From Clostridiales bacterium (GTDB lineage Bacteria; Bacillota; Clostridia; Oscillospirales; Oscillospiraceae): a DNA stretch of 64,000 bases. Below the pieces are notes generated by a model that did not search any database, was not told the DNA's origin, and saw only the letters and a program-made list of their open reading frames with translations. Position numbers and translations under genes: made by a program. Positions 1 through 64,000 of this stretch are shown piece after piece (the first letter of the stretch is position 1; each line of letters opens with the position of its first letter). The stretch covers positions 26,225-90,224 of the forward strand of contig JALFLH010000031.1 in assembly GCA_022774865.1 (NCBI GenBank). Direction: 5' to 3'.

Positions 1-159
1 CCGGAAACCCGGTACGAAGCGCACACATTGATTCTGCCCGGGGGTCGGTTCCCCCGGACTGGCCGCGATATGCGATGTTTTGAATTGTCAGCCGGGAGAT
101 ATTCTGGAGTACAGCGCGGAGGATAAGGATACGTAATCGCTGAAAGAAACAGAAACTGC

Positions 160-208
160 AAAAAAGGACTGCTGCAAAACTTTCATTTTGCAGCAGTCCC
201 ATTTTTTC
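160..208. terminator. bidirectional rho-independent terminator
   Basis: Perfect 14-bp stem GGACTGCTGCAAAA (166-179) / TTTTGCAGCAGTCC (186-199). A-run before and T-run after. Lies just downstream of the protease stop at 221. Confidence 0.7.
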
Positions 209-220
209 GGGTATTGCGGG

Positions 221-3200
221 TTACTTGCTCAATGTCATTGTCATAGGCTGGAGCGTGACGGAAGTCATTTCCACAGCAGCCTGCGCGTTGGCCAGCTCAG
301 CAAAGCGGGCGGCTACAGCGGACTCGCCGCTGGGCTGCAGCTCAATCAAACCGCCGACGGGCCATACGCCGTCCGCAAAGGAACCGAGCTTGAATACGGA
401 GCCGCTGACCTCGCTGTCAATGGCGTACAGCGTCACCGCGTTTTTGCTCTGGTTGAAGCAGCTTGCGTAGGTGTATTCACCGTCAAAGTACAATGACTGG
501 AAGTAGGGTGTGTCACAGGTGATGCCGGTTGCAATCAGCAGACCCTTTTCTTCACCAAAGAAGCTAAAATACTCACCGTCCAGTTCGATGAAGGCTTCCA
601 TATACAGATTACCCTTTGCATCCAGCAGGTAATAGAAATCCATATACGCGCCGTAGTTGTCATTCATCATGGAGCCGGCGTAGGTAATGCCAACCAGATT
701 GTTGCTGCACCAATCCCATACGCCCGCATACTCACCGGTGGAAGGATCTACCATCAAAATATAGTTGAAGTAGGTCGCCAGCAGGTAGCCGCCCAGATGG
801 GGGGCGGAGGCAAGATCGGTGTAAGCGATGGACGAGGCGCCAACGGGAGTCACGGCGAAGGTGGCAGGATCCACGGTGTACAGCGTGGAGATAGCTTCGT
901 TGGTGTCCAGATCGCAAGCGAAGAGCGTGCCGTCAGCGCCATAGGCCATGGCATTGAGGGGCAGCTCGCTGGAGGTTTCGGTCAGCTTGGTGTAGTTGGG
1001 CAGGTTAGCGGTGTTAAACTGGCTGAACCAAACCTCTCCATTTTCGTCCCACACAAAGCCGTTGAGGTCTGTGGAGATTTCGACGACGGTAACCAGGCAT
1101 TCGGCCACCATCTCCGGATTTGCGGTAGCTGCGGCAGTGATGACACAGGTGCCTTCGCCGAGCGCGGTGACGATACCATTTTCGTTCACGGTTGCGACAG
1201 ACGCATCGTCGGAAGACCAGGTAACGCTCCGGTCGGCCAGCGTCTTGGGATTGGCCTGTGCCGTAAGCTTGGCGGTGTTGTTCTTGACCAGATACAGGGT
1301 ATCCTCACTGATGCTGACGCTCTCAACCTCGTTCGTCGGCTCGATGTTCAGGAACAGGCGGTAGGTGGAGATGTTGCCGGCATAGTCAATGACCTGAATC
1401 AGGTAGACATCCGCGTCCATCTCGGTGGCAAGCAGGCCGGTGGCGCTGGGCGCACCCACGGAGTATGTGGCCAGCAGTTCCTCACCGTCTTCCGCGTAGA
1501 GCAGGATGGCGGCGACGTTCTCGTTGTCGCTGACAGCCACGGCGATGCTGCCGGACTCATCGGAAACGGCGGTTACAACGGGAGCGGTGTTGTCGATGGT
1601 GAGCTGGGTGGTGAAGTAGGCGCCCTCGCCCAGACCGGACAGATCATAGGTTCCGTCCGCGGTGCGGTAATACTCGGGAGCCGCGGTGAAGGTCAGGTTG
1701 ACAGTGGTGCCCTCGGGCAACGGATTGCCGGAGGCATCGGTGCCGGCCCAGTTCAGTCCGATGGAAAACTGGGTATTTTTCCAGGATTCACTCTTGGTGT
1801 GGTAGTACGCGGCATACTGGGCATCCAGCGTACCGCCCAGGTATGTCTCGCCGGTTTCGGCATCGGTAATGGTCATGGATCGGATGCCGGCGTTCCGGAT
1901 CAGTGCGTAGTAGACGGCGTTGATGTAGTCGCCCTTCTGGTTGTTCATGGCGTTGCGGGCGGGATCATAGTCCTTTTCGTTGGCGTACAGATTGCCGCCG
2001 AAGAAATACTCACCGCTGTCTCCGGCGAAGCTGATGGAATAAGCGTTGCCGTAAACATAATTCTCGTTGACTAGGTAAGGAAGCCGTGTTTCCGTACCGT
2101 ACAGGTACTCCAGATAGGAGCCCTTGTCCAGCATGGAAGGATCGGTCCAGTTGCCGTAGTAAGCCAGAACCGGGATCGAGTGCGCGGAGGACTCACCTGT
2201 GGGCTTTGCGTAGACGTACGCTTCCACATACGCGCCGTCGGCGTAGTATTCATCCAGATATGCCTTGGTCTCATCGGTCAGGGCAATGGTGACGTTAACG
2301 ACGGCGGTCTTTCCCCTTCCAACGGTAACGGAGCTGGCAGTTCTGCCGTTCACCTTGAAGGAAATCTTCGCGTCAATCGGGGCTGTGCTGCCATAAAGGA
2401 GTGCTCCGTTCGTGTCCTGCGTGAACACATCCGCGCTGAGCTTGTAGGTTTCACTGCGCTTGGCAATATTGGTCATGGTAAAGCTGAAGCTGTAGACACC
2501 GGTTTTTTCGGGGTCATCTCCCAGTTCCGCCTTTACCTTACCATCCGCAGCGGAAGCGGTGGCATCGCTTCCCATCAGAATATATGTAGCGGCATTCATG
2601 GCATCGCTGACATTGGCAAGGCCGGCGCCCTGCTGCATGGGAGAGTAAATATAGCCGCCGGGCACTACCATGGGAGTAGCGGTAGACATCAGCAAAGACT
2701 GTGCCAGTGCGCGGTCAGTCAGACCATATTTGGACAGGCGGCTCAGATCGAGGGAGCCACTCAGCCCGACATTGGCGGCGGTATACAGCGACGAAATCCC
2801 GGAAGTTCCGCCCAGCAACCCCAGAATACCGCTGGGCAGTTTCCTGATTGTCAGGCGGTTCTGCTCAATGTAGCGCTTCAGCACCGCAGTCATGCCGGTG
2901 ATCTGAGGCGCGGCCATAGAGGTGCCGCTCATCAGCTCGTACTGATCCGTGCCACCGGCCAGGCTGCTTCCGGTATTATAGGTACCGGCTACTGAGTAGA
3001 CATTGCCGCCGGGGGCGGTGATCTCCGGCTTCAGAGACAGATCCCCGGGAACACCCCAGGAACTGAAGGAGCTCATGGTGTACCGCTCGGCGTTCTCGGG
3101 CAGGGGAGTAATCTCATCGCTGATTACGACGGAACCAGTGAAGTATTCGCTGCCCACATCAGTGGTTGCAGGGGTACTGGCGTCCAGGATGGCCGCGGCC

Positions 3201-4906
3201 ACATCCTGGGTGATGGAAACGCAGGGAGCGGTATACGCGTAGTTGCTCAGATCCATGGCGAACACACCGGTGAGGTTGTTGTACACAATGACCGCTGCCG
3301 CGCCCTTGGAGGCGGCGATGTTCGCTTTTTCGGAGAAGGTGATCGCGCCGCGGATACAGAATACAACCTTGCCGGTCAGATCAATGCCTTCGTAATCGGC
3401 CTCTTCACCGATGCCTTCAACAAAAACGTATTCATACGCATCGTCGGATGCCAGCGTGGTCAGAGGCAGATTGGTGTATTTGTTGCCGTTGGCACCTTCG
3501 GTGCTTTCGGTGTAGCTGTAGCTCTTGCCGTTGACCTGGAAACTGTAACCTACCACACCGTCATTATTGACGGAAGCAACCGTCAGACCGTTGGGATAGC
3601 TTCCGGGGCTGCCGCCGGTCTGGAAATTCACATCGTCACTGTACAGGTTGCCAGACTTGGTTTCATCAGCCCATGCGCCGTTGTTGCCGCCGGACATGAC
3701 CACTACGGTATTGGTGTTGGACAACCGATCCATCACATCCTGGTACAGCGTACTGGTGGTCATACCCGCGAAACCGGAACCCAGGGACAGGTTCACGGAA
3801 TCACAGCCCAGCAGAATCGCATCCTCGATGGCTGCCATGTAATCGGAATCATAGGCGCCGCCGTTCTGACCGAACACCTTCATCACCAGAACCTGAGCAT
3901 CCGGCGCGTTACCGGCCACACAGACGGAAGCAATGGCGTCTACATATCCATCCTCGGTCTTGATATAGCGGTTTGCCGCGGCGATACCGGCAACGTGGGA
4001 ACCGTGCTCGCCCGCCGTGTCATGAAGGTGGGTAACATCGGTGTTGATATCCACATAGTTGAACGCGAACGGAATCTTGTCGGAGATCACCAGATCCTCT
4101 GCGGTCAGATCACTGCCGTACAGAGCGGCGGCATTCAGATACTTCAAAGCCAGGGAAACCTTGCGGGCATTCAGCAGATCCAGTGTGGTGACATAGGGAA
4201 GCCACTTTTTCCCTGCCGCAGCGGCATCCTGCTTCAGCGCATACAGAAACGCGTCGTTGTCAAAAGACTGGTGGTCAATGTCCAGGCCGGTATCGATGAT
4301 GGCGATTCTGCTGCCCGCACCGGTATAGCCCTCCGCCCAGGCCTGCGCGGCACCGGTCATATTCCCGGCGGAGATGGCCATGTTGGGATCGGCGGAGGAT
4401 ACGGTGCCGCAGGGATTGTACTGGGTTTCCACCACGACCTCGTCAACGCCGCTGACGGACGCAATGGTGTCGAGGTCGCCGTAAACAATGTTGGCGGAGA
4501 TGATGTTGGCGGCCAGTCCCAGGTTCCACTGCACATTCAGATTCTTTCCGATCGCCTTGGAGATTTTCTTCTCCATGGACTTCTGATTGCTCTTGATGTT
4601 CTCCAAATACTTCAGTGCGGAAGCATTGTTGAGAATATCCGAGGTGGAATATCCAGCCTCAATGACGGAGTCGCCCTCCAGAACAATGGATACACGAACG
4701 GTATCTTTACTGTCGAACTGCTGGACAGGTGCCGTCGTCTGGACGGTTTCCCGTTGAATGGGGGAGCCCTTGATTGCGCTGTTATCAATCTGCTCAAAAC
4801 CAATGCTTTCATTGTCCGCCGCCATGGCGGGAACGGCAAAAGAAATCAGCATACAAAGAACCAGTGCAAACGAGAGCGTCTTTCTGAAAAGCGGGTGTTT
4901 TTTCAT
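221..4906 (-). CDS. secreted subtilisin-like (S8) cell-envelope serine protease, 1561 aa
   Basis: Catalytic motifs IAIIDTGLDIDH (Asp), HGSHVAGIAA (His) and SGTSMAAPQITG (Ser). Signal peptide MKKHPLFRKTLSFALVLCMLISFAVPAMA. Big_2-like segment (TAKLTAQANP...VTALGEGTCVITA). Start moved to the internal ATG at 4906, which has AAGGAG (4914-4919) upstream; the ORF-track start at 4981 lacks an RBS. Confidence 0.9.
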   Translation of the reverse strand: MKKHPLFRKTLSFALVLCMLISFAVPAMAADNESIGFEQIDNSAIKGSPIQRETVQTTAPVQQFDSKDTVRVSIVLEGDSVIEAGYSTSDILNNASALKYLENIKSNQKSMEKKISKAIGKNLNVQWNLGLAANIISANIVYGDLDTIASVSGVDEVVVETQYNPCGTVSSADPNMAISAGNMTGAAQAWAEGYTGAGSRIAIIDTGLDIDHQSFDNDAFLYALKQDAAAAGKKWLPYVTTLDLLNARKVSLALKYLNAAALYGSDLTAEDLVISDKIPFAFNYVDINTDVTHLHDTAGEHGSHVAGIAAANRYIKTEDGYVDAIASVCVAGNAPDAQVLVMKVFGQNGGAYDSDYMAAIEDAILLGCDSVNLSLGSGFAGMTTSTLYQDVMDRLSNTNTVVVMSGGNNGAWADETKSGNLYSDDVNFQTGGSPGSYPNGLTVASVNNDGVVGYSFQVNGKSYSYTESTEGANGNKYTNLPLTTLASDDAYEYVFVEGIGEEADYEGIDLTGKVVFCIRGAITFSEKANIAASKGAAAVIVYNNLTGVFAMDLSNYAYTAPCVSITQDVAAAILDASTPATTDVGSEYFTGSVVISDEITPLPENAERYTMSSFSSWGVPGDLSLKPEITAPGGNVYSVAGTYNTGSSLAGGTDQYELMSGTSMAAPQITGMTAVLKRYIEQNRLTIRKLPSGILGLLGGTSGISSLYTAANVGLSGSLDLSRLSKYGLTDRALAQSLLMSTATPMVVPGGYIYSPMQQGAGLANVSDAMNAATYILMGSDATASAADGKVKAELGDDPEKTGVYSFSFTMTNIAKRSETYKLSADVFTQDTNGALLYGSTAPIDAKISFKVNGRTASSVTVGRGKTAVVNVTIALTDETKAYLDEYYADGAYVEAYVYAKPTGESSAHSIPVLAYYGNWTDPSMLDKGSYLEYLYGTETRLPYLVNENYVYGNAYSISFAGDSGEYFFGGNLYANEKDYDPARNAMNNQKGDYINAVYYALIRNAGIRSMTITDAETGETYLGGTLDAQYAAYYHTKSESWKNTQFSIGLNWAGTDASGNPLPEGTTVNLTFTAAPEYYRTADGTYDLSGLGEGAYFTTQLTIDNTAPVVTAVSDESGSIAVAVSDNENVAAILLYAEDGEELLATYSVGAPSATGLLATEMDADVYLIQVIDYAGNISTYRLFLNIEPTNEVESVSISEDTLYLVKNNTAKLTAQANPKTLADRSVTWSSDDASVATVNENGIVTALGEGTCVITAAATANPEMVAECLVTVVEISTDLNGFVWDENGEVWFSQFNTANLPNYTKLTETSSELPLNAMAYGADGTLFACDLDTNEAISTLYTVDPATFAVTPVGASSIAYTDLASAPHLGGYLLATYFNYILMVDPSTGEYAGVWDWCSNNLVGITYAGSMMNDNYGAYMDFYYLLDAKGNLYMEAFIELDGEYFSFFGEEKGLLIATGITCDTPYFQSLYFDGEYTYASCFNQSKNAVTLYAIDSEVSGSVFKLGSFADGVWPVGGLIELQPSGESAVAARFAELANAQAAVEMTSVTLQPMTMTLSK

Positions 4907-5377
4907 ATTCTTACTCCTTTGCGTCGGATTTGCCGCTTTCCGCTTTCCGGAGCGCACATCCTTCAGAAATTGGCACGGCATGATGATGATACTATATCAT
5001 GGCTTTGTAAGAAATACAAGTGTTTTTGAGCAAAATACATTCCGGAATCTGTTTATGGTGGCATTGCCCCCAATTGGTTGGAACGCCAGGATTCCGTTCT
5101 CCGCATCGATCCATTGCATAATCACAGCGCTAATGAAAGAGGACAAGGCAGGAAGCCGTGAATCGGTTTCCTGCCTTGTGGCATATGCGCATGATGGGCA
5201 TCATTCGGGGGAGTGAAAGTCCTGAGTCAACCTGATGGTGGAAAGAGAATCATACCCCCTCATGTAGGTTTCTTATCCTACATAAGGGGGTGTTTTGTCT
5301 ATTGTCCAGTTTTACTGGTTCGGTTCATTCAGACGGGGCATCGGTGCTATATAGGGGGTCACCCAAAATCGGGTTGA

Positions 5378-8008
<2,631 letters not shown>

Positions 8009-8181
8009 CTCTAAAATACCCCTTTCAAATGTTTCGGATGCTCCAACGGCACCTGATTGTTTTTTGCAGAGATTTACTTTATTGCCCAAATAGTATAGCA
8101 TGGGCACCGCCTAAAATCAAATCTTTTTGTGGTATATTTCATCATTTTTCCTGTTTTGGGGTAGATTCACAAAAGTAAAAG

Positions 8182-8208
8182 AAAAAAGGCCCCACGTTGG
8201 GGCCTTTT
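8182..8208. terminator. rho-independent terminator downstream of lexA
   Basis: Stem GGCCCCA / TGGGGCC (8188-8194 / 8198-8204) flanked by an A-run and a T-run. Confidence 0.6.
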
Positions 8209-8264
8209 ATGGGCAAAATAGCAAAAGAAAATGGTACAAAAAAGATCGAAAGTGGTAAAGCTGC

Positions 8265-8843
8265 TCAATATTCCCGGACGACTGCCTTCACAAGGCCGAT
8301 GATTTCCGCCTCGCTGCCGTCGATGGGGGCATAATTGTCGTTTTCCGGCATCAGCCAGATTTCGCCGTTCCGGCGGCGCAGGCGCTTGACCGTAGCCTCG
8401 TCTCCGATGCGGGCGACCACTATCTGCCCATCGTCGGCGGTGGACTGGGGGCGTACAACCACCCTGTCACCGGAGAGAATCCCCGCGCCAATCATGCTGT
8501 CACCCCGCACCCGCAGGGCAAAGCAGCCCGGTTCGCCGTCCCAAACCATGGTTCCCTCCTGATTCTCCACAGCCAGAATGGGCAGGCCGGCCGTGACCAC
8601 GCCCACCACCGGAATCTGCCCGGGGCGGACGGCGGTGACGATGGCGCGCTTGCGTCCCTTGGCGCCGGGGGATTGCAGCAGTCCCTTTTCCTGAAGCGCC
8701 TGCAGATGATAGCTAACCGAGGCGGTGGAGCGCAGACCGACCGCTTGGCCAATCTCCCGGACAGAGGGAGAATAGCCGTTCTCCTGAATAAACTGGTTTA
8801 CATAATCAACAATCATTTGAGCCTTGTTACTGGTTCTGGGCAT
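8265..8843 (-). CDS. lexA: LexA repressor (S24 self-cleaving)
   Basis: Winged-helix N-terminus (SVREIGQAVGLRSTASVSYHLQALQEKGLL). S24 motifs VRGDSMIGAGI (Ser) and ATVKRL (Lys). RBS AGGAGGGAG. Confidence 0.93.
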   Translation of the reverse strand: MPRTSNKAQMIVDYVNQFIQENGYSPSVREIGQAVGLRSTASVSYHLQALQEKGLLQSPGAKGRKRAIVTAVRPGQIPVVGVVTAGLPILAVENQEGTMVWDGEPGCFALRVRGDSMIGAGILSGDRVVVRPQSTADDGQIVVARIGDEATVKRLRRRNGEIWLMPENDNYAPIDGSEAEIIGLVKAVVREY

Positions 8844-9032
8844 AGGACTCCCTCCTGAATCGAATGATAGATAACAGCATGGTACCGTAGAAACATTTGA
8901 TTACTTTCATAATAGCACAAATGGCCGAAAAACGGAAGCGAAATTTTTACTTTTTGTCCGTCCCGTTTCGACTTTATCCGCATTTGACGGGGCATATACT
9001 GAAATGAACACGCAGGAAAGGAGGGATAAACC

Positions 9033-9494
9033 ATGAACAGAATCGATCCGCAGAAGGAAGCCCGGGTCTGGGAGCGGGTAAAAGGCGCTCAGATGGAATC
9101 ATCGTCCCCGGAAGCGGGAATCCAAAATCTGCTGGCAAATGAATGGGCCTCAGCCTCGGCCTATCTGCAGATCGCCCGGCAGATGTCCTCCAGGGAAGCC
9201 GCAATTCTGCAGCGTCTGGCGCGGGAGGAGCAGACACACGCTGCCTGCCTGAAGGGAATTTTCGCCCTGATTACCGGGGAGCGCCCTGCGGTTCAGGCGG
9301 TACCGCCCCCCAGAGAGGCGCCGGCGCTGGCGCTTCGGAGGTGCTACGGCGCGGAAATGCGCAGCCTGAAGGAATACGAGTCCCGCAGTCAGGATCCGGA
9401 GTATGGCCCGGTATTTGCCCGCCTGGCCGAGCAGGAGCGGGAACACTGCAGGACGGTGCTGGAGCTGCTGGGATCGCTGCATCAGAATCCATAG
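9033..9494 (+). CDS. ferritin-like / rubrerythrin-like four-helix-bundle protein
   Basis: Repeated E..H-type helices (LAREEQTHAACL, LAEQEREHCRTVL). RBS AGGAAAGGAGGG. Divergent from lexA. Confidence 0.45.
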   Translation: MNRIDPQKEARVWERVKGAQMESSSPEAGIQNLLANEWASASAYLQIARQMSSREAAILQRLAREEQTHAACLKGIFALITGERPAVQAVPPPREAPALALRRCYGAEMRSLKEYESRSQDPEYGPVFARLAEQEREHCRTVLELLGSLHQNP

Positions 9495-9515
9495 AAAGTC
9501 GTCAGGCTTTCCGAG

Positions 9516-9551
9516 AAAAATGCCGCGCTGGATGAACAGCGCGGCATTTCA
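9516..9551. terminator. bidirectional terminator between the ferritin-like gene and galE
   Basis: Stem AAATGCCGCGCTG (9518-9530) / CAGCGCGGCATTT (9537-9549). Confidence 0.65.
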
Positions 9552-9560
9552 GCGTGATTG

Positions 9561-10577
9561 TTAATCGGCGAAGCCGTTGGGGTTTTTGCTCTGCCAGTTC
9601 CAGGAGTCCCGGCACATATCGGCCAGGGTGTGCTCTGCCTTCCAGCCCAGAACCTTTTCGCTTTTGGCGGGGTCGGCATAGCAGGTGGCGATGTCGCCGG
9701 GACGTCGCGCCACGATCTCATAGGGAACGGAAACACCGTTGACAGTCTGGAAGGTGTTGACCATATCCAGCACGGAGTAACCCACGCCGGTGCCCAGATT
9801 GAATACCTCACAGCCCTTGTGCGCGGTAATGTACTTCACCGCCGCCACATGACCTCTCGCCAGATCAACCACGTGGATATAGTCCCGGACGCCGGTGCCG
9901 TCGGGGGTATCATAGTCGTTGCCGAACACGCTCAGATGATCCCGGCGGCCGATGGCCACCTGGGTGATATAGGGCATCAGGTTGTTGGGAATACCCCGGG
10001 GGTCCTCGCCGATCATGCCGCTTTCGTGGGCGCCGATGGGGTTGAAGTAGCGCAGCAGCACCACGCTCCACGCCGGATCGGCGTGGGAAATGCCGGATAG
10101 AATCTGCTCGGTCATGTACTTGGTCCAGCCGTAGGGGTTGGTACAGTTGCCGGTGCGGCTGGTTTCCTTCAGGGGCATCTCGTTGTCGGCGGTGTAGACC
10201 GTGGCGGAGGAGGAGAAGATGATGTTCTTCATGCCCACTTCCTTCATGACCTTGGTCAGCACCAGCGTGGAATTCAGGTTGTTGTCGTAATATTCCCAGG
10301 GCATGGCGACGGACTCGCCCACGGCTTTGAGTCCCGCGAAGTGGATCACGCAGCCGATTTCGTTTTCCGCGAAGATTTTGCGCAGCAGCGCCTCATCCCG
10401 CACATCGCCCTCGTAGAATTTCAGGGTCTTGCCGGCAAGCTCCTGCACCCTGTCCAGACTTTTGGGGTTGGAATTACACAGATTGTCAATGACCACCACG
10501 CCATAGCCGCTCTCCAGCAGTTCCAGACAGGTGTGGCTGCCAATATACCCGGCGCCGCCGGTTACCAGTACGTTCAT
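9561..10577 (-). CDS. galE: UDP-glucose 4-epimerase
   Basis: Rossmann motif VLVTGGAGYIGSH, catalytic Y..K (PYGWTKYM), 338 aa, RBS AAGGAGG. Confidence 0.92.
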   Translation of the reverse strand: MNVLVTGGAGYIGSHTCLELLESGYGVVVIDNLCNSNPKSLDRVQELAGKTLKFYEGDVRDEALLRKIFAENEIGCVIHFAGLKAVGESVAMPWEYYDNNLNSTLVLTKVMKEVGMKNIIFSSSATVYTADNEMPLKETSRTGNCTNPYGWTKYMTEQILSGISHADPAWSVVLLRYFNPIGAHESGMIGEDPRGIPNNLMPYITQVAIGRRDHLSVFGNDYDTPDGTGVRDYIHVVDLARGHVAAVKYITAHKGCEVFNLGTGVGYSVLDMVNTFQTVNGVSVPYEIVARRPGDIATCYADPAKSEKVLGWKAEHTLADMCRDSWNWQSKNPNGFAD

Positions 10578-10748
10578 AAAAATATCCTCCTTGAAGATGC
10601 ATTTGCTTGATGTTTTTTCAATTTTATTTTATATCAGGTTCCGCGAATTTGCAATACCGTGGGGAATGATCCGGGTGCATATTTTAACCCTGTATGCGAT
10701 GCGGGAATCTGGACTGCGATTGCGTGGAAGAATCGAAGGATTTGAACC

Positions 10749-10777
10749 GCATAATCCGCCAATTCCTGCAAACAATA
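10749..10777 (+). promoter_or_regulatory. possible forespore (sigma-G/F-type) promoter of spoVT
   Basis: GCATA (10749-10753), 18 nt spacer, then ACAATA (10772-10777), about 35 nt upstream of the spoVT ATG. Only a partial match to GnATA-N17-18-CATnnTA. Confidence 0.25.
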
Positions 10778-10810
10778 CCATTGGAAACTGGGCACAAGGA
10801 GAGAAACGAA

Positions 10811-10996
10811 ATGAAAGCAACAGGAATCGTCCGCCGGGTCGACGACCTTGGCAGAATTGTGATCCCCAAAGAAATTCGCAGGACACTGCGCATCCGGGAA
10901 GGCGACCCGTTGTTAACATCATTGACACGGTGGGAAATTTTCAGCTTCGCAATGCTGGATCTGTCAAAAAGGAACCGCTGGGATGGTACATACTGA
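10811..10996 (+). pseudogene. spoVT: spoVT 5' fragment: 33 authentic SpoVT codons (10811-10909) plus a 28-codon tail encoded by the element
   Basis: MKATGIVRRVDDLGRIVIPKEIRRTLRIREGDP is near-identical to the AbrB-type N-terminus of SpoVT. After GDP the sequence (LLTSLTRWEIFSF...) loses all similarity. RBS AAGGAGAG at 10797-10804. Confidence 0.9.
10880..10927 (+). repeat. attL: 9-bp core GGCGACCCG (10901-10909) plus element-side inverted-repeat arm TTGTTAACATCATTGACA (10910-10927)
   Basis: The core is repeated exactly at 35648-35656. The arm is the reverse complement (16/18) of the arm at 35629-35647. Confidence 0.85.
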
Positions 10997-11124
10997 CGAA
11001 AAATGAAGTTTAACGGTATGTATTCGGGAAGGTAAAAATTGGGCATCTGCTATTCAAAGCAGATGCCCGGTTTTGTTGTTGGGGAACTTTTTGTTTAGAA
11101 TGTCGAAGAAATATTCCCTACAAA

Positions 11125-12033
11125 TCAAAATGTGCGCCAGCACTTGGTACGCATGAACTCCACGATCTCGCCGTTGTCCCGGTCCTCGTAATAGGCCACC
11201 AACAGCCGCTTGAACTCCGGTACATGGCTCTCGGGAATGACGATCAGGCCTTGCCCTTTGGAGATCATGTAGTGGTTAGCGAAAATCACCGATGCCCGCT
11301 TGTTGCCATCGTTGAAAATCTGAGTTTTCATGCAATACAAGCACAGCCGGATAGCGGTGTCCACCGGGTCAGTGCCGTCCGAAAGAATGGCATCGATGTT
11401 CTCTTTTACGCTGGTTTCGATGGGCAGGGGCGGAACATAGCTGGTGCCGCCGATGGCAACCGGCACACCCCGGATCCGGCCGCCGTCGGTATAGAAGCCC
11501 TCGTTGACCAGCTTGGCGATGTGGCAGAGGATGTAATAATCCGTAGGATAGCTCAGCACATCCTTGTCCAGAATGAACTCCCAGGCGTGTTTCAAATTCA
11601 GAATTTTCTGCACGTCGGTAGCGGTCATGCCGGATACAATACCGTTTTCGATGATGGTTTCCGTCTGGGGATAGGTGGTGGCCACACCCTCCAGAACAGC
11701 CTGATCATAGATGTTGGCTTTCATATTCGCCCGGGCGAAATCCAGATTCAGCATGACCCGGGGGGAGAGTTCCGTCTCCTCGTAACCCAGCGCAGCCAGT
11801 TCTCTTTCTACACGGCGGATGTGCTTGCGCAGCTCCCGGGATTCTCTGGCATTGCGGAGCAGAAGCTGGTACAGCTCGTCGGAATAGGCATCCACATAGG
11901 TAGAGGTCAGGCGGCTGCCCACCCGCTTGCGGACATAGAGATATTTCTGACCCTCCCGGTCCTTGATCTCCGGGGAGCCATCATAGGGAATCAGATTCAA
12001 CCGCGCCTGAAAGTCTGCCTTGACACAACCCAA
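11125..12033 (-). CDS. Fic-domain protein with a degenerate active-site motif, possibly 5'-truncated
   Basis: Fic core helix region with QIFNDGNKRAS (11290-11322) in place of HxFx(D/E)GNGR. The only in-frame start upstream of the conserved N-region is a TTG at 12033 with no RBS, and it overlaps the MFS ORF. Confidence 0.6.
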   Translation of the reverse strand: MGCVKADFQARLNLIPYDGSPEIKDREGQKYLYVRKRVGSRLTSTYVDAYSDELYQLLLRNARESRELRKHIRRVERELAALGYEETELSPRVMLNLDFARANMKANIYDQAVLEGVATTYPQTETIIENGIVSGMTATDVQKILNLKHAWEFILDKDVLSYPTDYYILCHIAKLVNEGFYTDGGRIRGVPVAIGGTSYVPPLPIETSVKENIDAILSDGTDPVDTAIRLCLYCMKTQIFNDGNKRASVIFANHYMISKGQGLIVIPESHVPEFKRLLVAYYEDRDNGEIVEFMRTKCWRTF

Positions 12034-13228
12034 GAGCGACCGTCTGGGTCATGCTGTTAATGGAGGCGCTAAAACCATCTGCGCGGATTCCGTCCTTTTC
12101 TTCCACATGATCCAGAACTTCAGCCAAATAGGAAGCCATCACATAGGTGGGAAGGCTTCCGGTGGATCGGATCAACAAACCGATAAGTACCGGAATCATC
12201 CGGTTTCCCGCGAAGAGTACAACACAGCTTCCAATAGCAGCAAGGGTGAATCCTACAATGGTTACTTTTTTCTTGCCGAATTTTCGAACCAGAGGCCAGA
12301 GCAGGGCAATGCCATAGCCCATGGGAGCCTGCCCGATCACATTGACCAGAATCTGCTTGGAAGCACCGGATTCCACAGAATTACCCAGAACCCAGTTGCA
12401 GTAGTAGATCATGGAACTGTGACTCATGGAATTGCACACATGCAGGATCATCGTAAAGGCTATGACCAGCAACCAGTACTTGTTGCGAAAGCATGCCCGA
12501 ATCTGGGCTGCGAAAGAGATCTGTTCCTGGCGGCCACTCAGTTCTTCGGTAACCCGTTCTTTGGTGAAATAGTATTCGATCAGAGTGGCAGGAATGGCAA
12601 CAACTGAGAGGCATCCCATCACGGTCAGCCAATTGCCCCGGGCGGCTTCACCCACGCCGATGAACCGAACCAGCAGGGGCATGACAACGGTGGTCAAAGC
12701 ACCGGGGAGCATGGAAATTGCCATAGAAGACAGCATAGCCAGACTGTCCCGTTGCTTGGTGTCCCGGGTGGACAGGGGGACCATCATGGCATGGCTAAGG
12801 GAATAGGTGGAGAATGCAAGAGAGAAAAACAGATTATAACTGATCACAACCCAGGCAATCTGGATACCATAGGATGCTCTGGGGACCGCATATAGCCCAA
12901 TGCCGCAGACGGTTAGTAAAACACCGGAGCAAAAAATCCATGGCCGGGCTTTGCCCTGGGCTGTTCTTGTTTTGTCGATCATACGGCCGATCCAAAGGCC
13001 TACCAGACTGCTGATGATTTTGGAGATCAAGGGCATCCATGTCAGAATGATACCAGTAATGCCCAAAACATCTGTATAGAACTGAGTCAGATAGGTTCCG
13101 GCAAGGCCATTGTAGACCATATACGCAAGGCACGGGCCAACAAAATATCCCAGAATACGCTCTGTCTTTGTGACATCTTCGGACTGGATCAGTGATTGCA
13201 GCGTTTTTCCTGAAAAGAAAGGTTTCAT
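11981..13228 (-). pseudogene. MFS / glycoside-pentoside-hexuronide-type symporter, apparently 3'-truncated
   Basis: Multi-TM GPH-like sequence (GRMIDKTRTAQGKARPWIF motif). At 415 aa it ends soon after ...INSMTQTVALGL, where a final TM helix would be expected. The tail overlaps the Fic ORF. Confidence 0.6.
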
Positions 13229-13370
13229 GGGTGATCCCCTTTCTGCAATGATGAATAGAACAAATTTGGCAACATGTGTTGAAAAACTGTTCTGCCCATA
13301 TTATAATTAGAGAAAAGGCGAAAAACAACCAACAAATCTTTTTTGAGTGTTGCCAAAAGGGGAGAAATAC

Positions 13371-13925
13371 ATGGATATCCGCAGCCAACGAACCAGACAG
13401 AATATATGTGATTGTTTCATCCATTTGCTGAATGAAAAAACTGTAGCGAAAATCACGGTAACAGAGATTTGTGAAATGGCACATATCAACCGTGCCACCT
13501 TTTACAAGCACTTTCTTGATGTGCCTGACCTGTTGGAAAACCTGACGCAGCAGGTGCTTGCCGAACTGCAGCAATTTCTGGAACAGCATCCGCAGAGACA
13601 ATTTGAGGAAATGATATTGGACATCCTGTGCTACATGAAGCAAAACGGTCAACGGTATCTGGCACTGGGTTCTGAAAAAGCCGATCCCAACCTGGCTGCC
13701 AAAACTTTCGCCATGTGTTATCAAAGTGTATTTCCTGTTTTGGAAAAGCAGCTGCCCCGGCAGAATCCAGAGCAAAAGAAGCTTCTGTATTACTATTTAT
13801 CTCAGGGCTGCGGCGGAGTACTCTCCCACTGGCTCAGCAGTGGTATGAAACAGGAACCGCAGGAAATTGCGAACTTTATTATGCGTGCCAGCATCCATAC
13901 CGTCCGTGGATTTCAGGAAGAATAA
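13371..13925 (+). CDS. TetR/AcrR-family transcriptional regulator
   Basis: N-terminal HTH (ITVTEICEMAHINRATFYKHF). Divergent from the MFS gene. Start at ATG 13371 with an AAAGGGGAG RBS. Confidence 0.85.
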   Translation: MDIRSQRTRQNICDCFIHLLNEKTVAKITVTEICEMAHINRATFYKHFLDVPDLLENLTQQVLAELQQFLEQHPQRQFEEMILDILCYMKQNGQRYLALGSEKADPNLAAKTFAMCYQSVFPVLEKQLPRQNPEQKKLLYYYLSQGCGGVLSHWLSSGMKQEPQEIANFIMRASIHTVRGFQEE

Positions 13926-13995
13926 GAAAGACCGCCGAAAGCGTGTGCGCCAGAGTGTTAAACAGAATAACATTCGGTTGACACCGTCAAGCGGC

Positions 13996-14046
13996 AAAAA
14001 AGCAGCAGCCACATGGAATTGTTCCGTGTGGCCGCTGCTTTTTGCT
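13996..14046 (+). terminator. rho-independent terminator after the TetR gene
   Basis: Stem GCAGCAGCCACA / TGTGGCCGCTGC (one mismatch) followed by TTTTTGCTTTT. Confidence 0.6.
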
Positions 14047-14113
14047 TTTAGGTCTGGGCTTTTTCAGTTTTCGCTGGCTTGTTTGTTGTAACAAACGCAA
14101 GGAGGAAAACACA

Positions 14114-14449
14114 ATGACAATCGAAAAAGCAAACAAGGACTTCAACCAGCTCATTGAGAAGAACGGCTTCACTAACACCGGCGCCATGACGCCTACCGGC
14201 TGCGAGGTATACAGCCGCGAATGGAACTGCAAAGTGCAGGTCGCTTGGTACGGTGAGAGCACCGATACACTCGTGATCAAAATCTGGATCAGCTACGGCA
14301 TCCCAATGGTGTGGGTAATCCGAAACGGGCGGATCGAAGATCGCATCCGGGACTACAGCAGCCCGAAGCGGGCTATGAACGCCATCGCAGAAATCGTGAG
14401 ATATGCCGGATTTGAGATGCAAGCTGCAAAAGAGTTACATCGAGAGTAA
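14114..14449 (+). CDS. hypothetical small protein (111 aa)
   Basis: ATG 14114 preceded by AAGGAGGAAAA. Followed by the hairpin TTAGCCTAAT..ATTAGGCTAA (14471-14505) and a T-run. No family recognised. Confidence 0.5.
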   Translation: MTIEKANKDFNQLIEKNGFTNTGAMTPTGCEVYSREWNCKVQVAWYGESTDTLVIKIWISYGIPMVWVIRNGRIEDRIRDYSSPKRAMNAIAEIVRYAGFEMQAAKELHRE

Positions 14450-14519
14450 ACTCGGCTCAATATTAAATTGTTAGCCTAATTTGTCTACCAGACAGATTAG
14501 GCTAATTGCTTTTTGTAAA

Positions 14520-15255
14520 AAAGGCAACCACCGACGCCGGTGGACATAAAGAGTTCCACTTATGGATAGAAAAAGAAAACCTCCGATGATAGAGTAGTGT
14601 CAGGTTCGCCAACCGACAACAGACAAAATCAAAGGAGGTTATCCAAATGGATAAAGATAGTTTAGCACAAAGTAAGTGGAACTGCAAATACCATATTGTG
14701 TTTGCGTCGAAATACCGACGCCAGATAGGCTATAAGCAAATCTCAGCAGACATAGGGCAGATCATCCGCGCCCTGTGCGCAAGAAACGGGATAGAAATTC
14801 TCGAGGCAGCAGCAATGCCGGATCACATACACCTGTATGTGAAGATACCGCCAAAGTATAGCGTGTCAGAGGTAATGGGATATCTGAAAGGAAAGAGCAG
14901 TCTGATGATCTTCGACCGGCATGCGAATCTGAGGTACAAGTACGGAAACCGGCATTTCTGGTGCCGCGGCTACTATGTGGACACGGTAGGGCGTAATGAG
15001 AAGGCAATACAGGAATATGTACGGAATCAGTTGCAAGAGGATGTAGCCGCGGACCAGATCCGTCTGAAAGAATTTACCGACCCGTTTACAGGTGAGCCAG
15101 TAAGCAAGGGCAAATAAAGAGCCGCCCCCCTAGAAGGGGGCAGCCCGTAATAGTGCTGCGATTGGCGAACTTTTTTCATGCGCCTTGAGGCGCGGTTGTC
15201 CTACGCCCTTATAGGGCTTGTGCAAGCCACCGGCTACGCTGGTGGTCTTGACCTA
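14520..15255 (+). mobile_element. IS200/IS605-family insertion sequence (tnpA only); boundaries approximate
   Basis: Y1 transposase flanked by short subterminal hairpins: CCACCG..CGGTGG at about 14528-14545, and CCCCC..GGGGG, GCGCC..GGCGC, CCACC..GGTGG at 15125-15245. Confidence 0.6.
14647..15117 (+). CDS. tnpA: IS200/IS605 family Y1 (HUH) transposase TnpA
   Basis: HUH motif PDHIHLYV, catalytic Tyr region FWCRGYYVDTVG, 156 aa, RBS AAAGGAGG. Confidence 0.92.
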   Translation: MDKDSLAQSKWNCKYHIVFASKYRRQIGYKQISADIGQIIRALCARNGIEILEAAAMPDHIHLYVKIPPKYSVSEVMGYLKGKSSLMIFDRHANLRYKYGNRHFWCRGYYVDTVGRNEKAIQEYVRNQLQEDVAADQIRLKEFTDPFTGEPVSKGK

Positions 15256-15265
15256 TGCAGGCGGA

Positions 15266-16090
15266 TCAGTCGTTGTGTTCCTTCCGGTATTCGGCAACAA
15301 CTTCCATGAAGTCTTTGACGCGCTGCGGGTCGATGTGATTTTCAAAAACGCCGTCCACCTTGAACGTTGTCCCAACAAGCGCACCGTCAGAAATGTCGAG
15401 CTTTTGCTTGATGTTGTCACGGCGGCAGCCGGTGGCAGCAAAAACTGGAACACCCCGGCCTTTGATCGCCTCACGCACATCTTCGATCAGCGTGCTGTTC
15501 GCCTCGATCCCGGCATGGGCGCCGGTCATGCAGAAGGCGTCCGGCTTGCAGTCAAAAATGATGGCCTTAGCCAGTTCCGGATATTTTACGGGTACAAGGT
15601 TGTCGTCCGATTCGTTGTTGAGAAAATAAAGAAGCCGGCAGTTGTCCAGACCGAGCGCCTTTTTGCGGCGGAGGATCTTGGAGGTATCGATATCCGAGAT
15701 GCCCTCCACGCCAACGTAAGCGCCGGTAAAAGTACCGCGGATAAAGCTCGCGTCAACCGCGGCGGCAAGATCAAGCGCTGCCATGGGGTCGCACTCCAGA
15801 TCGATGCCGTAAGGCACAGTGATTTCGCTCATCAATTCGCCAATGACGCGAGCCATGCCGCACGGCTGAACCGGGTCAACATCGCTCTGATACGGCAGAC
15901 TGAATTCGTTGGAAAAAAGAATGCCGTCAACGCCGCCATCCTGCAGCGCGTGCAGATCGCGGCGGGCATCTTCCACGGTTTTTTTCATGGAATCGCCCTT
16001 TTTGTATAATGGATCGCCGGGGAATGCATTGAGATGCAGCAGCGCAATAACGGGTTTTTCGTGACCAAACAGCTCTTTGCACCAGCTCAT
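15266..16090 (-). CDS. BtpA/SgcQ-family TIM-barrel protein
   Basis: KPVIALLHLNAFPGDPLY N-terminus and overall BtpA/SgcQ family pattern, 274 aa. Last gene of the minus-strand operon. Confidence 0.75.
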   Translation of the reverse strand: MSWCKELFGHEKPVIALLHLNAFPGDPLYKKGDSMKKTVEDARRDLHALQDGGVDGILFSNEFSLPYQSDVDPVQPCGMARVIGELMSEITVPYGIDLECDPMAALDLAAAVDASFIRGTFTGAYVGVEGISDIDTSKILRRKKALGLDNCRLLYFLNNESDDNLVPVKYPELAKAIIFDCKPDAFCMTGAHAGIEANSTLIEDVREAIKGRGVPVFAATGCRRDNIKQKLDISDGALVGTTFKVDGVFENHIDPQRVKDFMEVVAEYRKEHND

Positions 16091-16229
16091 TTTCTATTCC
16101 TCCCTGTATAAATGCAAATAAGATAAACAATTTACGATCTCATTGTACCACTCTACGTACTATATGTCATTCGCCGAAGAGCTTAGCTGTTTGACGTGCG
16201 CTCCTCTTGTTGACCGATGCTTCCTATGT

Positions 16230-17102
16230 TCAATGCTCCGCATCGACCCAGCGGCAGCGGCGCAGCCATTCCGCCGTTTTCCTTGTCGCGGCATCGGGAT
16301 CATCAAAATACATTTGGTTGTTGATCTCCATGGTGATCGTACCGGTATAATTGTGCCGTACCAGCGTTTCGAGATATCCCTCTACATCGTTGGTTCCTTC
16401 ACCGGGAACCATGTGCCCCTCCGGGCAGCCGTCCGCCAGATGAAGGTGGTTGATCGTTCCAAACGTTTCAAAATAGGATTCAACCGTTTCGTTGCCTGCG
16501 GCGGCGGCAACGCAGTCAATGCATGCCGTGAGATTGGGTGAGCCGACGGCGTCGATTAGCCGTTTAAGCGTCGTTTTATCGTAGCACAGATTGGATTCAT
16601 AACGCTGCAGCTGCTCCATCACCATTTTAACGCCCAGTTTTTCCGCATAGGCATTAATCTCACGCAGCGATTCAATCGACCGGTCATATGCCGCCGCCTC
16701 GTCCTCGTCAAACAGGCAATAGCCCATCTGTGGGAAGAAATAGATCGCACCGAGTGCCTTGGTGTCCTCCAGATACCCTTTTACGATTTCCAGGCTGTTT
16801 CGCCGTACATATGGGTTGGAAGACGCGACATTGATGGGGTACAGGCAAATCTGCTCTGCGGTGAAAACCGAGACCTTCAGGCCGTTGTCGTCCAGCATGC
16901 GGCGGATCTCGCCGATGCGCCGGTCACGCTGCCCGGGGGCAGTGTCAAAATAGCTGTAGTGCGGTGCGCCGCCCCAGAGATCAACGTAGCGGAAGCCCGC
17001 TTTTGCGATGGATGCGAGCGCATATTCGAGACTATAGAGCTGATAGTTGACGCTCATTACGCCAAACTGCGAAAATTTCAGTTTATCCATCGTTCCCCTC
17101 AT
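16230..17102 (-). CDS. sugar-phosphate isomerase/epimerase (xylose-isomerase-like TIM barrel), FrlC-like
   Basis: VDLWGGAPH and HLHLADG..GHMVPGEG match the layout of fructoselysine 3-epimerase FrlC. ATGA overlap with the upstream gene. Confidence 0.8.
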   Translation of the reverse strand: MRGTMDKLKFSQFGVMSVNYQLYSLEYALASIAKAGFRYVDLWGGAPHYSYFDTAPGQRDRRIGEIRRMLDDNGLKVSVFTAEQICLYPINVASSNPYVRRNSLEIVKGYLEDTKALGAIYFFPQMGYCLFDEDEAAAYDRSIESLREINAYAEKLGVKMVMEQLQRYESNLCYDKTTLKRLIDAVGSPNLTACIDCVAAAAGNETVESYFETFGTINHLHLADGCPEGHMVPGEGTNDVEGYLETLVRHNYTGTITMEINNQMYFDDPDAATRKTAEWLRRCRWVDAEH

Positions 17103-17935
17103 TTCCAGAGCTGCTGCAGGACCTGCAGCGTTTTTTCATAGCTCTCATCCGGTGCATCCGCGTATTCCTCCATGGTGACTTCCAGCGTTATGGGGCCGGT
17201 GAAATCGTATTTCTCCATGGCTGCAAGGTGCGCGGCGATGTCCTGTGTGCCGTCGCCGAGGATGAACTGTTCGTCTTCGTCGTCGCTGTCAGAAAGCTGC
17301 ACAGCCCGTATCCGGGAGCCAAAGCGGCGGAAATAATCCTCCAGCGTTTCGCCGCCGGCTACTACGGCGCAGGTGTTCACGCTCAGCGCCAGACGCTCAT
17401 CTCCAACTCGCTCAAGTATCTCCGCCACCGCATTGCTGTTGGGCGTCATACCGGAAATGCAGGAGGAAACGTTTTGCAGCAGGATCGTCACGCCTTTTTC
17501 TCCGGCGTAGCCGCAAAGCTCACGCAGACACTCGCAGGCGTAGCTCAGCATTTCCTCATGCGGCTTGTCCATGGCGTTTTTGCCCGGATAGACCACCACC
17601 ATGCCGCAGCCGAGATATGGGGCACAGTCGATATAAAATTTCAGCTGCTCCATGCTCTTTTCACGCAGGAACGAGTCCGCGGAAGCAATATTGATCGGGA
17701 GAAAGTTCTGCTCCGGTTCGATGACCGGCACCGTGATGCCAGCCTCGCGGATCTGCCGGGCAAAAGCTGCGGGGTCGAAGCGCTCCTGCTCATAGATCGT
17801 GAAGTGCGGATGGCAGCCGCTCAGCTCAACTCTCGTCAGGCCGAGCCTTCGCACGGCGCGGAGAAAGTAGGAAAGGGAATACCGTCGGTAGGTCATATTG
17901 CTGATACCGACGCGCTCTTGAATCGTGCCTTTCAT
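17099..17935 (-). CDS. second sugar-phosphate isomerase/epimerase (xylose-isomerase-like TIM barrel)
   Basis: AP_endonuc_2-type pattern (VELSGCHPH, VQLSDSDDEDEQFILGDG), 278 aa. Confidence 0.8.
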   Translation of the reverse strand: MKGTIQERVGISNMTYRRYSLSYFLRAVRRLGLTRVELSGCHPHFTIYEQERFDPAAFARQIREAGITVPVIEPEQNFLPINIASADSFLREKSMEQLKFYIDCAPYLGCGMVVVYPGKNAMDKPHEEMLSYACECLRELCGYAGEKGVTILLQNVSSCISGMTPNSNAVAEILERVGDERLALSVNTCAVVAGGETLEDYFRRFGSRIRAVQLSDSDDEDEQFILGDGTQDIAAHLAAMEKYDFTGPITLEVTMEEYADAPDESYEKTLQVLQQLWK

Positions 17936-17952
17936 TTTTTCTTCCTTTCTTT

Positions 17953-18381
17953 TTATTCGCCCAGGATTACAAGAGAAATCGTGCGTTCCTGAGGACCGTC
18001 AAACTCTGCAAGGTATATTTCCTGCGCGCGGCCACAGACAATTTCTCCGTCTAAGATGGGGAGAACGCAGTGATTGCCAGAGAGCATGGATTTCAGATGT
18101 CCTGTCGGGTTTCCTGCCATGGCTCCGTATTCTCGAAGGAACCGCGCATGATAGTATTCACCATCCTCGGGGAAAAGCAGACCGAGCTGGCGGAGAATAT
18201 CGTCTTCCAGACATTCAAGTTTTTCGTTAATCATTATGCCGGTGGTCGTATGCTGCGTAATGACATACGCAACACCGTTGTCGACCCCCGACAGTCTCAC
18301 CTCCCGGCGGACATCCGCGCTTATGGGCAGGAGCTGGTTATATGCTTTGGTCATGTATTCCAGTGCAACATGCTTTACCAT
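17953..18381 (-). CDS. YjbQ/UPF0047 family protein (secondary thiamine-phosphate synthase-like)
   Basis: HTTTGIMINE and GHLKSMLSG motifs typical of YjbQ, 142 aa. Confidence 0.8.
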   Translation of the reverse strand: MVKHVALEYMTKAYNQLLPISADVRREVRLSGVDNGVAYVITQHTTTGIMINEKLECLEDDILRQLGLLFPEDGEYYHARFLREYGAMAGNPTGHLKSMLSGNHCVLPILDGEIVCGRAQEIYLAEFDGPQERTISLVILGE

Positions 18382-19232
18382 TACAGTGCCTCCCCAATAA
18401 ACTCCAACGCATTCCCGCCGAAAATCAGCTCTCGTGTGCTCTCACGCATATCCATATTCCGCAGTGCCTTTATCATACGCCGCTGTTCCAGCCGCGGGTC
18501 ATCCGAGCCGAACATAATCTGATGTCGCAGGCTGCGGTCAATCCACCCGGGGCCGATATCCACTTCCAGACACTGATGATAAAACTGGCGCGGATCGTCG
18601 AAATACAGCATGGCTGTGTCCGTATACACATTCGGATATTTGAGCATAAGCATGCACACCTCACGCACCCACGGCCAACCAAAGTGTGCAAGGCACATGC
18701 GGAGCTTTGGATACCGGAATGCCACCTCTTCAAATTCCAACGGATGTGAATGCTTTGTGAGTGTTCCCGGCTCCATGGATACGCCGGCATGGAATATGAT
18801 GGGCTTATCGTACCGCAGGCAGATCTCATAGAGCGGCGTGAGCAGCTCATCCGATGGGGAAAAATGCTGCTTGGACGGATGAAGCTTCAACCCTTTCAGG
18901 CCAAGCTGCGCAAAGGCGTACTCCAACTCCTCTGCCGCTGCGGCGGAATGCGGATCCACGCTGGCAAAGCCGACGAATTTCCCGGGACGCAGCCGCACAA
19001 GGTCTGCAATCTGGCAGTTTGTGACAAGTGCGCCACCGCGGCTCTCCGGCAACGCAAGCGGAAGAAGAAACAGCTTATCTATTCCGGATTCCGCCATATC
19101 CGCATCCCATTGCCGAAGACCAAAGGCTTCGGTTTTATAAAGTCCCATCTCCTGCGCGTTACGCCGGTACTTTTCTTCTCCGAGATTCAGCTCCTCTATG
19201 AATGCCGGATGGACGTGGGCGTCAATCAGCAA
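18381..19232 (-). CDS. amidohydrolase-2 family metal-dependent hydrolase
   Basis: LIDAHVHP metal-binding motif near the N-terminus. Start placed at TTG 19232, 10 nt after GGAAAGGAGG. The ORF-track start at 19328 would overlap the upstream kinase by 107 nt. Confidence 0.75.
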   Translation of the reverse strand: MLIDAHVHPAFIEELNLGEEKYRRNAQEMGLYKTEAFGLRQWDADMAESGIDKLFLLPLALPESRGGALVTNCQIADLVRLRPGKFVGFASVDPHSAAAAEELEYAFAQLGLKGLKLHPSKQHFSPSDELLTPLYEICLRYDKPIIFHAGVSMEPGTLTKHSHPLEFEEVAFRYPKLRMCLAHFGWPWVREVCMLMLKYPNVYTDTAMLYFDDPRQFYHQCLEVDIGPGWIDRSLRHQIMFGSDDPRLEQRRMIKALRNMDMRESTRELIFGGNALEFIGEAL

Positions 19233-20031
19233 CTTGCATCGGCCTCCTTTCCCAGGGATCAAAGATGGACACGACCTGAGCGGAGACGGCAGCGCCCTGT
19301 TCCAAGCATTTTTCGACCGACCAGCCACGCAGAACTCCGTTCATGAATCCCGCGATAAACGAATCGCCGGCGCCGACCGTGTTTTCCACTGTGGTCGGGA
19401 ACACACCAAAGCTGTGAAACTGTTCGCCGTCCCATGCGAGGCTGCCTTTGTCACCGAATGTGGCGACCGCAGTTTTCGCACCGCGCCGCACCTTGTCTTT
19501 CAGATACTCCTCCGTTTCCGCCGTGTGCTCCACGAAGGAAAAAAAGGCGTAGTCCACATAGGGGATCGTCTGCTCCACCAGCGGATCGGTCAGCTCGTCG
19601 GCATAATCAAAGCTGATTTTTGTTCCGGATTCGTGAATCTGCGGAAGATGCTCTGTGGCATTGCCCCATATTGCCGTATGCACGAGATCGTGATCACAGA
19701 CGAAACGGATATCCTCCGCGTCGAACTCCACGTTTTCCATGACGCCCTCGACATAGTCGCCGTAGGTGCGCTCCCGGTCGATGAGATCCATATATGAAAC
19801 GGCTGTCAGGCCGGGCGCAACTTTGAGATGGCTGGTATCAATATCCTCCATTTTAAGCTCCCGGACGAGCTGCCGGCCGAAAACGTCATCGCCCGTGGTA
19901 CTAATCACCGAGGTGGGTATGCCGAGCCGCTGCATATGCACGGCGAAGTCGACGACGTTGCCTGTGCAGTAATACCGGCCCAGGCGCGGGTAAATATCCA
20001 CGCAGTTATCGCCTAATGCTGCAACCTTCAT
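19222..20031 (-). CDS. PfkB-family kinase, fructoselysine 6-kinase (FrlD)-like
   Basis: MKVAALGDNCVDIYP, YGDYVEGVM, AIWG and TVGAGDSFIAGF line up with E. coli FrlD motifs. Start at ATG 20031 with a GAGAGGAGAG RBS. Confidence 0.8.
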   Translation of the reverse strand: MKVAALGDNCVDIYPRLGRYYCTGNVVDFAVHMQRLGIPTSVISTTGDDVFGRQLVRELKMEDIDTSHLKVAPGLTAVSYMDLIDRERTYGDYVEGVMENVEFDAEDIRFVCDHDLVHTAIWGNATEHLPQIHESGTKISFDYADELTDPLVEQTIPYVDYAFFSFVEHTAETEEYLKDKVRRGAKTAVATFGDKGSLAWDGEQFHSFGVFPTTVENTVGAGDSFIAGFMNGVLRGWSVEKCLEQGAAVSAQVVSIFDPWERRPMQVAD

Positions 20032-20044
20032 CTTTTCTCTCCTC

Positions 20045-20911
20045 TCAAACTCCATTGGCTTCTATAGCCGCTCCAAATCCGAACGCGCCCTCGGTCAGAC
20101 AGTTGTCCGCGGCAAAATCGGCGGCATAATCAAAGCATTCCTGCAGCGCGTCTTCACCGAGGCGCACACCGTGCTGCCAGCCTTTCCGGAGCATGGAAAC
20201 CATAAAGGCCGTAAAAAAGCTGTCTCCCGCGCCCATCGTGTCCACCGGCGTTATGGTCTTGACGCAGCCGTCGTAAAATCTGCTTCCATCATAGAGAAGC
20301 TGTCCGTGCATGCCCATGGTGGCCAGGACATAGGAAACGCCCTTTGCCGATACGCGGCTCAGCAGCTTCTCGATCTCGCCGCGGGTCATGTCCTCACAGG
20401 AAAAGAGCGCAAAATCCAACACCGGGCAGAGCGCGTTCAGATATTTCTCCGTGCGGAACTCGTCCTCCTCAGAAAAATCGAACGCCACCAGCGGCCCCAA
20501 TCCGAGCAGCTTTTGCAGCTCGTCCTCGGTCTCCGCATAGCAGCTGGAGTGGATAAGATCAAAGCCCGCCAGATACTTCAGCTCCTCCTCACCCAACGGC
20601 AGTGAGCCGTGGAGGTTTTCCCGCTCATCCTCGCCGCAGAAAACGCGCTCGCCATCGATGAGCTCCACATCGCAGTGCTCCGTCACGCTGCCAGGCTCCG
20701 CACGACAGTAGTCCGTGGAAACACCCAGCTTGTCCAGTGCGCCGCGAATCAGATCTGCTTCGGCGTCCTCGCCGAACGCGCCGAGATAAGCGCTTTCCGC
20801 GCCTGCGCGTTTGGCATATACTGCGAAATTGATGCAGTTTCCGCCGGGGAACATCCGGTTCTTGTTGACGTATCTGTCAACCACATTATCTCCGTAGCCA
20901 ACGACTCTCAT
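20045..20911 (-). CDS. second PfkB-family carbohydrate kinase
   Basis: MRVVGYGDNVVDRY..GGNCINFAV and DTMGAGDSFFTAF. Start at the internal ATG 20911; the long N-terminal extension in the track is Arg/Lys-rich junk. Confidence 0.8.
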   Translation of the reverse strand: MRVVGYGDNVVDRYVNKNRMFPGGNCINFAVYAKRAGAESAYLGAFGEDAEADLIRGALDKLGVSTDYCRAEPGSVTEHCDVELIDGERVFCGEDERENLHGSLPLGEEELKYLAGFDLIHSSCYAETEDELQKLLGLGPLVAFDFSEEDEFRTEKYLNALCPVLDFALFSCEDMTRGEIEKLLSRVSAKGVSYVLATMGMHGQLLYDGSRFYDGCVKTITPVDTMGAGDSFFTAFMVSMLRKGWQHGVRLGEDALQECFDYAADFAADNCLTEGAFGFGAAIEANGV

Positions 20912-20982
20912 AGTTTTCCTATTCCTTTCATTTTTGCGGCGCGGGACACCGATGCGCGCACCGGCGTTCCGTGGCCATTCGG

Positions 20983-22515
20983 TCAGAAACGGTTTTCCTC
21001 GTATACGGTTTTTCCGCCCACGACGGTTTTGATAACTTTTACGCTGCGGTATTCCTCCGGATTGCAGGAGAAAAGATCGCGGTCGAGCACGATCAGATCG
21101 GCCCACTTTCCCTCCGTCAGCGTCCCCGCCTGTTCGAGCGAGCGCTGCGCGGCATACCCATTGCGGCTCCAGCAGTACAGCACCTCGCCGGGCGTCAAAG
21201 CGTTCTGCTTCTGATAGCCTCCCTCTGGTTTTCTGTCCGGGAAGCGCCGGTTGCAGGCAAACTCCAGCGACGTTCCGAGATCGGGTACGTCCAGCGGGAG
21301 ATCGGTGCCGAAGCTGAGCAGCACGCCGTCACGGATCATGTCTTTATACGGCCAGATCGTCTTCTGCCGCTTCTCGTCGAAGCGCGTCAGCCCATAGTAG
21401 CCGTCGTACTCCGGGTAGCAGTTCATGATCTGCACATAGCACACGGCCGCCGTTTTCTGTGCCGCCATGCGGCGGCGGTCCGCCGGATCGATCAGCTCAA
21501 CATCTGTGATCACGTGGTTTCCCTTGCAGGTGTCATAAATATCCAGCACGTGGCGCACAGCGGCGTCGCCTTCGGCATGCATATAGCAGCGCAGACCGCG
21601 CTTATCTGCCGCACGGACTACCGCCTCGAGCGCGGAATAATCCACCTCCGCGTTCTCTTGTCCTTCCGGCCAGGGAGGCAGAAGATCGGCCTCATAGCTT
21701 TCGGCATCGCCGTCCACCATGATGTTGAAGCCCATGAAGCGAAGCATATCGCCGGTGAACCGGCGGCGGCATGCCTCGGCAAAGTCCATATCCGCCGGCG
21801 CTTTTACCGGCTGGGAAACGAGAAAGGAGCGGTGCTTCAGCTCGCCCTGCTGCTCCATTACAGCCAATTCCTCCAGAAATCCGCTGTAATCGTCAAAGCC
21901 GATCTCCTTGATGGCGGTCACGCCCTTGGATGCGAGCAGGTTCTGAAACTCCTCATACCAGCGGCGCACCTCGGCCTTATCCTGCAAAAACTCTTCCAAA
22001 AGATGGCAGCATACCTCGGCATAGCATTCCGTGCCGTCAAACCCATAACGCCCGCGCGCCGCATCGTTCATCCAGCAGCGGCTGCGCTCGTCGTTGAACA
22101 CGCAGACCGGCCGATCGGGAAACGCCGCAGTGAGCGCGCCGGGCGCTAAGTCTTCCTCGCTCCAGTCTTCAAAGTCCGCGCCGTGGCCGCATACAGTGCC
22201 TTCCGTATGCTCCGCCGCCGCCCGGACGAGCGAGAGCATTTGCTGCGCATTTTCTGCCCCGGAAGCGTCAAAGCCCTTATGCTGCCAGATATAGCCCGTG
22301 AAAAACACATGGTTGTCCACCAAACCACAGCTCACCGTCCGGCTGCCGACATCCGTGACGAGCGTGTTTTCCCCCAGCAGCTCGCCGTACTCGTCACCGT
22401 CGCCCACCCCGACGATCTTATCCCCGCGCACGGCGACGAAGCCGTCGCGGACATCCTGCGGCGTAATGCCAGTGAAAATGGACCGGGAACGAAGGATCCA
22501 ATCGGCTCTTTCCAT
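20983..22515 (-). CDS. amidohydrolase-3 (YtcJ-like) family protein
   Basis: 510 aa. N-terminal beta-sandwich (GFVAVRGDKIVGVG), GLVDNHVFF metal-site region, C-terminal GTDLPLD and ADLIVLDRD motifs. Confidence 0.7.
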   Translation of the reverse strand: MERADWILRSRSIFTGITPQDVRDGFVAVRGDKIVGVGDGDEYGELLGENTLVTDVGSRTVSCGLVDNHVFFTGYIWQHKGFDASGAENAQQMLSLVRAAAEHTEGTVCGHGADFEDWSEEDLAPGALTAAFPDRPVCVFNDERSRCWMNDAARGRYGFDGTECYAEVCCHLLEEFLQDKAEVRRWYEEFQNLLASKGVTAIKEIGFDDYSGFLEELAVMEQQGELKHRSFLVSQPVKAPADMDFAEACRRRFTGDMLRFMGFNIMVDGDAESYEADLLPPWPEGQENAEVDYSALEAVVRAADKRGLRCYMHAEGDAAVRHVLDIYDTCKGNHVITDVELIDPADRRRMAAQKTAAVCYVQIMNCYPEYDGYYGLTRFDEKRQKTIWPYKDMIRDGVLLSFGTDLPLDVPDLGTSLEFACNRRFPDRKPEGGYQKQNALTPGEVLYCWSRNGYAAQRSLEQAGTLTEGKWADLIVLDRDLFSCNPEEYRSVKVIKTVVGGKTVYEENRF

Positions 22516-22537
22516 TGGGTATGCCCTCCTGTAAAAA

Positions 22538-23551
22538 TCAGTATTCCATCACACGGTAGTAGCGGCGGATGTCGAGCGAATGGCCGCGCTTATCCTCCAG
22601 CTGAATGCTGAGCCGGTCGAGAATGGCCGTCATAACGATGGGCGAGAGCAGATGGCGGTATTTCTCATCAATGCCGGGCAGCTCATAATCTTTCGTATCG
22701 AACACCGTGAGATGCTCCGTGATGCGCTGGGCAAAGCTCTGCACGCGCTCACACATGGCGCGACTCGCGTCCTCGCCCATGATCAGCATGACGCTCGTGT
22801 CCTTATCCACGATCTCCAGCGTGCCGTGGAAGAATTCGGCGGCGCGCACCGTTTTGGTGCGGATCCACTGCATTTCCTCCATGACGCACATGCCGTAGGA
22901 ATACGTCTCGCCCCACAGACTGCCGGAGCCGATGAGCAGATGATATGTCTCATCCTTGTACTGCTCGGCGAAGGCCTCGCAGAAGGCGTCGCTGTGCTCT
23001 TTTACCGAAACGAGCGCTTCGGGCATTCTGGCAAGATTCGCGCAGAAGTCCTCGTAATCGTCGAAATCGCCCGCGGCATGCATCAGCGCAAATGTCAGCA
23101 TATAAAGGAGCAGATAGTCTGCGTCCGACGCGGAAAAGTCGTCCATCTTATTGATGATGGCATAATCGGCGTTTTTGGCGTAGGGCACCTGGTCGTTGCC
23201 GGAAATGCAGATCGTCACAGCGCCCTTGCTGCGGCAGTACTCCGCCGCCGCCACCGTCTCCTTTGTAGTGCCGGAGGTAGAGGTGAAAATGCAGACCGAT
23301 TCCGCGCCGAGCTGGTTGTGTCCCGTCGCCATCAACTCCGCGGCGATCACGCAGTAGGTCTGAATGCGTGACTGTGTGGTGAGATAATACTCAAATGGGA
23401 TAAACATGGCGTAAGAGCCGCCGGAGCCGATGAGAAATACGTTCTTAAAGCCCTTCTTGCTCACCTCGTCCACGATCTCATCCACACGGGACTTAAGCGC
23501 GACGGTGTTTTTGCCGATTCGCAGGTAACTTTCTTCGTTGAAATTTTTCAT
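22538..23551 (-). CDS. SIS-domain fructoselysine-6-phosphate deglycase (FrlB)-like
   Basis: Two SIS domains (FLIGSGGSY, TSTSGTTKE). C-terminus RRYYRVMEY resembles FrlB's RRYYGGLVEY. Start at ATG 23551 with AAGGAGGG. Confidence 0.8.
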   Translation of the reverse strand: MKNFNEESYLRIGKNTVALKSRVDEIVDEVSKKGFKNVFLIGSGGSYAMFIPFEYYLTTQSRIQTYCVIAAELMATGHNQLGAESVCIFTSTSGTTKETVAAAEYCRSKGAVTICISGNDQVPYAKNADYAIINKMDDFSASDADYLLLYMLTFALMHAAGDFDDYEDFCANLARMPEALVSVKEHSDAFCEAFAEQYKDETYHLLIGSGSLWGETYSYGMCVMEEMQWIRTKTVRAAEFFHGTLEIVDKDTSVMLIMGEDASRAMCERVQSFAQRITEHLTVFDTKDYELPGIDEKYRHLLSPIVMTAILDRLSIQLEDKRGHSLDIRRYYRVMEY

Positions 23552-23596
23552 GGGAAACCCTCCTTGAAGTATACAAAGTATCCAATTGCGGTTTTT

Positions 23597-23625
23597 AATA
23601 TACCACCAACTTTTCAGCGTGTCAA
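23597..23625 (-). promoter_or_regulatory. sigma-A-type promoter of the frl-like operon
   Basis: On the minus strand: TTGACA (23625-23620), 17 nt, TATATT (23602-23597). The spacer/-10 contains TGGTATAT, half of the GGTATACC operator motif. Confidence 0.6.
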
Positions 23626-23722
23626 GCCTGCAAGTACACAAAAATTCTCCGGAAGAAATGTGCATATTATACAGAGGCGGTGTGTTTGTTCGCCGCGAGC
23701 AGCAGCGAAAGAATAGTTTTTA

Positions 23723-23750
23723 TTGCAAAGGAAAAAAAATTGTGTATAAT
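23723..23750 (+). promoter_or_regulatory. sigma-A-type promoter of the GntR-GntR-HAD operon
   Basis: TTGCAA (23723-23728), 16 nt, TATAAT (23745-23750). Overlaps the imperfect palindrome ATTGTGTATAATAGTACATAAT. Confidence 0.5.
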
Positions 23751-23816
23751 AGTACATAATAAAAAATTGGCACAGGTCAGTCTTTCTCGCCGGATGAGTC
23801 GGCAACGCAGGAAACC

Positions 23817-24581
23817 GTGCAGATGGAGGCACATGTGGGAAAACACATTCTCGTGCGAAGCGAAGAGCTTCGGGAGCGGATTGAAGAATACATCGATAAA
23901 AGTGGCCTCAAGCCGGGCGACAAGCTGCCCTCTGAGCGCGCCTTTGCGGAAGCGCTTGGCACAAGCCGCGTTACGCTACGCGACGCGCTGATGCGCATGC
24001 AGGACGAGGGTCTGATTGAGACGCGGCACGGCAAGGGCAGCTTCATTGCGCCGCCCAAATTCGAGGAGGATGCGCGCAGCTTTCTCTCCTGCACCTCCGG
24101 CTGGGAGGCCGACGGCTTCAAAGTATCGAGTGAGGTGCTGAGCTTTCTGGAAAAGGAAGCGGGCGCCAAGGCCGCCCGGATGCTGAACATCCCCATCGGT
24201 GAGTCAGTGTTCGAGCTCAAGCGGGTGCGCCGTCTTGACGGTGTTCCGGTGTTCATTGAAACATCGAACATCCCCTCCTGCCGCGTACCGGGGCTGAAGA
24301 AATACGATTTTTCCAGTTGCTCTCTGTACACGGTCCTGGAAAAGGATTACGGCATCGTCCTCACCCAGCAGATGCAGACGTTCTCCATCACGCATCTTTC
24401 CGAGAAGGAAGCACGCTGGCTGGGCGTGGATCAGGACACGCCGGCGTTTTATATCTGCGGCACGACCTTTGATGCCGCCGGAACGCCCACGGAGTTCACC
24501 GTCAGCATCAACCGTGCCGACCGCTACAACGTTTCCGCATGGCTTACCCGCCAGACACCTGCCATGGACAGTGAGGGATAA
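23817..24581 (+). CDS. GntR/HutC-family regulator (wHTH + UTRA)
   Basis: LPSERAFAEALGTSRVTLRDALMRMQDEGLIETRHGKGSF, then a UTRA-like C-terminal domain. Confidence 0.85.
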   Translation: MQMEAHVGKHILVRSEELRERIEEYIDKSGLKPGDKLPSERAFAEALGTSRVTLRDALMRMQDEGLIETRHGKGSFIAPPKFEEDARSFLSCTSGWEADGFKVSSEVLSFLEKEAGAKAARMLNIPIGESVFELKRVRRLDGVPVFIETSNIPSCRVPGLKKYDFSSCSLYTVLEKDYGIVLTQQMQTFSITHLSEKEARWLGVDQDTPAFYICGTTFDAAGTPTEFTVSINRADRYNVSAWLTRQTPAMDSEG

Positions 24582-24584
24582 CGC

Positions 24585-25292
24585 ATGATATCTCAGCCAA
24601 TTTACGTACAGATCGCCGATACGATCCGCCGTAAGGTAGAGCTCGGCGTATACGCCTACGGTTCCCGTCTACCAACGGAGCGGGAGTTTTCCGAAAACTT
24701 CGGTGTAAACCGCATCACCGTCCGCAAGGCGCTGAAGCTGCTCGTGGATGAAGGGTTGCTCATCAGCAGTCAGGGTCGCGGTACCTTTGTTTCCCAGCCA
24801 AAGATCAGCTCGGGCATGGATACGATTCAGGGCACATCCAGCTTCCTCACCGACATGGGCTTTACGCCGAGCTCCAAAATGCTGCACACGCTGCGCCGCA
24901 AGGCAGGATATTACTTTGCGAAAAAGCTGGGCATTCCGGAAGAGGACGACGTTTACCAGATCATCCGTCTGCGGCAGGGCGACGGCGATCCGCTTTCTCT
25001 GGAATACACCACCATCCCGTTCTCGCTGATCCCCAACATCGAAAACTACGACTTTTCGGTCTTCTCCCTCTCCGAGCTGTACGAACGCAACGGAATCACG
25101 CTCTGCAAGGTAAAGCAGGTGCTGTCCATCGTCAAGCTGCATGAGCCGCAGGTCACATTTCTGCGATGCAAGGAGGGAGACTACGGCTTCATCTCCGAAG
25201 AGGTCGTCTTCGGAGACGCCGGCCGGCCGATCGAGTTTTCCAAATCCTACTACAGCGGACGCAAATTCAATTTCACATCGGTTATGGAGTGA
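24585..25292 (+). CDS. second GntR/HutC-family regulator (wHTH + UTRA)
   Basis: LPTEREFSENFGVNRITVRKALKLLVDEGLLISSQGRGTFV plus a UTRA-like C-terminus. Starts 3 nt after the first regulator. Confidence 0.88.
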   Translation: MISQPIYVQIADTIRRKVELGVYAYGSRLPTEREFSENFGVNRITVRKALKLLVDEGLLISSQGRGTFVSQPKISSGMDTIQGTSSFLTDMGFTPSSKMLHTLRRKAGYYFAKKLGIPEEDDVYQIIRLRQGDGDPLSLEYTTIPFSLIPNIENYDFSVFSLSELYERNGITLCKVKQVLSIVKLHEPQVTFLRCKEGDYGFISEEVVFGDAGRPIEFSKSYYSGRKFNFTSVME

Positions 25293-25960
25293 TGGTTTTG
25301 AGCAAAACGGCGCCGCGCGGCGTTCTGTTTGATATGGACGGCGTGATTATCGACAGCGAAAGCTACAACTATGTGCTGGACCGGGACGCCTTTTCTCTGC
25401 AGGGATTCACTCTGGATTGGGATACGTTCCGCCATGTCATCGGAACGAACGAGGCCTTCATCCGGAGCTTTTACGAATCTCGTTACGGCAAGGCGTTTGA
25501 CTTTGACCGGCTTCGTCGTGACACCGACCGACTGTTCTTCGACTATATAGAGAAAAACGGCGTCTCACCCAAGCCCGGCGCCCTCGCCGCGCTTCGCTGG
25601 CTGAAGGATCAGGGCTACAAGCTCTGTCTCGCCACCTCCAACGACTACGGAGACGCCCGATTTCTCATGGAGCGGATCGGCGTGTGGGAGCTGTTTGACG
25701 TTGTCGTCACCGGCGACCGGGTCGGTCCAAGCAAACCCGCCCCGGACATTTATCTCGCCGCTGCCGCGGCGCTCGGTCTCGCTCCGGAGGAATGTCTTGC
25801 CGTGGAGGACAGCTATGCCGGGGTGAAAAGCGCGGCAGCTGCGCGTTGCCAGACCGTGATGGTACCCGATCTCCTGCCGCCGACGGACGAGATGCATGCG
25901 CTTGCCGACGCGATCATACCCAGTTTGGAAGCTCTTCCGGCTTATGTCTCTGCGCTGTAA
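25292..25960 (+). CDS. HAD-IA family phosphatase (beta-phosphoglucomutase-like)
   Basis: DMDGVIIDSE (motif I), LATSN (II), EDSYAGVKSAAAA (IV). Its ATG overlaps the upstream TGA by 1 nt. Confidence 0.85.
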   Translation: MVLSKTAPRGVLFDMDGVIIDSESYNYVLDRDAFSLQGFTLDWDTFRHVIGTNEAFIRSFYESRYGKAFDFDRLRRDTDRLFFDYIEKNGVSPKPGALAALRWLKDQGYKLCLATSNDYGDARFLMERIGVWELFDVVVTGDRVGPSKPAPDIYLAAAAALGLAPEECLAVEDSYAGVKSAAAARCQTVMVPDLLPPTDEMHALADAIIPSLEALPAYVSAL

Positions 25961-25982
25961 TTTTCCCAATAACCGTCCTTCC

Positions 25983-26018
25983 GGGCGTGCTGCCAACGAT
26001 CGCAGCACGCCCTTTTTT
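25983..26018 (+). terminator. rho-independent terminator
   Basis: GGGCGTGCTGC / GCAGCACGCCC stem followed by TTTTTT. Confidence 0.8.
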
Positions 26019-26204
26019 GCTCCGTAAATTTCTCAAATGCAGGTGGTATGAAAGATTCCGCTTCGTGGTATGGAAAAGTCCTATTGTTTCCCTACCCACT
26101 CACATTCGGAAATAGGCCCTGATTTTCACCGCATTTCTCGCAATTTATTCTATTTTCTCCGGTGAAACAACCAAATGTTTTTTCTCCTGTCCACCGTTCC
26201 CGCA

Positions 26205-26220
26205 AAACTGGTATACCTCG
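26205..26220. promoter_or_regulatory. candidate HutC/GntR operator copy 1 (AAAACTGGTATACCTCG)
   Basis: Contains the palindrome GGTATACC (26210-26217). 15/17 identical to copy 2. Confidence 0.45.
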
Positions 26221-26283
26221 CGCGCTCCATTTATTGTACATTTTAGACAAAATTCGTTGGGTTTTTTATGTGTTATCGCAATA

Positions 26284-26312
26284 TTGACACGGCATTTTTT
26301 AAGAGGTATGAT
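26284..26312 (+). promoter_or_regulatory. sigma-A promoter of the transporter/FGGY-kinase operon
   Basis: TTGACA (26284-26289), 17 nt, TATGAT (26307-26312). About 140-nt leader before the GTG start. Confidence 0.65.
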
Positions 26313-26319
26313 GATGGTG

Positions 26320-26336
26320 AAATTGGTATACCTTGA
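26320..26336. promoter_or_regulatory. candidate HutC/GntR operator copy 2 (GAAATTGGTATACCTTG)
   Basis: Palindrome GGTATACC (26325-26332) lies 12 nt downstream of the -10 hexamer, a position suited to repression. Confidence 0.45.
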
Positions 26337-26459
26337 CGAGATGTGACAGTATTTCCTTTCCACCGCCGGAGCCTTCGTCCAAACGGACTTCCGGCCCTCT
26401 CGCAGGGGAACCACAAAATGGAGACTGAGGGAGTCTCAGAAAAATAAGGAGGATTACAC

Positions 26460-28004
26460 GTGGAAACATTAAAGGAATTCTTTACCCCCAAGCGAATCAT
26501 AGCTTATGGGCTGATGATTCTCGCGTTCGTGGCCGTTGCGCTGTTTGCTCCGCACGAGCAGGTTGGCATTGGAGAGTATCAAGAGCTGATCGAGCTTAAC
26601 GACGGTGCTCTTCCGGAGGAGCTTTCGACCTTTTACGGTGCATGGACACTTGCCATACCCGCGCTGATGTTCGTATTTTGTATTCTGACGCACGGCTTCC
26701 TTGAAGCATTTATTTGGTCCACTGCACTCGTCACATTCATGCGCTTTCGTCTGGATTTTCTGCCCGCCATGGTCGAAACCCAGCTCGGCGCGATGATGGA
26801 CTATGACAACATCCGCATGATCGTTCTCTACCTGCTGATCGGCAGCGTTCTCGCCGCTATATCGAAGGGCGGCGGTGCAAGGGCTTTTGCTGAGATTGTC
26901 AGAAAAAAAGCCAAAAGCTCCAAGCTGGCGCTTGTCATCATGTGGATCATGGATGTCTTCCTGTCCATTGACGACGAGCTGTCCGCATTCACCACTGGCA
27001 CCGCCATCACCCCGCTCAACGACGGCTACGGTATTCCCCGTGAGAAATCTGCTGTCATGATTCGTCTGACCGCCGTTGCCCCGGCCAACCTCTGGCAGCT
27101 TGGCGCGTGGGTTGTGTTTGTCGCGGTTCTTCTGGAGCAGTCCGGCTTTGCCGCGTCGGGTCAGGGCGTCGTGGAATACATGAAGTGCGTTCCCTTCATG
27201 TTCTTCCCAATCATTGCCCTCATTCTCGCTCTTCTGTATGCACTCGGCATCGTACCCGACATCGGCCCGGTCAAGCGTGCTGTGAAGCGCGTCAAGGAAG
27301 GCGGTCCCATCGCCCCTGTTGCCTCCGACGGTTCTACCAAGAATGATGCTTCCGTCAGCAGCACGGAGATTTTTACCCATGTGAAGCCGCGCCTTATCAA
27401 TTTCATTCTTCCCGTTGTTGTCTTGGTTGGTGTCTCCTTCCTCTATGACTTTGATATCATGGTCGGCATCATTGCCTGTCTGGTTTTCACATTTATTCTC
27501 TTCGTCGCGCAGGGCGTCTGCACCCCGACCGAGTTCATCGAAGACGTATTTCTTGGCGGTATGCACGATATGCTGATGCTGACCGCGCTCTTTGCCATTG
27601 GCGTCAACTTCTGTACCCAGCTTGGCGAGATGGGCTTTGCTGAGTATATCATCAGCATCACCGCAAGCTTCCTCTCTCCCAAGATGTTCCCGTTCATCGT
27701 TTTTGTGGTGTTCTCCATCACAGAGTTCCTGTGCAGCTTCAACTGGACGCTTTACATGATGGCTCTGCCGATCATCGTCCCGATGTGCGGCATCATCGGC
27801 GCCAATCCCTACATCGCTGTTGCGGCTCTCATCTGCGCGGGCGTTTGGGGTTCCATGGGCTGCATGTACTCCGACGGCGCTCTCGTCGCCGCCGCCGCTA
27901 CCGACTGCGACGCGTATGAGGCGTCTTCCGCCGCTCTGCCCTATATGTTGATCTGCGAGGTCTTGAGCGCTATACTGTTCCTCGTCGCAGGCTTCATCTT
28001 CTGA
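26460..28004 (+). CDS. NhaC-family (Na+/H+ antiporter-like) membrane transporter
   Basis: Polytopic, 514 aa. The segment SIDDELSAFTTGTAITPLNDGYGIPREKSAVMIRLTAVAP resembles the conserved NhaC-family loop. GTG start 7 nt after AAGGAGG. Confidence 0.65.
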   Translation: METLKEFFTPKRIIAYGLMILAFVAVALFAPHEQVGIGEYQELIELNDGALPEELSTFYGAWTLAIPALMFVFCILTHGFLEAFIWSTALVTFMRFRLDFLPAMVETQLGAMMDYDNIRMIVLYLLIGSVLAAISKGGGARAFAEIVRKKAKSSKLALVIMWIMDVFLSIDDELSAFTTGTAITPLNDGYGIPREKSAVMIRLTAVAPANLWQLGAWVVFVAVLLEQSGFAASGQGVVEYMKCVPFMFFPIIALILALLYALGIVPDIGPVKRAVKRVKEGGPIAPVASDGSTKNDASVSSTEIFTHVKPRLINFILPVVVLVGVSFLYDFDIMVGIIACLVFTFILFVAQGVCTPTEFIEDVFLGGMHDMLMLTALFAIGVNFCTQLGEMGFAEYIISITASFLSPKMFPFIVFVVFSITEFLCSFNWTLYMMALPIIVPMCGIIGANPYIAVAALICAGVWGSMGCMYSDGALVAAAATDCDAYEASSAALPYMLICEVLSAILFLVAGFIF

Positions 28005-28107
28005 CCCACTATCAAAACCAACATGGCGGCGGTAAGTCTCTACTTGCCGCCGCCGTATTCTACACCGCCGGGCCGATCCCGGCGAGCCGATTGCGCAAGG
28101 AGGGCAT

Positions 28108-29625
28108 ATGGCAAAGTATTTTATGGGGATTGATGTCGGAACATACGAGAGCAAGGGCGTCATTATCAACGACAAGGCAGAAGTCGTCTGCTCCGCAGCC
28201 ACGCCGCACGGGCTGGAAAACCCCAAGCCGCATTACTTCGAGCACGACGCTGATACCGTCTGGTGGGGCGATATCTGCAAACTGACTAAGACGCTGTTGG
28301 AAACGTCCGGTCTCGCCAATACCGAGATCGCTGCTTTTGGATGCAGCACGCTTGCCGCCGACGTGCTGCCGGTCGATGAAAACTGCACGCCGCTGCGCAA
28401 AGGCATTCTGTACGGTATTGACTCCCGCGCCACAGAAGAGATCAAATATCTGGAAGAATACTACGGTGACCGTCTCGACGAGCTCTGGGGCGGCGAGGAA
28501 CTGTGTTCCTCCGACTGCATGCCCAAGGTGCTCTGGATCAAAAACAACGAGCCGGAAGTCTACGAGAAGACTTATAAATTCCTTACGGCTTCCTCCTACA
28601 TCACCGCCAAGCTCACCGGAAAATACGTCATCGACCGCTACCTCGCCGTTTCGTCCTTCATTCCCTGCTATCGTCCCGACCTCAGCATCGACGACAAGCT
28701 CGCACGTGAATGCTACTGCCGCGGCGATCAGCTGGCCGAGGGTCATGAGGTCACCGATGTTGTCGGCTACGTCACTGCCGAGGCCGCACGGGAGACTGGG
28801 CTCGCCGAAGGAACGCCGGTCATTACCGGTACCGACGATTCCGGCGCAGAGGCCATCAGTGCCGGGGTGTTGCAGCCCGGCGATCTGATGGTGCAGCTCG
28901 GCTCCACCTGCTATATTATTTACTGTTCCGATCAGCTCATCCACGACGACCGCATTTGGGAAGAGGACTCCCTGATCCCAGGCCGCTACAGCATCGACGG
29001 CGGCACGAACGCCGCCGGCGCGCTAACGAAGTGGATGCGTGACACCTTCTTTCCCGACCTTGTCCGGGAACAGGAAGCTGGCGGAGAAAACGCCTTCACC
29101 GCGCTCACAAAGCTCGCTGCCAACGTTCCGGCCGGTGCGGGCGGGCTGGTAGTTTTGCCGTACTTCTCCGGCGAGCGCACCCCGATCAACGACAGCGAAG
29201 CCAAGGGTATCATCTTCGGACTTCAGTTCCACCACACGCGCGATCAGATCTACCGCGCCGGGCTGGAGGGCGTCGCCTGCTCGGTAGCACAGCACATCGA
29301 CATTCTCGAAGAACACGGGCTGAAGATCAATAATCTCATGTGCACCGGCGGCGGCACGCGCAACCCGGTCTGGCTGCAGATCATTGCTGACATGACCGGT
29401 CACGAGGTCAAAACGCCGGAGGTGACGCTCGGCGCATCTTACGGTGACGCGCTCATGGCGGGCATTGGCGTTGGCTGCTTCCAAGGCTTCCCCGATCTGT
29501 CGCGGTATATCCGCGTCGGCAACGTGTACCGTCCCGACCCCGAAAAGGCCGGACTGTACGCCAAAATCAAGGATATCTACGGCAAGCTCTACGAAGCAAA
29601 CAAGGATCTCATGCACGAGCTGTAA
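28108..29625 (+). CDS. FGGY-family carbohydrate kinase (xylulokinase-like)
   Basis: MGIDVGTYESKGV N-terminus, GTDDSGAEAISAGV and GGGTRNPVWLQIIADM motifs, RBS AAGGAGG. Confidence 0.88.
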   Translation: MAKYFMGIDVGTYESKGVIINDKAEVVCSAATPHGLENPKPHYFEHDADTVWWGDICKLTKTLLETSGLANTEIAAFGCSTLAADVLPVDENCTPLRKGILYGIDSRATEEIKYLEEYYGDRLDELWGGEELCSSDCMPKVLWIKNNEPEVYEKTYKFLTASSYITAKLTGKYVIDRYLAVSSFIPCYRPDLSIDDKLARECYCRGDQLAEGHEVTDVVGYVTAEAARETGLAEGTPVITGTDDSGAEAISAGVLQPGDLMVQLGSTCYIIYCSDQLIHDDRIWEEDSLIPGRYSIDGGTNAAGALTKWMRDTFFPDLVREQEAGGENAFTALTKLAANVPAGAGGLVVLPYFSGERTPINDSEAKGIIFGLQFHHTRDQIYRAGLEGVACSVAQHIDILEEHGLKINNLMCTGGGTRNPVWLQIIADMTGHEVKTPEVTLGASYGDALMAGIGVGCFQGFPDLSRYIRVGNVYRPDPEKAGLYAKIKDIYGKLYEANKDLMHEL

Positions 29626-29714
29626 AAAAGCCCTTATTCACAGATGCAATACCGCCCTGGCAGGAATCCTGCCGGGGCGGTTGAGCATGTCAAAAAGGAT
29701 CTTTGACACGATCA

Positions 29715-29752
29715 CGCTGTGCGAACTTTCGTTTGCACAGCGTTTTCTTTTC
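29715..29752 (+). terminator. rho-independent terminator
   Basis: CGCTGTGCGAAC / GTTTGCACAGCG stem followed by TTTTCTTTTCT. Confidence 0.7.
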
Positions 29753-29759
29753 TATCGGT

Positions 29760-30146
29760 TTACCGGCAGACGAGCTCGTCGTTTTCGACGTCCACCGTGA
29801 GCGTGCTGCCCGCGGCGAGATCGCCGGAGAGAATGGCTCTTGCCAGCAGCGTTTCCACGCTGCTCTGGAGATACCAGCGCAGCGGACGCGCGCCGTAGAG
29901 CGGATCGTAGCCACGCTCGATGATAAGCTCCTTCGCCTTGTCGGTGATGCAGAGCTTGAGTGAGCGGTCGGCCAGGCGCTTCTTGAGCCCTTCGACCATG
30001 ATGTCGATGATGCCGGTGAAGTTGTCTTTCGTGAGCGGCTTGAAGAGGATCATCTCATCGAGACGGTTCAGAAACTCCGGGCGGAACGCGCGGTGCAGCT
30101 CGCCCATGACGGCGCTCTTCGCCGAATCGGTGATATTACCCTCCAT
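29760..30146 (-). pseudogene. clpB: 3' fragment of a clpB/clpA-type AAA+ chaperone gene (D2-small domain only)
   Basis: FRPEFLNRLDEMILFKPL and YDPLYGARPLRWYLQSSVE are the ClpB C-terminal signatures. The roughly 700 N-terminal residues are absent. The frame is open only to 30224, with no ClpB similarity upstream of about 30150. Confidence 0.8.
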
Positions 30147-30286
30147 ATCATCGAAGCTGGGCGGGTGCTGCTCGATGTGTGTTTTCAGGGTGTCAAAGAA
30201 TTGTTTTATAATATCACCGTCCTTTTAAGGTTTGGGTACAGGGAGGATGATTCCAATTAAGATTGCGTGTACAGGATTCTTCCGGT

Positions 30287-31114
30287 TCATTTCTGTTTCA
30301 ACTCCAAGGAGTATCTCAGAACATGACTCAGAAGTTTCCTCGGTGGAACGCCAAACTTTTCTGCCAGTCGGATTAGTTCCTCATCAATCTGATCCAGGTT
30401 ATCTTCCTCACATTGTAAAACAATCTCTTGGTTGGCAGTCCAGCCGACTGTAAGGCCGTCAGGAACCGCACCCAGTTTTTCAAACAGTCGTTGACTTGCC
30501 AAGTTTCGAGGTTCAATTCTGACACAAAAAACATGTACCCCCAAACGCGTCTGGATCTCCTTTAACATTGCAGATACCGCACGGTAACCGATTCCTCTCC
30601 TGGTCCACTCAGGCCGCAATTCGATGCCAATTTCCCATGGCTCCTGCAATAGATTGTTAATCCCACAGTAGCCGATATAGCTTCCGTCAGAATGAATCGA
30701 CAGAGTCAATCGTTTGCTTGCAATATGTTCTTCCCAGAGCATATTGCAGTAAGTCGGTTCCTTCAGCATATGTTTTGTGACCAGATATGCTCTTTTAATC
30801 TCCAGATAGCCTTCACGGTCAGATTCCTGCACCCGTCTCATGGTAATTCTATTCCCAGCAGATATCACATTGCCCGCTCCCCAGAATTTCTGGTTAAGAA
30901 TCTGACAACGCTGTTCCTCGCCGGCAATATCTGCAAGTGCATCTGCATGGGAATCCTCTGTGCAATTTCGTAGGTAATCGGTAAGTTCTTTCTTCTTTTC
31001 CTCGAACGGCTTGCCGTCATTAGCTTCCAATAATTCCAGTACATCCCTAAGAATTGCCTCGCGTATATACTTCTCAGCGTTTTGCGTAACAGTTTTCTTC
31101 TCTGTCTGTTCCAT
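30287..31114 (-). CDS. GNAT-family N-acetyltransferase with an extra N-terminal domain
   Basis: Acetyl-CoA loop RRGIGYRAVSAML and RimJ/L-like core. Start at ATG 31114 after GGAGGAGAAAAGG. Region is visibly more AT-rich than its surroundings. Confidence 0.75.
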   Translation of the reverse strand: MEQTEKKTVTQNAEKYIREAILRDVLELLEANDGKPFEEKKKELTDYLRNCTEDSHADALADIAGEEQRCQILNQKFWGAGNVISAGNRITMRRVQESDREGYLEIKRAYLVTKHMLKEPTYCNMLWEEHIASKRLTLSIHSDGSYIGYCGINNLLQEPWEIGIELRPEWTRRGIGYRAVSAMLKEIQTRLGVHVFCVRIEPRNLASQRLFEKLGAVPDGLTVGWTANQEIVLQCEEDNLDQIDEELIRLAEKFGVPPRKLLSHVLRYSLELKQK

Positions 31115-31396
31115 CCTTTTCTCCTCCGTAATAATCGTTTTCCTACCCTCATTGTAATCCATCCGGCAGCCGATAGCAATACACAAAGAAATAACCCTCT
31201 ACCTCTTGCCCACTCACTGCAACCGTAGAAGGTTATTCCTTTTGGGTGGTGGGTACCATGTCCATCATTGATGCTAGCGGCTTATCCCTCCTTCATTCAG
31301 GGATGGTGCTACATTCGCAGCGCCATCCCTCACCATCCTGTTCTTTTGTTTATAATTCGTTCATTTGACAAACCATCCTCCCATTGATATAATAAA

Positions 31397-31410
31397 CAAA
31401 CATATGTTTC
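31397..31410. promoter_or_regulatory. LexA (Cheo)-box-like palindrome CAAACATATGTTTC upstream of tnpV
   Basis: The 12-bp perfect palindrome AAACATATGTTT matches CGAACATATGTTCG at 11/14 positions. Lies between TTGATA and TATATT promoter-like hexamers. Confidence 0.3.
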
Positions 31411-31468
31411 TATATTATATCAGGTAAGCAAAACATAAAATCAAATTCGCCACAAAGGAGGAATGGCA

Positions 31469-31819
31469 ATGAAACCCAAGCTGACCTATATCCGAAGCGG
31501 AGACTACTGGATACCCGATCTCAAACTGAAAAGCACCGAACAGCATCCCCTGAATAAGTATGGGCGGATGCGCCGGACCTTCCTGCGGGAGCACAGACCC
31601 ATGCAATACAGCCTTTTGACGATGCAGCAGAAGCTGTTTCCCCATTTGTGGGAGGTTCAGGAAGCCGCTGAGCGCCGATTGGAGCAGATCATGGACGGAT
31701 TGTTGAAACAGAATCCGGGTCCGGACAAAGCAGATGACCAGCTTGGATGGGTACAGCATAGGAACTGCCTGAAAGCTCAGGCGGAAGAAATCATCTTTTC
31801 AGAGCTGATTTTTGCATGA
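31469..31819 (+). CDS. tnpV: TnpV-family transposon protein
   Basis: KLTYIRSGDYWIPDL...YGRMRRTFLREHRPMQYSLL...EEIIFSELIF fits the TnpV family pattern (Tn4451-type elements). GGAGG lies 7 nt before ATG 31469; an alternative ATG is at 31463. Confidence 0.8.
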   Translation: MKPKLTYIRSGDYWIPDLKLKSTEQHPLNKYGRMRRTFLREHRPMQYSLLTMQQKLFPHLWEVQEAAERRLEQIMDGLLKQNPGPDKADDQLGWVQHRNCLKAQAEEIIFSELIFA

Positions 31820-33223
31820 AAAAGCGGCGGGGGTGTAGTGAAACGGTGCTGTTGACAAATACCCCGAAAAAGCAGAATAACCTTTGAAAATAGCCCCCAA
31901 ACAATGGAAAAAGACCGCATTTGCGGCCTTTACCAGTCGTATTAAGTTCATAGCGCAGGCAGACAAGAGGCATTGTTCGGTTACTCGTTCAATGCCTCGT
32001 TTGTATGTCCGCCTTAAATTGTGCTCTGCTTTCTGGTGGGAGAAATTGCCCTCGCACCAGATCTTCCGCAGCCTCAGCGCAGCAAAGTATTCCGGCGTAT
32101 TCCGGTTCTTCGCCTGTTCCTGTCTGGCTTCTTCATGCAACAGCCGCTCCACCATGCGGCTGTTTTTGGAGCTGCCTACGCATTGCTGCCGACAGGGACA
32201 GTTGTTGCAGTCTTGCCGTGTTGCCTGATATCGTTTCTTATGCCCGTTCTTGTTGTAGCAGGAGTATGCCAGTGTTTTCCCTTGTGGACAGATATAGGCA
32301 TCTTCTTGCGGATCGTAGATGAATGCTTCCGGCTCGAAGCCTTCCGTGTAGGACGGCGCATTGTTCGGCTTCCTCTTTTTGGGGATATATGTCCGAATCC
32401 CACGCTTTAACATAGCATCGTAGACCTCGCTGTTGTCGTAACCGGCATCCGCGCAGACGGCTTCTGTTTCAAAGCCAAACTTGTCAATCTGTGTTTCCAA
32501 GCGACTGGCATGGGGCGTGCAGTCGTTTACATTCCCCGGCGTAACGAAAACATCCGTGATAATGCCCGATTCGGCATCACTGGTCTGGTGATTCAGATAG
32601 CAGAAAGCATTGGGTTTTCCGGGACGATTCATCAGCCCGGACTCCGGATCGGTGGTGCTTTTAGTAACTGTTTTCGTCTTTTCAGGATAGGTGACAGGTT
32701 CATCCAGCAGCCCTGCTTCCAGAGCTTCTCTGTCCAGCTTCTTCACATACTCAGAAGGCGTATCCGGAACCTCGATGACTTCCCGCTTTTCCTTTGCGGC
32801 ATTTGCCAGAATATGTGTGGAATCCGTCAGCAGAAGCTTTCCGGTTACCAGCCCTGCCGCCATACACTTGCGGACGACCTCGTCAAAAATATCCTGAAAC
32901 AGGGTTGTACCTCCGAATTTTCGGTGGCGAAGCTGGGAAATGGTAGAGTGATCCGGAACAGGCTCGTCAAAGTCAATGCCCAGAAACCAGCGGAACGCGA
33001 TATTGACCCGAACCTCCTGCTCCAGCTTCCGCTCGGATGGAATGCCGTAAAGGTATCCCAGAAGGAGCATTTTCACCAGAAGCACAGGATCGATGGAAGG
33101 CCGGCCGACTCTGGCATACAGCGGTTCAACGATATCGTAGATGAAGCTGAAATCTACACTCCGCTCCAGATCGCGAAGAAAATGCTTTTCCGGCATCAGT
33201 TCCTCCAGCGTCAGAAAAGTCAT
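31799..33223 (-). CDS. IS1182-family DDE transposase
   Basis: N-terminal GRPSIDPVLLVKMLLLGYLYGIPSERKLE, the DDE region (LTDSTH, ADAGYD) and a Cys-rich insert. Start at ATG 33223 (MTFLTLEEL). The ORF runs through the left IR and stops in flanking DNA. Confidence 0.88.
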   Translation of the reverse strand: MTFLTLEELMPEKHFLRDLERSVDFSFIYDIVEPLYARVGRPSIDPVLLVKMLLLGYLYGIPSERKLEQEVRVNIAFRWFLGIDFDEPVPDHSTISQLRHRKFGGTTLFQDIFDEVVRKCMAAGLVTGKLLLTDSTHILANAAKEKREVIEVPDTPSEYVKKLDREALEAGLLDEPVTYPEKTKTVTKSTTDPESGLMNRPGKPNAFCYLNHQTSDAESGIITDVFVTPGNVNDCTPHASRLETQIDKFGFETEAVCADAGYDNSEVYDAMLKRGIRTYIPKKRKPNNAPSYTEGFEPEAFIYDPQEDAYICPQGKTLAYSCYNKNGHKKRYQATRQDCNNCPCRQQCVGSSKNSRMVERLLHEEARQEQAKNRNTPEYFAALRLRKIWCEGNFSHQKAEHNLRRTYKRGIERVTEQCLLSACAMNLIRLVKAANAVFFHCLGAIFKGYSAFSGYLSTAPFHYTPAAFSCKNQL

Positions 33224-33341
33224 TTTCAACTGCTTGCCGCCATCTCGCTTCAGCATACACTTCAACCCCGTTTTTCTTTTATTGTACCATAATTCCGGTG
33301 AAAAATCGAGATTTCAGAGTTTGTCAACAGCACCGAAACAC
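31838..33341 (-). mobile_element. IS1182-family (IS5-like DDE) insertion sequence, about 1.5 kb
   Basis: Perfect 16-bp terminal inverted repeats CGGTGCTGTTGACAAA (31844-31859) and TTTGTCAACAGCACCG (33320-33335) enclose the transposase gene. Confidence 0.8.
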
Positions 33342-33591
33342 GACATCCCCACCTATGAAAGGTGATGAAACAATAACCATCTGATATCATACAGGAACCC
33401 ACAATTTTATATCCCGAATTGAATATTGAACGAGCTTTGAAGCCGCAGCACCCGGCATATCCGGTAAACGAATCCATTGAAATGGGCGAGTAAATTCACA
33501 AAAGCAAGACGATTGTGAGGCTGCGAAATGGAACACCAGAGAATAATCACAGAAGTATTGGAAAATACTGTAAGAAAGGAGATGACCTGAG

Positions 33592-33855
33592 ATGCGGATT
33601 CACATGGACGAAGAAAAGAAGATCGCGGAGATCTGGCTGACCAAAGCGGAAAGCGATGACCCGGCAGTGGATGCCAGATTGAAACCCTTCTACAAGGAAT
33701 GTAAGGATCACAAGTATCTGGCGGTAGTGTACCGCTCCGGCAGGGAAGACCTTCTGGAAACCACCAAAGATCTGCTCCGGCACAACTTGAGCAGCTATGT
33801 GCATCCGCAGCCGGTTAGAAAACCAAGAACAAGAAGTTATGACATGGGGCACTGA
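33592..33855 (+). CDS. small conserved-looking hypothetical protein directly upstream of the recombinase
   Basis: 87 aa, RBS AAAGGAG. Same strand as the recombinase and 88 nt upstream of it. No family recognised. Confidence 0.5.
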   Translation: MRIHMDEEKKIAEIWLTKAESDDPAVDARLKPFYKECKDHKYLAVVYRSGREDLLETTKDLLRHNLSSYVHPQPVRKPRTRSYDMGH

Positions 33856-33879
33856 TGCGCCCCTGTCAGGAAATAACGC

Positions 33880-33908
33880 TTGCATTTTCCGAAATCACGA
33901 TATACAAT
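33880..33908 (+). promoter_or_regulatory. candidate promoter of the recombinase gene
   Basis: TTGCAT (33880-33885), 17 nt, TACAAT (33903-33908). The -10 region TATACAAT also resembles the mother-cell sigma-E -10 element CATACAnT. Confidence 0.5.
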
Positions 33909-33943
33909 GTTATTATATATACACAGCAAGGAAGTGAACAACA

Positions 33944-36100
33944 TTGGAAGTATTTGGTTACACAAGAATCTCCGTTGACCTGGATGAGGACAGCCGGGAG
34001 AATACCAGTATCGAAAACCAGAAGAAAATCATTACGGATTTCGTGGCGTCCACCTTCCCGGATGCCCACCTGACGCTGTTTGAGGACCGGGACCGTTCCG
34101 GCTACACCTTCTCCCAGCGAGAGAGCTACCAGAAAATGCGGGATCGAATGATGTCTGGGGAGTGCACCATTCTGGTGGTCAAGGACTTCTCCCGGTTTTC
34201 CAGAAGAAACAGCTTGGGACTGCTGGAGCTGGAAACCCTGCGGGATGCGGGGATCCGGATTATTTCCATCGGTGACGGCATTGACTATCCCACCAAGGAC
34301 GACTGGATGTTGATTCAGTTCAAGTTTCTGATGAATGAGATGCCGGTTACGGACACCTCCCGAAAGATCAAGCAGATCATCCAGAGCCGCCAGAAGGACG
34401 GCAAATGGGTCTGCGCCGTTCCCTATGGCTACCGGATCATCAACACCAAGGCCATGACCTATGAGATTGACCCGCCCGCCGCGGAGGTGGTGCGGGAAAT
34501 CTTCCGGCTGTACAACAACGGCTGGGGCTACAAGAAGATTGCCAATTACCTGACGGACAACGGCGTTCCCACCCCCCGGGCCAACGAAATTTCCCAGAAG
34601 GAAGCTGCCGGAATCCCCACCAAAATCCGCAGCAGCACCGTTTGGAATACCGCCACGCTCTGCGGCTTGCTGGCAAATGACTTCTACATCGGCACCCTGC
34701 GGCAGAAGAAGTATGTCCGCAAGGGAATCAACGGAAAAGACCAGAAGGTGGGGGACGAGGAGCATATTGTCATCGAAAACGCCCACACCCCCATCATTGA
34801 CCCCCGCACCTTTGCCTATACTCAGGAGCAGATGAAGCTGCGCACCAAAAGCAACTACCGGGGCGAGAAGAAGTATGCTACGGACTACTCCGGCTTCCTG
34901 TTCTGTGGGGACTGCGGAAGTCCCATGTTCTCCCTGTCCCGGCCGGATATCCCTGCCGCCTATACCTGCGGCACTTACCACCGCAGAGGACTGAAGGGCT
35001 GCACCTCCCACCACATCCGGGTGGATACCCTGGACGATCTGCTGAAACGCTATCTCCGGCAGGTTCGGGACAATTCTTCTGCCATGCTGGAGGAGCTGGA
35101 AACCGCCATCCGGGAGCAGCCCCAGCGGGAGGAGGAGATCGGCAAAACCATCGACTCCGTTCAGGTTCAGCTGGTGCAGGCCAAGGAGCAGCTCAAGAAT
35201 ACCCTGAAGCGCAAGCTGTTGGACACCATGGGGAAGGCGCCGGAAACTGCCGCCATCATTGAGGAAACCTACACGGAAATTGAAGACGAGTTGACCCAGC
35301 GGATTGCCGGTCTGGAAAAGCAGATTGATGCCGGGAATACCCTGCGGAACAATATGCTCAAGGTTAACCGGTCTGCGAAAACCGTCATCGATGTGTTTGA
35401 CGACATTCTCAGCAAGCCCACCCTGGACAAACGGGATATTTCCTTCTTGGTAGAGCGCATCAGTGTGTATACCGACCATCTGGATGTGAAGCTGAAGCCG
35501 GACATTGATACCCTGCTGAATCTGACCCCCGATCATGAGGACTCCATAAATTTTTCGACGGACAGTAAGGATATCGCATCCATAACCATCGTCCAGAGGT
35601 CCACGCACCAGAAGGACAAGGTCTTTACTGTCAATGTTGTTAACGAGGGCGACCCGCTGGAAATTTATACGGAAAAGGACGGGGGCGTCATTTTCCGCAA
35701 GTATTCCCCGATGGGGGATTTGCAGGAATTCGCTGCACAGATGTGCGAATCCATCGGCACGGCCACCGGCCGGATTGCCGCGATATCGGATCGGGATACC
35801 ATCATCGCGCTGGCGGGCGCACCCAAGCGGGAGCTGGTGGATAAGCCCAATTCGCAGGCGCTGGACAAGCTGATGGAGCAGCGCAAGAATTACCGCTATC
35901 AGGACGGGGACACGCCCATCCGCGCATCCGACACTACGGAAAAGTATCATCTGGGCGTGGCGGCACCCATTCTCAGTCAGGGTGATCTGATGGGGTGCGT
36001 CATGCTGCTGCTGCAGGAGAATGACAAGCCGCTGGCCGAATCCGACCAGTATCTGGCGCAGACGGCCGCCGGCTTCCTGGGCAGGCAGATGGAGAACTGA
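33944..36100 (+). CDS. large serine recombinase (568 codons) fused in frame, across attR, to the 3' 150 codons of spoVT
   Basis: Resolvase catalytic domain (GYTRISVD, VVKDFSRFSRR), recombinase domain, Cys zinc ribbon (CGDCGSPM...CGTYHRRGLKGC) and a coiled coil. No stop codon before the junction at 35648. TTG start at 33944. Confidence 0.9.
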   Translation: MEVFGYTRISVDLDEDSRENTSIENQKKIITDFVASTFPDAHLTLFEDRDRSGYTFSQRESYQKMRDRMMSGECTILVVKDFSRFSRRNSLGLLELETLRDAGIRIISIGDGIDYPTKDDWMLIQFKFLMNEMPVTDTSRKIKQIIQSRQKDGKWVCAVPYGYRIINTKAMTYEIDPPAAEVVREIFRLYNNGWGYKKIANYLTDNGVPTPRANEISQKEAAGIPTKIRSSTVWNTATLCGLLANDFYIGTLRQKKYVRKGINGKDQKVGDEEHIVIENAHTPIIDPRTFAYTQEQMKLRTKSNYRGEKKYATDYSGFLFCGDCGSPMFSLSRPDIPAAYTCGTYHRRGLKGCTSHHIRVDTLDDLLKRYLRQVRDNSSAMLEELETAIREQPQREEEIGKTIDSVQVQLVQAKEQLKNTLKRKLLDTMGKAPETAAIIEETYTEIEDELTQRIAGLEKQIDAGNTLRNNMLKVNRSAKTVIDVFDDILSKPTLDKRDISFLVERISVYTDHLDVKLKPDIDTLLNLTPDHEDSINFSTDSKDIASITIVQRSTHQKDKVFTVNVVNEGDPLEIYTEKDGGVIFRKYSPMGDLQEFAAQMCESIGTATGRIAAISDRDTIIALAGAPKRELVDKPNSQALDKLMEQRKNYRYQDGDTPIRASDTTEKYHLGVAAPILSQGDLMGCVMLLLQENDKPLAESDQYLAQTAAGFLGRQMEN
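35629..35656 (+). repeat. attR: inverted-repeat arm TGTCAATGTTGTTAACGAG (35629-35647) plus core GGCGACCCG (35648-35656)
   Basis: Exact repeat of the 10901-10909 core. The arm is complementary (16/18) to 10910-10927. Confidence 0.85.
35657..36100 (+). pseudogene. spoVT: spoVT 3' segment (codons 34-180, rest of the AbrB fold plus the GAF-like domain)
   Basis: LEIYTEKDGGVIFRKYSPMGDLQEF...TAAGFLGRQMEN is colinear with SpoVT residues about 34 to the end. No independent start or RBS. Confidence 0.9.
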
Positions 36101-36153
36101 CGTAAGATATGCACGGGAGCGGAACCCCATCCGCACATTTTCGAAAGCTCCTG

Positions 36154-36405
36154 TTATCTGGCGTATTTCTCCCGGTATTCCGTGGGTTCCCGCCCGATGT
36201 ACTATTTGAATACCTGAGAAAAGTGGCTTAACGTAGCGGAAGCAAGATAGGAGCCAATTGTTGTGAATGACTTGTCGCAATAGCGGAGGAGGCGTCCTGC
36301 CTCTTCCGTTTTTCTTTCGGAACAGAACCGTTCATATTTCGCCCGCTTTCTCTTTAAATTTTGCAGACTGTATTTTCCCAATGACTTGCAAATCAGATCC
36401 GGCGT
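36154..36405 (-). pseudogene. AraC-family HTH remnant with an in-frame stop
   Basis: Minus-strand reading gives ...LKRKRAKYERFCSERKTEEAGRLLRYCDKSFTTIGSYLASATLSHFSQVFK*YIGREPTEYREKYAR*. This is the typical AraC C-terminus, interrupted by TAG, with no N-terminal domain. Confidence 0.45.
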
Positions 36406-36414
36406 TGCTATAAT
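36386..36414 (+). promoter_or_regulatory. sigma-A promoter of the aminotransferase operon
   Basis: TTGCAA (36386-36391), 17 nt, TATAAT (36409-36414). Confidence 0.6.
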
Positions 36415-36515
36415 GCAGATACAGGGACACGATGGAGGCGGCGGCCGGTGTGCGGCTGGCTCGTTTTTTGTATACGGCCTGTAAGACTGACAAAACGCGG
36501 AAAGGGGTTATCAGA

Positions 36516-37373
36516 ATGAGAGCACTTGCCTATTACGATGGCAGAATCGGTACGCCGGAGGAACTGACGGTTCCTTTTAATGACCGGGTGCATTTCTTCG
36601 GGGACGGCTGCTATGAAGCCAGCATCGGTGGAAACGGAAAGATCTATCTGCTTCAGGATCATCTGGATCGGTTCTACACCAGCGCGGGTATGTTGGACAT
36701 TCAGATTCCCATGGAAAAACAGGCATTGGGGGAACTGCTGACCCGGCTTCTGGCCAAGGTGGACAGCAGGATCAACTTCGTCTACTGGCAGGTGACCCGG
36801 GGCGTGGAGGAACGCACCCACACCTATTCGGAGAATCTGCCCGGAAAGCTGTGGGTGCTGATCCGGCCGCAGAAGCTCAATGATCCGCAGAAGCCCATCC
36901 GGCTGAACGATGAGGAGGATACCCGGTTCTTCCACTGCAATATCAAAACGCTGAACCTGCTGCCCAGTGTGATGACCGCGCAGCGCGCCAAGCGCGCCGG
37001 TTTTACGGAGACGGTGTTTCACCGGGGTGAAGTGGTGACAGAGTGCTCCCACTCCAATGTGTCCGTTCTGAAGGACGGAATTCTCTATTCCCACCCCAAT
37101 GATGAGCTGATTCTGCGGGGAATTGCCAAAACCCACATGATTCAGGCCTGTTATCGGCTGGGAATCCCGGTGCTGGAAAAAGCATTCACGCTGGATTTCC
37201 TGAAAAACGCGGATGAGATTATCGTAACTTCTTCCTCCAATTTCTGCCTGAACGCCTGCGAATTCAACGGAATGCCGGTGGGTGGCGGAGATCCCGAGAC
37301 GCTGGGGCGAATCCGGCGCGCGGTGCTGGAGGAATTCTATTGCTACACCGGCTGTACCAGTCTCTGGGATTGA
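36516..37373 (+). CDS. class IV aminotransferase (D-amino-acid / branched-chain type)
   Basis: FNDRVHFFGDGCYE, catalytic Lys region (FFHCNIKTLNLLPSV) and the HSNVSVLKDG motif. Start at ATG 36516. Confidence 0.8.
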   Translation: MRALAYYDGRIGTPEELTVPFNDRVHFFGDGCYEASIGGNGKIYLLQDHLDRFYTSAGMLDIQIPMEKQALGELLTRLLAKVDSRINFVYWQVTRGVEERTHTYSENLPGKLWVLIRPQKLNDPQKPIRLNDEEDTRFFHCNIKTLNLLPSVMTAQRAKRAGFTETVFHRGEVVTECSHSNVSVLKDGILYSHPNDELILRGIAKTHMIQACYRLGIPVLEKAFTLDFLKNADEIIVTSSSNFCLNACEFNGMPVGGGDPETLGRIRRAVLEEFYCYTGCTSLWD

Positions 37374-37391
37374 CGAAAGGAGTGCGATGCC

Positions 37392-38693
37392 ATGACGCAG
37401 TATTCCATTTCTGATTTGGTTACTTACTTTTTTCTGTATGCCTTGCTGGGCTGGGTGATTCAGGTGGTTTGCATTGCTTTGAAGGATAGGCGTTATGTAA
37501 ACCGCGGATTGCTGAATCTTCCCTTCTCGGTTCCCTGCGGCATTACCGCCGTGATTCTTCTGCTGGCGCTGCCCACCCTGGATGGGTATCTGCTGCTCCA
37601 GCTCGTGGTATGCTGGGTGATCATGGGGATCGTTAACCGGCTGACAGAGGAGTTTGTGCGCAGCATTGCCCGGCGCAGCGCAATGACAGAGCCGCAGCGT
37701 CAAAAGCTGCCGTTCTGGGCGGAACTGCTTCTGAGCTTGCTGGAAGCGCTGGCCTATCTGGTGGCCTATCTGGTCATACACCCGTTTGTCTATGCGATGG
37801 TGACCTGGCTTCCGAATTGGCTGGTCATGGCAGCGGCGATTACCCTGCCCGTGCTGACACTGGCGGATTATTTGGGCGTCCGGTATACCCTGCGCACCAA
37901 CCGGACAACCAAAGGCGCGCAGGAATGCAAAGTGTGGACCCAGCGTCTCGCGGACTGGATGGGCAACCATGTCTGGAAGCGTTTGGAAAAGGCATATCCC
38001 GGCGTGACAAAGATGGAGCCGGAAAACCGAAACCGCTATGTCTTTGCCAAGGGCATCTGCTTTGACAAACTGGTCTGGGTTTTTCTGGTGACCTCTTTTC
38101 TGGGCGCGCTGATTGAGATGGTTTTCTGCTTCGTTACCGGCGGCAAGTGGATGAGCCGTTCCAGCGTCCTGTATGGCACTTTCAGCTTTGTGTGGGGCTT
38201 TGGCGCGGTTGTGTTGACCGTGGTGCTTCAGCGTCTGGCGGGCAAGGAGGATCGAAAGGTGTTTCTGGCCGGCTTTGTGGTGGGCGGCGCCTATGAGTAC
38301 CTGTGCAGCGTATTCACAGAGCTGGTATTCGGAACCGTGTTCTGGGACTACAGTGATATGCCTCTGAACATCGGCGGACGAACCAATGTTCTCTACTGCA
38401 TTTTCTGGGGGCTGCTGGCCGTGGTGTGGATTAAGGTGCTGTATCCGCCCATGTCCAGGGAAATTGAAAAAATACCGCCGCTGCTTGGCAAGATTATCAC
38501 ATGGGTGATCGTTTTTGTGATGCTGTGCGACGGCCTGCTGACGGTCTGCGCCATGTGCCGCTATACCGAGCGGCAGACAGATCCCAATCCCTCCAACTTC
38601 ATCGAGTCGTTTCTGGACCGGCGATACCACGACGACTGGATGGAAAAGCGCTGGCCGAATATGGAGATTACCGCTTCCGACGGGGGAATGTAG
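37392..38693 (+). CDS. polytopic membrane protein with two PF06541-like (putative ABC-transporter type IV / DUF1113) repeats
   Basis: Two copies of the F..LG..IE/Q......G......G-type N-terminal pattern (FLYALLGWVIQVV.., SFLGALIEMVF..). Confidence 0.55.
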   Translation: MTQYSISDLVTYFFLYALLGWVIQVVCIALKDRRYVNRGLLNLPFSVPCGITAVILLLALPTLDGYLLLQLVVCWVIMGIVNRLTEEFVRSIARRSAMTEPQRQKLPFWAELLLSLLEALAYLVAYLVIHPFVYAMVTWLPNWLVMAAAITLPVLTLADYLGVRYTLRTNRTTKGAQECKVWTQRLADWMGNHVWKRLEKAYPGVTKMEPENRNRYVFAKGICFDKLVWVFLVTSFLGALIEMVFCFVTGGKWMSRSSVLYGTFSFVWGFGAVVLTVVLQRLAGKEDRKVFLAGFVVGGAYEYLCSVFTELVFGTVFWDYSDMPLNIGGRTNVLYCIFWGLLAVVWIKVLYPPMSREIEKIPPLLGKIITWVIVFVMLCDGLLTVCAMCRYTERQTDPNPSNFIESFLDRRYHDDWMEKRWPNMEITASDGGM

Positions 38694-38776
38694 CGGAATC
38701 GGGCAATTTCCCCTTTCCGCTGCCGGGGAAACAATGGGGTGCTCTGGGGAATAGCATGATTCTGAGGTGATGGAGG

Positions 38777-38944
38777 ATGAACACCTGCGAATTGACGGCG
38801 GCCATTACAGCGGCCGCGAATGCGCTCTCCTGCGGGCGATCCGTCGATGAAATCAACCTGCTGGGCGCGGTTCTGACGCAGCTTGGCGACACACTGATTA
38901 CCATCGCGACACAGAAAAGCATCTGCGAACCCCATTCTTCCTGA
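38777..38944 (+). CDS. unannotated small ORF (55 aa), below the ORF-track cutoff
   Basis: MNTCELTAAITAAANALSCGRSVDEINLLGAVLTQLGDTLITIATQKSICEPHSS. GAGGTGA lies 6 nt upstream and a terminator follows immediately. Confidence 0.45.
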   Translation: MNTCELTAAITAAANALSCGRSVDEINLLGAVLTQLGDTLITIATQKSICEPHSS

Positions 38945-38956
38945 CAAAAGAAGCAT

Positions 38957-38996
38957 ACCCCGCCGTGTTCTAACCCGGCGGGGTGTTGATTTTGTT
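38957..38996 (+). terminator. rho-independent terminator
   Basis: ACCCCGCCG (38957-38965) / CGGCGGGGT (38976-38984), then GTTGATTTTGTT. Confidence 0.6.
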
Positions 38997-39014
38997 CCAT
39001 CCTTACGGTATAAT
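38986..39014 (+). promoter_or_regulatory. sigma-A promoter of the moa operon
   Basis: TTGATT (38986-38991), 17 nt, TATAAT (39009-39014). The leader is too short for a Moco riboswitch. Confidence 0.6.
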
Positions 39015-39038
39015 TAAGAAAAACGCAAGAGGTAGCCT

Positions 39039-39992
39039 ATGACTGATGGATTTGGCCGCAATGTGAATTATCTTCGGATGTCCGTGACGGAGCTGTGCAA
39101 TCTCCGCTGCCGGTATTGTATGCCGGCGGAAGGCGTGTGCAAAAAGGAGCACGCCGAGATGCTGACGGAGGAAGAGATGATCACAGCCGTGGAAGCGGCG
39201 GCCTCTCTGGGCATCACCAAGCTGCGCATCACCGGCGGGGAACCGTTGGTGAAAAAGAATATCCTTTCCATCTGCCGCCGGGCGGCGCAGGTGGCGGGAA
39301 TCCGGGAGCTTGCGCTGACGACCAACGGCGTGCTCCTGCCCCAATTTGCCCGGCCGCTGCGGGAAGCCGGGGTGGAGCGGGTGAACATCAGTCTGGATAC
39401 CCTGAATCCGGAGAAATATTCCTATATTACCCGCATCGGCACGTTGTCGGATGCCCTGGCCGGAATCCAGGCGGCGTTGGATGCGGGATTTCAAAAGGTG
39501 AAAATCAACGCCGTGCTGATCGGCGGCTTTAACGATGACGAGATCCTGCCGCTGGCATTGCTGACGAAGCAGTACCCGGTGGACGTGCGGTTTATTGAGC
39601 TGATGCCCATGTACGACAGCGGTGACTTTGATCAGAGCGCCTATATTCCCGGCTCGGTGGTGCTGGAGCGGCTGCCTGAGGCGGTTCCTGTTTCGGGGGA
39701 TGGGGGCGTTGCGAAACGCTACCGGCTACCGGATGCCATGGGCTGCATTGGCCTGATCAACCCGGTCAGTGCCCAGTTCTGCGGTACGTGCAGCCGAATT
39801 CGCCTGACCGCCGACGGAAAACTGAAGCCCTGCCTGCACAGCCCGGAGGAATACCCAATCAAGGGGCTGAGCTTTCCGGAAATGCGGGCGCAGATGGAAC
39901 GGGCAATTTTATGGAAACCTAAGTGGCACGGAAACCTGAACGCGGCGCACCGCAGCCGGGCTGGGCGGGACATGAACCGGATTGGAGGGTGA
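39039..39992 (+). CDS. moaA: GTP 3',8-cyclase (radical SAM)
   Basis: CNLRCRYC radical-SAM cluster, GGEPL, and a C-terminal Cys cluster (CGTCSRIRLTADGKLKPCL). Confidence 0.93.
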   Translation: MTDGFGRNVNYLRMSVTELCNLRCRYCMPAEGVCKKEHAEMLTEEEMITAVEAAASLGITKLRITGGEPLVKKNILSICRRAAQVAGIRELALTTNGVLLPQFARPLREAGVERVNISLDTLNPEKYSYITRIGTLSDALAGIQAALDAGFQKVKINAVLIGGFNDDEILPLALLTKQYPVDVRFIELMPMYDSGDFDQSAYIPGSVVLERLPEAVPVSGDGGVAKRYRLPDAMGCIGLINPVSAQFCGTCSRIRLTADGKLKPCLHSPEEYPIKGLSFPEMRAQMERAILWKPKWHGNLNAAHRSRAGRDMNRIGG

Positions 39993-39994
39993 AT

Positions 39995-40498
39995 ATGGAA
40001 GATTTTACCCATTTTAATGACCAGGGCCGGGCGAAGATGGTGGACGTGGGCGAGAAGCCCCACTCCCACCGTACCGCCGTAGCCGGCGGGCGTGTGCTGG
40101 TGAGCCGGCAGACCTTTGATTTGATCCGCTCCGGTGGGGTGAAGAAGGGCGATGTGCTGACCGTGGCGCAGATTGCCGGGATCATGGGGGCAAAGCATAC
40201 GCCGGACCTGATTCCCATGTGCCATCCCATTGTGATGGACGGCATTGATTTGCGGCTGTGGCTGGACGAGCCAAGGCTGTCCGTGGAGATTCAGGCCGCC
40301 GTGTCCTGCGACGGGCGCACCGGCGTGGAGATGGAGGCGTTGACCGCCGTATCCGCGGCCGCCCTGACGGTGTATGATATGTGCAAGGCTGTCCAGAAGG
40401 ACATGGTCATTTCGGACATCCGCCTGCTCAGCAAGACCGGCGGTGTCCACGGAGATTATACGAAGGAGGAAGCGGAATGGGCTACACAGCGGCGGTGA
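39995..40498 (+). CDS. moaC: cyclic pyranopterin monophosphate synthase
   Basis: THFNDQGRAKMVDVGEK, IPMCHP and GVEMEALTAVSAAALTVYDMCKA. Start at ATG 39995 after GGAGGG. Confidence 0.92.
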   Translation: MEDFTHFNDQGRAKMVDVGEKPHSHRTAVAGGRVLVSRQTFDLIRSGGVKKGDVLTVAQIAGIMGAKHTPDLIPMCHPIVMDGIDLRLWLDEPRLSVEIQAAVSCDGRTGVEMEALTAVSAAALTVYDMCKAVQKDMVISDIRLLSKTGGVHGDYTKEEAEWATQRR

Positions 40499-40971
40499 TT
40501 ACCGTCAGTGACAAGGGTTTCCGGGGCGAACGGGTGGATACCAGCGGCCCGAACCTGTGTGAGATTCTGAAGGACAGGGGCTTCGAGGTGGTATATTCCG
40601 CCCTTGTTCCAGATGAATCGGAGAGAATTCAGGCGGAGCTTCGCAAGTGCGCCGACGCGCTGGGAATCGCGCTGGTGCTGACCACCGGCGGCACCGGCTT
40701 TTCACCCCGGGATATCACCCCTGAGGCTACGTTGGCGGTGGTGGAGCGGCTGGCGCCCGGTATTCCGGAGGCCATGCGCGCCGAGAGCATGAAGATCACA
40801 CCCAAAGGCTGCCTGTCCCGGTCTGTGGCCGGAATCCGCGGCCGCACGCTGATCATCAACCTGCCCGGGAGCAGAAAGGCATCTGCCGAGAATATTCTGG
40901 CGGTGATTGACCCCGTGCAGCATGGATTGGAAATCCTGCTGGGCGAGGGCAGCGCCGACTGCGCGAAATAA
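40477..40971 (+). CDS. MogA/MoaB-family molybdopterin adenylyltransferase
   Basis: AVITVSDKG and LTTGGTGFSPRD motifs. Start at ATG 40477 after GAAGGAGGAAG. Confidence 0.85.
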   Translation: MGYTAAVITVSDKGFRGERVDTSGPNLCEILKDRGFEVVYSALVPDESERIQAELRKCADALGIALVLTTGGTGFSPRDITPEATLAVVERLAPGIPEAMRAESMKITPKGCLSRSVAGIRGRTLIINLPGSRKASAENILAVIDPVQHGLEILLGEGSADCAK

Positions 40972-40977
40972 AACAGA

Positions 40978-41003
40978 CAAGGCCATCCGAAAGGATGGCC
41001 TTG
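40978..41003. terminator. bidirectional terminator
   Basis: CAAGGCCATCC-GAAA-GGATGGCCTTG perfect hairpin between convergent genes. Confidence 0.75.
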
Positions 41004-41007
41004 CGTT

Positions 41008-41409
41008 TTAATACAGCTCTGTTTCCGTGACGCACTCGGATTTGATGCGGCTGACCAGATATTGCAGACCGTCTATCACATGGGGGCGAATATCGCCGCC
41101 GAGCAGCACGTACATGATGTCGTCCCCCGGCTCCAACAGCCCTTCATTGAGCCATACCCGAATGTAATAGATCCCTTCCATCCGGTAGGTGTCGGCTATG
41201 ACGGCATCCAGCTTTTCCCGGTCGTAGGAAAAGCGCATCCCGGTCACGGGCTTGGCGGACGTGTCCCCCTGGCGCACCCGTGCCCGGGCGGTCTGACGGA
41301 CGGTGCCGTTGTGGGTCAGATACATACCGATTTTCGGAGCGCTTTCGTGGGCTTTGGCTTCTTTCAGCCAGACGTCCATGGAGGGAGGCGTTTGTCTGCT
41401 GCTGCTCAT
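41008..41409 (-). CDS. MoaE-like (molybdopterin synthase large-subunit fold) protein
   Basis: THNGTVRQ... and IRVWLNEGLLEPGDDIMYVLLGGDIRPHVIDGLQYLVSRIK follow the MoaE pattern. Similarity is weak and judged by eye. Confidence 0.45.
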   Translation of the reverse strand: MSSSRQTPPSMDVWLKEAKAHESAPKIGMYLTHNGTVRQTARARVRQGDTSAKPVTGMRFSYDREKLDAVIADTYRMEGIYYIRVWLNEGLLEPGDDIMYVLLGGDIRPHVIDGLQYLVSRIKSECVTETELY

Positions 41410-42122
41410 ACGGACTCCGTTTCCCGGCAGGCGGCGACAAAGGCGTCAAACACCTTTTGCTGAACGGCATTGCGGCGGCTCAGGTGTTCGGGGTGCCACT
41501 GCAGGCCGATGCAGAACCGGTGAGACGGCATTTCCAGCGCTTCGATAAAGCCATCGCTGCTGACGGCGGCCACGGTCAGATCCTTGCCCGGCTTGTCCGC
41601 CGCCTGATGGTGCATACTGTTGACCTGCAATTCGGATTCGCCCAGAATGCGGTGAAGTTGGGTGCCCTCTGTGATGGTGATGCCGTGAACGCCCTGCGCG
41701 CGGTGCTTGAAATCCGAATGCCGGCAGGTCTGAATGCCCTTGATATCCTGATACAGGGTGCCGCCGCAGAACACATTCAGCACCTGAATGCCCCGGCAGA
41801 TGCCCAGAATGGGCTTGCCTGTGGGGAGAAAGTCTTTCAGCATCTGCAGTTCCAAAGTGTCCCGCACAAAATCCGGCTCATTGCATTCCGGCGTCTTGAT
41901 CTGGCCGTAAAACGCGGGGTCCACATCCCCGCCGCCGGGCAGCAGCAGACCGTCGCAGGTGAGCATGGCTTTGATGGCTTTCTCGGGATCGCCCAGTTCA
42001 ATCCAGCGTACCTTCGCGCCGGCACGCCGCAGACTCTGCACATATTTGCTGTTCATGTACCGGCGGAACAGGTCTTTCCCCGCCAGCGTCATGGCAATGA
42101 CAGGTTTCTTCATATAATTCAT
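41406..42122 (-). CDS. class I glutamine amidotransferase / peptidase C26 (gamma-glutamyl-GABA hydrolase-like)
   Basis: LLLPGGGDVDP, nucleophile elbow GICRGIQVLN and QWHPE. Alternative start at ATG 42113. Confidence 0.85.
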   Translation of the reverse strand: MNYMKKPVIAMTLAGKDLFRRYMNSKYVQSLRRAGAKVRWIELGDPEKAIKAMLTCDGLLLPGGGDVDPAFYGQIKTPECNEPDFVRDTLELQMLKDFLPTGKPILGICRGIQVLNVFCGGTLYQDIKGIQTCRHSDFKHRAQGVHGITITEGTQLHRILGESELQVNSMHHQAADKPGKDLTVAAVSSDGFIEALEMPSHRFCIGLQWHPEHLSRRNAVQQKVFDAFVAACRETESV

Positions 42123-42198
42123 CGCCTCCAGTTACTTCGACCATGCTATCAAAAATATGCGGGCGTGTCAATGGGGGAACCCGCACGCCCGTGTATTT

Positions 42199-43578
42199 TT
42201 ACCGTAAAAAAAGGTGAATCAATTTGTCGTAGATTTTCTGGTAGGGCTGGTAACGCATGGGCAGATCCAGCCACGTTTTTTTATCCACCATGCTCTTGTA
42301 ATGGGTGAAGGTGTCAAAGCCGGTTTTGCCATGGTAGGCACCCATCCCGCTTTCGCCCACGCCTCCATAACCCATGGCGCTGGTGGCCAGATGGATGATG
42401 ACATCGTTGATACAGCCGCCGCCGAAGACGCACCGGCTTGTCACGTCCCGGATGACCTGCTGATCCCGGGCGAAGATATAGAGGGCCAGGGGCTTGTCGT
42501 GGCTGTTCACGGCATCAATAACCTCGTCCATGCTGCCAAAGGTCAGCACCGGGAGCACCGGCCCGAAGATCTCCTCGCCCATCACAGCGTCGTCCCAGGT
42601 GACGTTGTCCATGACGGTGGGTTCTATTTTCAGGGTATGGGCGTTGCTTCGGCCGCCGATGATTACCTTTTCGGGGTCAATCAGCCCGGTGACCCGGGCA
42701 AAGTGCCTGGAGCTGATGAGGTTGCCGTAGGCCTGGTTGGACAGGCAGTCGCTGCCAAACTGCCGGACGATTTCCGCTTTCAGAGCACTCAGAAACGGCG
42801 CTTTCACCGCGGCGTCGCACAGAATATAGTCCGGGGCGACACAGGTTTGACCGCAGTTCAAAAATTTCCCGAACACAATTCGCCGGGCAGCCAGCTTCAG
42901 ATCGGCGCTCCGGTGGATAATACAGGGGCTTTTGCCGCCCAACTCCAGTGTCACGGGGGTCAGATGGGCGGAGGCGCGCTCCAGAACCGTCCGACCCACG
43001 GCTTTGCTGCCGGTGAAGAAAATGTAATCGAATTTCTGCTCCAGCAGGCAACTGTTTTCCGCCCGGCCGCCGGTGACGACGGCCACGTATTCGGGCGGGA
43101 AAATGGAACCGATCAGCTTTTCCAGCAGGGCGCTGGTGGCGGGGGAGTAGGCGCTGGGCTTGATGACCGCTGTATTGCCGGCTGCCAGCGCGTCCGCCAG
43201 CGGGTCCAGCGTCAGCAGCAGGGGATAATTCCAGGGGCTCATGATCAGGGTTACACCATAGGGGCTGGGCTTGCGGTAGCTATGGGAGGCAAACTGGGAA
43301 AGGGGTGTGGGGACGGTTTTTTCTTTGGCGTAGCTACGGATATGCCGCAGTAGATAGCTGATTTCGCTGATAACCAGCCCGGTTTCGCACATATAGCTCT
43401 CTTCGGGGGATTTCCCCAGATCCGCCCGGATGGCCTGCGCGATGGCATCTTCATGATCGGCCAGCGCCTGCCGCAGCTTTTTCAGTGCGGCAATCCGGGT
43501 TTTGACAGGCAGCGTGGCGCCGGAGGCAAAATAGGCGCGCTGCTTTTCCATAACAGCGGTGATTTCCTGCGCGGTCAT
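42199..43578 (-). CDS. NAD(P)-dependent aldehyde dehydrogenase (ALDH3-like)
   Basis: ELGGKSPCII, FTGSKAVG and the catalytic Cys region FLNCGQTCVAPDY. ATGA overlap with the upstream ADH. Confidence 0.9.
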   Translation of the reverse strand: MTAQEITAVMEKQRAYFASGATLPVKTRIAALKKLRQALADHEDAIAQAIRADLGKSPEESYMCETGLVISEISYLLRHIRSYAKEKTVPTPLSQFASHSYRKPSPYGVTLIMSPWNYPLLLTLDPLADALAAGNTAVIKPSAYSPATSALLEKLIGSIFPPEYVAVVTGGRAENSCLLEQKFDYIFFTGSKAVGRTVLERASAHLTPVTLELGGKSPCIIHRSADLKLAARRIVFGKFLNCGQTCVAPDYILCDAAVKAPFLSALKAEIVRQFGSDCLSNQAYGNLISSRHFARVTGLIDPEKVIIGGRSNAHTLKIEPTVMDNVTWDDAVMGEEIFGPVLPVLTFGSMDEVIDAVNSHDKPLALYIFARDQQVIRDVTSRCVFGGGCINDVIIHLATSAMGYGGVGESGMGAYHGKTGFDTFTHYKSMVDKKTWLDLPMRYQPYQKIYDKLIHLFLR

Positions 43579-44783
43579 TTGGATTCCTCCATTACATCGT
43601 AGTAGAATTGTTCCAGTTCCTTCCGGTTCATCAGAACGGGGACGGGATACAGCGGGTTGGCTTCCTTTGCGGCATAGGCGGCCAGACGGGGGATGTCCGC
43701 TTCCTGAATGCCGGGCAGCTTGGCGGGGATTCCCATGGCCCGGTTCATCCGGCGGATTTCCGCAATCAGAAGTCTGGCAGCAGTTTCCGGTGGTGTACTG
43801 GCATCAGAAATGCCCATAGCCACGGCGATATCCTTTGCCTTCCCGTCAATGGAGGAACCGTAGGCTTCCAGCACGTAGGGCAGAAGTACGGCGTTGGCCA
43901 GACCGTGGGGCGTATGGTACTTGCCGCCCAGAGAATGAGCCACCGCGTGGCAGTAACCCACGTAGGACTTGGAGAAGGCGCCGCCGGCCAGAAACGCGGC
44001 GGTGAGCATATTGGTACGGGCGGTCATGTCGTTGCCGTCCCGGTAGGCTTTTTCCAGATTTCCGGCGATCAGGCTTGCGGCTTTCAGGGCATCCCGACGG
44101 GTGGTTTTCGTGGTAGAACGGCCGATGTAGGCCTCAATGGCATGGGTCAGAGCGTCCATGCCGGTGGTGGCGGTCATGTTTTTGGGGAGAGAGCGGGTCA
44201 TTTCCGGGTCCAGAACGGCCACCCGGGGAATCAGGGGAAAGTCATTGATGGGAAATTTGTGGGCAGTTTTGTCGTCGGTGATGACCGTGGCCAGGGTGGT
44301 TTCGCTGCCGGTGCCGGCGGTGGTCGGCACGGCGATCAGAAAGGGGATGGGTTTGAGAATTTTCAGAATGCCCCGCATTTTGGAGATCGGCTTGTTCGGG
44401 CGGGCGATGCGGGCACCGACCGCTTTGGCGCAGTCGATGGCGGAGCCGCCGCCGAACCCAATCAGACCCTGGCAGTTGTCCGCCAGATAGCGTTCCCGTG
44501 CCAGTTCCACATTCCAGACGGTGGGATTGGGGACGGTTTCGTCAAATACGGTATAGCCGATCCCGTTCCGGGTCAGGGCGCTTTTCAGCGGTTCCAACAT
44601 TCCGGACAGGTGGAGAAAGCCGTCCGTGACAATCAGAACCTGCCCGATGCCCTGCTCGTGCAGAATACCGGGCACTTCCTGCACGGAGCGAATGACTTTG
44701 GGTGAGCGGTAAGGCAGAAAGGGGAGCGCCAGACGCAGGACGGTTTGAAAAACACGGCAACAGGCTGTTTGCAAGAAATTCAT
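43575..44783 (-). CDS. iron-containing alcohol dehydrogenase
   Basis: GFGGGSAIDCAKA and metal-binding His motifs (HAIEAY, GYCHAVAHSLGG). RBS AAAGGAG. Confidence 0.9.
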   Translation of the reverse strand: MNFLQTACCRVFQTVLRLALPFLPYRSPKVIRSVQEVPGILHEQGIGQVLIVTDGFLHLSGMLEPLKSALTRNGIGYTVFDETVPNPTVWNVELARERYLADNCQGLIGFGGGSAIDCAKAVGARIARPNKPISKMRGILKILKPIPFLIAVPTTAGTGSETTLATVITDDKTAHKFPINDFPLIPRVAVLDPEMTRSLPKNMTATTGMDALTHAIEAYIGRSTTKTTRRDALKAASLIAGNLEKAYRDGNDMTARTNMLTAAFLAGGAFSKSYVGYCHAVAHSLGGKYHTPHGLANAVLLPYVLEAYGSSIDGKAKDIAVAMGISDASTPPETAARLLIAEIRRMNRAMGIPAKLPGIQEADIPRLAAYAAKEANPLYPVPVLMNRKELEQFYYDVMEESK

Positions 44784-44975
44784 TTGGATACTCCTTTAAA
44801 ATATTGTTGATTACTCAACATCTTGGAAAAAGGAATCATCCGCGCCGCCTCCCCACGGGGAAGAAGATCGGATGCCTGAAACGACATTGCTATTGTAGTT
44901 CGCATTTCCGGTTTTGTCAATATCGGTGAAAAAGGGAAAAGGCTGCGGCAATGGATTTGCCGCAGCCCTGCCGGG

Positions 44976-46277
44976 TCAGTCAAAAAGTTCAATTCCCAGC
45001 GCGGTCAATTCCGCCTGGAGTGCCTTGACGTTCAGATTTCTGGGCGTGCAGCCCTGCCTGGCGCACATGGCGGCGGCTACGCCCACAGCCTGCCCCATGG
45101 CCATGCAGATGGACATGACCCGGTAGGAGGCGTGCGCCCGGTGGGTGCCGGAAATGCAGCGGCCTGCGGTCAGGATGCCGTCAATCTTCTTGGGGACGAA
45201 GCAGCCGTAGGGCAGGTCATAGGGGGTCACATACTGAATCTTTTCTTCGGCCTGTCCCGCGCCGGCGGGATTGTGAATGTCCACGATGAACTCGGCCTTG
45301 TGTACGATTACATCGTCGAACCGCTTGCCTTCGGCCAGCTCCTCCGCGGTGATGTGGTATTCGCCCACCACCCGGCGGGATTCCCGGATGCCGGTGGTGG
45401 TGCCCGAAGAGATGTATTTGCAGTTTTCGTAGCCGGGCAGGTTTTCCCGCAGGAAACTGACCAGAAGATCAATCTGACGGCGAAGTTCCAGCTCTGCGGT
45501 GTACATGGTCTCCACCTTGGTGCTGTCCACACCGTTGACCTGAGTGGTATTCACCTGACGCTCCCCTTTGTGAATGGTGGGGTGCAGCCGGACAGCGGCA
45601 AGATTTTCAGGCAGCAGCCCCGCATCGGCGCAGTCCTTGCAGTAATCCAGAAACCGTTTGCCGTTGAATTGCACCTCGTCCACGTCGCCGATGCAGATTA
45701 CGGCGCGGCTTTCATCCACGTTGTCCAGCGTAAACTCCAGGGTAACGGGCTGCATCAGGCCGTCCTCCCGGCCTTTTTCGATCTCGCAGCCGGCAAAAGC
45801 GGCCACATCCCCGTCGCCGGTGGCGTCGATAACCACTTTCCCGCCCAGCGCTTTCAGCCCCTCCTTGGTGGAGATAATGACGCCCGTAATGGTATTGCCG
45901 TCCATCAGCGCGTCGGCGACCATGGTCTGCAGATAAACGTCGATGTTCTCGTGATGTATGAATTCGGTCATGACGGTTTTTGCCTTCTGCATATCATGGG
46001 CCACACCGATGCGGCCGATCATGTCGTTTTCAGGCACGCCCAGCAGCGCCATCAGCTCGTCCCGCATGGTTCCTTTGCCAACCATGCCCAGAATGGGACC
46101 CACATGGCCGCAGGTCAGATTGCCGCCGGGTACACCGTAACGCTCTACCAGGGCAACCTTCGCGCCCTGACGCGCGGCGGCAACGGCGGCGCAGCTCCCG
46201 GCGGGGCCGGAGCCGCAGACAATCACGTCATAGGTTCGATAGAGGGGAATCTCCCGCGTAAAGGAAATGGTATCCAT
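44976..46277 (-). CDS. FAD-dependent oxidoreductase (PF12831-like), paralog 1
   Basis: YDVIVCGSGPAGSCAAVAAARQGAKVALVERYGVPGGN dinucleotide-binding fold. RBS AAGGAGA. Confidence 0.8.
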   Translation of the reverse strand: MDTISFTREIPLYRTYDVIVCGSGPAGSCAAVAAARQGAKVALVERYGVPGGNLTCGHVGPILGMVGKGTMRDELMALLGVPENDMIGRIGVAHDMQKAKTVMTEFIHHENIDVYLQTMVADALMDGNTITGVIISTKEGLKALGGKVVIDATGDGDVAAFAGCEIEKGREDGLMQPVTLEFTLDNVDESRAVICIGDVDEVQFNGKRFLDYCKDCADAGLLPENLAAVRLHPTIHKGERQVNTTQVNGVDSTKVETMYTAELELRRQIDLLVSFLRENLPGYENCKYISSGTTTGIRESRRVVGEYHITAEELAEGKRFDDVIVHKAEFIVDIHNPAGAGQAEEKIQYVTPYDLPYGCFVPKKIDGILTAGRCISGTHRAHASYRVMSICMAMGQAVGVAAAMCARQGCTPRNLNVKALQAELTALGIELFD

Positions 46278-46292
46278 TGTATTGTCTCCTTA

Positions 46293-46892
46293 TCAGTTCC
46301 GGGTGTCAGCCGACCCGGTTTCATTCCATTTCACCAGCGACCAATGCGCCTGGGAAAACCTGAACACACAGACCCCGCAGTTGGATACGTCGGCGGCGTT
46401 CCGTTCCGGTCTGCATCCCAGCACATGGCAGAGCATGGCAAAGGCAGTACCGGCGTGGCAGACCGCTGCGATTCTGGCATCGGACGGCGCTCCTTGCAGG
46501 CTTTCCATAAATTCCACCACGCGGTGCAACAGTTGATCCAGATTTTCACCGCCATAGGGGGTAAAATCCTGAGCGGTGCGATTTTGCACGTAGGATTTTC
46601 CGAGAGTGGCCTGACATTCGGAGGTGGAACGCCCCGCCAGAGTTCCCACGCTGATTTCCCGCAGGCGCGGATCTGATTCAAAGACACGGCCGGGAAATAC
46701 AGTCCGCGCCGTCTGAACCGCCCGCAGCAAATCACTGACGAGAATCCGGTCAAACCGGATGGACTGGAGAAACCGGCCGGTTTGCCGTGCCTGGGCAATA
46801 CCGGCTTCGGTCAAAGGTACCTGCGCCCAGCCTGCGTGCGTCCGGGTCGCATTGGCCAAGGATTGTCCGTGCCGGATCACGTAAAGCTCCAT
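46293..46892 (-). CDS. histidine phosphatase (phosphoglycerate-mutase) family protein
   Basis: RHG motif (LYVIRHGQSLAN) and the second catalytic His (AAVCHAG). Start at the internal ATG 46892. Confidence 0.85.
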   Translation of the reverse strand: MELYVIRHGQSLANATRTHAGWAQVPLTEAGIAQARQTGRFLQSIRFDRILVSDLLRAVQTARTVFPGRVFESDPRLREISVGTLAGRSTSECQATLGKSYVQNRTAQDFTPYGGENLDQLLHRVVEFMESLQGAPSDARIAAVCHAGTAFAMLCHVLGCRPERNAADVSNCGVCVFRFSQAHWSLVKWNETGSADTRN

Positions 46893-46914
46893 GCTGTCTC
46901 CCTGATGTTGTTGG

Positions 46915-48759
46915 TCAATAGGCACGTACTTCGTAGATTCTGGCGGTTTCGTAACCGTGAGTGGCGGTAACGGTAATCCGGATTGTGTCGCAGGTGACGG
47001 GAGCATCCAGATCCAAAACGTTCAGACGGTGTCCGTTGTTCTCAACCGCCCGGTTCCAGACCACCTGACCGTCCCGCAGAGCCTCCACGGTATAATCCTT
47101 TACCAATTCGGGGGGCAGCCCTTTTACCTGACGGTTCCGAACGTTCCGGGTCATGGAGGGCATAATTTCCCGGGTCAGGTTGGGATCAAAGGTCAGCCGG
47201 ATCTGACTGACAGGCGCGGCTTTCCCCAGCGTCAAAGTCAGTTGGGCGTTGGTCAGATCTTGGGACTCCCAGGCGTTTTCCTGCTTGCCCACCCGGCGGG
47301 CCACACCGTTGATGACGTTGGCGGGCTCACAGCCCGCTTTCCACGAGGAAGCGGTAACGAATGCGCTGCGGCACAGGTCACCGGGATCATGGTTGGAAAA
47401 GCCGGGAATGTAGCAGTCGTCCTTCAGCAGGGTTTGCTGCAGCTCGTCGATGTGGGCGCCCATTTCCCGGGGCTCGCAGCCGTGCTGGATGGCCAACGCC
47501 GCGGCAGTACCGGCAGCCTGACCGCCCACCGCGCAGGTGCCCATGACACGGGTGGAGCCGAACGCGGTTTTGGTGGTGCTGATATCCCGGCCGGCCATCA
47601 TCAGATTCGGTACGTCCTTGCTGTAGAAGCAGCGGTAGGGAATGGTGTAGCAGCCGTCATAATTCAGAATCCGGCTGGGTACTTTATCGAAGTCGAAAAT
47701 ACCTTTGACAGTGTGCTGATCCATTTGCCACCCGCCGTATGCCACGGCGTCATCAAAGACGCGGTTTGCGCGAACGTCGTTTTCATTCAGCAGATAGTCG
47801 CCCTCCAGACGGCGGCTTTCCCGGTAGCCGGGCACCATACCCACCCAATCCAGATCCAGATTGTCGACGCCATGGTCGCCCTGATTTTTCAGATGATCCC
47901 ACACACCGTAAACGCATTTGATCAGTTCGTCCCGGATGTCCTCTCCCTGGCGGATGATGTCGTCCCAGTCGCCGCCGACCTCAATCCACCAGTAGCCGTT
48001 GTCCACGTTGGAAAAATGGGGCAGACGGCCGGAGCCTTCCTCAAACGCGATCAGCGCGCCACCGTCGGCGTGGGAGCCGATGGAATTGCTGTGCTCCCGG
48101 TATTTGAGCTGCTCTTCGGTAAAGGTGTAGGCCCATTTCGGCTTTTCAAAGACGACCTTTTCACCCCGGTCAATGGCGCTGAACATCACGGTATTGCCCA
48201 TGGTGTCGGTGTTGGCCATATCGGGCGCGTCCGGCTCGTTGAATTCCGACCTGCTTTCGGTGCCCAGACGGCTGCCGCACCCGGCCATCACACCCAGCGT
48301 GCCGTGTCCCGTGGCATCGATGAAGATTTTGCCGCTGAGCCGGATCTCGGTTTCCGTGGTGTTCTGGTGGCAGATGATGGTCTGAATACGGCCATCCTCC
48401 ATTACCACGTCATCCATGTTGGTATTCAGATAGGTGTCCAGATTCTCCTGATACCGGACGGTTTCCCAGAGAATGGAGTCAAAAACCGGGAAGGAAGCAT
48501 AGGGATTGCGGCGCTTGTTTTCCAGCAGCATTTCCATCAGGATGCCGGTTTCGGCCAGGTCGGGCTTGGCGGCATGGGAGCTGGCGCCCACAATATGCAT
48601 CCGGATTTCCGAGCTGGCGTTTCCGCCGAATACGCTCCGGTTCTGGACAATGGCGGTTTTTGCGCCGTGCCGGGCGGCAGCAATGGCGGCGCACATCCCG
48701 CTGAGACCGCCGCCGACAACAACAACCTCATAGGTTTTTGTAATCAGGTTGATGGACAT
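46915..48759 (-). CDS. FAD-dependent oxidoreductase with C-terminal beta-sandwich extension, paralog 2
   Basis: YEVVVVGGGLSGMCAAIAAARHGAKTAIVQNRSVFGGNASSE. Colinear with the 55971-57875 paralog, including the roughly 150-aa C-terminal domain (ARIYEVRAY versus IRVFEVRAY). Confidence 0.8.
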   Translation of the reverse strand: MSINLITKTYEVVVVGGGLSGMCAAIAAARHGAKTAIVQNRSVFGGNASSEIRMHIVGASSHAAKPDLAETGILMEMLLENKRRNPYASFPVFDSILWETVRYQENLDTYLNTNMDDVVMEDGRIQTIICHQNTTETEIRLSGKIFIDATGHGTLGVMAGCGSRLGTESRSEFNEPDAPDMANTDTMGNTVMFSAIDRGEKVVFEKPKWAYTFTEEQLKYREHSNSIGSHADGGALIAFEEGSGRLPHFSNVDNGYWWIEVGGDWDDIIRQGEDIRDELIKCVYGVWDHLKNQGDHGVDNLDLDWVGMVPGYRESRRLEGDYLLNENDVRANRVFDDAVAYGGWQMDQHTVKGIFDFDKVPSRILNYDGCYTIPYRCFYSKDVPNLMMAGRDISTTKTAFGSTRVMGTCAVGGQAAGTAAALAIQHGCEPREMGAHIDELQQTLLKDDCYIPGFSNHDPGDLCRSAFVTASSWKAGCEPANVINGVARRVGKQENAWESQDLTNAQLTLTLGKAAPVSQIRLTFDPNLTREIMPSMTRNVRNRQVKGLPPELVKDYTVEALRDGQVVWNRAVENNGHRLNVLDLDAPVTCDTIRITVTATHGYETARIYEVRAY

Positions 48760-48760
48760 T

Positions 48761-49792
48761 TCAGTTCCCCTCCGCCGCTACAAGCACTTTGATGGATTCG
48801 GCGCTGGTCTGCATTTTGATGGCATCCTCCAGCCGGGATACGGGAAACCGGTGGGTAATCAGCGGCTTCAGCTTCAGCCGGCCGGAGGCGATCAGAGCCA
48901 CAGCCCGGCTGTGGGTATCCGGATTCACAAAGGAACCAAGGATGGTCAGTTCTTTCTGGTAAATGGCGTACAGGCTGGTTTGCAGCAGCGCCTCGGGGTG
49001 GGGAACACCAAAGAGGACAATGCGGCCGCAGCGCCGGGCCGCGTCAATGGCCTGGGCGGCGGTGCGGGGGGAACCGACGCATTCAATGACCACATCGGCG
49101 CCGTCAGTCCCCAGAATCTCGGAAAGCCGCTGGTTCAGGTTTTCGTTCAGCGGATCAATAGCACCGTCGGCGCCCAGTTCCAGCGCCAGCTTCCGGCGCA
49201 TTTCCACCGGCTCACTGAGCACTGCCTTTGCCGCGCCCGCGGCCTTTGCAAGCTGAAGCATCATCTGTCCGATGGTGCCGCCGCCCACAACCAGTACGTT
49301 TTCACCGGGGCGGATACCTGCCCGGTCGATGCCGTGCAGGCAGCAGGCCAGCGGCTCGGTCAGCGCGGCCAGCTCCGGGTCGACGCCTTCCGGGACGGGA
49401 ACGCACTGTTCATAGGGCACCAGACAGTAGTCGGCAAACCCGCCGTCCATGGTAACGCCAACGGCCTTCATATGCAGACAGGTCTGCTTCTGACCCTGAC
49501 GGCAGGAAGGACAGGTTCCGCAATAAATGTTGGGGTCCACGGTCACAAGCTGGCCGGGCTTCAGACCACTGACACCCGGGCCAATCTGCTCCACAACGCC
49601 GGAAAATTCGTGACCCAGAATCACCGGCGGCGTGACATCGGCGGAGCCTTTGCCGCCTTGATAGATGTGGACGTCTGTTCCGCACACGCCACAGGCGGCA
49701 ACGCGCAGCAGAACCTGCCCCGCGCCCGGCGCGCCAAGATGCAGCGGACGGACTTCTATTGTTTGATTTCCAAGAAAATAAGCGCCAATCAT
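48761..49792 (-). CDS. zinc-dependent alcohol/polyol dehydrogenase (MDR family)
   Basis: GVCGTDVH, GHEFSG, the structural-Zn Cys cluster CGTCPSCRQGQKQTC and GGGTIG. Confidence 0.9.
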   Translation of the reverse strand: MIGAYFLGNQTIEVRPLHLGAPGAGQVLLRVAACGVCGTDVHIYQGGKGSADVTPPVILGHEFSGVVEQIGPGVSGLKPGQLVTVDPNIYCGTCPSCRQGQKQTCLHMKAVGVTMDGGFADYCLVPYEQCVPVPEGVDPELAALTEPLACCLHGIDRAGIRPGENVLVVGGGTIGQMMLQLAKAAGAAKAVLSEPVEMRRKLALELGADGAIDPLNENLNQRLSEILGTDGADVVIECVGSPRTAAQAIDAARRCGRIVLFGVPHPEALLQTSLYAIYQKELTILGSFVNPDTHSRAVALIASGRLKLKPLITHRFPVSRLEDAIKMQTSAESIKVLVAAEGN

Positions 49793-49805
49793 TGGAATTT
49801 CCTCC

Positions 49806-50633
49806 TTATTCTGAAGCGGAATCCTGGGGATTCAGCAGGTATTTCTCAATCATGGGCTGCGTCAGAAACGCAGCGGAAAACGCTACGAAGCTGTAAAGAA
49901 AGCAGGGAACCAGAACCAGATCCGCCAGCATACACCCAATGCCCAGCACGGCTGCGATCAGAATGACCAACAGCGGCCGCCAGGGCTTCAGCAGGGCGAG
50001 TGAAAGGCAATTGCGCAGCAGCGCGCCGAAGGGTAGCTCAACCGTGACCATGACGGGGTAGAGATAGACCCGTACCATGGCATAAATCAGGACGAGAAAC
50101 AGCCACAGAATCCGAAGAACCGCCCCCAGATTTCCGAAGGCTGTTACGCCGTCCACCAGATAGTAGAGCGTGGAAAAGCAGACAACGGCATCCGCAAGCC
50201 CAATGGGCAGAGCCTGTTTCCAGTTTTCTTTCCATGCCTGCCGGAATCCGGGCCAGAACAGCCCCGGCCGATCCCAGGCACAGTTCAACGCCGCGTAGCT
50301 CAGCGCTGCGGTTGCCGGGCCGAGCAGCACAACGGACACCCCTACCAGCAGCGCCAGCAGCCAGCTCGGCCAGCTCATCACCGCGTAGAGCAGAACAGAA
50401 CCCAGCAGGGAAACTACGCTGCCCGTGGCCTGCGCCAGCACACCGTTGATCAGAGACATCATCCATACATAGATGGGAAGGGTAAGAACGGCATATACCA
50501 GATTGAGCTGAAGCAGCTTCAAAAAGTTACGCCCATATCGTTTCCAGAACCGGACAAAGGGATGATAACGGCTGTCGTCCACGCAGTCGTTTCCCGGCCG
50601 GGTAAAATCCAAAAAGCCTGGCAAATCGCCCAA
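49806..50633 (-). CDS. YesL-family (DUF624) membrane protein
   Basis: FWKRYGRNFLKLLQLNLVYAVLTLP pattern and 5-6 TM helices. TTG start 8 nt after AAGGAGG. Confidence 0.75.
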   Translation of the reverse strand: MGDLPGFLDFTRPGNDCVDDSRYHPFVRFWKRYGRNFLKLLQLNLVYAVLTLPIYVWMMSLINGVLAQATGSVVSLLGSVLLYAVMSWPSWLLALLVGVSVVLLGPATAALSYAALNCAWDRPGLFWPGFRQAWKENWKQALPIGLADAVVCFSTLYYLVDGVTAFGNLGAVLRILWLFLVLIYAMVRVYLYPVMVTVELPFGALLRNCLSLALLKPWRPLLVILIAAVLGIGCMLADLVLVPCFLYSFVAFSAAFLTQPMIEKYLLNPQDSASE

Positions 50634-50696
50634 ACCAAACGCCTCCTTTTTTGCGGATAAGCCGCCGGGAGCGGGAAACTCCCGGCGGTAGGATTG

Positions 50697-52067
50697 TCAG
50701 TCGCCGACGAACGCGCCCTGCGCGGTCAATGTCCGGCGCAACGCGGCAACGTCCACATCTCTGGGGCAAATGCCCGCGGCTGCGGCCATGGCGGCGGCTG
50801 TTCCGGCAGCCTGACCGAAAGCCATGCAGCTCGGCATCATGCGGATGGCGGAGCCGGCCATGGCGTCGGCGGAGATCGCCCGGCCTGCGACCAGAAGATT
50901 GTCCACGCCCTTTGCCACCAGACAGGGGTAGGGAACGGTAAAGTAGGGGCCGGCGGTGGGCACGTGCAGTGTCCCGCCGGGATTGTCCTTGTTGTGGGTA
51001 TCCATGTTGGTGGCCATGCAGGCGATGGCATTGTCATGCACCTTGCAGGCAAATACTTCCGCGCCGGTGAGCCGGTATTCGCCCTCAATGTGGCGGGTTT
51101 CCCGGATGCCGATGGTGTCGCCGGTTTCCACCAGCACCGCATTCTGGAAACCGTCGGCGTGCTTTTTCAGGAAGTTGAATACATGATAGCACTGTTCCTG
51201 CCCGATTCTGGTGGCGCGGGTCAGATCCGCGGCTTTTGTGCCGTCCACATTCAGAATCCGGGAGCAGTTCAGGCGGCAGAAGCCTTTCTCAACATCGGCA
51301 TAGACGCCGATTTCAGCGCGGGGGAAGTCGCCCCAATCTTCCGGGTATTGCTTGATCAGCCAGCTATAAGGGCCATAGAAGGGGCGGATTTCTTCCCGGT
51401 GGCGGCGCATTTCAGCACTGACCCGGTCAAAATCCACATTGGCCAGCCGGACGAACATGGAGGCGGGCTGGATATTTCCGTCCTCTTCGTTGCCGGTGAC
51501 AAACCGGACGCCTGAACGGGCAGCCACATCGGCATCGCCGGAGCAATCCACCACAACGTTGGCCTCCACGCAGGACAGCCCGTCCTTGTTGGCGATGACC
51601 ACGCCGGTAATCCGGTCGCCGTCCTTGATAACGTCCACAAACTGGGTGTGCAGCAGCAGCTCGGCGCCGGATTCTTCGATCATCCGCATACCGATCAGCT
51701 TGAAAGCGCTGGCATCGAAAGGCGTCACATTGTTGTGGCCGATGCGGTAGTAGCTGGAATAAGGTTGCTCATTGCGGACAAGGCCGGGCTGAACAGCCCC
51801 GCCGATATCCGCCATCCGGTTGACCAGCTCCTTAAAAATGCCCCGGATGACCATGTGCCTGGCGGGGGCGTCATAGCTCGTCATAAACGGGCCGACCAGA
51901 CCTGCGGTGGCCATGCCGCCGATACAGCCGCCGGCGTCAAACACCAATGCCTTTGCCCCGTTCCGGGCGGCGGAAACCGCTGCACCCAGTCCGGCAGGGC
52001 CGGCTCCAACCACCACCACGTCTACCCGGCGGCGGACAGGTAGTTCTTGCTGAAAATGTACGGACAT
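50697..52067 (-). CDS. FAD-dependent oxidoreductase (PF12831-like), paralog 3
   Basis: VDVVVVGAGPAGLGAAVSAARNGAKALVFDAGGCIGGM. RBS GGGAGGA. Confidence 0.8.
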   Translation of the reverse strand: MSVHFQQELPVRRRVDVVVVGAGPAGLGAAVSAARNGAKALVFDAGGCIGGMATAGLVGPFMTSYDAPARHMVIRGIFKELVNRMADIGGAVQPGLVRNEQPYSSYYRIGHNNVTPFDASAFKLIGMRMIEESGAELLLHTQFVDVIKDGDRITGVVIANKDGLSCVEANVVVDCSGDADVAARSGVRFVTGNEEDGNIQPASMFVRLANVDFDRVSAEMRRHREEIRPFYGPYSWLIKQYPEDWGDFPRAEIGVYADVEKGFCRLNCSRILNVDGTKAADLTRATRIGQEQCYHVFNFLKKHADGFQNAVLVETGDTIGIRETRHIEGEYRLTGAEVFACKVHDNAIACMATNMDTHNKDNPGGTLHVPTAGPYFTVPYPCLVAKGVDNLLVAGRAISADAMAGSAIRMMPSCMAFGQAAGTAAAMAAAAGICPRDVDVAALRRTLTAQGAFVGD

Positions 52068-52140
52068 TGAGAAAATTCCTCCCGTTTTTCAGAGAAGGCG
52101 GGATTCCGAGGAATCCCGCCTTGTAAAGTTTGTGAATGAA

Positions 52141-53730
52141 TCAGCCGTAGAACTCGTCGTACCAGGTCTGCAGATCGTTGCGGACATCCTCGCCGCCGGC
52201 ATTCTTCCAGTCGGCCATGAAGGTATCCAGATCATCAATGGTGCGGGTTCCGGACATGACCTGAAGGATGTAATCCTGCAGGCTGTTGAACAGCGTGGTG
52301 TTGTAGGTGGTGTAATTCTCCTTGGCAGGCATGAAGGCGAAGGTGTTGGGCACGAAGATGCTCTGATCGGCGTTCATGGTGACAGCGGAGAACGCGTGCC
52401 ACTGACCCTCGGACTTACGGACACGGGCGGGCCACTCATATTCGAATTCCTTCTGGTTGGTGACATCGACATACCAGTAGGAGTTGCCGCGCTCCTGTGC
52501 GAAAATCGGGTTGATAGGCGCAATCTGGTGGTTCTCGTCGTAGTTGAAGTGTACGCCCTCTTCACCGATCATGATGTAAAGCTGATCCTTAATACGCAGG
52601 TTCCACCAGTTCACAACGTCGGCGGCATTCTGAGAGGACTTGGGGATGCAGGCGACCATGTTGAAAGCTTCGGTGCTCTGATAGGTGCAGGTGCCGTCGG
52701 AGCCCTTCAGCGCGGAGATGTAACCCAGATCGTCCCAATCCAGACCCAGGTTCTCGATCAGGGCGGCGGAGCAGAAGTCGGACAGCGCGCGGTTGCCGCA
52801 GGTGATGATGGCCTTGCCGGAGGTGAACTTCTCTTTCAGGGTGGAATCAGTGTTGATGGCCCAGTCGGGATCGATCAGACCTTCATTATACAGCTTCTGC
52901 AGGAACGCGATCATGTCGGGGAAGCCTTCGGCCTCGGTCATGTAGTAAACCTTGCCATTCTCATCGACCATCCAGTCGTTGTAGATGCCGAATGCGCAGG
53001 CGAGGGTCTTGGGGATGACCCAGTTTTCGTTGCCCTCAGAGGCGGGTCTGAAGGGACCGGCCAGAATGATGTACTCGTCGCCGTAGTACTGCTTCAGCGT
53101 AACCAGGCAGTCATAGAACTCATCAATGGTGGTGGGGACTTCGGTAATGCCGGCGGCCTTCAGCAGATCCATACGGGCGATCATGAACATGGCGATTTCC
53201 TTGGAATGGGGGTACATATAGGGAACGCCGTAGATGTGGCCGTCATCGCCGCGGACGGCATTCCAGACGGTCTCAGAGTTGCCGGCCAGAATGTCCTGAC
53301 CATAGACCTCCAGCAGATCGTCCAGAGGCTGCAGGGCGCCCTGGGCAACCAGCGTACGCCACTGGTTGACGGAGGCACTGACAACGTCGTAATCGGCACC
53401 GCCGGAGATGTCCATCAGCAGCTTCTCGTCCGCGTTCTCAGCGGGGAGCATATAATACTCAGCGTGATAACCGGTGGATTCTTCCAGAACCTGCGCGTTG
53501 ATGTCGGTATTGGGATCAAACGCAACGTTGTAGCCCAGACGCTTCAGGGTAACGTTGCCGGGGCCCTTCAGGGCGGGGACATTGGGCTGCTCGGAGGAGC
53601 TTCCTTCTGTGCCGGCGCTGTTGTCTTTGACGGGGGACTTGGGATCGGTTGCGGCGGGGGCCTTTGTGCCGCAGGCGGCAAGGCTCAGTACCATAACCAG
53701 ACAGAGGAACAGTGCGAATACCTTTTTCAT
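52141..53730 (-). CDS. extracellular solute-binding lipoprotein of a carbohydrate ABC transporter (LplA-like)
   Basis: Lipobox signal MKKVFALFLCLVMVLSLAAC, 529 aa. Confidence 0.85.
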   Translation of the reverse strand: MKKVFALFLCLVMVLSLAACGTKAPAATDPKSPVKDNSAGTEGSSSEQPNVPALKGPGNVTLKRLGYNVAFDPNTDINAQVLEESTGYHAEYYMLPAENADEKLLMDISGGADYDVVSASVNQWRTLVAQGALQPLDDLLEVYGQDILAGNSETVWNAVRGDDGHIYGVPYMYPHSKEIAMFMIARMDLLKAAGITEVPTTIDEFYDCLVTLKQYYGDEYIILAGPFRPASEGNENWVIPKTLACAFGIYNDWMVDENGKVYYMTEAEGFPDMIAFLQKLYNEGLIDPDWAINTDSTLKEKFTSGKAIITCGNRALSDFCSAALIENLGLDWDDLGYISALKGSDGTCTYQSTEAFNMVACIPKSSQNAADVVNWWNLRIKDQLYIMIGEEGVHFNYDENHQIAPINPIFAQERGNSYWYVDVTNQKEFEYEWPARVRKSEGQWHAFSAVTMNADQSIFVPNTFAFMPAKENYTTYNTTLFNSLQDYILQVMSGTRTIDDLDTFMADWKNAGGEDVRNDLQTWYDEFYG

Positions 53731-53789
53731 TTTGCGATCTCCTTTTTTAGATTTTTTTATTTATACTGCATCGTGCAGCAAAATACGGA

Positions 53790-54689
53790 TTAGCCCTTGA
53801 CGGAGCCGATGGTGATGCCTTTAATCAGGAAACGCTGGACAAAGGGGTAGAGCAGAATAATGGGGATGATGGACAGGGTGACCGCCGCGGCAGTCAGACC
53901 TTCGGGGGTAATGTTGCTGGTCAGGGTGCCGCCTGCCATGTTTTCCAGATAACCGGACCCGCTCTGAATCAGGTTGTACAGGTAAACCTGCAGCGTCTGC
54001 ATACTGGGGGACTGGGTGTACATCATGGCGTGAAAGTAGTTGTTCCAGTAGTTGATGGCGTACAGCAGGGCGACCGTGGCGATCACGGGGGTGGACATGG
54101 GGCAGACAATGGAAACCAGAATTCTCAAATCACCTGCGCCGTCAATGCGGGCGGACTCTTCGATGGTTTCCGGCAGACCCTCAAAATAGTTCTTCACAAT
54201 GAACATATTAAATTGCACAATCGCAAAGGGAAGAATCATGGCGGCGTAGGTGTCCTTGATGCCGAGCATCTGAATCACCATGTAGGCGGGAATCATGCCG
54301 CCGAAGAAAACCATGGAAAACACGTACAGAAGGGTAATGACCTTGCGGCCCTTGAATTGGGGCTTGGACAGGGGATAGGCGGTGGTGACGCTGGCGATCA
54401 CGCTGACGGCCGTACCGACAATGGTGACGATCAGTGTGTTTTTCAGGGCGTTGAAGAAATCGGTCTGGAAGAGGATGTACTTGATGGTTTCCAACTGGAA
54501 GCCCTTCGGCCAGAAATTGACCAGACCGGCGGTGACGTAGGTGCCTTTGCTGAATGCCTTACTGACCACGTGCAGACAGGGAAGAATGGCAACCAGGGCG
54601 AAGACCGTCATCAGGATGTAGGCGAATATGGTTACAAATTTTTCACTGGCATCCATTGCGATGCCGTGACCAATGTGTTTCTTTTTCAC
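53790..54689 (-). CDS. carbohydrate ABC transporter permease (LplC-like)
   Basis: BPD_transp_1 EAA-type loop (ESARIDGAGDLRI). Start placed at GTG 54689, 8 nt after AAGGAGG; the track start at 54722 overlaps the upstream gene. Confidence 0.85.
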   Translation of the reverse strand: MKKKHIGHGIAMDASEKFVTIFAYILMTVFALVAILPCLHVVSKAFSKGTYVTAGLVNFWPKGFQLETIKYILFQTDFFNALKNTLIVTIVGTAVSVIASVTTAYPLSKPQFKGRKVITLLYVFSMVFFGGMIPAYMVIQMLGIKDTYAAMILPFAIVQFNMFIVKNYFEGLPETIEESARIDGAGDLRILVSIVCPMSTPVIATVALLYAINYWNNYFHAMMYTQSPSMQTLQVYLYNLIQSGSGYLENMAGGTLTSNITPEGLTAAAVTLSIIPIILLYPFVQRFLIKGITIGSVKG

Positions 54690-54702
54690 GTTGCCGGCCT
54701 CC

Positions 54703-55695
54703 TTACCAAATGCTTCGGCCAAGAGTCTTTTTGCTTACGGTGTTCGCCCCAACGATCAGGATGAAGGCGATAACCGCGTTGAACAGACCCAGAGCTGTTG
54801 CCAGTGAGAAGTCTGCCTGACCCATGCCGATTCGGTAGACATAGGTTTCGATGATGTCTGCCACGTCGTAGACGGCGGGGCTGTAGAAAACCAGAACCTG
54901 CTCAAAGCCGGTGGTCAGGATGTAGCCGACCTTCATAATGAGCATCAGGATGATGGTGGGAAGCAGCCCAGGAAGAGTAATGCTCCAGATCTGCTGGAAT
55001 TTGTTGGCGCCGTCGACCCGCGCGGCTTCATACAGCGTGACGTCGATGCCGGTGATGGCGGCCAGATAAATCACGGTATTGTAGCCGACTTCCTTCCAGC
55101 CTTCCGTAAAGACCAGCACACTGCGGAACACGCTTTGATCGCCAAAGAAATTGATCCGGGAGCCGCCGAGCGCGGTGATGACGGTGTTAATGATACCGTA
55201 GGAGCCGAGCAGAGAATAGAAGATACCGAAGATCAGAACCCAGGAGAAGAAATAGGGAACGTAGATCAGAGTCTGGCACAGCTTCTGGTAGAGCTTATTG
55301 CGGATTTCGTTGAGAAGAATGGCACACAGAATGGGGATTGGGAACAGCCACAGGATTTTCAGGAAATTGATTTCCAGCGTGTTCAATAGAACTTTTATAA
55401 ACTGGGAACTGCCGAACAGCCGCTTGAAATGCTTGAGGCCAACCCACTTGCTGGCTGCGATTGCGCTCCACGGGTCGCTTGCGGCAAAGATTTTGTAATC
55501 CTTAAAGGCGATTTGCAGACCCCACAGAGGAAGCAGCTTATAGATGAACAGGAAGAACAGACCGGGGATCAGCATCACATACAAAACCCAGTGCTGCCGC
55601 AGATAGTACCCGAGACTGCGCATTTTCTGGGCAAGAAGAGAACCGGTCGTGGGTGCGGCTTTGCTTGTCAGAGCGTTTTGGGGAGGTGTGGTCAT
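54703..55695 (-). CDS. carbohydrate ABC transporter permease (LplB-like)
   Basis: YLMLIPGLFFLFIYKLLPLWGLQIAFKDY N-terminus and EAA loop (EAARVDGANKFQ). RBS AAGGAG. Confidence 0.88.
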   Translation of the reverse strand: MTTPPQNALTSKAAPTTGSLLAQKMRSLGYYLRQHWVLYVMLIPGLFFLFIYKLLPLWGLQIAFKDYKIFAASDPWSAIAASKWVGLKHFKRLFGSSQFIKVLLNTLEINFLKILWLFPIPILCAILLNEIRNKLYQKLCQTLIYVPYFFSWVLIFGIFYSLLGSYGIINTVITALGGSRINFFGDQSVFRSVLVFTEGWKEVGYNTVIYLAAITGIDVTLYEAARVDGANKFQQIWSITLPGLLPTIILMLIMKVGYILTTGFEQVLVFYSPAVYDVADIIETYVYRIGMGQADFSLATALGLFNAVIAFILIVGANTVSKKTLGRSIW

Positions 55696-55970
55696 AGAGC
55701 TCGCTCCTTTTCTATTGAGGATCTGCTTGGAATTTGTACTGATATCGTACCATCAAAAATGCACAGAGTAAATATCTCGATATTTTGATTTGTTGTTCAA
55801 AATTTAAAAGATGTTCACATATCCGTTAAACGACGTCAAAATTATATTTCAGAAATAGTGCATATTGAACAAAATCTGGCTGGGATTTGCGCTATCCCGG
55901 ACGGAAGGGTGCCCCAACTTTCGACAGAATAGCAACTGCGGCGGAATGCCTCTTCCGCCGCAGTGCGTTT

Positions 55971-57875
55971 TCAGTAAGCGCGAACCTCGAAAACCCGAAT
56001 GTCGGGACAGCCGTTGGTTGCCTGTGCCAGAATCTCCAGACGGTCGGCCAGCACCGGGTTATCCAGATTCAGAACGTTCAGCCGCTGGTAATTTCCTGCC
56101 ACCTTCTGCTCCCACACCTGCTCACCGGCGCGGAACGCCCGGGCGGTATAATCCCGCAGCAGCGACTTCGGAACGCCGACGGGCTCTTTTTCCAGAAACG
56201 CCTTGGAGACGGAGATGCACCGCTCCTCGGACAGGTCTGGGTCCAGCGTCAGGCGTACCTGATGAAGCTCCACCGGGGCATCCCAGGACAGTTGCAGCCA
56301 TTCCCCACCGGCCCGCAAGCCATCGGAGCACCACAGGTTGGTATCGCCGCCTTCTTCGGTACGGGCAATGCCGCTGATGACCTTCACCGCTTCATAGCCG
56401 GGCTTCTCGGAGGAAGCGGTGACGGCGGCTTTGCGGGCGTGGTCCGCCTCATCACAGTTTTGAATCCCGGGGATATAGCAGTCATTTTTCAGGAGCCGCT
56501 GCTGCAGCTCGTGGATATGCGCCTTGCCAAAGGCCCGGGGAGACAGCCCCCGGGCAACAGCCATGGCGGCAGCGGTGCCCACGGCCTCGCCGCCCACAGC
56601 GCAGGTGGCCATGACCCGGGTGGAGCCCATGGCCAGCTTGGAGGCGCTGATGTCCCGGCCGGCCATCATCAGATTGGAGATGTTGGAGGAACAGTAGCAG
56701 CCGTAGGGAATGGTGTAGAGCCCCGGGAAGCTGCGCACCCGGGAGGGGATGGAGCCTTTGGCCCTGAAGCCGCCGGCCACGTGTTCGTCCATGGGCCAGC
56801 CGCCGTAGGCAACGGCATCGGGATGACGGCTGTTGGCCAGTATTTCCTGCTCGGTGAGAACGTGGTCGCCCAGCAGGCGGCGGCTTTCCCGGGTGCCGGG
56901 CATATTGCCGACCCAGACCAGCTCATAGTTCTCCGCACCGTGGTCACCGCCGTTTTTGATGTGATCCCAAACTCCGTAGATGGTTTTGTACAGTTCATAG
57001 CGGATTTCCTCGGCCTGACCGATGATGTCCTTCCAGTCGCCGCCCAGCTCAATCCACCAGTAGCCCGATTTTACATCGTATTTTTCCACCAACTGATCGG
57101 CGTGGTCAGAATAGTCCTCGCCCGGCTTCAGCACCACCACGTCATCCGCGTCGTGGTAGACGACGATATCGCCGTGATAGCGGTGAACGAAATCGCTTTC
57201 ATCGAAAGTGTAGGCCCAGGAGGGTTTCGTAAATTTGACGGGATGGCCCCGGTCCTCGGCCACGAAGTAGATGGTGTTGCCCATGGTTTCACCGTCCGGG
57301 ACGTCGGGCGCGTCCTTTTCGCCGTAGGTGGATTTGTCCTCACGGCCGATGGCGTATTCCGCACCGGCGAAGTAACCCAGCGTGCCGTTGCCGGTGCAGT
57401 CCAGATAGATTTTGCCGTCCAGCCGGAATCGGCGCTCGGTTGTCATCTGGTAGCAGTCCACACACTGAATCTGCTTGCCGTTGGAGAAAACCCGCTCCAT
57501 GGTGGTGTTCATATAGACGGTCAGATTCTCCGTCTGCATGGCGGCGGACCAGAGGACGCCGTCCCAGATGGAATAGTTATAGCTGTCGTTGAGATATTTG
57601 TTTTCCAGTTGCAGCTCCATCAGAATGCCTGTTTCCGAGGCGTTTTTCTTGCCCCAGTGGCAGGATGCGCCGGAGATGTGCATTCTGGTTTCCGAACTGG
57701 CGTTCCCGCCGAATACGCTCCGATCCTGCACAAGAACGGTTTTGGCACCCTCACGGGCGGAAGCAATGGCGGCGCACAGGCCGCTCATGCCGCCGCCGAT
57801 GACAACCACGTCAAAGCTCTGCGCAATGGGGGGATTCTGAGAGGCCGTGGGAATTTCCTGAATAAATCGCTCCAT
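55971..57875 (-). CDS. FAD-dependent oxidoreductase with C-terminal beta-sandwich extension, paralog 4
   Basis: FDVVVIGGGMSGLCAAIASAREGAKTVLVQDRSVFGGNASSE. Colinear with 46915-48759. Confidence 0.8.
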   Translation of the reverse strand: MERFIQEIPTASQNPPIAQSFDVVVIGGGMSGLCAAIASAREGAKTVLVQDRSVFGGNASSETRMHISGASCHWGKKNASETGILMELQLENKYLNDSYNYSIWDGVLWSAAMQTENLTVYMNTTMERVFSNGKQIQCVDCYQMTTERRFRLDGKIYLDCTGNGTLGYFAGAEYAIGREDKSTYGEKDAPDVPDGETMGNTIYFVAEDRGHPVKFTKPSWAYTFDESDFVHRYHGDIVVYHDADDVVVLKPGEDYSDHADQLVEKYDVKSGYWWIELGGDWKDIIGQAEEIRYELYKTIYGVWDHIKNGGDHGAENYELVWVGNMPGTRESRRLLGDHVLTEQEILANSRHPDAVAYGGWPMDEHVAGGFRAKGSIPSRVRSFPGLYTIPYGCYCSSNISNLMMAGRDISASKLAMGSTRVMATCAVGGEAVGTAAAMAVARGLSPRAFGKAHIHELQQRLLKNDCYIPGIQNCDEADHARKAAVTASSEKPGYEAVKVISGIARTEEGGDTNLWCSDGLRAGGEWLQLSWDAPVELHQVRLTLDPDLSEERCISVSKAFLEKEPVGVPKSLLRDYTARAFRAGEQVWEQKVAGNYQRLNVLNLDNPVLADRLEILAQATNGCPDIRVFEVRAY

Positions 57876-57914
57876 AGTTCCGGTTCCTTTCTCGTCTGAA
57901 GATGAAGGACAGCT

Positions 57915-59315
57915 TTATTTCTGCGGGTACATTTCCTTCGCGTTGGGGTCGGGGTGCAGCATGACACCGTCGCGGGAGAGAATGGAACGCAATTCCTGCA
58001 CATCCACCTGACCGGGGGTGCAGCCGTGTCTGACTGCCAGCGCGGCGCCCACACCGGCGCCCTGTCCCATGGCCATCAGCGGCGGCATGACCCGGCAGGA
58101 GGACAGAGCCACTGCATCCATGGAGGCACAGCGGCCGCTGAACATCAGGTTGGAAATATCCCGGGAGACCGTACAGCCGTAGGGAATGCCGTAGGGCTTG
58201 ACCTTCTTGACGATGGTGCCCGCGCCGTTGCCGTCGTGGATGTCGATGATGTAGGAGCCAAGGCCGATGGTGGTGTCGCCGATCACGCCGTTCAGCAGAT
58301 CGTCCTCGGTCAGCGTGTCAATTCCGTGGAAACGGCGGCTTTCCCGGATGCCGATGAAGGGGTAGATCCGGGTCAGCGTGGCGTTTTCAAAGCCGGGCAG
58401 ATACTTGCGGAGGACTTCAATCAGCTTCAGATTCTGAATGTGACCCTCAATCTCGGCCCGGGTCAGATCCCGTACATCGCTGCCGTCCACACCCAGATGG
58501 CGGGTGCAGTTCAGATTGACACGGCCGGGAGTCAGGGTTTGAATGGAGATCAGCGTGTCCCGATCCACAGGCAGAATTCCGTCGGCTTTCAACTCGGTAA
58601 AGAGCTTGCGGAATGCCACAATGACATGGTGGTTGGGGTTGGAGCGGTAGTAGCTGGCGTCGTAGCCCGGATAGGTTTCCACGGTTGGAGCCAACTGGGT
58701 CTGCTCGGGATGGGCTTCCAGATAGGCGATTACCTTTTCCTCGTCCACGCCGTCCACGGTGCACATCAGCGTGGGAGGCTGGAGGGTTCCGGTGCCCTTC
58801 TGCCCTTTTTCAAAGGTCGCGCCGGCCATATACCCCACATCGCCATCGCCGGTGGCATCAATGAACACCTTGGCGCTGACCTCCATCCGGCGGCCTTTGC
58901 CGAAGAGGGTAATGGATTGGAGCGTTCCGTTTTCCACGTTGGTGTCGATAACCTGTGTGTGCAGCAGAAGTTCGACTCCGGCGTCCAGGCATTTTTCAAA
59001 TGCCACGATTTTGAATACCTCGTCATGATAGATCGTGACGGAGTCGTGCATGGGACACCAGTGGTGGGGACTGCAGGCACCTTTTTCAGTCAGCGCATCC
59101 ACAAATTCCTGGGCGATTCCCCGGATGACCTGATTGCCGTCCTTGTCCAGATAGCCCAGCAGCGGCAGCCCGATGGTCAGATTGCCTCCCAGATACCCGT
59201 TTTTCTCCACCAGAAGAACCCGGGCGCCCTGACGGGCGGCGGCGATGGCAGCGGGCAGGCCGCCGGGGCCTCCGCCGACAACGACCACGTCATATTGCAG
59301 CGTTTCCAGTTTCAT
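57915..59315 (-). CDS. FAD-dependent oxidoreductase (PF12831-like), paralog 5
   Basis: [38 protein letters not shown]. Start at ATG 59315, 8 nt after GGAGG; the track start at 59330 lies inside the RBS. Confidence 0.8.
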
Positions 59316-59541
59316 GATGATTACCTCCATGGTGATTTGAGGAATGAAATAAACCCGGTTTGTTTTGTAGACATTCTACATAACTATGTTATCCTGCGGT
59401 TGAAAAACTGTCAATGTTCCTAATTTCTGGTTTCTTGTTCAATTTTATAATTTTCATTTCCCCGGTGGCTGCGGGAGTTGACAATTTTTCGGCCATGCGG
59501 TATGCTGAACATACAGCGACCCAACAGAGAAGGAGAAAACC

Positions 59542-61152
59542 ATGTACAAGGCAATTATCATCGACGATGAAGAGACGGTCAGAACCGGCCTGCGCCAGCA
59601 TTTTGACTGGGAAATGCACGGCGTGACCGTGGTGGAGGAATTTCCGGATTGCGCCAAGGCATATGCCTATGTGCAGGAAAACCCGGTTGATCTGGTGATT
59701 ACGGATGTGATTACACCCTATATGGACGGAATTACATTTGCGAAAAAACTCCAGAAGGAGTATCCCTCCATTCAGATTGTGTTCATCAGCGGTCACGCGG
59801 ATGTCCAGCTTCTGCGGGAAGCGCTGAAGAGCGACGCGTTCGACTACATTTTGAAATCGGTTGATCTGGAGGAGCTGTCCGTGACCATCACCCGGGTGGT
59901 CAAGCTGCTGGACAGCCGAAACAAGGAGAAACAGCGCGTGATGGACATGGAGGATAAGCTCCATGAACTGCTCCCGCTGCATCGGGAACGTCTGCTGCAA
60001 ACACTGCTGGAAGGGGACTATGACGCGGTCTGCGCGCCCTATTTGGGGTTGAACCTGGACACCATGGCCAAATATGTGTGTATGGTGATCCGGCTGACCA
60101 ATAAATGGCACGTCTGCAAAAATCTGACCGGCACCCAGCGGCTGACGCTGGGTATGGAGTGCGAGCGGCACTGCAACGAGGCAATCGCGGACAAGCCGAA
60201 CAGCGTTTCCTTCAAAAATCGGGTTTCGGAATACGTGGTGATTCTGAAATGCGAGTCGGCGGATTATGAGCAGGATGTGCTGGAGGTGTCCAACCGGATT
60301 CAGAAAGCCCTGCTGGATAATCTGGAGCTGGAGACTTCCATCGGCATCAGTGAACCGGCCATGCTGTCAAACTTCAAGGATGCCTATGAGGAAGCCTGTG
60401 AGGCCATTGAGCAGCGGTATTATCTGGCGGAAAACACATCGATCGCCGTGAAGAAGTACATGGAGGTTGATGATCTGAAAGCCGCCAGGGAATACGCGGA
60501 GAAACAGCTTCCGGAGGCGATACTCAGCGGCCAGACTGCTCAGGTGGATGAGGTGCTGAATCATTCGTTCGCCTGCATCCGCTCCATGCCTCAGGAGGAA
60601 CAGGAAAACTATACGCTGTTTCTTCTGATGCTCCCGGTACGGACCCTGCCCGGCCTGAAAGCCCGGGAGGACAGCCCCTACCGCAATCAGCGGCGTCTGG
60701 TGGAGCACTGGCTGAGCTGCCCGTCCCATGTGGAGCAGGAGCAGTTTATCAGGCAGATTATGACAGATACCACCGAACTGCTCCAGCAAAGCAACGAGCC
60801 GGGCACCAGTTCTCTGGTGCGGCAGATCATGGCGATCATTGACGAGCAGTACATGGAGCAGATTTCCGTGGCCAGTCTGGCTGACCAGGTGCATCTGACG
60901 CCGACTTATCTGTGTGTGCTGTTTAAGCAGTCCACGGGAAAGACAATCAATGAATACCTGACCTCCGAACGGATTCGCCACGCCAAGGAACTGCTGCGGG
61001 ATCCGGCCGTGCGGCTTTATGATGTGTGCTATCAGGTGGGCTATCTGTCCCCCAGCTACTTTTCCCGCCTGTTCAAGAAGCAGACCGGTATGCCGCCCGG
61101 AGAGTACCGTTTCAAGGCGCTCAGCGACAATCCGCCGAAAGGAAATGCGTGA
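59542..61152 (+). CDS. two-component response regulator with AraC-type output (YesN-like)
   Basis: Receiver domain (IIIDDE, phospho-acceptor LVITDVITPYMDG) and a C-terminal AraC HTH (YQVGYLSPSYFSRLFKKQTGMPPGEYR). Confidence 0.9.
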   Translation: MYKAIIIDDEETVRTGLRQHFDWEMHGVTVVEEFPDCAKAYAYVQENPVDLVITDVITPYMDGITFAKKLQKEYPSIQIVFISGHADVQLLREALKSDAFDYILKSVDLEELSVTITRVVKLLDSRNKEKQRVMDMEDKLHELLPLHRERLLQTLLEGDYDAVCAPYLGLNLDTMAKYVCMVIRLTNKWHVCKNLTGTQRLTLGMECERHCNEAIADKPNSVSFKNRVSEYVVILKCESADYEQDVLEVSNRIQKALLDNLELETSIGISEPAMLSNFKDAYEEACEAIEQRYYLAENTSIAVKKYMEVDDLKAAREYAEKQLPEAILSGQTAQVDEVLNHSFACIRSMPQEEQENYTLFLLMLPVRTLPGLKAREDSPYRNQRRLVEHWLSCPSHVEQEQFIRQIMTDTTELLQQSNEPGTSSLVRQIMAIIDEQYMEQISVASLADQVHLTPTYLCVLFKQSTGKTINEYLTSERIRHAKELLRDPAVRLYDVCYQVGYLSPSYFSRLFKKQTGMPPGEYRFKALSDNPPKGNA

Positions 61153-62963
61153 TGAAAGGGAAAAAGCTCCAATTCTCCAAAATCCGTGAGAAAATCACCA
61201 CAAAACAGAGTCCAAGGCGGATCTGGAGCAAAACCATGCTGATCATGGTGCTGATGGTGCTGCTGACACTGATTTCCGTTTTCGTCCTGTTCCGGTTCTC
61301 CGCCGGAAGCATGGAGAATCATCTGAGCAGCTCTCTGCAGCAATCCGTCCAGCAGCGTAAGCTGAATATGGATTTCCGCTTGCGCAGCCTCAGTCAGACC
61401 GCGGAGGATCTGATTTCCATGATCTATCCCTATATGAGCGTGGGGGGCGACCGGGGGGAGCAGCTTCAGGAGTTTGCGGAGCTGAATTCGATTCTCTCCG
61501 CATATACGGGCAATGAGAACATATCCAGTGTCCGCCTGTTTGTACCGGAGAGTAAAATCTACAGCAATCAGGGCGGAACCTTTTACTCCATGTCCGTGCT
61601 GGAAAATGACCCGGACGCGGAATGGATGCCCTATCTGCACAACAGCGGCCTGAGCTGGATCGAAACCCGTTCCGTCTCTATGATCGACAGCGCCAGGGGA
61701 ATTCTGGTTCCGAAGGATGTGCTGACCTGCGCCTATTCCATGCGCCTGCGCTCAAACTATGACCGCATGGCCTGCGTTCTGATGCTGGATGTGGAGGTGG
61801 CAGATTTCAACGAACTGCTCGGCACGGATGAGCCGGATTCACAGTTTGGATACCTGGTCAACGGCGAGGGAAAATGCTTGGCAAGCCCGGATCGCACCCG
61901 GCTGCTTCAGAATGTGATTGACGCCGGCCTGATGGAGCAGATCCGCCAGAATGAATCCGGGTGCCTGAAAAAGAGCAGACGGATTTACGTTTATCAGAAG
62001 CTGGAGGCCAATGACTGGTATATTGTGATGGACTACCCGGCCAGCGTGCTCTCCGTGCTGAACAGCACCCAGGGCAGCCTGCTTCAGGTGATGGTAGTGG
62101 TGGTTCTTGCGGTGGTGCTGACGCTGGTGTTCATTCTTGCCTACAATTTCACGGTCAATATCACGCTTGCCCGCATCAATACCTCGCTGGACGCGCTGAA
62201 CACCGGTCAGGACAGTCAGTTGGAGGAAAAACCGGAATTTCTGGACCCGCTGCATCGGCTGGAGCGCAATGCCGACCAGATGGTGCTGACCGTAAAGGAT
62301 CTGATGGAGGAGCGCTACCGGGACCAGATTGCCATTGCCGAGTCGCAGATGAAATCCCTTCAGGCGCAAATCAAGCCCCATTTCCTTTACAATACGCTGG
62401 ATACCATCAAGTGGATGATTCTGGGGCAGAAAACCGAGGACGCAGCCTGGATGGTCAATGCGCTGTCCCGGTATCTGCGCCAGAGCATCAACAAGGGCCC
62501 GTCCATCATCCCGCTGCGGGAGGAGCTGGAACTGTCCCGCACCTATCTGGAAATCATGCAGAAGCGGTTTGAAAACCGCTTTACCGTCAATTTCGAGATT
62601 GAGGACGCTGCGGCGGATTACATGATCCCCAAGCTGTCCCTCCAGCCCCTGCTGGAAAATGCCCTGCTGCATGGAATCCTCTACTGTGAGAAGCCGGAAA
62701 AGGAACTGACCGTTCGCGCGTGGGCAGGAAAGGACAGTGTTCACATCGAAGTGGAGGACAATGGCAACGGAATGCCGGAGGAAACCAGGCAGAAACTGGA
62801 AAACGGTTCCATCGGTTACGGACTGACCAATGTGCGAAAGCGGCTGAGTTTGTTCGGTATGGAAAAGAGCGAGTTCCAGATTTTTTCCCGGGAAGGGGTG
62901 GGAACCTGCATTGCAATCCGCATTCCCGCCGTTCAGCCGGAGCAGGCGAAGCAGACAACCTGA
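61152..62963 (+). CDS. sensor histidine kinase (YesM-like, His_kinase PF06580 + HATPase_c)
   Basis: TM, sensor domain, TM and HAMP. H-box QIKPHFLYNTLD. N and G boxes (LQPLLENALLHG, DNGNGM, GYGLTNV). The ATG overlaps the regulator's TGA. Confidence 0.9.
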   Translation: MKGKKLQFSKIREKITTKQSPRRIWSKTMLIMVLMVLLTLISVFVLFRFSAGSMENHLSSSLQQSVQQRKLNMDFRLRSLSQTAEDLISMIYPYMSVGGDRGEQLQEFAELNSILSAYTGNENISSVRLFVPESKIYSNQGGTFYSMSVLENDPDAEWMPYLHNSGLSWIETRSVSMIDSARGILVPKDVLTCAYSMRLRSNYDRMACVLMLDVEVADFNELLGTDEPDSQFGYLVNGEGKCLASPDRTRLLQNVIDAGLMEQIRQNESGCLKKSRRIYVYQKLEANDWYIVMDYPASVLSVLNSTQGSLLQVMVVVVLAVVLTLVFILAYNFTVNITLARINTSLDALNTGQDSQLEEKPEFLDPLHRLERNADQMVLTVKDLMEERYRDQIAIAESQMKSLQAQIKPHFLYNTLDTIKWMILGQKTEDAAWMVNALSRYLRQSINKGPSIIPLREELELSRTYLEIMQKRFENRFTVNFEIEDAAADYMIPKLSLQPLLENALLHGILYCEKPEKELTVRAWAGKDSVHIEVEDNGNGMPEETRQKLENGSIGYGLTNVRKRLSLFGMEKSEFQIFSREGVGTCIAIRIPAVQPEQAKQTT

Positions 62964-62969
62964 AAGACA

Positions 62970-63004
62970 ACACCCCTGTTTCCCAATGGCGGAAACAGGG
63001 GTGT
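62970..63004. terminator. bidirectional terminator
   Basis: ACACCCCTGTTTCC / GGAAACAGGGGTGT perfect 14-bp stem between convergent genes. Confidence 0.75.
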
Positions 63005-63052
63005 AATCATGGAACAAGGAGCGGCTGCGGCAGAGCCGGTTATCGGATTTTC

Positions 63053-64000
63053 TCACACGATGACATTCTGCTGCTGGCCGCCGATCCAGGCGGCCAGATT
63101 GTCGAATACAATCTGCGCCCGCAGGCTCATGGATTCCCGGGTCGCAAAGGCAACATGGGGCGTGACCAGACAGTTCTTACAGTTCAGAAGCGGCTCATCC
63201 GGATTCAGGGGAGGCTCCGTGTCGAACACATCAATTGCCGCACCGGCAATGACACCCCGGTTCAGCGCGTCCGCCAGATCCCGCGAGACGACCACCGGCC
63301 CCCGCGCCACATTGATCAGCAGGGCGGTGGGCTTCATGAGCGCCAGCTTCGCGGCGTTGATCATCCCCCGGGTGGAGTCGTCCAGCGGGCAGTGGAGCAC
63401 CACGATATCCGCGTGTCTGAGCAGTTCGTCCTGAGATACCTGCTGGATATATGCCGGAAGATCGTCGTGCTTTGTGCGGCATTGCGCCAGAATTTCTGCG
63501 CCGAACGCATGGAAAATTTCCGCGGAGCGACGGCCGATTTTGCCCAGACCGATGATGCCCACGGTTTTTCCCCTTAGTTCTCCGCCCACCAGACCATCCT
63601 TGGTTGCGCCGGCGCGGCAGCGGTCTTCCACCGCGCGCAGGTTGCGAAGCAGGGACAGCACCATGCCGAGCACCAGCTCAGAAACGGCCTCATTGGAATA
63701 GCCGGAGGCGTTGCTCACGGCGATACCTTTTGCTCTGGCCGCGTCCAGACCCACATGATCCACACCCGTAAAAGCCACATCGATGAATTTCAGATGTTCG
63801 CAGGCGGAGATGACCTCGCCGGGCATGGGCATATTCGCCAGAATCATGACCTCAGCGTCCCTTGCCTCCTGAATCAGGGTCTCCCTGTCCGTGGTTCTGG
63901 CGTAATCCCGGAAAACCCAGCCCTGTTCTTCGAAGGGCTTCTTACGCGCGGCCAGTTCCTCCGCGCTGATGCCCAGCGGCTCCATAATTGCGATTTCTTT
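63053..64000 (-). CDS. D-isomer-specific 2-hydroxyacid dehydrogenase (PGDH-like), 5' end outside the window
   Basis: NAD motif GIIGLGKIGRR and catalytic R/E/H regions (LINVARGPVV, TPHVAF). The frame stays open upstream of the first ATG (..KEIAIMEPLG) to the window edge. Confidence 0.85.
   Translation of the reverse strand, partial: KEIAIMEPLGISAEELAARKKPFEEQGWVFRDYARTTDRETLIQEARDAEVMILANMPMPGEVISACEHLKFIDVAFTGVDHVGLDAARAKGIAVSNASGYSNEAVSELVLGMVLSLLRNLRAVEDRCRAGATKDGLVGGELRGKTVGIIGLGKIGRRSAEIFHAFGAEILAQCRTKHDDLPAYIQQVSQDELLRHADIVVLHCPLDDSTRGMINAAKLALMKPTALLINVARGPVVVSRDLADALNRGVIAGAAIDVFDTEPPLNPDEPLLNCKNCLVTPHVAFATRESMSLRAQIVFDNLAAWIGGQQQNVIV

What the first reader, a model, noticed from the sequence alone, without database searches (positions are those of the whole stretch)
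33944..36100. Recombinase ORF has no stop of its own: it reads through attR into the SpoVT GAF-like domain, and excision would swap C-terminal tails
- **Integrated state.** The large serine recombinase frame (TTG 33944) is open for 568 codons up to the core. It then continues in frame through GDP and 147 spoVT codons, giving a 718-aa chimera with the SpoVT C-terminal domain.
- **Reciprocal tail.** The spoVT 5' fragment gains a 28-aa tail encoded by the element (LLTSLTRWEIFSFAMLDLSKRNRWDGTY, 10910-10996).
- **Excised state.** On the circle the same recombinase frame would cross attP and end with that 28-aa tail, about 599 aa in total.
- **Implication.** The recombinase C-terminus differs between integrated and excised states. 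In large serine recombinases this region helps control directionality, so the swap could act as a built-in state sensor. It could equally be an accident.
Basis: seen in the sequence. Interest (0 to 1): 0.8.

Follow-up and report, generated by a model that had tools for sequence, protein, structure and literature searches.

The report
Recombinase gene split by its own attachment site
A mobile DNA island sits inside the sporulation gene spoVT of a gut Clostridia bacterium, and its recombinase gene contains its own recombination site, so the enzyme ends differently when the island is inserted than when it is free; this design is conserved in at least 60 species, but its function has not been tested.

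Summary
ORF 33944-36100 is a 718-aa large serine recombinase (LSR) fused in frame to the SpoVT C-terminal domain. The spoVT 5' fragment carries a 28-aa tail encoded by the element.

- **Insertion:** it is a precise 24,738-bp non-phage island. Empty-site contigs match both flanks at 99%, and the rebuilt 180-aa SpoVT exists exactly on 107 contigs.
- **Conservation:** the read-through is conserved. It occurs in 110 of the 120 best homologue clusters and in 61 of 66 genome loci, down to 48% LSR identity, always at the same GDP|LEI junction. No homologue has a stop before the core.
- **Free form:** copies in the attP configuration exist. P0018 (596 aa) ends with the same kind of tail.
- **Tail:** it is under protein-level selection. 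It also persists in opposite-orientation insertions, where only the recombinase can use it. It is therefore the enzyme's native C-terminus.
- **SpoVT fusion:** this is most likely a tolerated by-product. It hangs on a roughly 57-residue low-confidence linker, and other orientations and targets give other tails.

Integration must use the tailed form and excision the tail-less form. Whether this difference steers direction is untested.

Also found: a conserved 87-aa candidate directionality factor with a forespore-like promoter, and an att-like operator on the recombinase promoter.

The parts
10749..10777 (+). Candidate spoVT promoter: GCATA, 17 nt, AACAATA (forespore sigma-G/F-like)
   Evidence: Read. 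It serves as an in-organism reference for a forespore-type promoter. This is inference.
10811..10909 (+). spoVT 5' fragment: codons 1-33, the first half of the AbrB-like DNA-binding domain
   Evidence: MazE_antitoxin/AbrB hit, E=2.6e-8. One search aligns the rebuilt protein over its full length to B. subtilis SpoVT (2W1T, E=6e-45).
10901..10909 (+). Core GGCGACCCG at attL; the central GA is at 10904-10905
10910..10996 (+). Left end of the element. It holds the attP right arm (GTTAACATCATTGAC, 10912-10926) and the 28-codon tail plus stop, which is the native 3' end of the recombinase gene.
11041..11068 (.). GC-rich hairpin (11 pairs) flanked by T runs on both strands; a likely bidirectional terminator after the tail and after the Fic gene
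   Evidence: L001 has an equivalent hairpin after its tail.
11125..33265 (.). Cargo of the island: Fic, MFS_2 transporter, IS200-like transposase, BtpA, two xylose-isomerase-like TIM barrels, UPF0047, amidohydrolases, two PfkB kinases, SIS, two GntR/UTRA regulators, HAD, FGGY kinase, GNAT, and an IS1182-like transposase read by eye from the 488-aa ORF at 31799-33265 (not scanned). No phage genes.
33541..33570 (+). GAATA, 18 nt, AATACTG: a sigma-G/F-like promoter candidate for the small ORF
   Evidence: The summed sigma-G consensus score over 13 lineages is 120 against 107.2 +/- 2.3 in shuffles.
33592..33855 (+). Conserved 87-aa ORF without annotation; candidate recombination directionality factor
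   Evidence: No Pfam or PHROG match.
33880..33908 (+). Recombinase promoter: TTGCAT, 17 nt, TACAAT (TTGACT/TTGACA in other lineages)
33905..33946 (.). att-like inverted pair, CAATGTTATTA ... GAACAACATTG (42 bp between outer edges, against 40 bp in attP). It overlaps the -10 box, the ribosome-binding site and the TTG start; a likely operator for the recombinase.
   Evidence: the only four matches in the window are the two att arms and this pair. Conserved across lineages.
33944..35656 (+). Recombinase-derived part of the ORF (571 codons including the core). The folded domains end near codon 525; codons 528-571 form a low-confidence extension.
35630..35656 (+). attP left arm GTCAATGTTGTTAAC (35630-35644) and core GGCGACCCG (35648-35656; central GA at 35651-35652), at attR inside the ORF
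35657..36100 (+). spoVT 3' fragment: the second hairpin of the AbrB-like domain plus the GAF-like SpoVT_C domain. It is read in frame as the end of the 718-aa chimera.
   Evidence: pLDDT 84-92.
36282..36310 (+). Terminator-like hairpin downstream of spoVT

Best explanation
**What it is.** A 24.7-kb non-phage integrative island has been inserted by a large serine recombinase (LSR) into codons 31-33 (Gly-Asp-Pro) of spoVT.

**How the gene is built.** The recombinase gene carries its own attP inside its reading frame. The site lies in an unstructured C-terminal extension about 45 codons after the last folded domain. The final 24-28 codons and a likely terminator hairpin lie beyond attP.

**What integration does.**
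- Integration splits the gene.
- In the chromosome the ORF loses its native tail and runs in frame into 147 spoVT codons, giving 718 aa.
- The tail ends up behind the first 33 spoVT codons.
- In attP-configured copies, as expected for the free circle, the ORF ends with the tail (596-599 aa).

**Shown.**
- The layout is ancestral and conserved in at least 60 Oscillospirales species.
- The tail is selected at the protein level.
- The tail is kept where only the recombinase can use it.

**Inferred.**
- The tail is a working part of the free-state enzyme.
- The SpoVT_C fusion is a tolerated by-product on a flexible linker.
- Integration is necessarily done by the tailed form and excision by the tail-less chimera.
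- By analogy with SPbeta, skin and gin, excision probably needs the conserved 87-aa ORF upstream. Its promoter looks forespore-type, which suggests sporulation-coupled rebuilding of spoVT.
For: - **Anatomy:**
- **Precise insertion and intact allele:**
- **Conservation of the read-through:** 110 of the 120 best clusters carry SpoVT_C. 61 of 66 genome loci share the identical junction, down to 48% LSR identity. Five of eight related loci in IMG/VR extend far enough to show it and are the same.
- **attP-form copies:** P0018 occurs in 177 sample blocks. In loci L001-L007 the recombinase gene is followed by other element genes, not by spoVT. The attP arms change together between lineages.
- **Tail selection, protein level:** nearly all of the 120 best clusters (all but P0141) carry the consensus W[EQ]xF[SC]FAM.DL[SA]KR..W.
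- **Tail selection, DNA level:** four-fold sites are nearly saturated at about 1.9 bits, with entropy by codon position of 0.48/0.27/0.85. The att-arm codons show no such periodicity.
- **Tail kept where it cannot join SpoVT:** in opposite-orientation junctions the tail follows antisense spoVT with a stop six codons upstream.
- **Structure prediction:** residues 528-584 have pLDDT about 30. SpoVT_C has pLDDT 84-92 and folds as an independent domain.
- **Companion ORF:** found next to the recombinase gene in 29 of 39 loci. Its upstream region is enriched for the sigma-G consensus.
- **Published analogues:** PMC4191935, PMC5595907 and PMC5025042.
Against: - No expression or recombination data exist for any member of this family.
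- The exact 599-aa form of this particular element is not in the collection.
- The only attP-form copy of the window's own lineage is a pseudogene. L202 has a stop at codon 2 and a 1-nt deletion in the core.
- P0018 contigs reach 87 kb, so the attP-form copies need not be simple excised circles.
- The tail has no predicted structure or known motif.
- Part of the codon test is circular, because the DNA pattern used to fetch the loci fixed the first and second codon positions.
- The upstream sequences used for the promoter score are related to each other, and the sigma-E consensus was also enriched.
- spoVT is a forespore gene. Excision there would remove the element from the spore chromosome unless it re-integrates.
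Confidence: 0.6

Rival explanations
1. Built-in state sensor. The C-terminal swap itself sets direction. The tailed form on the circle can only integrate. The tail-less, SpoVT_C-bearing form in the chromosome is competent for excision, or is locked, because the C-terminus lies where directionality factors bind.
For: - The architecture forces the two reactions to be carried out by different forms.
- The tail is under protein-level selection.
- In the phiC31 integrase the extreme C-terminus contacts the directionality factor.
- Engineered fusions of a domain to the integrase C-terminus through a flexible linker stay active and reverse direction (PMC5737554).
- The chimera has just such a linker.
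Against: - The coiled-coil that controls direction is the same in both forms.
- Opposite-orientation insertions and other-target members replace SpoVT_C with unrelated tails, so SpoVT_C cannot be required.
- A separate conserved candidate directionality factor exists.
- The tail is predicted to be disordered.
Confidence: 0.2
2. Neutral by-product. attP merely overlaps the 3' end of the gene, and neither the tail nor the fusion has any function.
For: - The crossover lies in a poorly conserved, low-confidence extension after all folded domains.
- Many different integrated-state tails are tolerated.
- The in-frame fusion to spoVT is a single ancestral event with a 1-in-3 chance.
- Secondary targets are a mix of in-frame and out-of-frame.
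Against: - The tail's amino-acid sequence is conserved while its synonymous sites are saturated.
- The tail is kept in lineages at about 70% LSR identity and in opposite-orientation insertions.
- A likely terminator hairpin follows the tail, which completes a gene unit.
Confidence: 0.15
3. The tail serves the reciprocal product. SpoVT(1-33)+tail (about 60 aa) is the selected protein, for example to neutralise or destabilise the truncated DNA-binding fragment made from the spoVT promoter.
For: - At least 115 clusters of 57-63-aa SpoVT-N+tail ORFs end at a conserved stop.
- The frame is shared with spoVT.
- A terminator-like hairpin follows.
Against: - The tail is conserved in opposite-orientation insertions, where it follows antisense spoVT with no start codon and a stop six codons upstream (L137, L144, L146, L195).
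- It is also conserved in out-of-frame insertions in another gene (the L101 type).
- The tail plus the recombinase extension shows no AbrB-like signal.
Confidence: 0.08
4. Dead-end insertion. The island simply inactivates spoVT and is not excised during development. The empty sites reflect strain polymorphism.
For: - Both occupied and empty alleles are common in metagenomes.
- spoVT is a forespore gene, whereas all described intervening elements sit in mother-cell genes and are excised only there.
- The window copy has picked up two insertion sequences.
Against: - Both spoVT halves stay intact in all 61 species-level loci.
- The recombinase keeps all its catalytic and zinc-binding residues.
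- attP-form copies of the same lineages exist.
- A conserved companion ORF carries a forespore-like promoter.
Confidence: 0.25

Closest known systems
Sporulation-gene intervening elements moved by large serine recombinases: skin/SpoIVCA in sigK, SPbeta SprA/SprB in spsM, C. difficile skin, and gin GirC/GirX in gerE (PMC4191935, PMC5499854, PMC5025042, PMC5595907)
   Same: - A recombinase-bearing element splits a sporulation gene at a short core. The core is 9 bp here and in gin.
- The element can be non-phage and 25-29 kb, like gin.
- A small accessory ORF lies next to the recombinase gene.
- The recombinase gene has a housekeeping-type promoter.
- The nearest solved structure is SPbeta SprA (9DXH, E=4e-21).
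   Different: - The target is spoVT, a forespore regulator, not a mother-cell gene.
- attP lies inside the recombinase ORF, so integration swaps its C-terminus.
- Developmental excision has not been shown.
- The hosts are gut Oscillospirales, not Bacilli or Clostridioides.
SSV-type 'suicidal' tyrosine integrases of archaeal viruses and plasmids (review PMC8371274)
   Same: The recombination site lies inside the recombinase's own gene, so integration partitions the gene.
   Different: - These are tyrosine recombinases, and the review says the type is found exclusively in archaea.
- There the split breaks the enzyme. Here only the last 24-28 residues are exchanged, and every folded domain stays on one piece.
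Integration-dependent immunity of mycobacteriophages such as BPs and Brujita (Broussard 2013; PMC4557955, PMC8092301)
   Same: attP sits inside a regulatory gene. The free and integrated genomes therefore encode proteins with different C-termini, and that difference is functional.
   Different: - The split gene there is the repressor, not the recombinase.
- The integrase is a tyrosine recombinase.
- Integration shortens the protein and removes an ssrA-like -AA tag. The tails here end in -GTY, -GW, -GWK or -DCT, not -AA.
Engineered integrase-directionality-factor fusions (phiC31 Int-gp3, SPbeta Int-SprB; PMC5737554, PMC11722253, 10.1101/2025.05.02.651858)
   Same: A folded domain is attached to the recombinase C-terminus by a flexible linker. 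The engineered linker is 32 residues; the one here is about 57. Such fusions remain active and change direction.
   Different: - The fusions are artificial, and the added domain is the cognate factor.
- SpoVT_C has no known affinity for a recombinase, and it is absent in opposite-orientation relatives.
Tn4451/Tn4453 TnpX, where a promoter for the recombinase gene forms only on the circular intermediate (from my own knowledge; not checked here)
   Same: The state of the element (circle or integrated) changes what is made from the large serine recombinase gene.
   Different: There the change is at the 5' end and affects transcription. Here it is at the 3' end and affects the protein sequence.

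Membership tests
Large serine recombinase | N-terminal resolvase catalytic domain with the nucleophilic serine | tested here: met
   Pfam Resolvase spans residues 3-155. Y6, R8 and S10 are invariant across 40-47 homologues.
Large serine recombinase | Recombinase domain, zinc-ribbon domain with four cysteines, and an embedded long coiled-coil | tested here: met
   PF07508 spans 179-299 and PF13408 spans 316-372. C321, C324, C342 and C353 are invariant. AlphaFold2 predicts long helices at 379-428 and 433-490 with pLDDT 80-91.
Large serine recombinase | Short att sites with inverted arms around a non-palindromic central dinucleotide | tested here: met
   The attP symmetry centre falls on GA inside the 9-bp core, with 18 of 25 symmetric positions. 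The arms change together between lineages. The opposite-orientation lineage has TC at the centre.
Sporulation-gene intervening element (skin, SPbeta, gin type) | The element interrupts the coding sequence of a sporulation gene, and precise excision restores an intact ORF | tested here: met
   The joined halves give a 180-aa SpoVT that aligns over its full length to 2W1T. The same sequence exists exactly on 107 contigs. The empty site matches both flanks at 99%.
Sporulation-gene intervening element (skin, SPbeta, gin type) | Excision is developmentally regulated and confined to the mother cell, so the spore keeps the element | not testable with these tools
   The target is a forespore gene in B. 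subtilis and C. difficile (established knowledge). The candidate promoter of the companion ORF is sigma-G/F-like, not sigma-E/K-like. If excision is developmental it would not fit the mother-cell rule.
Sporulation-gene intervening element (skin, SPbeta, gin type) | A small directionality factor is encoded next to the recombinase gene | tested here: inconclusive
   A conserved 70-90-aa ORF lies adjacent in 29 of 39 loci. It has no similarity to any annotated family, and no interaction test was possible.
SSV-type 'suicidal' integrase | The recombination site lies inside the recombinase's own gene | tested here: met
   The core lies at codons 569-571 of a 599-codon gene. This is conserved in all homologues.
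SSV-type 'suicidal' integrase | A tyrosine recombinase whose essential parts are separated by integration | tested here: not met
   This is a serine recombinase. All folded domains stay upstream of the crossover.
Integration-dependent immunity system | [quoted passage not shown] | tested here: not met
   The split gene is the recombinase gene. The tail ends are variable and are not -AA.

The most novel reading that the evidence does not exclude
A reversible excision and re-integration cycle specific to the forespore.
- A forespore sigma factor switches on the 87-aa factor.
- The tail-less recombinase-SpoVT_C chimera then excises the island and rebuilds spoVT inside the developing spore.
- The circle is trapped in the spore.
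- At germination the tailed recombinase, now complete again because attP has rejoined its gene, re-integrates the island.

The two protein forms would then be a self-contained record of state that helps set direction. This would be the first intervening element in a germline (forespore) gene.
Probability: 0.1. Interest if true: 0.9.

Novelty: new variant of a known kind. Interest (0 to 1): 0.63.

Why it matters
- **For recombinase biology.** This is a natural, widespread bacterial case in which the enzyme's gene is split by its own site. A recent review assigns that layout exclusively to archaeal tyrosine integrases. Integration and excision are necessarily carried out by different protein forms, so the family could offer a natural handle on direction control and a source of compact att/recombinase tools.
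- **For sporulation biology.** A mobile element sits in spoVT, a forespore regulator, in dozens of gut Oscillospirales species. All described cases are excised only in the mother cell. That raises the testable question of whether the gene is rebuilt, and where.
- **For annotation.** These 711-733-aa proteins are currently labelled 'stage V sporulation T C-terminal domain-containing protein'. They are really recombinase/spoVT junction ORFs.

Tried and rejected
1. **AbrB-like mimic.** I asked whether the recombinase extension plus the tail mimics the AbrB-like half-domain, so that the swap would keep both domains whole. BLASTP aligns only EGDPL. Pfam gives nothing beyond the genuine spoVT residues. 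AlphaFold2 gives pLDDT about 30. Rejected.
2. **Internal start.** I looked for an in-frame start that would make a stand-alone SpoVT_C. There is no ATG, GTG or TTG between about 35560 and the core (read).
3. **Conserved gene at the left end.** None was found. Only the tail is conserved there.
4. **attL or a second spoVT near the recombinase gene.** None lies within the sequence held (up to 10 kb of flank) at any of the 70 genome loci. The spoVT copy number per genome was not determined.
5. **Selection for in-frame fusion at secondary targets.** The results are mixed. L032 (GspE-like) and L021 are in frame. L015 (AraC-like) and the L101 type are not. No case can be made.
6. **Annotation of the 87-aa ORF.** Pfam, PHROGs and the protein search gave no name.
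7. **Exact look-up of the window's 599-aa form.** It is absent. The nearest attP-form copy is a pseudogene.
8. **Literature.** No paper links spoVT with a serine recombinase or an intervening element. No report of a bacterial large serine recombinase with attP inside its ORF was found. These searches cover only the held library.
9. **Circularity of the P0018 contigs.** This could not be tested with the 22 kb held per locus.
Full report
**1.

ORF 33944-36100 (+) starts with TTG and encodes 718 aa. It contains the three domains of a large serine recombinase (LSR): Resolvase 3-155, Recombinase 179-299 and Zn_ribbon_recom 316-372. These are followed by SpoVT_C at 592-717.

The spoVT start lies 24.7 kb upstream at ATG 10811. 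It encodes 33 SpoVT residues and then the 28-aa tail LLTSLTRWEIFSFAMLDLSKRNRWDGTY, with the stop at 10994-10996.

Both junctions share GGCGACCCG, at 10901-10909 and 35648-35656. Joining the element ends gives an attP with arms GTCAATGtTGTTAAC and GTCAATGaTGTTAAC. Its symmetry centre falls on G|A of the core, as expected for a serine integrase site.

Joining the host sides gives a 180-aa SpoVT that aligns end to end with B. subtilis SpoVT (2W1T, E=6e-45).

**2. A precise insertion into a live gene**

The exact rebuilt SpoVT sequence occurs on 107 contigs in 186 sample blocks. Empty-site contig L198 aligns at 99% to window 4812-10909 and 35645-38728. The insert is therefore 24,738 bp.

Its cargo is metabolic:
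- an MFS_2 transporter, BtpA, two xylose-isomerase-like TIM barrels and UPF0047;
- amidohydrolases, two PfkB kinases, a SIS protein, two GntR/UTRA regulators, a HAD hydrolase and an FGGY kinase;
- a Fic protein, a GNAT acetyltransferase and two insertion sequences.

There are no phage genes. Some relatives carry a MobV-like relaxase, judged by eye from the ORF sequence. Others carry defence-type genes (AAA_14, ResIII helicase, N6/N4 methyltransferase). The family is best described as integrative, sometimes mobilisable, islands with variable cargo.

**3. The read-through is a conserved design**

- Of the 120 best homologue clusters (68-98% identity), 110 are 711-729-aa proteins carrying SpoVT_C.
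- Of 66 analysed loci from species-representative genomes, 61 read through at the identical GDP|LEI(Y/F)T junction. LSR identity there falls as low as 48%. The genomes are Oscillospirales and include Faecousia, Pseudoflavonifractor, Howiella and Acutalibacteraceae.
- Of eight related loci in IMG/VR, the five that extend far enough show the same junction.
- No homologue has a stop before the core.

The SpoVT_C parts differ between hosts. The same family therefore occupies the same codon in many species. That codon lies in the most conserved stretch of spoVT.

**4. The free-state form exists**

P0018 (596 aa; 102 contigs, 177 sample blocks) ends ...VNVINSGDPSQITLALWQRFSFAMLDLAKRQGWN. On its contigs the gene is followed by other element genes, not by spoVT. 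The DNA shows an attP whose two arms have changed together relative to the window. After the stop there is a hairpin like the one at window 11041-11068.

The same lineage is also seen integrated, as P0021, P0023, P0031 and P0038.

Two caveats apply:
- These contigs reach 87 kb, so they may not be simple circles.
- The only attP-form copy of the window's own lineage is a pseudogene. L202 has a stop at codon 2 and a 1-nt deletion in the core.

**5. The tail is a selected part of the recombinase**

- **Protein evidence.** Nearly all of the 120 best SpoVT-N+tail clusters (all but P0141) share [LS][QL]T.LT.W[EQ].F[SC]FAM.DL[SA]KR..W. Invariant residues alternate with hypervariable ones.
- **DNA evidence.** In 87 distinct sequences the four-fold sites of the tail are almost saturated (1.87-1.94 bits). 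Entropy by codon position is 0.48/0.27/0.85. The seven att-arm codons show no periodicity (0.46/0.47/0.42). The pattern used to fetch these loci fixed the first and second positions, so only the third-position result is independent.
- **Opposite-orientation insertions.** A lineage with TC instead of GA at the centre inserts in the opposite orientation. Its recombinase then reads into antisense spoVT 5' (P0070, P0082, P0092; compare the antisense ORF). At the other junction the tail follows antisense spoVT 3', with a stop six codons upstream. The tail is nevertheless conserved there (L137, L144, L146, L195).
- **Another target.** The tail is also kept in out-of-frame insertions in a different gene, the L101 type.

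The only reading frame common to all these cases is the recombinase crossing attP.

**6. The SpoVT_C fusion looks incidental**

AlphaFold2 on the chimera gives the following:
- confident recombinase parts up to about residue 525;
- pLDDT about 30 for residues 528-584;
- an independently folded SpoVT_C with pLDDT 84-92.

P0018 is likewise low-confidence from residue 527 to its end. The crossover therefore lies in a flexible extension, and both forms keep every folded domain, including the coiled-coil.

Rare members that use other targets end differently. L032 reads in frame into a GspE-like ATPase, L021 into an unknown gene, and L015 ends beside an AraC-like gene out of frame.

The in-frame fusion to spoVT is one ancestral event with a 1-in-3 chance. 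I found no evidence that the recombinase extension mimics the missing AbrB-like half.

**7. How it most likely works**

- **Shown.** The gene spans attP. Integration exchanges the 3' ends of the recombinase gene and spoVT.
- **Logical consequence.** Only the tailed form can be made from the free element, so it performs integration. Only the tail-less chimera can be made from the integrated element, so it performs excision, unless another copy supplies the enzyme in trans.
- **Inferred.** The tail matters for the free-state enzyme, through activity, stability or partner binding. Published work shows that the extreme C-terminus of the phiC31 integrase touches its directionality factor, and that C-terminal fusions through flexible linkers are active (PMC5737554). 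A directional role is therefore possible but untested.

**8. Regulatory features found nearby**

- **Companion ORF.** A conserved 70-90-aa ORF with no annotation (window 33592-33855) lies next to the recombinase gene in 29 of 39 loci, including lineages at about 55% identity (no family match). Its position matches that of SprB, CD1234 and GirX.
- **Its promoter.** The upstream region has GAAT(A/G), 17-18 nt, then an AA.AAT(A)-like -10, about 50 nt before the ATG. The sigma-G consensus scores 120 against 107.2 +/- 2.3 in shuffles. Sigma-A is not enriched, but sigma-E also scores above shuffles, and the sequences are related to each other. The candidate spoVT promoter in the window (GCATA, 17 nt, AACAATA) looks similar.
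- **Recombinase promoter.** It is housekeeping-type (TTGCAT or TTGACT, 17 nt, TACAAT). Its -10 box and the TTG start are bracketed by an inverted pair of the att-arm motif CAATGTTRTTA. The pair spans 42 bp against 40 bp in attP.
- **Motif count.** The four matches to this motif in the 64-kb window are exactly the two att arms and this pair. This suggests the recombinase represses its own gene.

**9. Comparison with what is known**

The element works like the skin, SPbeta and gin intervening elements. It differs in two ways.
- **Target.** spoVT is a forespore gene. Described elements interrupt mother-cell genes and are excised only there.
- **Site.** The att site lies inside the recombinase's own gene. 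A review states that this layout is exclusive to archaeal tyrosine 'suicidal' integrases. Here only a 24-28-residue tail is exchanged, not an essential part.

The closest functional analogy is integration-dependent immunity in mycobacteriophages, where attP inside the repressor gene gives state-specific C-termini.

I found no paper describing spoVT as a target, or a bacterial large serine recombinase with this layout. These searches cover only the held library.

**10. Verdict**

- The read-through and the tail swap are a conserved, selected gene design.
- The SpoVT_C domain is probably a passenger.
- Control of direction by the swap remains a hypothesis (about 0.2).
- Sporulation-coupled rebuilding of spoVT is plausible but unproven.

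Noticed in passing
window 33905-33946: An inverted pair of the att-arm motif (CAATGTTATTA ... GAACAACATTG) overlaps the -10 box, the ribosome-binding site and the TTG start of the recombinase gene. It is conserved across lineages and looks like a pseudo-att operator for autoregulation.
   Followed up: partly
window 33592-33855 (promoter candidate 33541-33570): A conserved, unannotated 87-aa ORF lies next to the recombinase gene in most relatives. It is a candidate directionality factor. Its upstream region carries a sigma-G/F-like motif at a conserved distance from the ATG.
   Followed up: partly
P0070, P0082, P0092; L137, L144, L146, L195: A sub-lineage has TC instead of GA at the centre of the core. 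It inserts into the same spoVT codon in the opposite orientation, so its recombinase reads into antisense spoVT and is 638-673 aa long.
   Followed up: partly
L032 about 1780-2300; L021 about 3980-4250; L015 about 2080-2500; L101 about 6000-6200: Rare family members use other targets: a GspE/PilB-like ATPase gene, an unknown gene, the vicinity of an AraC-like regulator, and another unknown gene. The first two share GGCGA.....GGAAAT with the spoVT site.
   Followed up: partly
L202 3790-5560: An attP-configured copy of the window's own recombinase lineage is a pseudogene. It has TAA at codon 2 and a 1-nt deletion in the core that shifts the tail out of frame. It occurs on eight contigs, of up to 80 kb.
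   Followed up: partly
window 11125-33265: The island carries a sugar or amino-sugar catabolic gene set with two GntR/UTRA regulators and an MFS_2 transporter. It also carries a Fic protein, an IS200-like transposase (14647-15117) and an IS1182-like transposase (31799-33265), so the element is a metabolic island that has itself been invaded.
   Followed up: partly
window 11981-13775 (- strand): Two long ORFs overlap: 11981-13228 (MFS_2, 415 aa) and 12834-13775 (313 aa, no Pfam hit). This may be a frameshifted or fused gene.
   Followed up: no
P0049, P0271 (NCBI names): Public annotation names the 716-721-aa junction ORFs 'stage V sporulation T C-terminal domain-containing protein' or 'stage V sporulation protein T'. 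This hides both the recombinase and the split gene.
   Followed up: no
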